From positions 1,860,001 to 1,892,000 of the forward strand of contig NZ_CP019384.1 in the NCBI RefSeq assembly GCF_004102945.1: 32,000 nucleotides of DNA, read 5' to 3'. Shown one piece after another: positions 1 to 32,000 of this stretch. The DNA comes from Candidatus Velamenicoccus archaeovorus (GTDB lineage Bacteria > Omnitrophota > Gorgyraeia > Velamenicoccales > Velamenicoccaceae). Each line of letters begins with the position of its first letter. Positions within the stretch are counted from its first letter, which is position 1. The position numbers and the translations under genes are program-made. The notes under the pieces are model-generated. The model did no database searches, was not told the origin of the DNA, and worked only from the letters and a program-made list of their open reading frames with translations.

Positions 1-18
1 ATTTATAGAGAGGGATCC

Positions 19-1242
19 TCATTTGCGCACCGCCCCCTTGTGATACAGCACGTCGATACCGGTCTCGATCGCCTTCTTGGCGATGTATTCATATGTGGCC
101 GTTTCAATCCGGTTCGCCCAGCAGTGATTCGCCGCCGGTTTCAATGGATTGCCGGTCACGGTGTAATTCTCAGCCAAGCACATTGCCCGCGGGCAACAGC
201 GGATATCGCCGTCAAAACAAACCTCGCAATCCCTGCAATGCTCGTAAAGCTCATCGATCCAATCGCCCATCTTTTTGAAAAAGAATGCCGTATCGTTAAA
301 CCCGCTCCACACATCCCCGATCTTGAACTCCGGATAATTGGCAAAAAAATCGCACGGGTATATCTCGCCCTTGTTATTCACAGCCAGATACAGATACCCG
401 CACCCGCAAAACGTGGGCGGCACGTCCTTGAGCGCGATACCTTTCAACTTGCGATAAATGTTGTTTTTTAACGCAATATCCCATTGACTCCGTCCGAACT
501 TCGGCTTGCCTGAAAAGTAAACGTAATCCGCAACGCGCCTAAACAAGTCCTTGAACTGCTCGTTCTTGTCCCTGACCATATCCCAATGCCGGGCCGAGGA
601 TATCCGCACCACTGGCACACCGTATTCATAAAGCCTGATAATCTCCTCATAGATCCCCGGCCGCTCCGAATCATCGACCACATAATGAACGTCTCCGCCG
701 TTGGCCTTCACAAGATCAAGCACCTCTCCTGCCTTATCCAGATATCCCTCTCCCAGAACGCCGCGCAAAGCCGATATGCTGACGCTCAAATTGAGGTGGT
801 ATTTATGCCTCAAAACCCATTCCCGAATGCCCGGATCATTCAAAAGAACCAACCCGTTTGTTGTCACCACATAGCGGTACATGCAATAGGTATCGCAAAG
901 GTACTGCACCATTGGAAAATTCAAGAACGGCTCACCGCCGAATATACTGAACTTGACGCGCCTCTCATCGAACGTGCGTGAGGCCCAGTCCTCGGCCGCA
1001 TCAATAACATCCCGCGTGATCCCGCTGTCCTTCTGCCTGAATTCCTTGGGCTGATAGCAATAAGCACAGCGCAGATTGCAGTCCTGCGTCATCAGAAAAT
1101 AAACCGTGGTGTATTCCTGCTTGCCGTCCGTTATCGAACCGATATCGAACATTCCCTCGGCCTTGTACCGCTTGATCACCTCACGGCACTGTAACGGCAA
1201 ATCGCCGCACGCCTTGCTATTCTTAAGCTCAAATACCGGCAT
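19..1242 (-). CDS. radical SAM enzyme with C-terminal SPASM-type auxiliary Fe-S domain (peptide/protein-modifying maturase family)
   Basis: 407 aa. It has the CxxxCxxC motif 'CNLRCAYCYQ' and the 'GGEPFLNF' SAM-binding motif. The C-terminal Cys clusters 'CGCGYLYLAVNNKGEIYPC' and 'CRDCEVCFDGDIRCCPRAMC' fit a SPASM domain. RBS context is GGAGGATTAATG at 1242. Confidence 0.85.
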   Translation of the reverse strand: MPVFELKNSKACGDLPLQCREVIKRYKAEGMFDIGSITDGKQEYTTVYFLMTQDCNLRCAYCYQPKEFRQKDSGITRDVIDAAEDWASRTFDERRVKFSIFGGEPFLNFPMVQYLCDTYCMYRYVVTTNGLVLLNDPGIREWVLRHKYHLNLSVSISALRGVLGEGYLDKAGEVLDLVKANGGDVHYVVDDSERPGIYEEIIRLYEYGVPVVRISSARHWDMVRDKNEQFKDLFRRVADYVYFSGKPKFGRSQWDIALKNNIYRKLKGIALKDVPPTFCGCGYLYLAVNNKGEIYPCDFFANYPEFKIGDVWSGFNDTAFFFKKMGDWIDELYEHCRDCEVCFDGDIRCCPRAMCLAENYTVTGNPLKPAANHCWANRIETATYEYIAKKAIETGIDVLYHKGAVRK

Positions 1243-1624
1243 TAATCCTCCAGTCCAGCTTGCTTAAGCCCGGCTCGATCTCCTCGATATCCAGCCCAAG
1301 CCTGTCTTTGAAGACCGTGCGATGCGTATCATTAAGCGCAACTACATGCGAGGCATAAATCTTGTCCCTGTGCTTCCCAGCCAGAAACAAAACAAACGCC
1401 GAAATATTGCCCTTGTCGCCCTCGACTCCCAGCTCCTGATAAACCTCGCATAGCGCATCTATGAGCGCTTGAACGCTCATGAACCGCTTATGCGTGAAAC
1501 ATTGAACGGTCAATTCATCGAGATTATTCCTGCACCAGTTAACCAGCTCGCTGACGGCGTTCTCGCCTTCCAGCCGCGCGATCCTGAACGATACTTCCTG
1601 TGCCTTTACCTGATCCTGAAACAT
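1229..1624 (-). CDS. hypothetical protein (131 aa) between the Cys-rich protein and the rSAM enzyme
   Basis: The track ORF 1229..1747 overlaps the upstream gene. The internal ATG at 1624 has the RBS context GGTGAGGAAATG and lies 4 nt after the upstream stop. Its 3' end overlaps the rSAM start by 14 nt. I recognise no motif. Confidence 0.55.
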   Translation of the reverse strand: MFQDQVKAQEVSFRIARLEGENAVSELVNWCRNNLDELTVQCFTHKRFMSVQALIDALCEVYQELGVEGDKGNISAFVLFLAGKHRDKIYASHVVALNDTHRTVFKDRLGLDIEEIEPGLSKLDWRINAGI

Positions 1625-1628
1625 TTCC

Positions 1629-2366
1629 TCACCATGAATAAGGGTTACATTTACAATTCCACGCGCTATGGTTATGCCCGCCCGAATACTCGCACGTCCC
1701 CCAGTTCGATCCCGGCGGCGTATATACACACCAGTCCCACGGCACATAGCCGTCCCAAGCCACTGTCGACAACGGATTGCCGGATGCCGACTTGTACGGA
1801 TGCTCTGTTACCGAAGGCAAGTTGATGCTGGCGCAAATCCAGTAATGATTGATCGAGTGGTGGCATTCCGAATATTTATGGTCATCGCACGCCACGCCCG
1901 CGTGAGAACAGGTCGTATAGTGATATCCGCAGTCCGCGCAATACTGGCACTGCTCAGTTTCACAGATACAGCCGGTCATGAGCGCCTGAACTTTCTGCAT
2001 CATCTGTCGGAAATGAATCCCCCTAACCTCCGTTGAAAGTGCCGTAATCGTTGGATCCGTAAAATCCATGCAACCGGAACTGTCCTGCGGGCAATATCCG
2101 GATTCACCGCGGCCCGATTTGCATGCCGCCAGTTCGGTACGCAATTGATCCACATGCACCTTCCGTATCTCTGTCACCAAAGCCGTGATCGTCGGATCCG
2201 TAAAAGACGCCTGCGTAAGCCCGCGCCGGGCAAACTCGGTGTTCAAAAACGACCTCAGCTCATCGACATGCACCTTGCGCACCTTTGAAGACAGATCCGT
2301 AAGCACCGGATCCGTCCAAGCCGGTGTATTCGATGAGCATTGTTTTGGGGGTAACTTATGCGCCAT
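1629..2366 (-). CDS. tail-module protein with three (W/F)TDPxxT...R..H...(L/M) repeats and a Cys/His/Trp-rich C-terminal domain (putative distal fibre or receptor-binding component)
   Basis: 245 aa, with RBS GGGAGAGATATG 8 nt after the tail-fibre stop. The repeats are 'WTDPVLTDLSSKVRKVHVDELRSFL', 'FTDPTITALVTEIRKVHVDQLRTEL' and 'FTDPTITALSTEVRGIHFRQMMQKV'. The last 114 aa contain 13 Cys, 9 His and 7 Trp by my count. Confidence 0.7.
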   Translation of the reverse strand: MAHKLPPKQCSSNTPAWTDPVLTDLSSKVRKVHVDELRSFLNTEFARRGLTQASFTDPTITALVTEIRKVHVDQLRTELAACKSGRGESGYCPQDSSGCMDFTDPTITALSTEVRGIHFRQMMQKVQALMTGCICETEQCQYCADCGYHYTTCSHAGVACDDHKYSECHHSINHYWICASINLPSVTEHPYKSASGNPLSTVAWDGYVPWDWCVYTPPGSNWGTCEYSGGHNHSAWNCKCNPYSW

Positions 2367-2374
2367 ATCTCTCC

Positions 2375-2866
2375 CTACGAAGCATAAACCGCCGTCTTAT
2401 CGAAAAAGCCCTTTGTCCCTGAGGCATTCGTTCCGTAATACTTGTTATTGCCGGGCGATGCCGCACCGCTTTCCAGCTTCGCGGTCGAAACCCCGCCGTC
2501 TTTCAACTGCAACTGATCGCCTGCCGACACCTGAAACATTGCCGTATCGATAAGCCCGTCCAGATATTCCGGCGTCGTATCGCTGACATCCGCCTTCAAT
2601 TTATTGGGCGAATTCTCAGTCGGAAGAACACCGGCCGCCGCTGGAACGCTGGCCAGCCCCGTCAAAGCAGTGCCGCTCACCTTGCTTGGCGAGGTTATCT
2701 GCGCCAGTTTCGTATCCTCTATTCCGGCACCCGGGGCAACTTTCTCATTGGTGATCTGAAGCGCAGGATCAGTCAACAGCTCCAGCGCCTCCCAATTGGC
2801 CCGGCACGCCGGAGGAAAATTGATCAAAAGCATGTCGTTTTCCGGTTTAGTCTTGTCCCAAGCCAT
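2375..2866 (-). CDS. tail fibre protein (short)
   Basis: The N-terminus 'MAWDKTKPENDMLLINFPPACRANWEALE' resembles the conserved N-terminal anchor seen in many phage tail-fibre proteins. It lies downstream of the J-like gene. I chose the start at ATG 2866 (RBS GAGAGGTGG) over the track start at 2899. Confidence 0.55.
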   Translation of the reverse strand: MAWDKTKPENDMLLINFPPACRANWEALELLTDPALQITNEKVAPGAGIEDTKLAQITSPSKVSGTALTGLASVPAAAGVLPTENSPNKLKADVSDTTPEYLDGLIDTAMFQVSAGDQLQLKDGGVSTAKLESGAASPGNNKYYGTNASGTKGFFDKTAVYAS

Positions 2867-3122
2867 CGCCCACCTCTCTTTTCTGATACGCCTCGGCAAC
2901 CGCGTTCATGTCGTAAAGCTCAATGCCGTGCTCGCGTAACATCTGGATCCAGCAGACATCATGTAGCGTCATCTGCCGGGCGTAGTTTTCTGCCTGCTCC
3001 GCGCATGTGAAAACAACCGGCTTCCTTTTCGGCATACGCAAAATAATGTCGCCCTTGACCGACATATACGCCATGTCATCCGGTATCTCTTTTTTGCATT
3101 TATTACAGATCAACTTGTCCAT
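2847..3122 (-). CDS. hypothetical small phage protein (N-terminal CxxC)
   Basis: 91-aa ORF co-directional with the tail operon, containing 'CNKCKKEIP'. I recognise no family. Confidence 0.45.
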   Translation of the reverse strand: MDKLICNKCKKEIPDDMAYMSVKGDIILRMPKRKPVVFTCAEQAENYARQMTLHDVCWIQMLREHGIELYDMNAVAEAYQKREVGDGLGQD

Positions 3123-3333
3123 CGCTCACTCCTTCCGACTGGTTCGCGTGCTTGATAAACTTCTGCAACACGCCGTTCAAGGTCGATTTATTAAACGCCG
3201 CGTCTTTAATCCCGATACTCTTGATCCGGCTGATCTGGCCGCCGTCATTGACTTTATATAAAATGACCCCGTTTAAAAACTCGCCTTTCTCAAACTCAAT
3301 AACCACCTTGTATGGAATCAATCCCTTTGCCAT
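3103..3333 (-). CDS. hypothetical small phage protein
   Basis: 76-aa ORF immediately downstream of the J-like gene on the same strand. I recognise no family. Confidence 0.45.
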   Translation of the reverse strand: MAKGLIPYKVVIEFEKGEFLNGVILYKVNDGGQISRIKSIGIKDAAFNKSTLNGVLQKFIKHANQSEGVSDGQVDL

Positions 3334-3341
3334 TACGCCTC

Positions 3342-6300
3342 CTAAATCCCGTGGCTGTGCCAGTCGAACATACCGGTCTGCACCACGCCCTGAGCGTCGT
3401 ACAGCTTCACCGTAAAGCCGGTGATGCTTTTATCCGTAAACTGCGAATAGATGCCGCTCCCGCTTCGAATCTCGATATGAACACTCGGCTCTTCGTGATA
3501 GGTCTTGCCAAAAAACACCTGCTTGCCGTCCACCGCCGAAACCACCGTATCGTTGCCGTAATCGTCGACATCCGGCAGATCTCCGAAATACTGAAACGTC
3601 GAACAGGTGATCTCATCGCCGATATTCTCGCGGTAAAGCGTGAGTTCAATCTGGAAATACCTGCAGTAATAATCGCCGGGCTGATAATTCTCCCAATCCT
3701 TCCATGTGATGTTGTCCTCTGACGTGCGGATCCGGAAACTGGCCGCGCGCAAGGTCTCCTGACCGGTAAAGCGGTAAGACGGACTGTCGTTGAATTTTGT
3801 GACACCGTCGGTATTAAACCGCCTGCCCAGCGAGGTCGAAACGATCACATCGATCCCGATATAAACACTGGCCACATACCCGAAATCCCTGACCGGTGTC
3901 GTATACGTCCCTGACATGACCCCGTCCGTGATCACGATCGACTCGCCTTCCTTTTCGATATTGTTCATCGCGCCTGCCCAAAGCGGCTGTTCCTGATACT
4001 CCGCGATGATATTTCTGAACGGAATCTCAGTGATCGTGACAACCGCCTCTTTTGCATTTACGGAATAATTGCCGGACGTATCGATCGCCTTGATCCAGTA
4101 CCGCTGGCCAATGCCGCGTTTGACATCCTTGGTGAGGTAATGCGTCCCCTGCTGAAGCGTGATGAACTCCGCGCTTTCCCAATCAAGGCCGCGCCGGATC
4201 TCATACCCCCACACATCCACATCCGGAATAGGCGTCCAGCCGAAATAAAGCATGTCCCTGTTGCGGTTAACCAGAAATGACGGCACATCCGAAGGCGGGG
4301 CCGATTTGCCGACAATCGTGATCGTGCTTTCAGGCGCGGTCGCAAGAGAACTCTCTTCGTTCAGGGAATCGAGCGAGGTCACCTTGACCTTGTAGGTCTG
4401 GTGGTCAACGATATCTCCGATGATCCTGAAATTCGTTCCCGAGGTTTCTCCCCGCGCGCGCCAGCTTAAACCATCATCATCGCTGATATATATTTTTGCC
4501 TTGGCATACGACTTGACGAAATGATCCACATAGGCTGGGCGGTCGAACCAGACATCGATCGCGTTCTCGATCGTTCCGTCTGCCTTCTTGACCAGCGACT
4601 CGGTCAGACTGAGGTTGCTGACAGCCGGGATCTCGCTCGATAAAGACGAATAGTTGTTCTGGGGCAGGATAATGTCCGAATCATCGTAAACCGCTTCGTT
4701 ATATTCCAGCGCGGATATCAGAACCTCGCTCTTGCCTTCGCGCTGGATCGATACGACCCTGAAATCCTTTTTGACCTTGTTTGTTTCGCCTATCGCGTAC
4801 ACATCGAAGCCCTGCGGATCCTGCGAAAACGCCTCGCACGAAACCTCCGCATGCGTTCCGGTCGGCGATGTGATAAGCCGCTCCTCGATCGTATCGTCCG
4901 CGAAGCGAACCTGAATCTTGTAGGACTTGCCGTCCTCAATAACCATCTCACGGTCTAATTTAACGAGCACATCCGTACTGCCGTCCTGCACCCTGCCGGA
5001 AAAGCCCCACTGCGGAACATCGTGCGATATCGAGATAACATCCCCTGCCTGACAAGCCACCGCATCGATCCCGGCCTTAAAACTAACCGACCGGTTGATA
5101 TACCGCGCCACCTTCAAGGCATAGCGCGCCGCGCGGATGGCATAACTTCCCCTTGTCGTAAAAAGCCGAATCTGGCTCTTGCGCATCGGCTCGCCTGATC
5201 CCAATAACTCCTCATCGATGTACGCGATCGTTTCCTGCTGATAGTTTTTCTCTTTATCGGTGAACTGAACCTCGATAACGTTCGGCACCTCTTTCAAGGT
5301 CTTCCAACTCTGCGCAAAGGAATCCTTGACGATACTGCCCATACCAAAGAGCTGTGTCGGCGTTGTCGGCCGGTCGATCCTAAAAGCCAGACCGCCCGCG
5401 CTGTATACCGGCATGGCATTGAACGTAGCGCAAAGCTGGATCAGGACATCAAGAGCCTTGTTGTTACTGTCGATCACCACATCCATCCGGAATCGTTTCT
5501 CATATCCGCCTTGGCCGTCCGGAACCCTCTCCTCGCAATACTGCGACATTTCAAGAAGCGACGCGTGATCCAGATTTTCTGATGCAATAAATTCACCCAG
5601 CCCGAACCGGCTGTTGATAATAAAATCCCTGAGGCACCAGACCGGATTCGCTGAATATCTCTGGGCAAACGACACGCCGTCCCACGAAAGCAAGGTGTCG
5701 TCCGCAAGCAAACGATAATCTGCACCGTCCCAGTAATAATCATCCCAAGCAACCGGATCCGTGCCGTTTTTGACATCCGGAACCGAAACCTTCCGCCCCT
5801 TTACAATCGAGGTAATATTCGGCATGGATCCCGAAAGCTGGTCGGTAGCCAGAAGCTGAAGCCCCAGAAGCGCGGTGTTCGGATAGCTCAAATCGTCTGT
5901 CTTGAGTTCATCGATCTGAAACAAAAGAAGATCGCCCTGTTTTAAGGGCTGAAGCGAACTATCCTCGCTGGTGCGGGTAATGCGGATATCGTACTGGCCC
6001 GGCGTAAGACCGGCCTTGCGGAATACGCGCCTGACTGATGAACGCGACTGCGCCGAAATCGTCGTCTCGCCCAGATCGATATACGTTCCTGAAGAATGCT
6101 CTTTATATTCAACCCGGTATGTAACGCTCCAGCTCTGGATATCCCCGGAGCTGGAATTCTGCTGATAGAGGCCGTTATTAAGCCGCAGGTGAATCTCAAA
6201 CGCCTCGACATCCAGATCGACCGTGGTGTAAATGTACGGATTGTTTTGCGTGAGGTTGGCGCTGACCGGATAAATATTGTGCAGATCCTCGAAATTCGGG

Positions 6301-6959
6301 ATCATGCTCTGGTAATTCGTACCGAAACGCTTGTTGACCGCAACGCCTTCGAAGTTATCGATTGGATTATTGTTAAGCTCGATATTTTCTATCGATTCGA
6401 TCTCGCCTTCACAGACAGCCAGAAGCACATTCAAATAATGCTTGTCACCGTCTTCCCATAGAAACTGATTGATGATATTGCCGCCGACCCGGTGCTCGCC
6501 GTAGACCACCGCTACCGGCACGCCGACCTCCTGAATCGTCTGAACGCCGTCCCAGCCATACGTGGGCGAACCCTCATCCATCCCGGCCGAGCCGAGATTG
6601 AAATCCGGCATTTTCGGCTGATTCATGTACTGATAAATGGCATACCCCATCGAGAGGACAAAGAACGTGAAAAGAAACGGATGCGCCACCGCGGCCGCCC
6701 AGACTGCCGAGATGATAAACGAAACAACTGCTACCACCGGCGCTTTGACCTCCGGCGCTACCACGATCTCGTCGCCCTCTTCAATACGCGAATCCAGATC
6801 TTCAATGCGTTTGCCGGTCACGATGACGCGTTTGTCTTTATAATCGAAGCCGGAATGCTCAAGATATTCGCGCACGGATTTGCTTCTGGAATAGGTGAAT
6901 TCCAGAACCGGAGCCTCTTCCGGCTTGAACGGATTGTCGATATTACGAACGGATATCAT
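3342..6959 (-). CDS. host-specificity / tip attachment protein J-like, with an N-terminal tail-assembly-protein-I-like segment (beta-grasp plus hydrophobic region) fused
   Basis: 1205 aa at the lambda J position, after the K-like gene. An FN3-like segment is present ('LYFGWTPIPDVDVWGYEIRRG'). The N-terminal ~110 aa carry a ThiS/MoaD-like 'GDEIVVAPEV' followed by a hydrophobic stretch, as in lambda gpI. Confidence 0.85.
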   Translation of the reverse strand: MISVRNIDNPFKPEEAPVLEFTYSRSKSVREYLEHSGFDYKDKRVIVTGKRIEDLDSRIEEGDEIVVAPEVKAPVVAVVSFIISAVWAAAVAHPFLFTFFVLSMGYAIYQYMNQPKMPDFNLGSAGMDEGSPTYGWDGVQTIQEVGVPVAVVYGEHRVGGNIINQFLWEDGDKHYLNVLLAVCEGEIESIENIELNNNPIDNFEGVAVNKRFGTNYQSMIPNFEDLHNIYPVSANLTQNNPYIYTTVDLDVEAFEIHLRLNNGLYQQNSSSGDIQSWSVTYRVEYKEHSSGTYIDLGETTISAQSRSSVRRVFRKAGLTPGQYDIRITRTSEDSSLQPLKQGDLLLFQIDELKTDDLSYPNTALLGLQLLATDQLSGSMPNITSIVKGRKVSVPDVKNGTDPVAWDDYYWDGADYRLLADDTLLSWDGVSFAQRYSANPVWCLRDFIINSRFGLGEFIASENLDHASLLEMSQYCEERVPDGQGGYEKRFRMDVVIDSNNKALDVLIQLCATFNAMPVYSAGGLAFRIDRPTTPTQLFGMGSIVKDSFAQSWKTLKEVPNVIEVQFTDKEKNYQQETIAYIDEELLGSGEPMRKSQIRLFTTRGSYAIRAARYALKVARYINRSVSFKAGIDAVACQAGDVISISHDVPQWGFSGRVQDGSTDVLVKLDREMVIEDGKSYKIQVRFADDTIEERLITSPTGTHAEVSCEAFSQDPQGFDVYAIGETNKVKKDFRVVSIQREGKSEVLISALEYNEAVYDDSDIILPQNNYSSLSSEIPAVSNLSLTESLVKKADGTIENAIDVWFDRPAYVDHFVKSYAKAKIYISDDDGLSWRARGETSGTNFRIIGDIVDHQTYKVKVTSLDSLNEESSLATAPESTITIVGKSAPPSDVPSFLVNRNRDMLYFGWTPIPDVDVWGYEIRRGLDWESAEFITLQQGTHYLTKDVKRGIGQRYWIKAIDTSGNYSVNAKEAVVTITEIPFRNIIAEYQEQPLWAGAMNNIEKEGESIVITDGVMSGTYTTPVRDFGYVASVYIGIDVIVSTSLGRRFNTDGVTKFNDSPSYRFTGQETLRAASFRIRTSEDNITWKDWENYQPGDYYCRYFQIELTLYRENIGDEITCSTFQYFGDLPDVDDYGNDTVVSAVDGKQVFFGKTYHEEPSVHIEIRSGSGIYSQFTDKSITGFTVKLYDAQGVVQTGMFDWHSHGI

Positions 6960-7446
6960 TTTTTAACCTGTAGAAACCTTCTGTTTTTGTTTTCCACGAC
7001 ACATCATCGAGCCGCGACACCACAACCCCCTGACGGCAACAATGGATAAAACGCCTTTTCGAAAGAACGATCCCCGCATGATTTGCCACTCCTTTCGAAT
7101 TGACGAACAATATCCCGTCCAAAACCTGCGGCGTTTCAACGCGATCCCAATCGTGGCCGTAATGCTCCCTGAAATAGTCCTTGCCGCTTAAACCCCACAC
7201 CTTGCTGTATTCCAGATCCTCAATATCGAAAAGCCTGTAACCGAGATCCGCATAGACGAGTTTTAGAAACCCCCAGCAGTCCAGCCCGTCTATCGTCCGG
7301 CCCCTGTGTCGATACGGTATCCCGAGATACTTGCCGATGATCGCCTTTTCTACATCACGTAGATTCTTCGCGTCGGCACGGATGGAAACGCCCCGAACCG
7401 GTGGTAATTCTCCAGCACCTTGCACCGCTGTTTGGTTTTGTTGCAT
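6943..7446 (-). CDS. NlpC/P60 (C40) domain tail protein, lambda K-like
   Basis: Catalytic-Cys context 'GLDCWGF' and a later His ('GVANHAGIV'). It sits between the L-like and J-like genes. The start at ATG 7446 has a strong RBS (GGAGGAGAGGTTTCATG). The track start at 7494 is probably an over-extension. Confidence 0.8.
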   Translation of the reverse strand: MQQNQTAVQGAGELPPVRGVSIRADAKNLRDVEKAIIGKYLGIPYRHRGRTIDGLDCWGFLKLVYADLGYRLFDIEDLEYSKVWGLSGKDYFREHYGHDWDRVETPQVLDGILFVNSKGVANHAGIVLSKRRFIHCCRQGVVVSRLDDVSWKTKTEGFYRLKNDIRS

Positions 7447-7961
7447 GAAACCTCTCCTCCGATATACCCGCATTCGGGCGACTTGAACTTCCACGCGCAG
7501 TAATTGCGCGCGTACCTGCGCGCGGGCAGATCAACGCCTAGAACATCGAACTTGCCGGTTAAAGTGAACTCCACGTTCTTCTGATCTGCCGTATAGCTGT
7601 CGATATAGAAAACGTCGTCCATATGCGCGTCCGGGTCCGTCAGATGGTCTGCCCAGACCATGCGGATCGTGACCTTCTTCCCGCGCAGATCAAACTGCTC
7701 CAGATATAGCTGAATCAGGCGTGAAACATTCCCCAGCCGCACCTTGACCTGATCGATCTGCCCCTGATTGTTCTCGCCGATAAACTCATGCGTGACCGGG
7801 AACTTCGAATAAACCTCTCCCTGATACGTCACATCCTGATCGAACCCCGCGATCCTCAAATCATTAATGGAGTCGTACTTTTCGAGAACGTATAAAAAGA
7901 TGGGCGCGTTCTCCTGTTTTGATTTCTCGCTTATAAAAGCGGGGCTGACATTTCTAGGCAT
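7350..7961 (-). CDS. minor tail protein L-like
   Basis: 203 aa at the lambda L position. It has a C-terminal four-Cys cluster 'CAWKFKSPECGYIGGEVSCNKTKQRC', like the Fe-S site described for gpL-family tail tip proteins. Confidence 0.75.
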   Translation of the reverse strand: MPRNVSPAFISEKSKQENAPIFLYVLEKYDSINDLRIAGFDQDVTYQGEVYSKFPVTHEFIGENNQGQIDQVKVRLGNVSRLIQLYLEQFDLRGKKVTIRMVWADHLTDPDAHMDDVFYIDSYTADQKNVEFTLTGKFDVLGVDLPARRYARNYCAWKFKSPECGYIGGEVSCNKTKQRCKVLENYHRFGAFPSVPTRRIYVM

Positions 7962-8299
7962 TGCTTCACCTCTATAAAATCAAACTCGAAGTCGTACACC
8001 TCATACGCCTTCATCGTGTATTTAAAACTGTCCTCGGCAAACCGAACCGTATACTCCACGGCATCGTTCGGGTTCGTCCATGTGAACGCCATAAACGAGC
8101 CGTATTTCGCGGAAAAGAAATTCCGCATCATCTCCATGTCCGCCTTTGACCTGCTGGAAAACCTGAGACGCCATTTGTGTAACGGCGCCGCCCACTTGCG
8201 CCTGCGCTGTTCAACGCCGCTTTCAAACTCCGAAATAAGCGTCTTGTATTCCAGCGTCTCTTCGAAAACAAAATCCGGTAAATAGCTAAAATCACTCAT
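7931..8299 (-). CDS. minor tail protein M-like
   Basis: 122-aa ORF directly after the tape measure, overlapping it by 4 nt. The call rests on synteny with lambda H-M-L-K-I-J only. Confidence 0.55.
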   Translation of the reverse strand: MSDFSYLPDFVFEETLEYKTLISEFESGVEQRRRKWAAPLHKWRLRFSSRSKADMEMMRNFFSAKYGSFMAFTWTNPNDAVEYTVRFAEDSFKYTMKAYEVYDFEFDFIEVKQCLEMSAPLL

Positions 8300-10071
8300 G
8301 CGTAACTCCTGATCACCGAACGGATCTTCCCGTTGTTATAAATGTCATCGGCAATGGCATTGGAAAGCATCTTGCGGTTGCGCCAAACGTCCTGCGCGTC
8401 CCACGCCTGAATCACCTGATTGACGTTGATCGTGACACCTTCCCCGCGCATAGATTCCCCGCGGTTAAGCGCGCGAAGGTTGTCCGACCCGCCCACCGCC
8501 TGCATTCCCCTGCGGGAAAGCACGCCTTCGCCCGTTTGCGCGATGATCGGCACCTCATCCGGCGCAAGGCCCGAATGCGCCCGGATAAACGCCCGGTTGC
8601 GCTTTTCGACCGTTCCTCCGCTATGAAACAAACTCGCCACCGGCACACCGAAAATCGTGCCGCCAGCACCGGCCATCGCCGTAAATATCTTTATGAGTAA
8701 CAGCTTCGCCAAGATGTTTGAGATCATCTGCAGAACCGCCCGGCCGAAATCAGCGAACACCTCTTTGACACTGCGAAGCTCACCCGTAAACGCCTTGAAG
8801 AAAAACTGCGAGAACGCGTTCTGCATGTTATGCGCCGACTGCTTGGCAAACTCTTCCATGACGTTAAACTGCTGGGCGGCCGCTTCCGCGCTTTTCCCCA
8901 CATCCTTGGCCACGTTCTTCAATATCTCCGCTGTCTTGTCACCAGTCTCCTTGACCTTGGCAAACACAAGGTCGTACTGATTCATCGCGTCCCGCGCGCT
9001 TTCCTGCGCGGCCAGATTGAACGCCGTGCGCGCCTCTTCAAGCCCCTGAGTAAGACCCTCGACATTGAACTGAATCTTGTTCTCTTCCAGCGACTGCGAA
9101 AACTTCTCTACCTCCGCGGACGCCTGCCGGTATGTTTCACCGACACTGCCGGGAAGTTTTCCCAAAAGGTCGTAAAACTTAATGAGCGGAACCATGAGCG
9201 CCTGAAAGAAATCGACCGCGAAACCCAAGAGGCCGTTCAAGGCATTCGTTATGCCCTGAATGAACCCTTTGACCGCACCCGCGCCATACTCAAGGATCGT
9301 GAAAACACCCGCCACCAGATGATTGGCAAACCCCTGCAGAAACCCGAGCACCTGCCAGAGCGCCTGCCCTGCCTTTTCCATGAAATCATTCCACTGGGAT
9401 TTGAGCATCTGCACCTTTTCGTAGCTGGTCATCATCTCGAGATTCACTGCCTCAAGGTGCGATTTACTCTGCGCGAGAATATGATTGGCCAGAGCCTGCG
9501 CCATGTGGTATTTCTGAACTTGCTCGACGGTCTTGCCTGTTGCCTTGGCGTATTCCTCTGCCGCGTCTTTAAGCGACAGCTGAAGTCCATACGACCGTCT
9601 CAAGGTCGTGACCAGACCGCCGGTGACCGCGCTTGAAATATTTTGAAACGCCTCTTCGGTCGTAGTGCCGAATATCCTCGCCTCGGCCCGAGCCTGTTTC
9701 ATGAGCGCCGCGACCTGATCCATATTCAAGCCCTGCGCCATGAGAGCCGAAACCTTGTCCGCGACATTGGAGAAATTAACCGTCTCCTTGGAAGCCTCCA
9801 TGATCGACTGCCGCATTTTTTGCGCGTCTATGCCGACGCTCTCTGCCATGCGGCTGAAACTCTGCTCGATCTGCTGGGCCTTGGCTCCCATTTCCATGAG
9901 ATCCCACGCCTTGCGAAGCGCCATGATGCTGGCTGTGATGGCCGCGGTGATCGCAATCCAATTCTGCTTCCATGCATTGGCGAATCTCTGCAGGTTGCCG
10001 CGCACGCCTTCAAGGCGCTTGGTCGCCTCGTCCCTGAGGCGCAATATGATCGAGAGTTCTTTATTCGTCAT
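8296..10071 (-). CDS. tail tape measure protein
   Basis: 591 aa with a long Ala/Gln/Glu/Lys-rich helical-looking sequence and a Gly-rich hydrophobic segment 'FTAMAGAGGTIFGVPVASLF'. It follows the G/G-T chaperone pair. Its start forms an ATGA overlap with the T-segment stop. Confidence 0.85.
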   Translation of the reverse strand: MTNKELSIILRLRDEATKRLEGVRGNLQRFANAWKQNWIAITAAITASIMALRKAWDLMEMGAKAQQIEQSFSRMAESVGIDAQKMRQSIMEASKETVNFSNVADKVSALMAQGLNMDQVAALMKQARAEARIFGTTTEEAFQNISSAVTGGLVTTLRRSYGLQLSLKDAAEEYAKATGKTVEQVQKYHMAQALANHILAQSKSHLEAVNLEMMTSYEKVQMLKSQWNDFMEKAGQALWQVLGFLQGFANHLVAGVFTILEYGAGAVKGFIQGITNALNGLLGFAVDFFQALMVPLIKFYDLLGKLPGSVGETYRQASAEVEKFSQSLEENKIQFNVEGLTQGLEEARTAFNLAAQESARDAMNQYDLVFAKVKETGDKTAEILKNVAKDVGKSAEAAAQQFNVMEEFAKQSAHNMQNAFSQFFFKAFTGELRSVKEVFADFGRAVLQMISNILAKLLLIKIFTAMAGAGGTIFGVPVASLFHSGGTVEKRNRAFIRAHSGLAPDEVPIIAQTGEGVLSRRGMQAVGGSDNLRALNRGESMRGEGVTINVNQVIQAWDAQDVWRNRKMLSNAIADDIYNNGKIRSVIRSYA

Positions 10072-10391
10072 CGCTTGAACCTGTCCCTTCTTTTCTGCAT
10101 CTCCTGCTCGATTGCCTGTAGTTCCTTTTCGATCACTTCAAAAGCATCGAGCATTTTGGCCGACTGGTCGATCCAGCCGCCCGCGTTCGGCAGATAACCC
10201 TGCCTGTAAAACTGAAATGCCCTTATAAAGCTCGCCGACTGTCGTGTGACGATCTTAAAAGGGCATCCTCGGTACTGCGTTCCGTTAAGCTCCCAGACTT
10301 CCTGCCCAGGCACTTCATACTCACATCGTATCTTTCTCCCGCTTAAACAGCTCTGGCAGTTCACGGTGAGGCCGCCCAAATGAACCGCCAC
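10068..10391 (-). CDS. T segment of the tail assembly chaperone, expressed as a G-T fusion by -1 frameshift from 10394..10819
   Basis: It lies in the -1 frame relative to the upstream ORF, and that frame is open across the slippery site. The only in-frame start is a GTG with no convincing RBS, which fits expression by frameshifting. Confidence 0.65.
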   Translation of the reverse strand: MAVHLGGLTVNCQSCLSGRKIRCEYEVPGQEVWELNGTQYRGCPFKIVTRQSASFIRAFQFYRQGYLPNAGGWIDQSAKMLDAFEVIEKELQAIEQEMQKRRDRFKR

Positions 10392-10393
10392 GA

Positions 10394-10819
10394 TCAGTTT
10401 TTTTGCTCGCCCTCCGACAGTTTCGACTCGTTCAAAATGACCTCAGCCAGCTCCTGCCTCAATTCGTTCGGGAACATCGCAATGATCCTGTCCGGAACAA
10501 CGTTTCTCATCTTGCCCGCGTAATGAATCGTGTCGAACTTAAGCTCGATCGGCTTCTTGGTCTCGGGATCCAAAAAATTCGTCAGGCCCTTCAGCCCGAA
10601 CTTGATCGCCGTGATCTGCCGCTTGTTCCAGTTGAGTCTGACCTTGGCCTTGTCGTTGGGATTGGTCGAGCTCATCTCATACGTACTGCTTTCATCGTCG
10701 ACCTCTGCTCTCAACACCGGATCCAAAAGTCCAATATGAAACACGCTCGGATTCTCTTTGTCCGGGTCAAGTTTTGACACATATTCACGCGTTGCATTGA
10801 CATCAATTCCTGTAAGCAT
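10394..10819 (-). CDS. tail assembly chaperone (lambda G-like)
   Basis: 141-aa acidic protein between the major tail protein and the tape measure. It ends at the slippery site. Confidence 0.7.
   Translation of the reverse strand: MLTGIDVNATREYVSKLDPDKENPSVFHIGLLDPVLRAEVDDESSTYEMSSTNPNDKAKVRLNWNKRQITAIKFGLKGLTNFLDPETKKPIELKFDTIHYAGKMRNVVPDRIIAMFPNELRQELAEVILNESKLSEGEQKN
10397..10403 (-). promoter_or_regulatory. -1 programmed ribosomal frameshift slippery heptamer A_AAA_AAC
   Basis: The minus-strand sequence reads GAG CAA AAA AAC TGA. The X_XXY_YYZ heptamer lies in the correct phase directly before the G stop codon. Confidence 0.7.
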
Positions 10820-10833
10820 AAGCCGCCTCCTTT

Positions 10834-11985
10834 TTATAAAAGTAATAATGCAAGTTCATCATCCCCCGGCTCCATCGAACCGGTCAGATCGAACGACGTC
10901 TGCGCCAGCTGAATGCCGTCGCGGTCGCCGTCATCGACCTTGTTGTAAACAATGCTGGGCGCGTAGAACCGGAACTTGTTGCCCTCGGTTTCTCCGTACG
11001 CCAAATCAAGAACCATCGGCGTATTACTGAACCACTTGGAGAAGAAATCATGCGAAGCAACCGGCACCATTTCCGGATTAAACGACCCCTGCATATCCCG
11101 GCCGGTGATCATGTAGGATAAAATCCCCTTCGCATCGTCGATCTTGTCTTTTGAAGCCAGCGTGTTCGATACGTCGATCTCCATCTCGCCGACATTAAGC
11201 GACACGCCGTCGCAGGACATGACCGCGTTCAAAAGCACCGGCGGCACCGTATCGTCGAAGCTCACGCCGGTAAACATCGGAGTGTCCGTGACTCCATGTT
11301 CAACGCCCTTGAAGCTGAAATCGAGCGTGGCCGGTTCGCCGATCTTGAAGTTGAACTTGACCGTCCCGCGGCAACCTTTAAGAAGCTTCGCCACGCCGTC
11401 CTCATAAAGCCCCATGGTCAAAGAAACCACAGAACTGCTGATCGGTTTTATTTCAAAACCCGCACTTGCCGGATCGGATAAAGCGGTCGAAACCGCGCCT
11501 GAATCCGCGCCTGTTATGTGATCTCCGGTCTCGAATACTCCGGTGAGCGCGACATAGTAAAGCGATGCCGCACCGTTTGCGGTCTTAATGACAACCCGGC
11601 CGGTTGCACCCGACGTATCACCGGTAATCACCTCTCCGTGCCTGTAAGGCCCGCTGGTGATCGCACCGATCGAAATCTTCTTGAGCGCGTTCGATTGAAA
11701 CCCGCAGGCCCTGACCAGCCGCATCCACTCCGGCTCAAGCGTAACCGATCCCGAACCTTTCAATTCAATACTGAAATCGATCCCGGCCGATCGCTTCCCC
11801 GCGAGCTTGCCCATCTTGGTCAAAGACGCGCGCACAGGATCCCTCTGGTACATCTGCGGATCGTAACTTGCCTTCGGTGAAAAATTCACCAGAATGCCTG
11901 CGTCGGCCGCCAGAAGTGTTTCCGCAGAACCTTCGACCGCCTCGATCTTCGCCGCAAGCTGGCGTTTTCTTATGAGCATTGACAT
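10834..11985 (-). CDS. major tail (tube) protein, with an internal insertion domain
   Basis: 383 aa at the lambda V position, between the connector genes and the chaperones. It has an internal duplicated 'GEVITGDTSGATGRV' / 'GDHITGADSGAVSTA' motif. The call is by synteny. Confidence 0.6.
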   Translation of the reverse strand: MSMLIRKRQLAAKIEAVEGSAETLLAADAGILVNFSPKASYDPQMYQRDPVRASLTKMGKLAGKRSAGIDFSIELKGSGSVTLEPEWMRLVRACGFQSNALKKISIGAITSGPYRHGEVITGDTSGATGRVVIKTANGAASLYYVALTGVFETGDHITGADSGAVSTALSDPASAGFEIKPISSSVVSLTMGLYEDGVAKLLKGCRGTVKFNFKIGEPATLDFSFKGVEHGVTDTPMFTGVSFDDTVPPVLLNAVMSCDGVSLNVGEMEIDVSNTLASKDKIDDAKGILSYMITGRDMQGSFNPEMVPVASHDFFSKWFSNTPMVLDLAYGETEGNKFRFYAPSIVYNKVDDGDRDGIQLAQTSFDLTGSMEPGDDELALLLL

Positions 11986-12000
11986 TGCAATCCCTCCCTT

Positions 12001-12468
12001 TTAGTTCTTTGCTGTCGGATCCGTCCGCAAATGACGATAGCGGACGCGAACCTCCATGATGATCCCCGCGTACGGCTGTGCCTCGGTCGTCTCAAACGGC
12101 GTTGTCCCTAAAACATCCGTATCAACTGCGTTGCCCGCGCGCGTGGAGTCCTGCAGGATCGCTTTCTTGATATCACCCTGCAGTCTGTTCAAATATGTAT
12201 CGGTCGGCACCGGGTCGTTCTCATCGTTCACGAAAAATATGTCGAGATACAAAGTTAAAAGACATTCTTCGAACGGATTTGGCATGCTCGACTCATCCTC
12301 ATCGCCCGGGCTGATCACCACCATCGGCATATCAACCATTCTGTTGCCGTGCATCGACCAGCGCTGTACGGTGGCGGGCGTAAAATCGAAGTTGTACCCG
12401 TTAGCGATCGTCACGCCTTCAAGTACAGTCTTGATGTTTTGCAATATCCGCTCTCTGACCGTTTCCAT
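12001..12468 (-). CDS. tail terminator / tail completion protein (gpU-position)
   Basis: 155 aa directly upstream of the major tail gene. The N-terminal pattern 'RERILQNIKTVLEGV' is typical of this class. The call is by synteny. Confidence 0.45.
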   Translation of the reverse strand: METVRERILQNIKTVLEGVTIANGYNFDFTPATVQRWSMHGNRMVDMPMVVISPGDEDESSMPNPFEECLLTLYLDIFFVNDENDPVPTDTYLNRLQGDIKKAILQDSTRAGNAVDTDVLGTTPFETTEAQPYAGIIMEVRVRYRHLRTDPTAKN

Positions 12469-13076
12469 CAGATCTTCCTCAACGCCTTTTCGATCGATTT
12501 ATTCAAAATATCAATCCGGTAATTCACGAGGCCGTCCCATGTCCGGTAAAACCCCAGCCTCGGCTTAATACGAACTGACCGCTTAAGCACATACAGCGGC
12601 AAGATCCTCTGCGCGCGCTTCGTCACCCGGGCAAGAAACGTCTCGCCCTTCCAACGCAAAGCCCTGACGTTTTTCAACTCTTTGGGCTTTTTATAACGCG
12701 CTCGGAGTTTCCCTGACGGCGTGAACATCTCCGACCTTGCCGATAACGGCACTGCCAAGCGCTTCCCTCCGGGATCCCTGACTGTGCCGCCGGTCTCGTG
12801 CAATTTGGCAATCTTCGACTCGGAAAAGACCTCGATGCCCATGCCCTCGATCTCGGGCGACACCAAAAACACACGCTTGAACGTGCCGAAAAGGCCATGA
12901 CCGGATGCGCCGCGCACACCCGGAGGCCCCTGAAGCTGTTGCTGTCTGAACCGTTTCAAGAACCCCTTGCCGATACGATCCAGCCCGTCCGCCAGCTCGA
13001 ACTTAAGGACGCGGGGCGCGATCTTGATCGCCCTGTCCAGCGCCCTTGTGTCAATTTCTGTGGTTAACTGCACCAT
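12468..13076 (-). CDS. head-tail connector / tail completion protein (gpZ or HK97 gp10-like position)
   Basis: The ATG at 13076 lies 2 nt after the upstream stop and has a GGGGTGG RBS. The track start at 13103 is the alternative. The call is by position only. Confidence 0.4.
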   Translation of the reverse strand: MVQLTTEIDTRALDRAIKIAPRVLKFELADGLDRIGKGFLKRFRQQQLQGPPGVRGASGHGLFGTFKRVFLVSPEIEGMGIEVFSESKIAKLHETGGTVRDPGGKRLAVPLSARSEMFTPSGKLRARYKKPKELKNVRALRWKGETFLARVTKRAQRILPLYVLKRSVRIKPRLGFYRTWDGLVNYRIDILNKSIEKALRKI

Positions 13077-13078
13077 GC

Positions 13079-13429
13079 CTACCACCCCACTAGCAAATGC
13101 CACATCCCTTCATCACGGCTGATGACATCGTTGATGCGAGCCTCGCGGTCGAATCCTTCCGAGTCTTTAAGCGTGATGCGGTCGTCTGCTTTGCTCACTG
13201 CCGCGATACCGCTGGTAGCATCATTGGCGATATAAACCTCCGCCTGCTTCTTGAGCGACCGGTTGATGTTTTCCTCTGCCGGTGCAAGCTCATAGCGCAC
13301 CACAACGGCCGCGATCACCTTGGAAACCCCCGCGCCGGTCGTATACGTGATCTCCTCGGCAAACTCGCCCATATTCAAGAAACAACCGACAGCATCCGTC
13401 GGCATTTGTTCTTTTAAGCTCATGAACAT
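13079..13429 (-). CDS. head-tail joining protein (FII-like position)
   Basis: 116 aa, the first gene after the major capsid protein. The N-terminal 'FGEFAEEITY...G...VIAAVV' pattern resembles head-tail joining proteins. The ATG at 13423 is an alternative start. Confidence 0.45.
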   Translation of the reverse strand: MFMSLKEQMPTDAVGCFLNMGEFAEEITYTTGAGVSKVIAAVVVRYELAPAEENINRSLKKQAEVYIANDATSGIAAVSKADDRITLKDSEGFDREARINDVISRDEGMWHLLVGW

Positions 13430-13435
13430 GTCCCC

Positions 13436-13474
13436 AAAAGGGGCCCGGGAGCAGTTACGCCCCCGGGCATCCCC
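13436..13474 (-). terminator. GC-rich hairpin plus short T-run downstream of the major capsid gene (probable partial intrinsic terminator)
   Basis: Minus-strand sequence GGGGATGCCCGGGGGCGTAACTGCTCCCGGGCCCCTTTTGGGG, with the GCCCGGG/CCCGGGC stem extended by GGGG/CCCC and followed by TTTT. Confidence 0.45.
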
Positions 13475-13479
13475 TATTT

Positions 13480-14436
13480 TTAAGCGTCGACCTTCAACAG
13501 ATGCGCGAAATACGGATCCACGATTATCTCGTCCACATGCTGGCGCACGCGGAAGATATCGCTTCTGGCCGCATCATCGCGGTACTGCTCGACCGTGGCG
13601 TTCTCTGGACTGTCCGCCGTCCAGAGAAACGTTCTTCCCACTGTCGGATCGGACAATCTCTGTCCCTCGCCGATCACCGCCACCATGACAAAGTCATCGC
13701 TCCAGATATCCGCGCCCTGAAACGACTTGCCTTCTTTCGCGGTGTTGTAGATCGCCTTGCCGACAAGAATCCGCTTCACGCCAAGGATGTCTGCCATGGC
13801 ATTTAAGAGCTCTGCCTCGGTCAATCTTGCGACATACTGGATGGCTTTGGTTATCTTCTCATTGCCAAGAAGCCGGTCGATATTCGCCTTACTCATGATG
13901 AGCGTCCCCGGCTCCATGCCGCAGTTCTGCCTCACCTGCTCGCGCGCGGCTCTCACCTGAGCGATGACATCGCTTGAGATATTGTCCCACGGCGCGCTCG
14001 AGAAATCCGTAAAAAGCTTCGATCCCGTAAAGACCGTGGTATCGAAAACCTTCGACGCGATCCTCTTTTCCTGCGCCTGCAGAACCCTGCGCGTTACGAT
14101 CTGAACGGTCGTAAGCTCGGCATCGAAATCCGTGGCGTACATTTCCCGTTCGGAATCGTCCAGAGGCCCTTCCAAGCCATGCTCTTCGCAGTTGTACTGC
14201 CGGTCTTTGGCCTGAAAGGTGTCACGGTTGTAATTGCCGCGAGGCGCGCGTTTGGTATCCGCTTCGCGCGTAATGCTCTCCCGGGTGATGGCCGGAAAGA
14301 TGCTCGCCTTCTTTTTGGTTTGGAAAATAGGCAGAACTCTCGTGCCTATGAACTCGTCCTGCGACTGGATAAACTCCAGCGCCGCTTCCCCTAACTCGAG
14401 TCTCGGTACTGCTCTTGTCCCTTGATAGTCTGGCAT
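13480..14436 (-). CDS. major capsid protein (lambda gpE-like family)
   Basis: 318 aa after the decoration gene. The sequence style matches gpE-type capsid proteins ('YNCEEHGLEGPLDDSEREMYATDFDAE'). Confidence 0.8.
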   Translation of the reverse strand: MPDYQGTRAVPRLELGEAALEFIQSQDEFIGTRVLPIFQTKKKASIFPAITRESITREADTKRAPRGNYNRDTFQAKDRQYNCEEHGLEGPLDDSEREMYATDFDAELTTVQIVTRRVLQAQEKRIASKVFDTTVFTGSKLFTDFSSAPWDNISSDVIAQVRAAREQVRQNCGMEPGTLIMSKANIDRLLGNEKITKAIQYVARLTEAELLNAMADILGVKRILVGKAIYNTAKEGKSFQGADIWSDDFVMVAVIGEGQRLSDPTVGRTFLWTADSPENATVEQYRDDAARSDIFRVRQHVDEIIVDPYFAHLLKVDA

Positions 14437-14455
14437 GTTTCATTCCTCCTTTTGA

Positions 14456-14809
14456 TTAGGCAAACAGCCCTTCGACAACTTCACCGTCACTTGTTGATGC
14501 TTCCAGCGCCTTGCCGATAATGGAACCGCTCACGGTTGCGCTGATCTTCCCGTCATTGGCCCCGTACACATTGCCTCCCGCGCTGATCACTCCGGCCGCG
14601 ACCATCTTGAACGTCCTGCCGGAACTCTTTAAATCAACGCTGACATGCTCACCCAAAGCCGCCTTGGCCGCAGTGATCCCAATACAAGCTTCGCCTGCGT
14701 CGGCATATTCCACCTGCGATCCGCTTCCCGTACTCAGCTTGACCCTGCGGTAAGCTTCCAGCTCTTCTCCTGCGACAAATGCTTTTGATCCGATATTGAA
14801 TTGAGACAT
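14456..14809 (-). CDS. head decoration / capsid cement protein (DUF2190-like)
   Basis: 117-aa Gly/Ala/Val-rich beta-type protein between the protease/scaffold and the capsid gene, at the gpD position. Confidence 0.6.
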   Translation of the reverse strand: MSQFNIGSKAFVAGEELEAYRRVKLSTGSGSQVEYADAGEACIGITAAKAALGEHVSVDLKSSGRTFKMVAAGVISAGGNVYGANDGKISATVSGSIIGKALEASTSDGEVVEGLFA

Positions 14810-14827
14810 CGTCCTACCTCCTTTTGG

Positions 14828-15892
14828 TTATTTCCTTTTGTCCGCTGTTGCCTTAAGCGCATCGGTCGTACTGCACCCGTGCTCTTTCTGATACTGCCGC
14901 GCGCGTTCCAGATGCGTTGTCTGTTTCTTGACCGGCTCTTCCTCTGCGTCGGGCCCCAAGGGCGGCACGGACGCTTTCTGCAGGCCTTCAAGCTGTTTCT
15001 CCTGAAACTTGATGACCGCGTTTTCGAACGTCGCGCCGTTCTCGACCGCCTCGACGGCGATATCGGACATATCCTTGAACACCTTCGATTTCTTCAAAAT
15101 CGAAACCGCCCGTTCGCGCTCTTTTCTGACACCCTCTTCGACCCCGAGCGCGTGAATGGAGTCGTAAAGGCCGGAATGCTCCGCCTTAATCTTTTCCATC
15201 GTGATTTCCTCTGGCATTTTCTTTTCCTCCTTGTTTTTGTTAACCCCATACCTTTCCAAGAACGCGATCACCTTCTCAACCGATTCCGGCTGGTTCAGGA
15301 ATTTATCTAAAAAAGCCGTCATCTCCGCAGACGGCCGGACGCTTTCCGAGAAAAACGGCATCCCGAAAAGACCGTTGTTTGCCGCGGGATCATCGACAAT
15401 ATCCACGGACATAAGCTTCTTCACGCGGATATACGGCGGCAGATCCTCTCCGGCCTTCGTTTTTTCCTCGCGGAATTCCTCATCCCAGTGGATGACCATC
15501 GAAGATCCGAACGCTTGGCTGTCGCTTTCGGCAAGGTTCATGACATAACCGGCCAAATCGCCGTCCGGCGTCTCGTGCGCGGTCTTGTCGATATGCAGAT
15601 CCGCGCGGACGATATCGCCGTCTCTCCTGAAATTCTTCGCCCTGCCCAAGAACGTGCCGAGCGCGGTACTCGACATGTTCGGATGCCCGAATCTCGATTT
15701 GACTCCGGCTTTGACCTTATTGCCCAGCTCAACAACCGAATCCAGCGCTATGTCATCGAACTCACCCCTTTCGTCATGGGTAATCCCCTTGGTTACGACA
15801 GCAAAACCCTCGATAACCTCTTCCTTGCGGTTAACGCGAACGCCCCCGCCGCGCGCAATGTCCGCGCGAAAATAAGTGTCTTTATTCGCCAT
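14828..15892 (-). CDS. prohead protease with C-terminal scaffold-like coiled-coil region
   Basis: 354 aa immediately after the portal. The N-terminal domain has 'RFGHPNMSS' and 'AFGSSMVI', resembling the His/Ser contexts of HK97-type proteases. The C-terminal half is charged and helical. Confidence 0.6.
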   Translation of the reverse strand: MANKDTYFRADIARGGGVRVNRKEEVIEGFAVVTKGITHDERGEFDDIALDSVVELGNKVKAGVKSRFGHPNMSSTALGTFLGRAKNFRRDGDIVRADLHIDKTAHETPDGDLAGYVMNLAESDSQAFGSSMVIHWDEEFREEKTKAGEDLPPYIRVKKLMSVDIVDDPAANNGLFGMPFFSESVRPSAEMTAFLDKFLNQPESVEKVIAFLERYGVNKNKEEKKMPEEITMEKIKAEHSGLYDSIHALGVEEGVRKERERAVSILKKSKVFKDMSDIAVEAVENGATFENAVIKFQEKQLEGLQKASVPPLGPDAEEEPVKKQTTHLERARQYQKEHGCSTTDALKATADKRK

Positions 15893-15930
15893 CTCGCACC
15901 TCTTTCACATCGGTGAGGGAAACATCAACC

Positions 15931-17541
15931 TCAATCGGCATTGCCATTTGGCTTTTTGCCCCCGCCAGAATCCTCTTCGTTTTCTTCACCGGTGTTTTTC
16001 TGCTTTTCTTTTGCTTTGTTTTCATCCTGCACCTCAAGTCCGAGCTTCTTCATCTTCTCCTGCTCACGCTTGCGCTGTTCGAAACACTCTTCCCAGTCCT
16101 TTCCGTCCTGCGCGTAAAGATCCGAATAGGTCACGATGCCGTTTCTTAAACCCACCTCCGCGGCCTGCGCTTCTTTAAGCGGATCCACCCACTCCCATCC
16201 CGGCGCGATCCATGAAGCACCAGTCCAGCGCTGTCTTTTTTCGTAAAAAGTTTCTGCCGAAATCTCGCCCTTTAAATAGACCTCTTCCAGCAACATGTCC
16301 CAGACCGGCTGGCAGAATTTCTGCGCCAGCCATTCCTGACGCATCCGAAAATATCGCCGCGCCTCCAAAAGAGCCGCCCGCGCGCTGGAATAATTTGTTT
16401 TCGAGAAATCCTTGGCCACGAGTTCATACGGCAGGCCCAGCGCCGCGGAAATAGCCTTCAAGATGCGGTCAACGAACGGCTCGAAACTCGATCCCGGCCG
16501 CTGGGGATTAAACGACGTAATGCTCTCTCCCGGCATCAGGTGCTTGATCATTCCCGGTTCAAGACTTTCAATAAACTGACCCGAAGGGTTTCTTTCGTAA
16601 ACACCACCTGCCGAAACGTCCATGGACGCTTCTGAAGTCACAAAAAGCGAGAAACACGCGGCGATCCTCGCGGCCACGAGTTCGGCTTCCGCGTATTCCC
16701 CGAGATCTTTGAAATAAGATAAAACCGGCGCAAAGAACGGCACACCGCGCGTCTGTCCCGAACGTAAGACGTAGTAGAGGTGGAAGACATTGCGCCTGCC
16801 GTATTCATTGAACGCCGGAATCTCCATGAATTCTTTATCGCCGCTCTTGGCAATCCGAGACTCGCCGGGATGCGTCTTCTGAATGAAATATGAAACCGCC
16901 TCGCCCTTTTCGCCTATGCGCACGCCCGCGCGTATCGATTTGTCTCCCCGTTTATCCGAAGGCGTATCCAACCGGTCGGACTCGATCACCTGCAAAGCTG
17001 TCCTGTAAGGCCGGGAAGGATCTTCGATCATCATCGGAACGATCAACGCCTCCCCGTTTTCGAGAATCTGGCGGTCGACAAGCTGTTGGATCTCGTAAAA
17101 ATCCATGCGCCTGCCCGCATCCGCGTACGGTATCCATCTCTTCCAGACACGCTCCGCGTCTTTCTGAAACTTCGCCGCTTCTTCTTCGCCGAGGCCGAGT
17201 TCGTCTCTGTCGATACGCGACTGCGGCCGGATCCCCGAACCCACCACATTGACGGTCATGGTCGAGGTAATGCCTGAGGCATGCGCATCGTTACGGTTTA
17301 GATCGCGGCTCCTCTCGCGGATGTCTTTTAACTCCGGAAGAAGATCCGCATCAGCAGATCCTCCGCCCGGCATCCACGATGAACGAAGACGGTCGCGCGA
17401 CGCGCCCCTGTATGAACTGAATGATTTGGTAACTTTGATGGCCTCGCGGTACATGCGCCGTTTGAGGCCCGCGCAGGGAGAGAAAAAAGAAATAAGGCCG
17501 TCCAAGCCGCTGGATAGTTTTTCCGTAAGCGGCGTCTTCAT
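15931..17541 (-). CDS. portal protein, lambda gpB family
   Basis: 536 aa. The signature 'SWMPGGGSADADLLPELKDIRERSRDLNRNDAHASGI...VVGSGIRPQS' is characteristic of lambda-family portals. Confidence 0.9.
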   Translation of the reverse strand: MKTPLTEKLSSGLDGLISFFSPCAGLKRRMYREAIKVTKSFSSYRGASRDRLRSSWMPGGGSADADLLPELKDIRERSRDLNRNDAHASGITSTMTVNVVGSGIRPQSRIDRDELGLGEEEAAKFQKDAERVWKRWIPYADAGRRMDFYEIQQLVDRQILENGEALIVPMMIEDPSRPYRTALQVIESDRLDTPSDKRGDKSIRAGVRIGEKGEAVSYFIQKTHPGESRIAKSGDKEFMEIPAFNEYGRRNVFHLYYVLRSGQTRGVPFFAPVLSYFKDLGEYAEAELVAARIAACFSLFVTSEASMDVSAGGVYERNPSGQFIESLEPGMIKHLMPGESITSFNPQRPGSSFEPFVDRILKAISAALGLPYELVAKDFSKTNYSSARAALLEARRYFRMRQEWLAQKFCQPVWDMLLEEVYLKGEISAETFYEKRQRWTGASWIAPGWEWVDPLKEAQAAEVGLRNGIVTYSDLYAQDGKDWEECFEQRKREQEKMKKLGLEVQDENKAKEKQKNTGEENEEDSGGGKKPNGNAD

Positions 17542-17753
17542 GACGGCCTCCCGAATGAAACGTATGTGGTAGTCCCGCCTGAACCTGCGATCTCGCGCCT
17601 GAGCTGATCGCGCAACTTGTAGAGATCCTGAAGCGGAATGTACTGCAGATTGCGGCCGCCGATCGAATACGACTGCACCGCGCCGCCGCTGATGCGGGCA
17701 TTGATAGCGGTCTCGACGTTTTCGAGCATTTCCTGTTTTGTAGGTGCGGCCAT
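17538..17753 (-). CDS. head-to-tail joining protein gpW-like
   Basis: 71 aa from ATG 17753 with RBS AAGAGGAGGACGCATG. The segment 'SYSIGGRNLQYIPLQDLYKLRDQLRREI' matches the gpW family pattern. The track start at 17801 reads through a terminator. Confidence 0.7.
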   Translation of the reverse strand: MAAPTKQEMLENVETAINARISGGAVQSYSIGGRNLQYIPLQDLYKLRDQLRREIAGSGGTTTYVSFGRPS

Positions 17754-17773
17754 GCGTCCTCCTCTTGAACCCA

Positions 17774-17813
17774 ATAAAAAAAGCCCGCCACCGCCGTGCA
17801 CGGTAACGGGCTT
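17774..17813 (-). terminator. rho-independent terminator
   Basis: Minus-strand sequence AGCCCGTTACCGTGCACGGCGGTGGCGGGCTTTTTTTATT, a stem-loop followed by T7. Confidence 0.6.
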
Positions 17814-17930
17814 CTTAATGCTTATTGGGCGCGAAAACGGTGATCAGCCGTCTCGCAAAAATGTTCTATTTCAATAATATGTAATTTTCATATTTTGGCA
17901 ATGGGGTCGTTACTACGGAGTAGTAAAAAG

Positions 17931-18212
17931 TCATTTTTCATCATCCACCTCAACAGACTTGAAATTATGCCCGCATTTATAACAACTGTGATACCGGATC
18001 GGCGGGTGTGTTGAATAACAGCGCGTATTTTTGCTTTTGCATTTCGGGCATCGGATCGGAATAAAACGAACGCCGTAATCCGATGAATCATTCGGCGGCC
18101 TGCCGAACGGCTTCTCCCGGGGCTGGGAACTCCCGCCATTATTCAGCCAATTTGATTTTCTTTCTATCCATCGCCCCATTAAATCCATGACCCTTTCGTT
18201 TTGCGAAGCCAC
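17931..18212 (-). CDS. small zinc-ribbon protein (CxxC-x18-CxxC, Ogr/Delta-like arrangement)
   Basis: Contains 'CPKCKSKNTRCYSTHPPIRYHSCYKC'. It overlaps the TerL 3' end. Alternative starts exist at 18188 and 18179, the latter in a TAATG overlap with the TerL stop. It is followed by an AT-rich spacer and a terminator. Confidence 0.5.
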   Translation of the reverse strand: MASQNERVMDLMGRWIERKSNWLNNGGSSQPREKPFGRPPNDSSDYGVRFIPIRCPKCKSKNTRCYSTHPPIRYHSCYKCGHNFKSVEVDDEK

Positions 18213-20023
18213 CCGCCGCGGCCGGATTCATCCGTTACCGGCTGATGAACCCGCGGCGCGTCTTCCTTACGCATATTCAGGGCCCGGATGATATCCGCGG
18301 CCGCCAGCGCGTAGACTTCCGCGTCCAAGTAGTGATTGGCCGCGGCCTCTTTCTTTTTCTGCCAGACTTCCTTGGCCTTGCCGGTTGTTCGGTTGCGGAT
18401 GAGAACTTTATGTTCGGAAGTAAACTGCATCAGATAATCATCTGCGGGATTCTTGAAGATATGCCACTTTCCCGGATTCTTCGAGGTAACAAGGCGGTTG
18501 ATCTTGTCTTTATATTGCGTGACGTTCAAATTCCACAACACAAGCCCGCCCGGAATGACCGCGCCAGTGCGAGAATTGATATCGATCTTGTTCGCGCGGT
18601 AGAACCGGCCGCCGGTGATTTCTTCAAGGCCCTTGATTGCCTTTGTCTTGTCCGGCCACTCGCGGCAGAAACGGTATACCTCATCCGTCCGGAAACCAGA
18701 GTCGATGCACGACATATATACGTTCAAGGTTTCCGCGGAACTCACCCTGCGGTATTCGGTCTTGAACAAACAATCGATGATATCGTCCCAGTATTCAACG
18801 CGATCGGCCCGGATGAGCCACGACTCTTCGTAATATCCCCAGCCGCGAATGACGTAATAAAAATGATCCTTCTGCACGTCGACACCGGCCGTCAGCACCA
18901 GCACCTCATCCGGAACAACGCCCTGATCATAATCGCGCGCCAGATTGCGCACCTTATCAACCGTGGTTTCTTCGATCTTCTCTTCCCAAACCTCGGCAAG
19001 CCATGAATTGACGAAATTCATTAAAAGCTCAACGTAGTCTTTTGATTTCAGAAACTCCGATGCGATATCACTCCATGTCAGCCACGGCGAATACAGCGAA
19101 CTCACCCAGAAACCACGGTTGCGGTTATGCTCGCCTTTTTCCGAGATCCATTCACCCGCCAGCATCATCTTCTGTTTATGGATATCATCGATGCGCTTCT
19201 TGCAATGCCCGCACTCATACCACGCCAGCCGGTTATTTTTTATCCTCTCGGCTGATGATTCTTCTTTCGGCCACTTGATCTGCCCAAAAAGTAAAACCTG
19301 CTTCTTCCCGCAATGTGGACACGGCACATGAAACCTGCGCTGGTCTGATTTGTCGTACTCGCGGAAAATATATCCCTCGCGCGTGGTGGGCGTAGACACC
19401 TTGACCGTCTTTTTATTCCAAAAAGTTTTCTGGCGTTCGGACGCCAGCTTGATCGGATCCGCTTCCCGGCCCGAGAACTTCGGGTACTTGTCGACCTCAT
19501 CCAAGAAAAGATAGCGGATCGGACGCGACGCAAGGTCCGCGGGGCTGTTCGATCCGGCAAAATAAAGAATCATCCGGTCGAAATGATATTCGAGCTTCGT
19601 GATATCGTCCGTATTGATCGGGATATACTTGCTCAAGACCGGCGAGCATTCGATCATCGGCCTGACGCGGTTATACGAAACGCTCTTGGCATCATCCGCG
19701 CGCGGGGAAACCATGAGCGTCGGGCCCGGATCCTGATCGATGATAAACCCCAGCATGTTGTACATCGCCTCGGTTTTCCCAACCTGCGAAGCCGCCATGA
19801 CCGTGATCTCATCGACATACGGATCCGTGAACGCGTCCATGATCCCCTTAAGATACGGCGTGCGCGCGGTCGCCCACTGCCCGGGCTCGGCTGATGTCTT
19901 TACATCGAGCCTGCGAAACTGATCCGACCACTCGCTCACGGTCATCTTGACCGGCAAGACCCATTCAACGGCCGCGTACGGCACAATGGTTTTAAGAATT
20001 TCCCTTCCCAGCTTTATTGGCAT
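18179..20023 (-). CDS. terminase large subunit (GpA-like)
   Basis: Walker A context 'VMAASQVGKTE', with length and N-terminal 'RTPYLKGIMDAF' typical of the GpA family. I prefer the start at ATG 20023 to the Arg-rich track extension to 20119. Confidence 0.9.
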   Translation of the reverse strand: MPIKLGREILKTIVPYAAVEWVLPVKMTVSEWSDQFRRLDVKTSAEPGQWATARTPYLKGIMDAFTDPYVDEITVMAASQVGKTEAMYNMLGFIIDQDPGPTLMVSPRADDAKSVSYNRVRPMIECSPVLSKYIPINTDDITKLEYHFDRMILYFAGSNSPADLASRPIRYLFLDEVDKYPKFSGREADPIKLASERQKTFWNKKTVKVSTPTTREGYIFREYDKSDQRRFHVPCPHCGKKQVLLFGQIKWPKEESSAERIKNNRLAWYECGHCKKRIDDIHKQKMMLAGEWISEKGEHNRNRGFWVSSLYSPWLTWSDIASEFLKSKDYVELLMNFVNSWLAEVWEEKIEETTVDKVRNLARDYDQGVVPDEVLVLTAGVDVQKDHFYYVIRGWGYYEESWLIRADRVEYWDDIIDCLFKTEYRRVSSAETLNVYMSCIDSGFRTDEVYRFCREWPDKTKAIKGLEEITGGRFYRANKIDINSRTGAVIPGGLVLWNLNVTQYKDKINRLVTSKNPGKWHIFKNPADDYLMQFTSEHKVLIRNRTTGKAKEVWQKKKEAAANHYLDAEVYALAAADIIRALNMRKEDAPRVHQPVTDESGRGGWLRKTKGSWI

Positions 20024-20618
20024 TCTGCTTCCCCGCAAATTGTTCGATGATGTACCTGATTTCCTGATCAAGCATTTCACAAATAACCTTCGGATCCTGC
20101 TGATAGAGTTTCGGCGCAATATGCTTCGGCAAACGAAGGAATCCGGCCTTGATGCCCCGGATCTGGTTTTTAACGATAGAAACGTGATCCTCGAAAGGGA
20201 TGACTTCCCCTTCTTTCTGCTTTAACTCGATCTCGCTCAGCTTCGCGCGGTTCTTGCGATATTCCTTGTCCCAGTAATCCTTGCCGTTATCCTCTTCCGA
20301 TCCCTGCTTCTTATAGAACCACTTGAAGACATCCCCGACCTTAAACCGCGCGATCTCACCGACGGCGTCCCTGAAGACCGGCATGCCCTGCTGGACATAC
20401 CGCCTGATCATCCGCGGGGATTTCTCGAGGTAGACACATAATGTCGGCAAGTCTACCGTTCCATCGATAACCCCCGCAGGCCGCTGTTCTGATTTCTCGA
20501 ACTCCTCAAGCTCTTTAAGCTCCTTGGACGACAGCGAACCGCGCCCCAGCTTTTCGACAAGGGCGATGTAACGTTTTTTCTTGGCAATCTCAACAAGGTT
20601 GCGGTTCTTTTCATCCAT
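19992..20618 (-). CDS. terminase small subunit (HTH DNA-binding)
   Basis: 208 aa directly upstream of TerL and overlapping it. It has the HTH-like segment 'LCVYLEKSPRMIRRYVQQGMP' and charged coiled regions. Confidence 0.6.
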   Translation of the reverse strand: MDEKNRNLVEIAKKKRYIALVEKLGRGSLSSKELKELEEFEKSEQRPAGVIDGTVDLPTLCVYLEKSPRMIRRYVQQGMPVFRDAVGEIARFKVGDVFKWFYKKQGSEEDNGKDYWDKEYRKNRAKLSEIELKQKEGEVIPFEDHVSIVKNQIRGIKAGFLRLPKHIAPKLYQQDPKVICEMLDQEIRYIIEQFAGKQNANKAGKGNS

Positions 20619-21915
20619 TACTATCCCTTATCGCTTTTTTCCCTGAAAATTCCTCCCAGCGCCTGACCGCCACGTCACAGAAGACCGGCTCGATCTCCAT
20701 GGCAAACACCCTACGGTTCAGCCTCTCGCCAGCGATAATTTGCGATCCCGAACCGGAAAACGGCTCATAACAGACATCGCCCGGGGTTGTATGAACCCGC
20801 ATGGGTATGGCAAAAACCTCGGTCGGCTTAACGGTTGGATGATCAAGGCCCGGATTGCGCTTTTTGCCTTCCCAGTCCAGCTCCCAGACATCGGTGTGAT
20901 ACTCCGGCGTTTCCGGATCGCCAGTCCTTAAGAAACCAACCGTCCAGACACTGCCGATCGCCTTGTTTTTGGGCTTATACTCCGGCTTATGGCCTTTGAC
21001 CCACATCAAAAGGCACGGTTCATGCCGCCACGAATAAAACGAGTACGTCAAAATGACGCACGGCTTGACCCACACGATTTCCTGATGGATTAAAATACCG
21101 ATCTCTTTGCAGAGGCCCTCAATATCCGAACGCCGCTTCGAAGCGTGCCACATATAAAGCGCGGTCTTTTCTTTAATGAAACCGAGGCCCACGGTTAAAA
21201 ACTTGCGCATGAAATCCACCGCGTCCGGGATATCGATCTCGTGATAGACATTCGACCAGTCCCGGCCGCCGTTGGGCCTGTCCGCACCGGTATAATCCAC
21301 GCAATACGGCGGGTCGGTTGCCAGAAGACTTGCCTTGCGGCCATCCATAAGCCGCGCGACATCTGCCTCGCTGGTAGAATCCCCGCACAAAAGCCGGTGT
21401 TCGCCAAGGATCCAGAGATCGCCCTTCTTGGTGATCGGCTTTTCGGGCGGCTCCGGGATATCGTCCGGAAGGGTCTTTCCGCTCCCCAGATTCTCGACAC
21501 CCATATCCCCGACACTCTCCCGCAGGCTTTGAAGCCGCAAGTTGAGATAATCATCACCGGCTTCTTTTCTCAACCTCTCCAAAAGCGGGATCAAGGCGGC
21601 CGTCCACTGACCGGCAATCTCGCTGTTATTAAGCGTCACGTTCATGGCCTGCTCTTGGATTTCGTCCAGATCGACCATGATGACATCGACCTTTTCGACC
21701 CCGTCAGCCTGCAAGACCTTATACCGCTGATGGCCGGACACAATCCGCATGTTCCGTTTATTAACGATCAAAAGATCCACATACCCGAACTTCTCCAAGC
21801 TATGCTTAAGCCCCGCATAGGCAGGCTCGGTTATTTCCCGGGGGTTGTACGGTGCCGGTTTTAACTCCTCCACCTTGACCTCAACGATTTCCGGTTTAAC
21901 ATTGATTTTTGCCAC
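20611..21915 (-). CDS. ParB-like nuclease domain fused to an N6A/N4C DNA methyltransferase (beta-class, DPPY)
   Basis: N-terminal ParB-type domain ('LKPAPYNPR', 'VSGHQRYKVL'). Methyltransferase motifs are 'HRLLCGDST', 'LLATDPPYCVDY' (motif IV) and C-terminal 'YEPFSGSGSQIIAGERL' (motif I). GTG start with RBS AAGGAGAAAATC. Confidence 0.85.
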   Translation of the reverse strand: MAKINVKPEIVEVKVEELKPAPYNPREITEPAYAGLKHSLEKFGYVDLLIVNKRNMRIVSGHQRYKVLQADGVEKVDVIMVDLDEIQEQAMNVTLNNSEIAGQWTAALIPLLERLRKEAGDDYLNLRLQSLRESVGDMGVENLGSGKTLPDDIPEPPEKPITKKGDLWILGEHRLLCGDSTSEADVARLMDGRKASLLATDPPYCVDYTGADRPNGGRDWSNVYHEIDIPDAVDFMRKFLTVGLGFIKEKTALYMWHASKRRSDIEGLCKEIGILIHQEIVWVKPCVILTYSFYSWRHEPCLLMWVKGHKPEYKPKNKAIGSVWTVGFLRTGDPETPEYHTDVWELDWEGKKRNPGLDHPTVKPTEVFAIPMRVHTTPGDVCYEPFSGSGSQIIAGERLNRRVFAMEIEPVFCDVAVRRWEEFSGKKAIRDSNG

Positions 21916-22161
21916 GATTTTCTCCTTTTTTATGTCCGCTCATGTCCATCAAAACGCCCATTTTGAACCCCTTGCAGACGTGTCTTTTAATCAAAAAAAG
22001 CCCGTATTCCCGACGGAAACAGGCCGTTTGGCCGTTTTTACCCCAGATGTGCTAAATCCCAAAAGTGATGGACATGGACATCGTTTTTTGAACCCCTCAT
22101 CACTGAAGGCCCGCGCCTCGCCCGACCCTCGCCCGACACCCCCTTCCAAGGACCCGCCAGC

Positions 22162-22965
22162 CTACTCACGGCGGGCGGCGATCTGCGACAGCAGATGACC
22201 GATCGATGCCGGTTCTTTCTTGAGTTTCTCATGCTCCCTTAGCCTTATATCCATCAAGACCTGCCTCATCTGCCCATCGATTGCCTTCTTAAACCAGCCC
22301 CAAGCGTTCTTTACCTTCGCCTTACCCTGCATAAATTGCTTACACAACGCGATAACAACCTCCGGCTTGGGTGGGAATCCCTTGTCCGTACGGTATTCCA
22401 TAAGCAATCGGTATAAATTGACCTCGCTTAAAAGCCTCTCGCACCATGAAGCCAGTTCCGCTACCTGCTCCTTGCTTGGATTGCCGTACGGCAAACTTGA
22501 GCTTATCCACAGGTCGGAAAAACAAACGTCCGTTTTGTTCGTTTCTTTTTGATCATTTAATTCTTGTTCGGGTGACACCGATGACACCAGAGGTGGTGAC
22601 ACCGCTGTCACTACTCCGGTGCCATGCGTGACACCGGTGACATCAGTGTCACTACTTTTATCCACAGGCGAATTGAGCAATTTATAAACATTCGGCTTCC
22701 CCTTTTTTCGTTCAATTGAAACGATTTCGATCCTCTCAAGGACTTTGATCGTACGCATGATCGTCCTGCGGCTGACATTGCAGTGGTTGGCAAGCGTCCG
22801 CAAGGACGGAAAGCAGTTTTGATTCTTGGCGTTGGCGTAATAACACAGCCACGAATAGACCGCGACTCCGCGGTTACCGGCCTTCGCGCTGACCAGATTC
22901 AAAGCGGCTTTGTCTATCCATAGAAATTTCCCGTCACGTAAATCCCTGATATCGATATTTCCCAT
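22162..22965 (-). CDS. replication initiator-like protein (N-terminal wHTH, internal iteron-encoding linker)
   Basis: wHTH segment 'LRTLANHCNVSRRTIMRTIKVLERIEIVSIERK', a low-complexity linker encoded by the GTGACACC repeats, and a C-terminal helical domain. I prefer ATG 22965 to the TTG at 22980. Confidence 0.6.
   Translation of the reverse strand: MGNIDIRDLRDGKFLWIDKAALNLVSAKAGNRGVAVYSWLCYYANAKNQNCFPSLRTLANHCNVSRRTIMRTIKVLERIEIVSIERKKGKPNVYKLLNSPVDKSSDTDVTGVTHGTGVVTAVSPPLVSSVSPEQELNDQKETNKTDVCFSDLWISSSLPYGNPSKEQVAELASWCERLLSEVNLYRLLMEYRTDKGFPPKPEVVIALCKQFMQGKAKVKNAWGWFKKAIDGQMRQVLMDIRLREHEKLKKEPASIGHLLSQIAARRE
22571..22656. repeat. iteron cluster: seven GTGACA(C/T)C-type repeats in both orientations (putative origin of replication)
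   Basis: GTGACACC at 22572, 22596 and 22628. ATGACACC at 22581. GTGACATC at 22637. The inverted form TGTCACTA at 22606 and 22647. An AT-rich stretch at 22511-22570 flanks the cluster. Confidence 0.55.
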
Positions 22966-22976
22966 GAAAAACCTTC

Positions 22977-23234
22977 TCAAGAAGAAACAACTTCATACCA
23001 AGCCATGTTGCCCTTGAGGTTACGCCGGATGCATTCATCCTTGCCGACCTTCCTCACGATGCCCTGCAGAACAAAATCCCTGATCGTCCTCTCGGCCCGC
23101 AAATAATATTTTTTAGTCCCGTACGCTATGACCTCGGCCTTCGAGAAGATCCCGCGTTGCCTGCACCAGCGTAAAAGCTGTTCTTCTTTTGATAAAAATT
23201 TGTCCGGATTATCAATCGTCTCCATTGTTTTCAC
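22977..23234 (-). CDS. hypothetical small early protein
   Basis: 85-aa ORF co-directional with and immediately upstream of the initiator gene. I recognise no motif. Confidence 0.5.
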   Translation of the reverse strand: MKTMETIDNPDKFLSKEEQLLRWCRQRGIFSKAEVIAYGTKKYYLRAERTIRDFVLQGIVRKVGKDECIRRNLKGNMAWYEVVSS

Positions 23235-23249
23235 CTCCCCGAAACCAAT

Positions 23250-23567
23250 TCATCTGGCCCAGATGATCCAGCCCCACAAGGCCAAGAAAAAGTACACAAC
23301 GAACAAAAACGACTGCGCGTATAAACGCTTCCTAAAATCGATCACTGCCCAGCATGCGTTCGTAAACATCCACACCAGAAACCCGGCCGGATCTTTATTC
23401 ACGTTCAGGACAACACCGAAGATGGAGAGGCCCGCGAGCATCCACATCACCAGCTCTCTAAACTCTTTCGGGTCCTTGCCGAACGGCCGGTTGGCTTCAA
23501 CAAGCTTGCGCCGGTTATACCAGCTCAGGCTTTTATAGATTTCTTTCCATCCCTTATTGATTTTCAT
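23250..23567 (-). CDS. small 3-TM membrane protein (weakly PnuC-like)
   Basis: 105 aa with three hydrophobic helices. The Trp-rich motif 'WMFTNACWAVIDF...ALWGWIIW' is reminiscent of PnuC-type repeats. Confidence 0.55.
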   Translation of the reverse strand: MKINKGWKEIYKSLSWYNRRKLVEANRPFGKDPKEFRELVMWMLAGLSIFGVVLNVNKDPAGFLVWMFTNACWAVIDFRKRLYAQSFLFVVYFFLALWGWIIWAR

Positions 23568-23839
23568 AGTTCGTTGCTCCTCCTTATCCTTTCTACGGAA
23601 AATTTATCTTCACCGACTTTACGGGTCATCAGACCGATAAATATTTGCGCAATATATTCACCAACCTCACTTGAAGCATCGATAACCGCCTTATCATTTG
23701 TTGCTAGATATGCCGCATGAAGTCTTACTTTAGCCTGGCCGAAAGCATATTCTGCAGTTTCAATAGCGCGGGCTATTTGCTTCTCGATGTTTCTCTTGCC
23801 TATCTTTTCGTGGAATTTAAATCTGCATACATCGGTCAT
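23564..23839 (-). CDS. hypothetical early protein
   Basis: ATG 23839 is preceded by GGAGGCAATAAAG. The track start at 23854 lies inside that RBS. It is the first gene downstream of promoter copy A. Confidence 0.5.
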   Translation of the reverse strand: MTDVCRFKFHEKIGKRNIEKQIARAIETAEYAFGQAKVRLHAAYLATNDKAVIDASSEVGEYIAQIFIGLMTRKVGEDKFSVERIRRSNEL

Positions 23840-23857
23840 CTTTATTGCCTCCATTGC

Positions 23858-23889
23858 GTGTATATCGCTTTTTCCGAAAAACTGTCACA
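23858..23889 (-). promoter_or_regulatory. promoter-like element copy A (TGTGACA-N15-CGATATACAC)
   Basis: Minus-strand sequence TGTGACAGTTTTTCGGAAAAAGCGATATACAC, ending about 19 nt before ATG 23839. Confidence 0.55.
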
Positions 23890-23903
23890 TGTCGCTTGAA
23901 AAA

Positions 23904-24476
23904 TTATTTCAAATAATCCTTAAGCCCTTCTTTTTCAAAAAGCTCTCTAATCCGCGCAATCTCCCTGTAAATAACCATTCTGTGTTTGTCCATCTGTCTG
24001 GATGCGTCGCTTATACTCAACCCGTCTTCGCCTAAAAGCTTGCATAACTTCTGTTGTTGCGGCGTGAGTTTCTGAAATACCTTGGAAAATTCTATCTTGA
24101 GATCTGAATTAATTTGCGGCAGGGCATCATCGCTTACTGAAATTTTATCTTTTAATGCAGGGGAATCTTCCTCGTCTTTAAGAGGCTCGTCTATTGATAC
24201 ACTCTCATAAATTGCCTTTCTTTTATCCGTTCTTGCTTTTTCAGCAATGTGGCCGAGCACATTCGAAACAACCTCCGCCATATAGGTATTTTTTGACGCG
24301 CCGCGACCAGGATCATACCTGTCACGAACCTCCATCCAATGAATAAGGCATTCCTGTAGCAGATCGTCGAACCCCTCCCTCTCAAGACATTTCCATTTTT
24401 TTCGATACACATTAATAATTTTTTTAGCAACGGCAAGCTCCCAACTTTCAAATAAACCTCCGTAATTGAGACTCAC
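23904..24476 (-). CDS. sigma-70 family RNA polymerase sigma factor, ECF-like (regions 2 and 4 only)
   Basis: 190 aa. Region 2 is 'FDDLLQECLIHWMEVRDRYDP...NTYMAEVVSNVLGHIAEKAR'. The region 4 HTH is 'LTPQQQKLCKLLGEDGLSISDASRQMDKHRMVIYREIARIRELF'. GTG start with AAGGAGGTG. Confidence 0.8.
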   Translation of the reverse strand: MSLNYGGLFESWELAVAKKIINVYRKKWKCLEREGFDDLLQECLIHWMEVRDRYDPGRGASKNTYMAEVVSNVLGHIAEKARTDKRKAIYESVSIDEPLKDEEDSPALKDKISVSDDALPQINSDLKIEFSKVFQKLTPQQQKLCKLLGEDGLSISDASRQMDKHRMVIYREIARIRELFEKEGLKDYLK

Positions 24477-24508
24477 GAGACACCTCCTTTGTTTTTCTGA
24501 GGTGTCTC
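24477..24508 (-). promoter_or_regulatory. perfect 10-bp stem hairpin sequestering the sigma-factor Shine-Dalgarno
   Basis: Minus-strand sequence GAGACACCTC-AGAAAAACAAAG-GAGGTGTCTC, immediately followed by the GTG start. The SD GGAGGTG lies in the 3' arm. Confidence 0.5.
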
Positions 24509-24588
24509 AAATGAGTCCTAATCAACGATATGCATTTAACGCCATGAAGTAAATCACGGAGGGCTCATAAATATTTATGGAGGTATCA

Positions 24589-24804
24589 CTATTTACGTTT
24601 CTTGATCCTCGACAAATCGTCGATGCCCAGCAATTCCCTTTGAGTCGGCTCCCTCCCGAGAATTCCAGACAAAACCATTGCGATTGCCTCGCAAAGCCTT
24701 GTTTTTAAAATCTCTTTTTCCGTTACGGTAGAATGTTCTGCGTAAATCACATGAATATGATCGCCAAATCTTTTCTGAAAATTATTTTTTATCCGCTGCC
24801 CCAT
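24589..24804 (-). CDS. hypothetical small early protein
   Basis: ATG 24804 is preceded by AGAGGTGACAAAT. It is the first gene downstream of promoter copy B and upstream of the sigma gene. Confidence 0.5.
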   Translation of the reverse strand: MGQRIKNNFQKRFGDHIHVIYAEHSTVTEKEILKTRLCEAIAMVLSGILGREPTQRELLGIDDLSRIKKRK

Positions 24805-24822
24805 ATTTGTCACCTCTACCGT

Positions 24823-24854
24823 GTGTATATCGGGTTTCTTGAGAAACTGTCACA
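24823..24854 (-). promoter_or_regulatory. promoter-like element copy B (TGTGACA-N15-CGATATACAC)
   Basis: Minus-strand sequence TGTGACAGTTTCTCAAGAAACCCGATATACAC. Confidence 0.55.
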
Positions 24855-24860
24855 GCAAGA

Positions 24861-24892
24861 TGTGACAATCCGAGAAAAAAAACGATATATAC
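24861..24892 (+). promoter_or_regulatory. promoter-like element copy C (TGTGACA-N15-CGATATATAC), divergent from copy B
   Basis: Plus-strand sequence TGTGACAATCCGAGAAAAAAAACGATATATAC. Its TGTGACA is separated by 6 bp from the inverted TGTCACA of copy B. Confidence 0.5.
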
Positions 24893-24991
24893 GCATTGAG
24901 GGCAAACTCTGAAACAATCCGACAAATTGTCTTAACTCATTGATATAGCTTGACTTGTTTAATTATTGTTATAGGGTTGGGGTGACAAAAA

Positions 24992-25339
24992 ATGAAAGGG
25001 GGTGACAAACACATGACTGCAGAACAGAAAAAGAAAGACAAGGAGTTTTTGCATAAGCTTCATGCCAAGCATTACGGCAAGAAGAAATCAGAAGCTCAAA
25101 AAACCAAAGCGCCGGTTACCGGCGAGCCATCCGCCAAGGAGCCGACGCGCAACGAGCTGATGCTCTTGGCAAAAGATCGCGGCATTAAAAACTTCCGGGT
25201 AATCAACAAAGAAGAATTGGTTGATATCCTTAAGGAAGGTACAACCCAAGAACGCATCAACGAAATCGTTTCAGGGGCAGTAACCAGATGGAAAGCCGGT
25301 TGGGGAAAAGGCAAAAACAAAAAAGACGTTCAGGCATAA
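24992..25339 (+). CDS. Lys-rich small protein with Rho-N/SAP-like helix-extended-helix motif
   Basis: The segment 'TRNELMLLAKDRGIKNFRVINKEELVDILK' matches the Rho N-terminal/SAP pattern. There are two possible in-frame starts, 24992 and 25013, each behind GGGGTGA. Confidence 0.55.
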   Translation: MKGGDKHMTAEQKKKDKEFLHKLHAKHYGKKKSEAQKTKAPVTGEPSAKEPTRNELMLLAKDRGIKNFRVINKEELVDILKEGTTQERINEIVSGAVTRWKAGWGKGKNKKDVQA

Positions 25340-25348
25340 AATATCTTT

Positions 25349-25386
25349 CATCCGCCGTGTAAATGCATTTATTTACACGGCGGATG
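25349..25386. repeat. perfect 16-bp inverted repeat with 6-nt centre, 24 bp upstream of the recombinase start
   Basis: CATCCGCCGTGTAAAT-GCATTT-ATTTACACGGCGGATG. No U-tract follows on either strand. Confidence 0.8.
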
Positions 25387-25410
25387 CCTGAAACAGAACA
25401 TACATAATTA

Positions 25411-27507
25411 ATGATTACGCCTAATACAAATACTCAAAAGAAAAAACGCTATGTCATCTATACACGTTGCTCAACGGATGATCAAGCGCAAGGCGATTTT
25501 ACCACTTTGGATGCTCAGGCTTATCACTGCAAAAACATGTTAGATGCCTTCGGATATGAATTGGCTGAAATCGGAAAAAAAGGCATAATCAAGGACGACG
25601 GTTATTCGGGAAAAGATTTGAACCGCCCCGGAATACAGTTAATCCTCACCAATGTAAAACAAAAGAAATTCGACGGCATAATATTCTTTCGGCTTGACCG
25701 GCTCACGCGTAATCCGCGCGATCTATACGCCCTCATAGATTTATTCCGAGATACCAGAATAGATTTCATTTCCGTGCGCGAAAATTTGGACAGCTCGACT
25801 GCAATCGGCCGCGTAGTTATAGGAATACTCGGACTCCTCTCCGCGTTCGAACGCGAACTGACAGGCGAACGTGTCAAAGCTTCCTGCTTGGCCAGAGTAA
25901 GACAAGGCAAATGGGTGGGCGGCAATGTCCCCTTTGGCTACAAGTTAATCGATGACGGCGATCCTTTGCCGAACGGAAGACAGCCGCATAAAATAATCGT
26001 CGACCCTGAAAACGGCACCAAATTGCGTTTCATCTGGGAAATGGCGGCTGATAACAGATCTCTTTACGATATCGCGCAAGAGTTAATCCGCAGAGGTATA
26101 AAAACACCGAGCCAAAAAGTCTGGCGTAAACAAAGCGTCGCTTGGATTATTAAAAATCCATTCCATAAAGGCTATGTCAAATACGGGAATGAAATACACA
26201 AGGGCCATCATCCGGCTATTGTCGATGAACATTTATGGGAAAAGGCAAACAAAATTCTAACCGCAAAACTTCCCGGACATCGCTTTGCAAAACAACCCCA
26301 GGAATACATTTATCTCTTATCCGGCATCCTTAAGTGTGGGAAATGTGGCAGTCACTATGTCTGCGAAAGCGGTAACGGGCATTCTGAAAAATTCTTTTAC
26401 TATGTCTGCGGCAGATCGAAACAAGGATTGGGTTGTGAAGCGTCACGGTTATCTGCCAAGGGATTCGATGATGCTCTAATCGATTATTTTAAGCGTGCTT
26501 CCCGCGATCAAGATATCATCGTAAAAGCTATCGGCGATGCCATCTTGGATTCGCAAATAAAGCTGGAAAACCTCGAAAAACTCATTAAACCTCTTCAAGA
26601 AAAACTCTTATCGGTTCAAAAAGAAGCAAACAAGCTTCTCGAGCTGGCCATGAACAGCAAGGTATCGCAAGGAAAAACTTACAAAGATAAAATGGCAAAG
26701 CTGGATGAGGAAATTATCAGGCTGGAAGACGACTTGGAAAAACTACAAGCTAAGAAGAGTGTTGCCCAGATGTCTGCAAATTCGGGAGAGTTTTTACATT
26801 CTAACCTTCGATTTGCCATGCAATATCTCGATCAGGCCCCTCCTGATGCCCGAAAAGCCTTGATAAAAGCCCTTATCAAGGAAATCATCGTTTACCAAGA
26901 CTATATCGAAATAAAAATGTACATAGATCAACCGACTGTAGACAGCCTATCGTGCAGACTATCTGTTCCGGAGGCCCATAAACCGCCCCAAAATGACAAA
27001 CGCCCTGCAGGGGAAACCTGCAAGGCGCTTGTTACTGCATCGAACGCTCGATGTTCGCCTGAGCGTCAAGATTGGCTGCCCAGAGTTGTCGCCAGCCGCA
27101 CCGCACAACCTCAAGTGGTTCAATTAGTTGTGAAAATGGAGATTAGGCGAAGCAAGCGGATTTTGCTTAGTTTAGTCGATCCCCTGCCCCCAAAACCCAT
27201 CCGGTTGCCGCCGGTTTACCCCAATACCATAGTAGAAGCCTTAAAGATCAAGGCATTCATGAGCCAGGGGCCTACGATGCTGACCTGGGCACAAACCCGT
27301 AAAGCGTTAAATATCTCAGAAGCCAAGTTAGCACACCTGCTGAAAATAGTCAAGACGCTACCTCCGGACTTCGTAGAAAACATGAAATCTTGCACTGATG
27401 AAAGCATGCTAAAAATCTTCCACGGCCGAAGACTTCTGAAGATCTCCCGCCTAAAAACCGAGAAAGAACGCCGAAGCGAAATTGAACGCCTATTGCTAAA
27501 GATTTAG
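25411..27507 (+). CDS. large serine recombinase (phage integrase) with ~190-aa C-terminal extension
   Basis: Resolvase catalytic domain ('YTRCSTDDQ', 'DRLTRN'), a recombinase domain, a zinc ribbon ('CGKCGSHYVC...YYVCGRSKQGLGC') and a coiled coil. After 'EIKMYID' come 192 extra residues ending in a ParB-type HTH-like segment. Confidence 0.9.
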   Translation: MITPNTNTQKKKRYVIYTRCSTDDQAQGDFTTLDAQAYHCKNMLDAFGYELAEIGKKGIIKDDGYSGKDLNRPGIQLILTNVKQKKFDGIIFFRLDRLTRNPRDLYALIDLFRDTRIDFISVRENLDSSTAIGRVVIGILGLLSAFERELTGERVKASCLARVRQGKWVGGNVPFGYKLIDDGDPLPNGRQPHKIIVDPENGTKLRFIWEMAADNRSLYDIAQELIRRGIKTPSQKVWRKQSVAWIIKNPFHKGYVKYGNEIHKGHHPAIVDEHLWEKANKILTAKLPGHRFAKQPQEYIYLLSGILKCGKCGSHYVCESGNGHSEKFFYYVCGRSKQGLGCEASRLSAKGFDDALIDYFKRASRDQDIIVKAIGDAILDSQIKLENLEKLIKPLQEKLLSVQKEANKLLELAMNSKVSQGKTYKDKMAKLDEEIIRLEDDLEKLQAKKSVAQMSANSGEFLHSNLRFAMQYLDQAPPDARKALIKALIKEIIVYQDYIEIKMYIDQPTVDSLSCRLSVPEAHKPPQNDKRPAGETCKALVTASNARCSPERQDWLPRVVASRTAQPQVVQLVVKMEIRRSKRILLSLVDPLPPKPIRLPPVYPNTIVEALKIKAFMSQGPTMLTWAQTRKALNISEAKLAHLLKIVKTLPPDFVENMKSCTDESMLKIFHGRRLLKISRLKTEKERRSEIERLLLKI

Positions 27508-27523
27508 ACCTCAATTTCCCTTC

Positions 27524-28009
27524 TTATTTATTAGCCTCTACTCGCTTCTTAACATAGGCTGTTTGCTTCTTGTAGGAAAACAAAAAGATAACCAGTAAGG
27601 TAACCACGAGAATAAAAAGCTCCCACCCTCGGAGGATCGAAAACTTCCTTCCTAAAATTTCAACTAATTTAAGCAAAACGAGCAGCCCAAAGCATGCACA
27701 TAATGTGCGGTAAGTATTGTTGACTTCTGATAAAAGCTCAACTCCTTCATCTTTTTTTGTGGCGGCTACATAATCTTTATAATCTGCGAATTTAAGGAAT
27801 GACGTACATTTCAACAGTGGCTCAACAACAAGAGAGCCAACCCTACTAATTACCAACCCTACAAAATAGTACAAAAAGAGTCCCAAAATTACATCCTGTT
27901 GTATAAAAGAATAGTCAGTTATTGCGTCAGCCAGAACAACAAAGACAACTCCGGGAAAAAGATAATTAAATAGATTATATGAGGAAAGTTTATCAATTAT
28001 GTCTTTCAT
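27524..28009 (-). CDS. 4-TM membrane protein (third gene of the lipase-MBL-TM operon)
   Basis: 161 aa with four hydrophobic helices. RBS GGGGAGGAATAATAAATG begins 14 nt after the MBL stop. Confidence 0.65.
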   Translation of the reverse strand: MKDIIDKLSSYNLFNYLFPGVVFVVLADAITDYSFIQQDVILGLFLYYFVGLVISRVGSLVVEPLLKCTSFLKFADYKDYVAATKKDEGVELLSEVNNTYRTLCACFGLLVLLKLVEILGRKFSILRGWELFILVVTLLVIFLFSYKKQTAYVKKRVEANK

Positions 28010-28023
28010 TTATTATTCCTCCC

Positions 28024-29112
28024 CTATTCTGCAACTTCATCATAAAATGGCAATGGTTCTGCCTTGACCCAACCGCGATCCGGAGCATTGTCAAAATGAC
28101 ATTTTGTGCTTTCCTTAGTAGCAAGAACTTTAGCGCCACGTCTCATAAAAGCATTTACTACCTTTCGCGATGGGTGCTTAGGGTCTCCATCTTTTGGAGA
28201 GCTCACAAAGGCTGTTTTTAGGTGTGCTGGTTCCTGTAACTTTTCACCTACTATAGAGTCGAGCAAAGAAGGACCTATGTTATGCTTACTTCCATGATGA
28301 GGAACTTGAATAAAGTTTAGTGTTTTCAAATCGATCCCTAGGCTTACCGCCTTCTTGATTGCCCCACTTAACGCCTCAATACCAGCATCTCCAGTAAATA
28401 GAAATTTCTTCCCTTCAACTTGAAGCAATAAAATTACACTTGAGTTGTTTTCTGCGCTCGTTTCGTTTTCCTGCGGGTCAGCCAATGTTTCTAGTCCCCA
28501 GTTCTCAGCAACCCATTTGATCGCCTCTTTAACAGCAGTAACAATCCTCTCAGTTAAAGTCAAACTTTCTTTTGGTTCAGGTGTTTCCCGGAAATTAGCA
28601 AGCATAACACTATAGAAATCTTTGGTAGGGCTTAATACAACTATTTCGGCATTCCCGTCTGTAAAATCATCCGCAAAAGGCTCATAAACGCGAATATTCT
28701 TCTGCTTTGCCAATGATTCTAACTCATAGGCATCCTCTAATGCTTTTTTTAAATTAGCTTTTAAACTGGTCCCCGTAATTTTGCCGTTTTGAAACATGTT
28801 CTTTAAATCTTGGGCATGTTCCCATGGCCTATGAAGACATAGAACTCCAACTGTAAGATTGTTAATTACCTCGGTTAATCCAGAAGCATGATCTGCGTCA
28901 GGATGAGAACAGAAAACATAATCAACTTTTGCGGCTTTATAATATTTCTTGATATGTTCAATAAGGGATTTACCGGATTCCTTTGTCCCTCCGTCAATAA
29001 CCATTATTTTTTGCTCCGAACGATCCCCATGAAGGTTGCCCCATCGAATTGCAATAGCATCGCCTCCACGTTCACCCTCACCAACTGGTAAAAAATCTAT
29101 CTCAAATCCCAT
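28024..29112 (-). CDS. MBL-fold metallo-hydrolase, ComEC-C-terminal-domain-like (putative nuclease)
   Basis: Motifs 'IDFLPVGEGERGGDAIAI', 'MVIDGGT', 'CSHPDADHASG' and 'VPHHGSKHN'. A ~140-aa insertion separates the metal-binding motifs. RBS GAGGTGAATTATG begins 8 nt after the lipase stop. Confidence 0.8.
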   Translation of the reverse strand: MGFEIDFLPVGEGERGGDAIAIRWGNLHGDRSEQKIMVIDGGTKESGKSLIEHIKKYYKAAKVDYVFCSHPDADHASGLTEVINNLTVGVLCLHRPWEHAQDLKNMFQNGKITGTSLKANLKKALEDAYELESLAKQKNIRVYEPFADDFTDGNAEIVVLSPTKDFYSVMLANFRETPEPKESLTLTERIVTAVKEAIKWVAENWGLETLADPQENETSAENNSSVILLLQVEGKKFLFTGDAGIEALSGAIKKAVSLGIDLKTLNFIQVPHHGSKHNIGPSLLDSIVGEKLQEPAHLKTAFVSSPKDGDPKHPSRKVVNAFMRRGAKVLATKESTKCHFDNAPDRGWVKAEPLPFYDEVAE

Positions 29113-29120
29113 AATTCACC

Positions 29121-30038
29121 TCACAGATTGATTCGCTTTAGTGCCCAACCAGCTAATTTCTCACAATAAACATCAAGCGAATGATGTTGTACGCCTATAT
29201 CCTTCGCGATCGTCCACGATAACCAGATTAAATTTAGCGATCGCGTTAACTCGGCATATTCTGTTAACACTTTTGCATCTGCGTTTATTGACACTTTAGT
29301 CAAAAAGCGCATATCCCCATGATGCTGGTATTCAGAAAAGTTCTCAGCAAGTATTTTAACCTTATTGTTCTTTACCTTCTTCTTAATCAGCCAAAATAGG
29401 GGCAACATAATCGGCGTAAATGGTAAGAAAGGCACCACATCAAAAGAATTGATGACCCTGTAGATTGACGCCTTGATCTTATCGTCAAATTCTTCATTGC
29501 CGACTTTAGGGCTTCCAAATGTGTAGCATGCCGCCAGGTTATCTGAATTGATCTCGGACGTCGCAATTAAAGCCAATGCCCCGCCGAGAGAATGGCCGGT
29601 TACATACAATCCATAATCAGTCAAAGACTGCAGTTGCTGAGTAACATCTACTTGTATTTTTTTAAAAGCCGAAAGAAAACCTTTGTGAGTTTTGATATTA
29701 TTCTGATCCACCCGCATAGCGGCATATAAATCAGTAAATACATCAAAGAACGTTTCAAACGTCAAACCTTCAGTCTGTGTACCTCTAAATGATAGGACCG
29801 CCATCTTGTCAGGATCCCTTTTTGCCAAAAAGGCCTGCGTTCCATCTTGATTAAATGCTCTAACCAGTAAGAATCCTGCTTCTGTTAACGCGGATTTCAA
29901 CTCAGTGTCGTCTTTTTCAAAAGGCAAGTATGCCAGTTTCGACATTTTGGCCATAAGCCAAGATGTCCTATCACTATAAGCTGCTCGTTTTACCGGCGGG
30001 GATAATAATTCAGGATATTCAAAATATTTGCCGCTCAT
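29121..30038 (-). CDS. class 3 lipase family alpha/beta hydrolase (Lipase_3)
   Basis: Motifs 'LSFRGTQ', nucleophile elbow 'GHSLGGALA', 'YTFGSPKVGN', Asp motif 'INSFDVVPFLP' and C-terminal His 'QHHSLDVY'. The Ser-Asp-His triad appears intact. Confidence 0.85.
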   Translation of the reverse strand: MSGKYFEYPELLSPPVKRAAYSDRTSWLMAKMSKLAYLPFEKDDTELKSALTEAGFLLVRAFNQDGTQAFLAKRDPDKMAVLSFRGTQTEGLTFETFFDVFTDLYAAMRVDQNNIKTHKGFLSAFKKIQVDVTQQLQSLTDYGLYVTGHSLGGALALIATSEINSDNLAACYTFGSPKVGNEEFDDKIKASIYRVINSFDVVPFLPFTPIMLPLFWLIKKKVKNNKVKILAENFSEYQHHGDMRFLTKVSINADAKVLTEYAELTRSLNLIWLSWTIAKDIGVQHHSLDVYCEKLAGWALKRINL

Positions 30039-30120
30039 ATAAATCCTTCATAAAAAATGCCATAAATCCTGAATTCGATCGGGTTATGGTATATGACATG
30101 TTACTAAGCCCTAAAGGCTT

Positions 30121-30960
30121 TTAATCCAATTTACCTTCTTCTAGATCACCTGGAGGCTCAATCCCTAAAAATTCTCTATAAATCCTATCCTTATAATCTT
30201 TGCCAATTTCGTTCACGGCACTTATAAATGCCTTATATGTTCCTGTTCCGCCGATTTTTTCCCAGAACTCATCCCCGATAAGTACAACATCATCATTTTT
30301 CATATCAAACCAGCGAGCGGGGAAAGCCCATGCGTAATCAGCACGTTTGCCATAAGGGTTATACGGCAACGCATAATAGGCACCATCGACTTGTAGTGGT
30401 TGCATGCTGTAAAGCTTCAAAATTTTTTCTTTACTGACCTTCGTTTGATCGCTATTGGGCAAAGGAGCCTTTAACTCAAAAGCATATTTTTTATTACTAC
30501 GTTTATCCTCAGCATAAACATCGCAGATAACAGTCGTGGGGATAAGCTTCTCGCTCTTACCTTCTAAAATATATTGCAATTCCTTTTTCCAATCAGGACG
30601 CACCTTTTCCTTGCCTCGCCCGGAATGCTCCAGGGTATTCAAAACCTCTTGAATTCTTCGTAGCCGTTCTGAATTTACTTGTCCTTTTATTGACACACCC
30701 TGCTCACCATGTCCAAGCCCATTATTGGCCGCTACAATGGCTAATTTCTCCCAAACATTACCAAATGGAGTAACGAACCGCCTTTCGAAATGAGATCCTT
30801 TAAATATCTCATCCGGCACCAGAGCCGCATATAGCGGCTTCTCTGCTTTGTGGTCTTCTTTAATAAACGGATCCTCGACTAAAACCTTATGCATAATTCT
30901 GTCCATCATCGATTTGATGACAGACTGGATCGCCTCTTTCATTTTTTGTTTATCTGTCAT
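30121..30960 (-). CDS. type II restriction endonuclease-like protein (PD-(D/E)xK; possibly TdeIII-like)
   Basis: Candidate catalytic core 'CDVYAED...YAFELKAP'. The start ATG at 30960 overlaps the methyltransferase stop as ATGA, with a GGGAG RBS. The track start at 30972 is the alternative. The family assignment is from memory only. Confidence 0.55.
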   Translation of the reverse strand: MTDKQKMKEAIQSVIKSMMDRIMHKVLVEDPFIKEDHKAEKPLYAALVPDEIFKGSHFERRFVTPFGNVWEKLAIVAANNGLGHGEQGVSIKGQVNSERLRRIQEVLNTLEHSGRGKEKVRPDWKKELQYILEGKSEKLIPTTVICDVYAEDKRSNKKYAFELKAPLPNSDQTKVSKEKILKLYSMQPLQVDGAYYALPYNPYGKRADYAWAFPARWFDMKNDDVVLIGDEFWEKIGGTGTYKAFISAVNEIGKDYKDRIYREFLGIEPPGDLEEGKLD

Positions 30961-32000
30961 ATTTTCTCCCATATTAAAATGCTCTCATAAAAAGCGCCTT
31001 CTCGGCGGCCTGTTCGTCTATTTACATGACGATCGACTCGCCCTACAGATTTGAAGCCTACGTCTTCTGCCTTGTACAAGTTAAATTTATCGTTAACAAC
31101 GATTAGGGCAAGTCCTTTTTTAACCATAAAATCTCTGGTATGCGACAGAACATCGTTTATACCTTTAATATAATCTTTGCGAGCCTGTTCCGACTGTCCA
31201 TTTTTTGCGGGGCCGATTTCCCTCGTCTCATTATTTTGTAAACCCAATAGTTCGTAAGCATATTTGTGTTGGTCGTGATAATCAATAAGTCCCAGATAGG
31301 GCGGCGATGTAAAGATCATATCAATATTCTTCGGCAATTTTACTTCGCGGGAATCATCGTGAAAGATTACAACCGATGCTTCCGTTCGTAATTTTGCGTA
31401 TTCCTTTATTCTATCCAGCGTATCAAGAGTATACCTGTATAAAAACTTATAGGCTTCGCTTACTGGCTGACACGTTCGATTATGTTTATAACAAAAATAT
31501 GGTTCGATTTGAGGTTTTTTAGGGAAATCCAAATCATAGTGCGTCACAAGGCGAGCAGAGCGAGCAGAGCGCGATAAAATTACTTTCAATAAATCTTTAT
31601 ACGTGTATTTATCGATCAAGTCTTTAAAATACAGTAATTCGTTTTGCGTGCTCTGGGAGAACCATGTTTTGACGTATTCACTGCTGGTTGATAAACGGCC
31701 ATTACCTCCATTTTTTGGAGAAGAGGGGCCATATTTAAAAGTATATAATTTTTTCAGAATATCTCTCAATTCCGTTTCCAGTAAATCTAAATCATATTTA
31801 GCCGTCTTAACTTGAGAAAGCAAAGTGTTGAACGAAGAAATGTCTGTGCCGATTGAATCAACCCCAAGAATATTTGCCTCCACAAGGGTTGTTCCAGATC
31901 CACAAAATGGGTCGTAAACTAATTTTGGCTGATATTTCCTAAGGAAAATTTCGACTAATTGAGGAATAAATTTCCCCATATATGGATGCAGTCTATGGAC
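30957..32000 (-). CDS. N4C/N6A DNA methyltransferase (motif I then SPPY), 5'-truncated by the window edge
   Basis: Motifs 'DPFCGSGTTLVEA' (motif I) and 'IFTSPPYLGLIDY' (motif IV). The frame stays open to position 32000 ('VHRLHPY' precedes the first Met), and that segment resembles conserved methyltransferase N-terminal sequence. Confidence 0.85.
   Translation of the reverse strand, partial: VHRLHPYMGKFIPQLVEIFLRKYQPKLVYDPFCGSGTTLVEANILGVDSIGTDISSFNTLLSQVKTAKYDLDLLETELRDILKKLYTFKYGPSSPKNGGNGRLSTSSEYVKTWFSQSTQNELLYFKDLIDKYTYKDLLKVILSRSARSARLVTHYDLDFPKKPQIEPYFCYKHNRTCQPVSEAYKFLYRYTLDTLDRIKEYAKLRTEASVVIFHDDSREVKLPKNIDMIFTSPPYLGLIDYHDQHKYAYELLGLQNNETREIGPAKNGQSEQARKDYIKGINDVLSHTRDFMVKKGLALIVVNDKFNLYKAEDVGFKSVGRVDRHVNRRTGRREGAFYESILIWEKI

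Follow-up and report, generated by a model that had tools for sequence, protein, structure and literature searches.

Radical SAM/SPASM enzymes that cross-link peptides and proteins provide the closest described counterparts of the locus reported here. PapB (NF047865), a ranthipeptide maturase, and CteB, for which a structure has been solved (5WGG), combine a radical SAM core and a CxxxCxxC motif with a SPASM auxiliary-cluster domain. In these systems a single enzyme acts on a short leader-core peptide, which has many Cys followed on the C-terminal side by acidic residues and is encoded by an adjoining gene. The acidic acceptor used by PapB lies C-terminal of the donor Cys (PMC12373016). QhpD, also a radical SAM/SPASM enzyme, installs several Cys-to-Asp/Glu thioethers in the subunit QhpC, which works outside the cytoplasm, and these links replace disulfides (PMC7876137). 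As an enzyme subunit, QhpC bears a quinone cofactor; QhpE cuts off its 28-residue leader and QhpF exports the protein. Dedicated SPASM maturases are likewise paired with Cys-repeat substrates in the CXXX-repeat (TIGR04115), CcpM, CefB and TIGR04463 systems.

SPASM-type radical SAM enzymes have already been catalogued in phage genomes as phrog_1802 ('radical SAM domain-containing protein'), a family that carries no functional or substrate annotation. Phage fibre regions such as lambda J-stf-tfa and P2 H-G lie directly after the J or baseplate genes, have an upstream protein with a conserved N-terminus and a variable C-terminus, and possess a downstream unit that closely related phages exchange as a cassette. 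In a full-text literature search we found no published case of a fibre module with its own radical SAM enzymes and no published description of phage tail proteins matured by such enzymes.

The locus that we describe, in which a gene for a Cys-rich protein of 245 aa is followed by genes for three radical SAM enzymes (rA, rB and rC), shares with PapB and CteB the enzyme architecture and the adjoining gene for a Cys-rich, here putative, substrate with acidic residues C-terminal. However, the phage enzymes score 95-163 bits against a PapB cut-off of 340, and are not orthologues, they lack an N-terminal RRE, and there are three paralogues per substrate instead of one enzyme. The putative substrate is a two-domain protein rather than a short leader-core peptide, no protease or exporter is present, and the genes reside in a phage tail module. 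The QhpD model (TIGR03906) is among the matches of rA, rB and rC, but the scores are 51.7-62.7 bits against a cut-off of 453; the phage locus has no counterparts of the QhpC leader removal and export genes, no qhpABCEFG-like neighbours were found at the cassette, and the 245-aa protein is phage-encoded. Matches to TIGR04115 (rA, E 6e-21; rC, E 5e-25) reach 75-89 bits against a cut-off of 350. In two sibling loci (L091/L092) the tail literally reads C-xxx-C-xxx-C, although in this case the repeat forms the C-terminal tail of a fibre-like phage protein instead of a free peptide. All three features of the lambda and P2 fibre regions recur at this locus, yet neither by sequence nor by fold was any resemblance found to a known family of fibres, tailspikes or chaperones. 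The match of rA to phrog_1802 has an E value of 3.5e-26, whereas the matches among deposited phages are 23-25% identical and come from unannotated gut contigs.

Results

Gene organization of the tail module

We analysed a window of 32,000 nucleotides from Candidatus Velamenicoccus archaeovorus (NZ_CP019384.1:1860001-1892000); all features described below are on the minus strand. The coordinates originally given for p163 (2375..2866), the 245-aa protein (1629..2366), p131 (1229..1624) and the 407-aa rA (19..1242) were all recovered when we re-read the sequence, as were the junctions between them (gaps of 8 and 4 nt, then a 14-nt overlap). Each gene has its own Shine-Dalgarno sequence of the GGAG type upstream of its start (TAGGGAGAGAT-ATG, GGTGAGGAA-ATG, TGGAGGATTA-ATG and AGAGAGGTGGGCG-ATG). 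In contrast, the placement of rA at the distal end of the operon proved to be an artefact of the window edge. A sibling contig, 95.6% identical, continues past this gene and reveals that rA is the first of three radical SAM/SPASM paralogues; rB and rC fall past the left edge of the window and rA alone is inside it. Beyond the three enzymes, the sibling contig encodes a 96-aa protein (p96), an Lcl_C-domain protein and lysis-like proteins. The cassette occupies one strand and is tightly coupled, between the J/p163 and the p96/Lcl_C-domain genes. Promoter and terminator scans gave background levels in the cassette region and no strong terminator before the end of the last phage gene in locus L011, where the cassette adjoins the lysis-like end of the late region. 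At the DNA level, searches of deposited phages and of E. coli genomes gave no match to the region, and the names in the source annotation are all 'hypothetical'.

Upstream of p163 lies a gene for a 1205-aa J-like central tail fibre/tip protein (3342..6959), which matches phrog_31 ('central tail fiber J') with an E value of 3.3e-158 and has an orthologue, 94% identical, with the Pfam domains Phage-tail_3 and FNIII-A_GpJ. J anchors the cassette in a tail module. Two small conserved ORFs, p76 (3103..3333) and p91 (2847..3122), separate J from p163 and are kept alongside both in all J-type loci; neither has a family match in Pfam or PHROG. The p163 gene, which has an ATG start, encodes a conserved N-terminal region of 156 aa and a variable C-terminus that exists in four variants. 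Its description as a tail fibre agrees with its position and domain pattern but gains no support from homology, since p163 has no Pfam, NCBIfam, PHROG, PDB-sequence or fold match and tblastn gave no usable match among deposited phages. A proposed homology between p163 and the 148-aa upstream gene of L001-type loci was rejected on comparison.

The Cys-rich protein

The 245-aa protein consists of two dissimilar parts. The N-terminal module (1971..2366) contains three copies of the sequence TDPTITAxxTKxRKxHIDELR, beginning at residues 18, 56 and 103, with one helix each in the AF2 model (residues 31-47, 69-84 and 116-131, pLDDT 80-90). When searched alone, the module matched 4,316 proteins, including RHS, cadherin, BACON and tail-like beta-helix/FN3 proteins. 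One of the proteins bearing it has a signal peptide, which is absent from the 245-aa protein itself. The module is a common extracellular three-repeat domain, found in secreted, surface and tail-like proteins; the RHS-type proteins that carry it are possibly toxins. We considered whether the three repeats might be leaders, one per radical SAM enzyme, and rejected the idea because the module is generic, occurring in more than 4,000 proteins outside a radical SAM context, and because loci with two such enzymes still carry three repeats. The original view of the protein as a RiPP-style substrate is consequently not sustained for its N-terminal half, which is a generic extracellular repeat module and no RiPP leader.

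The C-terminal domain (residues 133-245; 1632..1970) is the putative substrate region of the radical SAM enzymes. The last 114 aa contain exactly 13 Cys, 9 His and 7 Trp, as originally counted, and Cys accounts for 11.4% of these residues compared with 0.7% of the adjoining J protein. Such features are far beyond chance. The family, which comprises 45 clusters, keeps 12 Cys at 95% conservation or above (94 unique sequences), ten in the C-terminal domain and two in the N-terminal half. The residues conserved to at least 95% in the same set include C133, C135, E136, E138, C140, Y142, C143, D145, C146, C153, C160, C178, N182, W210, W222, W236, C238 and C240. Acidic residues follow Cys on the C-terminal side in C133-x-x-E136, C135-x-x-E138 and C143-x-D145. 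The domain is rare, with ~13 occurrences among 1.84 billion representatives. In the AF2 model, the pLDDT is 65 overall and 30-60 in this domain, and Foldseek searches of the model against the PDB and BFVD gave no significant match. Profile searches of PDB sequences, scans against Pfam, NCBIfam and PHROG, and tblastn among deposited phages were similarly negative, the last giving no usable match. Inspection of A2 revealed no clean correlation between loss of Cys residues and loss of rB in loci with two enzymes. One family member (P0011) has an extra N-terminal domain fused on; another homologue (P0007) is tagged PF27469.1, an assignment that the Pfam scan did not reproduce.

Three radical SAM/SPASM paralogues

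The prediction that the 407-aa protein is a radical SAM/SPASM enzyme was borne out by profile searches, in which both relevant models scored above their cut-offs. With Pfam Radical_SAM (PF04055, GA 29.5), rA scores 31.7, rB 29.7 and rC 61.4 bits, so that rA and rB pass narrowly; rA scores 32.5 bits with the SPASM model TIGR04085 (cut-off 27). The Pfam SPASM model (PF13186, cut-off 21.5) gives 16.1 bits for rA, which is below the cut-off, and 25.2 for rC, which is above it. The CxxxCxxC motif of rA, read from the sequence as CNLRCAYC (residues 55-62; 1057..1080), would provide the ligands of the radical-SAM [4Fe-4S] cluster. The SPASM-type auxiliary-cluster region (121..408; TIGR04085 match at residues 279-365) has ten Cys, at positions 279, 281, 297, 336, 339, 342, 349, 350, 355 and 374. 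Among unique full-length orthologues the CxxxCxxC motif is intact in every case (rA, 41/41; rB, 33/33; rC, 31/31), and nearly all orthologues have 6-10 Cys in the last 140 aa, with a median of 10 and a minimum of 4 for rA.

The three enzymes, 19-25% identical to each other and 57-62% identical to their respective orthologues, are ancient paralogues. The rA group forms a discrete clade of ~59 clusters scoring at least 265 bits, after which there is a gap to 112 bits. For all three enzymes the best NCBIfam match is the PapB ranthipeptide maturase (rA, 104.5; rB, 94.6; rC, 162.7 bits), followed by the SCIFF, Nif11, CXXX-repeat, QhpD and CcpM maturases. The enzymes group with the peptide and protein cross-linkers PapB, SCIFF/CteB and QhpD rather than with housekeeping enzymes. 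All remain far below the PapB equivalog cut-off of 340 bits and are not members of that family. The best solved relative of rA is CteB (E 1.4e-15, alignment from CteB residue 91), which is also the best for rC; the alignments of rA and rC start at chain residues 91-93. We take the RRE of CteB to be its first ~90 residues. The radical SAM motif begins at residue 55 in rA, ~17 in rB and ~26 in rC, which leaves these enzymes without room for an N-terminal RRE. Because the scores are so far below the PapB cut-off and no RRE is fused, cross-link chemistry cannot be transferred by orthology to rA, rB or rC. The single maturase originally envisaged is present as a radical SAM/SPASM enzyme, although as one of three paralogues.

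Linkage and exchange of the cassette

The Cys-rich family and the rA clade, both of them small, are linked in both directions. Of the 56 loci whose sequence extends 400 nt or more past the Cys-rich gene, 55 have rA; at the lone exception the contig breaks off and the start of a radical SAM gene is called. All three enzymes occur at 35/36 loci with at least 4.2 kb, the remaining locus having two, although many loci are close relatives and the independent observations amount to ~5 backbones and four slot variants, below the locus count. In the reverse direction, the three most divergent members of the rA clade with long contigs each directly follow a protein of the Cys-rich family (3/3). Linkage persists down to 32% identity. 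The cassette is found on at least four unrelated backbones: the J-type siphovirus, a second J-type in which J is ~30% identical, the L001 type, in which the upstream genes have weak tail-fibre PHROG matches, and myovirus baseplates (gp25/PAAR/Phage_base_V), as in L003/L065, where it lies downstream of gp25/PAAR/Gp80 baseplate genes. The only genes common to all backbones encode the Cys-rich protein, rA, rB and rC. Glycosyltransferase genes are located close to some cassettes.

These results uphold a cassette of putative substrate and maturase genes in a tail module but not the accessory role assigned to p131. This 131-aa protein is outside the conserved core and restricted to J-type Omnitrophota prophage lineages. 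Its homologues form 31 clusters, all at least 48% identical; those of the second J-type group are 29-33% identical, and none is found in L001-type or myovirus-type cassettes. We detected no Pfam, NCBIfam or PHROG family and no RRE match, and the AF2 model (pLDDT 53) returned only noise from Foldseek. A role for p131 as an RRE or chaperone, though conceivable, gained no support from this narrow family or its model. A possible correspondence with the gene of ~125 aa that follows rC on other backbones was discarded, there being no similarity.

Three other occupants of this slot occur in sibling phages with J proteins ~75% identical. One variant has the same N-terminal module with a (TC)n/CC tail and two other radical SAM enzymes. 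In another (L091/L092), p163, 85% identical over residues 1-156, is fused to a C-terminal CXXX-repeat Cys tail and is followed by two radical SAM genes. The third encodes a non-Cys protein of 291 aa and no radical SAM enzyme; for the 291-aa protein of L094, a LamG-like assignment was unsupported by Pfam. The comparison shows that the Cys-rich gene and the enzyme genes move between tail modules as a cassette, exchangeable for other pairs of Cys-rich tail and radical SAM enzymes.

Discussion

The co-localization and co-inheritance of putative substrate and maturase genes are those of a classical RiPP cluster, but the candidate precursor is not a short leader-core peptide (it has 245 aa and a confidently folded N-terminal module), and the Pfam, NCBIfam and PHROG scans of the cassette genes revealed no leader peptidase and no transporter or exporter. 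Location within a tail or baseplate cluster on the late strand is as expected of a tail fibre, but neither the 245-aa protein nor p163 resembles a known fibre, tailspike or receptor-binding protein family or fold. With moderate confidence, we propose that the 245-aa protein is a tail accessory cross-linked by the radical SAM enzymes, most probably forming the distal portion of a short fibre at the side or tip. It would be expressed late and would follow J, p76, p91 and p163 in this fibre, with the N-terminal module probably serving in folding, oligomerization or docking. The C-terminal domain, which we infer to be the substrate, would be acted upon by rA, rB and rC before assembly, in the anoxic cytoplasm of the host. 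The enzymes would most likely install several intramolecular Cys-to-Asp/Glu thioethers (ranthipeptide/QhpC-type) or related cross-links. Thioether chemistry is probable, as the pattern of Cys with acidic residues C-terminal fits both the acceptor rule of PapB and the Cys-to-Asp/Glu links made by QhpD; the conserved Trp, His, Tyr and Asn residues could be alternative partners. The product may be a compact knotted domain, resistant to proteases and redox changes and needing no disulfides. Incorporated into the virion, it would be displayed by the tail and serve as an adhesin or a tip for receptor binding.

A substrate gene beside multiple SPASM maturases might also be a prophage 'moron', encoding a cross-linked RiPP-like toxin, bacteriocin or signalling factor that functions outside the virion, is freed at lysis or by the lysogen, and acts on competitors or on prey or partner cells of the host. 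The presence, absence and swapping of the cassette among close relatives would accord with this, as would its closeness, in L011, to the end of the late region where the lysis-like genes lie, and the occurrence of the N-terminal module in RHS-repeat proteins. We nevertheless consider it unlikely: no signal peptide, leader peptidase, ABC exporter or immunity gene is found in any cassette examined, and the size and folded N-terminal domain of the 245-aa protein are unlike those of bacteriocin precursors. Moreover, the cassette is always inside a run of tail or baseplate genes, with which it shares the strand and is coupled in translation; several backbones have further large structural-looking genes after it; and the Cys tail of L091/L092 is part of a fusion with p163, which is conserved beside J. 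The same fusion, together with the extra N-terminal domain of P0011, points to a displayed terminal domain and argues against the 245-aa protein being a tail-fibre chaperone or scaffold, itself modified transiently or assisting a fibre that is. Such an assembly factor would explain a position, like that of Tfa or gpG, right after a fibre-like gene, and in myovirus-type loci the Cys-rich gene occupies the place of P2 gpG-type chaperones. However, the family scans revealed no resemblance to Tfa or any other chaperone family, and three iron-sulfur enzymes devoted to a non-structural helper are hard to rationalize, making this the least probable of the readings considered, and very unlikely.

A domain this dense in CxC and CxxC patterns and conserved His is also reminiscent of metal-binding proteins, and the failure of AF2 to fold it without ligands would be understandable if it chelated Zn or an Fe-S cluster. 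The radical SAM enzymes would then target another tail protein, a glycan or a cofactor, and the glycosyltransferase genes near some cassettes might hint at such a target. Yet the backbones share no genes apart from those for the Cys-rich protein and the enzymes, which leaves no other protein conserved as a potential substrate, and three independent alternative cassettes likewise contain both a Cys-rich tail and radical SAM enzymes. All of the enzymes are closest to cross-linkers of Cys in peptides and proteins. The conserved Cys, even in total (12), are unevenly split, and invariant acidic residues adjoin them, which is suggestive of donor/acceptor pairs. A structural metal site is accordingly improbable, though less so than an assembly factor.

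A prophage of uncultured Omnitrophota with a Cys-rich tail-cluster protein and two or three dedicated radical SAM enzymes suggests a tail protein stapled in the manner of bacterial peptide antibiotics. We extend the cross-linked tail accessory more tentatively to phages of anaerobes generally, which may possess swappable 'RiPP-like' cassettes that pair a Cys-rich terminal domain of a tail fibre with a dedicated set of radical SAM enzymes, at least three chemically different versions occurring at one locus, and cross-link it into a disulfide-free knotted receptor-binding module, a hitherto unrecognized route to tail-tip adhesins. If the proposal is correct, this would be the first radical SAM post-translational maturation of a virion structural protein, carrying RiPP-type cross-linking beyond small secreted peptides and QhpC to the structural proteins of viruses. 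Enzymatic 'stapling' of a tail-tip domain, mobile with the fibre gene, would represent a new principle of phage receptor binding, and would suggest disulfide-independent stabilization of extracellular adhesins in phages of strict anaerobes. Large protein scaffolds with multiple cross-links would also gain a new natural source. For enzymology, three ancient paralogues that would act on one domain of 113 residues without an RRE offer a tractable system for order and site selectivity, and rA, rB and rC might be used to produce proteins with multiple cross-links. Finally, the three-repeat extracellular domain at the N-terminus is previously undescribed and very widespread, with more than 4,000 representatives.

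Gene order and extent of the cassette

On the minus strand of the window, the gene for a J-like central tail fibre (3342..6959) is followed by two small ORFs, p76 (3103..3333) and p91 (2847..3122), and then by p163 (2375..2866), the gene for a Cys-rich 245-aa protein (1629..2366), a 131-aa ORF (1229..1624) and the gene for a 407-aa protein (19..1242). Of the last three junctions, the first two are gaps of 8 nt and 4 nt and the third is an overlap of 14 nt; a GGAG-type Shine-Dalgarno sequence lies ahead of each start. In the 245-aa protein, 13 Cys, 9 His and 7 Trp fall within the final 114 residues, where Cys accounts for 11.4% of positions compared with 0.7% in J. Re-reading of the sequence bore out the gene order, coordinates, junctions, Shine-Dalgarno sites and Cys/His/Trp counts of the original prediction. 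Its assignment of the 407-aa protein (hereafter rSAM-A) as a radical SAM (rSAM)/SPASM enzyme also held in the profile searches that it had called for, since the protein scores above threshold both with Pfam Radical_SAM (31.7 bits, threshold 29.5) and with the NCBIfam SPASM domain model (32.5, threshold 27). The motif CNLRCAYC occupies residues 55-62 and ten Cys fall across residues 279-374. The 'tail fibre' label attached to p163 is the only one left unsupported, p163 having matched no family or structure.

The cassette had also been placed at the distal end of the operon, which is not what we observed in L011 (IMGVR_UViG_3300029959_001261), a sibling contig that is 95.6% identical to window 1..12365 and encodes an identical 245-aa protein. 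Here the gene run continues past rSAM-A into a 361-aa rSAM enzyme (rSAM-B) and an rSAM/SPASM enzyme of ~387 aa (rSAM-C), followed by a 96-aa protein, a 183-aa Lcl_C/DUF1566-domain protein (L011:14904-15455; Pfam 98 bits; most J-type loci have a homologue) and small membrane proteins. The sole strong terminator in the contig (17485-17522) lies past these, with host BrxA/BrxB genes next. Since the 96-aa and Lcl_C/DUF1566 proteins are kept in siblings regardless of the cassette type that fills the slot downstream of J and p163, the rSAM cassette sits within the fibre/adhesin gene run rather than after it.

Linkage between the Cys-rich protein and the radical SAM enzymes

Homologues of the 245-aa protein form 45 clusters, almost all of them metagenomic. 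Among 62 loci fetched around these homologues, an rSAM-A-type gene was present in 55 of the 56 with at least 400 nt downstream of the Cys-rich gene; in the lone exception, L006, the contig stops 32 codons into the rSAM. All three enzymes, in the order A, B, C, were found in 35 of the 36 loci having at least 4.2 kb downstream. Only two rSAMs occur in the remaining locus (L051) and in L064, which was later fetched through the rSAM. In both of these divergent cassettes the B-type is absent, and we saw no clear loss of conserved Cys matching its absence in the two substrates.

The rSAM-A clade is discrete, comprising about 59 clusters that all score at least 265 bits, while the next match has 112 bits and those below it are generic SCIFF-type enzymes. 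Among clade members on long contigs, the three that diverge most (35-42% identity) each come straight after a Cys-rich protein that aligns with the family and retains all of the invariant Cys. The proposed co-occurrence check therefore links protein and enzyme in both directions, and a housekeeping rSAM unlinked to the Cys-rich protein, named beforehand as the counter-case, is not what the loci show.

Domain structure of the 245-aa protein

Residues 1-132 comprise three copies of TDPTITAxxTKxRKxHIDELR, for each of which AlphaFold confidently predicts an extended segment together with a helix (pLDDT 80-90). This three-repeat module (window 1971..2366; also homologues P0176-P0312) has the consensus WTDPTLTAGxTxIKAVHIxELRTAI. 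The Pfam copy consulted lacks a model for it; the homologue P0007 carries a precomputed tag, PF27469.1, that may stand for this module. When 1.84 billion representatives were searched exhaustively with a profile, 4,316 proteins matched at E up to 1e-3, of which about 13 match over the C-terminal domain as well and the others over the repeat module alone. The carriers range from 90 to 2,263 aa, often with the module at the extreme N- or C-terminus. Among them are proteins with RHS repeats, cadherin domains or BACON domains, a beta-helix/FN3 protein that matches the PHROGs 'minor tail' and 'central tail fiber J', and a small protein with a signal peptide. This spread of carriers marks the N-terminal half as a generic module of extracellular or virion-surface proteins rather than a RiPP leader.

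In the C-domain (residues 133-245), which is the rare portion, ten Cys (C133, C135, C140, C143, C146, C153, C160, C178, C238 and C240) are at least 95% conserved in 94 unique sequences, as are E136, E138, Y142, D145, N182, W210, W222 and W236. C10 and C92 of the N-terminal half are conserved to the same degree, and the most conserved stretch of the whole protein is C133-G147. AF2 yielded no fold for this domain (pLDDT 30-60), nor did it have a fold or sequence match in PDB or BFVD. Acidic residues lie C-terminal to Cys in C133-x-x-E136, C135-x-x-E138 and C143-x-D145. An acidic residue C-terminal to Cys is the donor/acceptor arrangement reported for PapB (PMC12373016), and QhpD makes the same type of link in the protein QhpC (PMC7876137). 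By analogy, the spacing in the C-domain is suggestive of PapB-type geometry.

Two homologues depart from this architecture. In P0176, a 151-aa metagenomic protein, the repeat module is joined to a different, extremely Cys-dense tail (ECICNCNYCACDCNCTCHCCTCNCDHYHSW), which suggests more substrate classes beyond those at the slot. P0011 (L063:2623-3888) is a 421-aa family member in which an extra 175-aa Tyr/Thr-rich N-terminal domain is fused to a complete Cys-rich protein. The extra domain has no Pfam match; our impression is that it may resemble carbohydrate-binding modules.

Relationships of the three enzymes

The top NCBIfam match for rSAM-A, -B and -C is the PapB ranthipeptide maturase (104, 95 and 163 bits, respectively, against an equivalog cut-off of 340), with SCIFF, Nif11, CXXX-repeat, QhpD and CcpM maturases behind it. 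The nearest solved relative of rSAM-A and rSAM-C is 5WGG, the entry for CteB (PMC7876137), and the alignment starts only at CteB residue ~91. The rSAM motif starts at residue 55 in rSAM-A, ~17 in rSAM-B and ~26 in rSAM-C, so that a fused N-terminal recognition domain is absent from all three. The paralogues are 19-25% identical to one another whereas orthologues across phage backbones share 57-62%, indicating that the triplication is old. SPASM-type rSAMs are already present in the phage catalogue as PHROG 1802, where they have no assigned function.

The slot downstream of J is exchanged between phages

Using J as query, we surveyed 28 viral loci with at least 2.2 kb downstream of J, and found the cassette in 14. 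Six loci with J identity of about 75% keep p163, lack the cassette and fall into three groups. L090 and L093 carry an alternative cassette (L090:14673-17876; L093:14472-17691) encoding a protein of 191-200 aa that has three H-x-H motifs, shares the three-repeat N-module (25% identity over 146 aa, E 3e-6) and carries a different tail, CCECEC(TC)n...CCSECDCGD, then a 428-aa rSAM/SPASM enzyme and a 450-aa rSAM with a weak, sub-threshold B12-binding match. In L091 and L092 (L092:8061-11634, and likewise in L091), p163 (85% identical over residues 1-156) gains 99 further residues that end in a CXXX repeat, C-TGS-C-NSG-C-TGT-C-QGG-C-GGS-C-DG-C, and the genes that follow encode a 263-aa protein, a short rSAM of 293 aa in which no SPASM domain is obvious and an rSAM of 378 aa. 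Each of the four alternative enzymes scores above the Pfam Radical_SAM threshold. In L094 and L095, p163 is longer and is accompanied by a 291-aa non-Cys protein, with no rSAM. Phages with J about 68% identical (L112-L116, L135 and L138) have a longer J and neither p163 nor the cassette.

The N-terminus of p163 is conserved and its C-terminus variable. To judge from these comparisons, this variability, the exchange of cassettes downstream and the fusion of a Cys tail to p163 in one lineage fit the pattern of phage receptor-binding modules, and together link the Cys-rich rSAM substrates to the fibre. Moreover, p163 ends in '...AVYA[S/T/P]' (window 2375..2400 and homologues) in 52/52 loci with a separate repeat-module protein (type I or II) and otherwise in the 4/4 loci without one; these counts represent few independent events, and the ending may be a docking motif.

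The four-gene core (the Cys-rich protein and rSAM-A, -B and -C) also crosses phage backbones. It occurs in siphovirus tail modules with J 74-100% identical, in a second J-type with J about 30% identical and a different 348-aa upstream fibre-like gene, in a third type with 103/148-aa genes upstream (weak tail-fibre PHROG matches) and 125-aa and 440-790-aa genes downstream, in myovirus-type baseplate clusters (gp25/W, PAAR, Phage_base_V, Gp80) and in a few further divergent loci. Beyond the core, no gene is common to all of these backbones. The 131-aa gene is confined to the two J-type lineages (29-100% identity) and has no counterpart in the others, and its product gave no family match and no usable structure model. 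The accessory proposed for the cassette is not a conserved one, and nothing supported its being an RRE.

A proposed role in tail-fibre maturation

In the reading that we favour, the 245-aa protein would be expressed late and serve as a tip or accessory protein of the tail fibre. Three dedicated rSAM/SPASM enzymes would cross-link its C-domain in the cytoplasm, with thioethers of the Cys-to-Asp/Glu type as the most likely bond, to give a stable adhesin domain independent of disulfides. The substrate-enzyme relationship is the best supported step and is, in our judgement, probable. A reading in which the C-domain simply binds metal and the rSAMs act elsewhere is weakened, since no other gene is co-conserved with the rSAMs, and is quite unlikely. 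We put thioether chemistry slightly above an even chance, and display of the protein on the virion at the same level or a shade higher. Against display, the protein could be a non-virion RiPP-like toxin or 'moron', yet there is no signal peptide, peptidase or exporter, the cassette is constantly embedded in tail gene runs, and a Cys tail is fused to p163; we regard this as unlikely, and a role as an assembly factor as very improbable. The chain from fibre tip to cross-linked adhesin, taken whole, is narrowly favoured.

The cassette appears to work like the ranthipeptide/SCIFF and QhpD systems. It is no member of those families, since its enzymes score far below every equivalog cut-off, and it also differs in having no RRE, leader, protease or exporter and in pairing a two-domain substrate protein with three paralogous enzymes. 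With known tail-fibre families the 245-aa protein shares position and modular build, whereas every homology test failed. Searches of the full-text literature, subscription-only papers apart, turned up no account of radical SAM enzymes maturing a phage structural or tail protein. The system is real and conserved and apparently has not been described before; in it, rSAM maturation of the RiPP-like kind would act on proteins of the phage tail locus. It is unexpected from the standpoint of phage and rSAM research alike, and the hypothesis is open to direct test by heterologous co-expression and mass spectrometry.

Prophage setting and host

Most of the window is taken up by a compact siphovirus-type prophage. 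From right to left the genes encode a serine recombinase (25411..27507, plus strand), which probably marks the prophage end, a replication initiator, a ParB-methyltransferase, the large terminase, the portal, the major head protein, the tape measure protein, a minor tail protein, J and the cassette. GC drops from about 0.53 to 0.39-0.45 over ~23000..32000, and the lower-GC genes past about 27.5 kb (an MBL-fold protein, a class-3 lipase, and a TdeIII restriction endonuclease and methylase; 28024..31979) look like host DNA. The window contains no tRNA, and the region had no DNA match among deposited phages or in E. coli. Its close relatives are found in MAGs of Candidatus Omnitrophota, on contigs as long as 820 kb, and are therefore prophages of Omnitrophota; some of their bins carry the label Planctomycetales.

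In L011, the other prophage end adjoins a host BREX system (BrxA, BrxB and a BrxC-like ATPase; 17822-20394) right after the terminator. In the window, the ParB-like domain fused to a DNA methyltransferase (20611..21915, minus strand; phrog_498, E 8e-103) lies just upstream of the terminase, a position typical of a phage anti-restriction methylase. Finally, a 190-aa protein encoded in the low-GC part of the prophage (23904..24476, minus strand) matches sigma-70 region 2 at 26 bits (GA 24) and may be a phage-encoded sigma factor.

Follow-up and report, generated by a model that had tools for sequence, protein, structure and literature searches.

A ComEC-like MBL hydrolase and its four-helix membrane partner as a candidate defence pair in a host genomic island of Candidatus Velamenicoccus archaeovorus

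The window analysed here is a 32,000-nt stretch of the Candidatus Velamenicoccus archaeovorus chromosome. It contains a Lipase_3 hydrolase gene, a ComEC-like MBL hydrolase gene and a gene for a 4-TM membrane protein, next to a type II restriction-modification (R-M) pair and a serine-integrase prophage (Table 1). As predicted originally, the three genes are co-directional on the minus strand, with gaps of 8 nt (lipase-MBL) and 14 nt (MBL-TM), and the lipase gene starts 82 nt downstream of the endonuclease stop at 30121. All three genes are real and apparently catalytically intact. A strong Shine-Dalgarno sequence had been assigned to each of them; this holds for the MBL (GAGGTGA) and TM (GGGGAGG) genes, but the lipase gene has AAGGA only. 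The methyltransferase of the R-M pair matches Pfam N6_N4_Mtase (4.9e-13) and PADLOC MTase_II (7.7e-80), and its full length of 398 aa was read from a second locus, L105. A gene for a LexA-type S24 peptidase is located upstream of the R-M pair, beyond the window. Nothing informative emerged when the region was scanned for Rfam families, tRNAs, promoters and terminators.

Table 1. Genes and boundary at the cluster, in window coordinates
Feature	Position	Strand	Length	Remarks
4-TM membrane protein, PDC-M48A	27524-28009	minus	161 aa	
ComEC-like MBL hydrolase, PDC-M48B	28024-29112	minus	362 aa	
Lipase_3 serine hydrolase	29121-30038	minus	305 aa	cytoplasmic; Pfam PF01764
Type II restriction endonuclease, TdeIII/HinfI family	30121-30972	minus		Pfam RE_TdeIII 8.1e-73
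N6/N4 DNA methyltransferase of the R-M pair	30957-32000	minus		cut by window end
Prophage/host junction	27072-27075			right: host low-GC island 27076-32000; left: serine-integrase prophage

The cluster had been viewed as cargo at the integrase-proximal end of the prophage. This reading was rejected because the same island was found prophage-free: L105 and a third locus, L106, which come from two other assemblies, match the window from 32000 to 27072/27075 at 100% and 99.98% identity, respectively, and the prophage is absent from both. Beyond 27072/27075, the sequences of the window, L105 and L106 all diverge. The cluster is thus part of the host flank. The GC content of the island is 40.4%, compared to 45.6% (L106) and 52.0% (L105) in the chromosomal DNA beyond it. 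The predicted convergence with the integrase gene stands in that the two stops are 16 nt apart (27507 and 27524), but since the prophage ends near 27072, the final ~145 codons of the integrase ORF lie in host DNA. When viral contigs were scanned with each of the three proteins, no relatives were found. The defence-island setting itself was borne out.

The MBL protein, which is 100% identical to BU251_09025 of Ca. Velamenicoccus archaeovorus, proved to be as ComEC-like as predicted. Its top Foldseek match is the ComEC MBL domain 9ic4 (E 3.3e-14, TMt 0.75), and the ComEC MBL domain is also its best sequence match among solved structures. The HxDxDH and PHHGS motifs are present and the metal ligands are invariant (H70, D74, H75, D242, H272 and H273, with D72 nearly so). 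An insertion relative to ComEC exists, but its size is ~70 aa net and not ~140 aa, as residues 92-216 align with ComEC 89-144. It includes two poorly modelled stretches, with pLDDT values of 58-67 at residues 101-120 and <50 at residues 179-206. In PADLOC, the protein was matched by the profile PDLC04676 (PDC-M48B) at 6.8e-104 (residues 3-360 vs 5-355 of 357), followed by the LmuA-associated MBL (3.9e-31), DRT MBL (1.2e-22) and Avs1a (1.5e-13) profiles. Judged by these motifs and matches, the protein is likely a ComEC-like phosphodiesterase or nuclease.

Four hydrophobic segments (residues ~13-31, 39-62, 100-121 and 127-147) were found in the 161-aa protein, in agreement with the four membrane helices proposed for it. 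They are arranged as 2+2 helices around a central loop of ~40 aa. This protein was matched by PADLOC PDLC04670 (PDC-M48A) at 1.6e-66 (residues 1-160 vs 1-160 of 164) and has 2,098 homologues. The cut-off for Csx27, a TM accessory protein of type VI-B CRISPR, was not reached (PADLOC 1.2e-3; NCBIfam 14.6 bits vs 65). Comparison of profiles detected no significant homology between the 161-aa TM family and the longer TM partners (L001, L004 and L007 types). By this measure, the MBL+TM pairing in distant lineages is a conserved architecture and not a conserved sequence. The true partner of the 161-aa protein is debatable, because in one locus (L108) it lies directly before a different MBL and E1/E2/JAB genes, with the MBL of the window type (MBL-A) absent.

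The original prediction proposed an undescribed three-gene system and recognised no named system in this combination. The three genes and the ComEC-likeness of the MBL stood, but the MBL and TM genes alone travel together, and this pair is already catalogued. A PADLOC run on the three proteins matched MBL and TM full-length to PDC-M48B and PDC-M48A, respectively, and left the lipase unmatched. PDC-M48 is a candidate in PADLOC-DB, where it is defined as a two-gene cassette on its own, with no lipase and with the order TM>>MBL, whereas the TM gene follows the MBL gene in the window. It is among the 145 untested candidates of the 'guilt-by-embedding' study of Payne et al., and its contexts include embedding in type I R-M (bioRxiv 10.1101/2024.01.29.577857). 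In addition, the P2 hotspot catalogue of Rousset 2022 lists the pair as 'hypothetical + Lactamase_B' (PMC9122126). Our literature search found no paper naming PDC-M48 and no experiment showing phage protection by it.

A full-length MBL homologue beside a 2+2-TM protein, with no lipase, was found in distant MAGs (Acidobacteriota, Arcobacteraceae, Rubritalea, Clostridia and Helicobacter), in L114 and on plasmids of Acinetobacter, Burkholderia and Vibrio. The orientation of the two genes varies (co-directional, convergent or divergent), and their adjacency is kept. A homologous pair is present in the gpA-gpQ anti-phage hotspot of E. coli P2-like phages, where the TM homologue beside the MBL is 162 aa long (4e-41), and in 45 of the 5,426 complete E. 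coli genomes. The E. coli homologues are named 'ComEC/Rec2 family competence protein' by RefSeq. A role of the MBL+TM pair in defence, as suggested originally, is plausible by association.

It is also conceivable, although very unlikely, that the cluster has nothing to do with immunity. The MBL+TM pair would then be a split ComEC-like device for DNA uptake or processing, or the lipase and the nuclease would be prey-attack enzymes. The ComEC nuclease domain as the closest solved structure, the RefSeq annotation of the E. coli homologues and the predatory epibiont lifestyle of the host are in line with this. However, no signal peptide, OB fold or competence channel domain was found, and the ComEC/Rec2 model TIGR00361 scored 43.3 bits against a cut-off of 190, covering the MBL part only. 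The pair occurs in defence islands, embedded in type I R-M, on plasmids and in the anti-phage hotspot of P2. The predation variant was rejected because signal peptides are absent and the same pair occurs in non-predatory bacteria.

The lipase matches Pfam Lipase_3 (PF01764) at 1.3e-27 (96.8 bits vs a cut-off of 22), and its AF2 model (pLDDT 84.5) matches fungal class-3 lipases and feruloyl esterase with E~1e-12. The predicted Ser-Asp-His triad is intact: S150 (in GHSLGG), D200 and H286 are invariant across 32 homologues, with identities down to 48%. The hydrophobic insertion noticed earlier was located at residues 200-219, after the catalytic Asp. Our literature search found no paper linking class 3 lipase or Lipase_3 to anti-phage defence.

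The neighbours of the lipase change from locus to locus. The MBL adjoins it only among close relatives (lipase at least 77% identical). Five distinct contexts of this kind were found (window/L105/L106, L001/L003, L002, L013-15 and L107), in all of which the lipase gene immediately precedes the MBL gene at a tight junction, 8 nt wide wherever it was read. Between the window and L001, the lipase and most of the MBL gene form a continuous block of 83.5% nucleotide identity. In L010/L011, the same R-M (97% aa identity, endonuclease included) is followed by a lipase that is 86-87% identical, and then by patatin and CD-NTase genes. The order is ATPase+RloB, lipase and CBASS in L099, and Vsr, lipase (84% identical) and Fic in L101. 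CBASS-linked and MBL-linked lipases interleave in the neighbour-joining tree. No MBL was present in any of the 51 metagenome lipase loci with enough downstream flank, and no lipase was present in any MBL+TM locus with an MBL identity below ~70%. The same tight lipase clade thus swaps its partners (MBL, patatin-CD-NTase, Fic), which does not agree with the conserved three-gene unit proposed originally. On the evidence of gene order, the lipase is a facultative neighbour and no conserved component of the MBL+TM module.

For a true three-gene system, the lipase would have to work with the MBL and TM proteins as an integral component in the Omnitrophota/PVC clade, e.g. in the role of a membrane-lipid effector or of an activator. 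The preserved lipase-MBL junction and the block shared with L001 argue for this, and other defence modules are known to use both MBL-fold and alpha/beta hydrolases as latent death effectors (PMC12642450). Still, the interleaved tree, the closely related lipases upstream of patatin-CBASS and Fic, the metagenome loci without MBL, the distant MBL+TM loci without lipase and the failure of the lipase to match any PADLOC profile make such a system unlikely. A clade-specific functional link between lipase and MBL could nevertheless exist, because five distinct contexts share the tight junction.

The lipase is a separate island gene, and its narrow clade is always wedged between defence systems. In 7/7 distinct contexts of lipases that are at least 77% identical, defence genes are found on both sides (R-M, ATPase+RloB, Vsr, CBASS, Fic and MBL+TM). 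Lipases of this clade might act independently as single genes, in defence or in island maintenance, and occupy the 5' edge of defence cassettes that vary, with MBL+TM as one neighbour among several. The invariant catalytic triad is consistent with this, as are two homologues of the 53-54% identity class in mobile-element-like regions, one beside conjugative-transfer genes (L110) and the other among HTH, AAA_14/DUF4143 and GIY-YIG genes (L111). In contrast, housekeeping genes are found next to the homologues that are 70-74% identical and next to members of the wider family (HAD hydrolase in 11 of 111), and a constitutively active cytoplasmic lipase would be toxic, as the protein has no sensor domain. 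The association comes from a small and phylogenetically narrow sample, and we regard an independent function of this kind as possible but doubtful. The lipase also serves as a caution that tight operon-like packing in a defence island alone defines no system.

Genes of ubiquitin-like modules were repeatedly found beside the MBL+TM pair. Downstream of MBL-A and TM, L013-15 and L107 carry MBL2 and E1/E2, joined by JAB in L013/14. Upstream of MBL+TM, E1/E2/JAB and MBL2 genes are present on a Burkholderia glumae plasmid and in L114. The neighbours on the B. glumae plasmid exceed the NCBIfam cut-offs for the anti-phage 6A-MBL system. In L108, the TM gene heads a TM-MBL2-E1/E2-JAB operon. The window pair could accordingly be viewed as a trimmed remnant of a '6A-MBL'-type operon (MBL-A, TM, MBL2, E1/E2, JAB), incomplete or non-functional. 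This explanation is improbable, however, since the pair stands alone in the window, L105/L106, L004, L007-L009, Acinetobacter and Vibrio plasmids and E. coli P2 phages, and L005 and L006 have a second MBL as the only addition, as no E1/E2/JAB genes were seen there. Moreover, both window ORFs are intact with invariant catalytic residues, and PADLOC defined the pair as a cassette by itself.

Our preferred reading, of moderate confidence, takes 27076-32000 as a low-GC defence island that lies beside a siphovirus-like prophage in the Ca. Velamenicoccus archaeovorus (Omnitrophota) chromosome and was acquired horizontally. TdeIII-type R-M, lipase and MBL+TM would be independently shuffling modules of this island, with MBL+TM alone as the conserved functional unit.

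The likely function of the MBL in this unit is that of a latent DNase with a membrane partner. By analogy, it would be a loop-occluded Zn-dependent DNase of the same lineage as HamM, Avs1a and CanC. The 4-TM protein is proposed as its controller because no protease is encoded beside the MBL; it may hold, localise or trigger the MBL at the membrane during infection. DNA would be degraded as a result, either in abortive infection or to destroy the DNA that enters. Another possibility is that the TM protein is a second effector, which disrupts membranes. Taken further, MBL+4TM may be a protease-independent gated antiviral nuclease, in which the membrane protein replaces the protease-sensor as trigger or anchor and the ComEC-type DNase is released at the membrane, possibly on incoming DNA. 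The genes of the narrow class-3 lipase clade would then be portable accessories, or island genes acting on their own, that insert in front of unrelated effector cassettes (MBL+TM, patatin-CBASS, Fic). We offer this full picture as a speculative proposal.

Should PDC-M48 prove to be a genuine defence system, it would reveal how a ComEC-type nuclease can be kept under control in the absence of the partner protease on which its characterised antiviral relatives depend, and it would tie this control to a membrane protein. Work on this question need not be confined to an uncultivated predator of the Omnitrophota, because clear homologues of both proteins are found in the E. coli P2-like prophage hotspot, in the 45 complete genomes and on the Acinetobacter, Burkholderia and Vibrio plasmids. 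Ubiquitin-like 6A-MBL modules and S24 peptidases recur as neighbours and thereby provide leads for the missing trigger.

Several known systems resemble parts of the cluster. The HxDxDH and PHHGS motifs are common to the window MBL and the C-terminal MBL nuclease domain of ComEC/Rec2. In contrast to ComEC, the window MBL is stand-alone and soluble, has the ~70-aa insertion and lacks an OB fold or competence channel, and the tests made showed no relationship between its 4-TM partner and the ComEC channel. The lipase shares the fold, the GHSLG nucleophile elbow and the Ser-Asp-His triad with the fungal and plant class-3 lipases (Rhizomucor, Thermomyces; PLA1; more distantly EDS1/PAD4). It differs from them in being bacterial and cytoplasmic, with ~20% identity, and in having a conserved N-terminal RAAYSDR motif and the hydrophobic insert after the catalytic Asp. 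The 6A-MBL system (NF058524/NF058523), reportedly first described by van den Berg in 2024, consists of an MBL enzyme and Cap2/Cap3-like E2-E1-JAB. In four lineages, 6A-MBL or 6A-MBL-like genes are directly beside MBL-A+4TM, among them a genuine 6A-MBL system on the B. glumae plasmid, whereas 27076-32000 contains no E1/E2/JAB gene and the window MBL does not reach the cut-off of the 6A-MBL enzyme NF058524 (35.8 bits vs 220).

The two-gene hydrolase + TM architecture of MBL+TM is shared by Rst_Hydrolase-TM of P4 satellites (Rousset et al. 2022, PMC9122126), and MBL+TM homologues occupy the P2 hotspot catalogued in the same paper. The P2/P4 'hydrolase + TM' system named as closest in the original prediction has a HAD-like hydrolase, in contrast to the MBL found here. 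PADLOC gave no match to Rst_Hydrolase-TM. The 'Hydrolase-3TM' lead from Rousset was dropped, as its hydrolase is HAD-like. Protease-gated MBL pro-nucleases are known from Hachiman (HamM), AVAST (Avs1a), Lamassu, DRT and Canu (PMC12799240; PMC12642450; bioRxiv 10.1101/2025.09.03.673762), and proteolytic gating was shown for MBL relatives (PMC12799240; PMC12642450). They have the ComEC-like MBL fold, and the window MBL has profile homology to LmuA-, DRT- and Avs1a-associated MBLs, although it scores 63 bits against the NCBIfam Avs1a cut-off of 420. Two low-confidence stretches of its model, 101-120 and 179-206, coincide by residue position with the Hachiman-MBL inhibitory loops at 107-129 and 184-203 (bioRxiv 10.1101/2025.09.03.673762). 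Profile searches detected no protease domain in the cluster, where the neighbours are the lipase, the 4-TM protein and the R-M genes, and the gating analogy thus has no trigger. The protease-gated modules carry a trypsin-like, caspase or subtilisin partner, whereas the partner of the window MBL is a 4-TM protein.

The three ORFs encoding a class-3 lipase, a ComEC-like metallo-hydrolase (MBL) and a protein with four transmembrane helices (TM) are present exactly as originally predicted, with intergenic gaps of 8 nt (lipase/MBL) and 14 nt (MBL/TM). The strong Shine-Dalgarno sequence ascribed to each gene was found before the MBL (GAGGTGA) and TM (GGGGAGG) starts, whereas the lipase gene has only the weaker AAGGA. 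Also as predicted, a restriction-modification (R-M) pair lies 82 nt upstream of the lipase gene. It consists of a TdeIII-family restriction endonuclease (Pfam, 8e-73) and an overlapping N6/N4 methyltransferase gene, which continues past the window end. Downstream, the stops of TM and a serine-recombinase ORF (698 aa) are 16 nt apart, in agreement with the prediction.

Positions of features in the window and in homologous loci (L handles) from other assemblies, MAGs, plasmids and phages
Locus	Feature	Position	Strand	Remark
Window	Lipase	29121-30038	minus	305-aa ORF
Window	MBL hydrolase	28024-29112	minus	362-aa ORF
Window	TM protein	27524-28009	minus	161-aa ORF
Window	Serine-integrase ORF	25411-27507
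Window	Prophage/host junction	~27072-27075
Window	Host-derived integrase tail	27072-27507		~145 codons
Window	Siphovirus-like structural genes	1-22 kb
Window	Radical-SAM gene	19-1242
Window	59-bp match	22098-22156		L010 1621-1679
Window	Compared R-M region	30094-32000		L010 3434-5930
L118	MBL+TM of phage D8	558-2146		Convergent
L013	MBL+4TM beside MBL2 + E1/E2/JAB (Cap2/Cap3-like)	5091-8424
L107	Same	6507-8203
L114	Same	1398-4918
L116	Same	1-3204
L105	LexA-like S24 repressor	578-1219		Just upstream of R-M pair
L106	Same	582-1205		Same
L010	Same	2627-3250		Same
L005	Stand-alone S24 domain	5571-5981		20 nt upstream of MBL
L107	Helicase-S24 fusion	1-2351
L001	Second, shorter MBL	7149-8586
L005	Same	7067-8849
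L006	Same	5043-5972

The lipase is a member of Pfam Lipase_3 (1.3e-27), and its AlphaFold model (pLDDT 84.5) matched fungal class-3 lipases, feruloyl esterase and PLA1. The predicted Ser-Asp-His triad is intact, with S150 (GHSLGG), D200 and H286 invariant in an alignment of 32 homologues (identity down to 48%). Neither a transmembrane segment nor a signal peptide was found in the lipase, only a hydrophobic stretch at residues 200–219, and the protein had no match in PADLOC-DB.

The lipase adjoins MBL only among close relatives, with lipase identity of at least 77% (window/L105/L106, L001/L003, L002, L013–15 and L107). L010 and L011 carry the R-M pair of the window (97% aa, 90% nt) and a lipase that is 86–87% identical, but their homology to the window ends at the lipase 3′ end, where patatin and CD-NTase (CBASS) genes follow. 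The gene order is ATPase+RloB, lipase, patatin-CBASS and TIR at L099, and Dcm/Vsr, lipase and Fic at L101. In a neighbour-joining tree, the CBASS-linked and MBL-linked lipases were interleaved. Compared with the R-M pair, the adjacent lipase of L010 is only 81% identical to that of the window at the nucleotide level, and two additional small ORFs separate the restriction endonuclease from the lipase. These differences suggest that the island is a mosaic in which recombination breakpoints lie on both sides of the lipase. Lipases at 70–74% identity have housekeeping neighbours, and those at 53–54% lie in mobile-element-like regions, either adjoining conjugative-transfer genes (L110) or amid HTH, AAA_14/DUF4143 and GIY-YIG genes (L111). 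Among 80 loci with distant metagenome lipases, the 51 whose downstream flank was long enough all lacked the MBL. The neighbours of distant homologues (L019–L098) were mostly housekeeping genes (HAD hydrolase in 11 of 111, DUF998 in 6 of 111), which suggests that most of the wider family has a housekeeping function. Co-occurrence of the three genes was therefore seen outside the window, but it is confined to a narrow recombining island lineage, a tight clade within which the lipase swaps partners (patatin-CBASS, Fic). The lipase is outside any conserved triad with MBL and TM, and the predicted three-gene unit is a local island arrangement.

The cluster had also been regarded as integrase-proximal prophage cargo, and siphovirus-like structural genes do occur in the window. 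L105 matches window positions 32000–27072/27075 at 100% identity and L106 at 99.98%, and all three sequences diverge at the same point, which places the prophage end near 27072. By this sequence comparison, the R-M-lipase-MBL-TM cluster lies beyond the prophage end and is host flank rather than cargo. The integrase ORF runs into host DNA, and its host-derived tail had no Pfam match. At that nucleotide, L105 has another insert (HTH_17 + Fic) and L106 looks like an empty site, so that the junction seems to be used repeatedly for integration. The GC content of the island (40.4%, compared to 45.6% in L106 and 52.0% in L105 for the chromosomal DNA beyond) fits horizontal acquisition. Within the prophage, a 59-bp stretch between the ParB-methyltransferase and replication initiator genes matches the unrelated island locus L010 with 93% identity; a tRNA was ruled out. 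The radical-SAM gene downstream of the prophage tail-fibre gene (phrog_1802, 3.5e-26) may be a moron.

The MBL (100% identical to BU251_09025 of Candidatus Velamenicoccus archaeovorus) and TM proteins matched PADLOC PDC-M48B (6.8e-104) and PDC-M48A (1.6e-66), respectively, both over the full length. Cassette CAS_00157 (FAM_01875>>FAM_00178) is annotated 'Assign as candidate PDC-M48' in the supplement of bioRxiv 10.1101/2024.01.29.577857. Judged by these profile matches, the pair belongs to an already catalogued candidate family, and the original claim of an undescribed three-gene unit does not hold on either count. A literature search found no paper testing PDC-M48.

In lipase-free loci, an MBL homologue (36–68% identity, full-length except for an IS-split copy) adjoins a 2+2-TM protein. 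Such pairs were found in MAGs of Planctomycetia, Acidobacteriota, Arcobacteraceae, Rubritalea and Clostridia, in a Helicobacter genome (the copy with the IS-interrupted MBL), at L114, and on plasmids of Acinetobacter baumannii, Burkholderia glumae and Vibrio tubiashii. Most tellingly, a homologous pair directly follows gpA in the E. coli P2-like phages D8, 11W, 12W and P24E6b (L119), with convergent TM and MBL genes. The gpA-gpQ hotspot of these phages is a reservoir of anti-phage systems, and the pair is listed there as 'hypothetical + Lactamase_B' (Table S5A; Rousset et al., PMC9122126). The phage MBL is 42% identical to that of the window, and the 162-aa phage protein is clearly homologous to TM (hmmsearch 4e-41). 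Of 5,426 complete E. coli genomes, 45 contained the cassette, and in these the MBL is labelled 'ComEC/Rec2 family competence protein' by RefSeq. Orientation of the two genes differs by locus (co-directional, convergent or divergent), but adjacency is kept. Profile comparison detected no homology between the TM partners of distant lineages and the 161-aa family; in these lineages the conserved feature is the architecture. Several loci have a second, shorter MBL (PDC-M48B model PDLC04673, ~1e-28), and L001–3 encode another hydrophobic protein of 160 aa in place of TM.

Among solved structures, ComEC nuclease domains are closest to MBL in sequence as well as in fold (9ic4, Foldseek E 3.3e-14), and the metal-binding residues H70, D74, H75, D242, H272 and H273 are invariant, which bears out the predicted ComEC type. 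The predicted insertion of ~140 aa is an overestimate, as MBL has ~70 additional residues relative to ComEC, between positions 92 and 216. TM has the four predicted hydrophobic helices, arranged 2+2 with a ~40-aa loop between. According to PADLOC profiles, MBL is homologous to Lamassu-, DRT- and Avs1-associated MBLs. These relatives are latent DNases whose active site is occluded by two inserted loops until the loops are cleaved by a partner protease (PMC12799240; PMC12642450; bioRxiv 10.1101/2025.09.03.673762). The two poorly modelled stretches of MBL (101–120 and 179–206) coincide in position with the Hachiman-MBL loops at 107–129 and 184–203 (bioRxiv 10.1101/2025.09.03.673762). Because no protease is encoded in the R-M-lipase-MBL-TM cluster and the invariant partner of MBL is a 4-TM protein, we propose that MBL would be a latent DNase of the ComEC type and that its membrane partner would control or localise it. 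Alternatively, TM could be a second effector.

For a latent DNase, two leads for the missing trigger emerged. MBL and 4TM lie beside E1/E2/JAB modules with a second MBL (MBL2) in four lineages; on the Burkholderia glumae plasmid NZ_CP065603 (L116), the neighbours exceed the NCBIfam cut-offs for the anti-phage system 6A-MBL, and at L108 the 161-aa TM is the first gene of a TM-MBL2-E1/E2-JAB operon. The second lead is S24 peptidases, which recur near MBL; in the genome of the window, a LexA-like S24 gene lies a few hundred nt past the window end. Since the MBL relatives are protease-activated, these peptidases may be relevant to MBL.

Compared with known systems, the pair belongs neither to 6A-MBL nor to ComEC, and it is not a protease-MBL module, as it has no protease. 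The likeness to P2/P4 hydrolase-plus-TM systems noted in the original prediction did not hold, because the hydrolase of Rousset's Hydrolase-TM system is HAD-like, whereas here it is an MBL. The pair agrees with PDC-M48 in all sequence criteria of this family, an uncharacterised candidate that is now tractable in E. coli.
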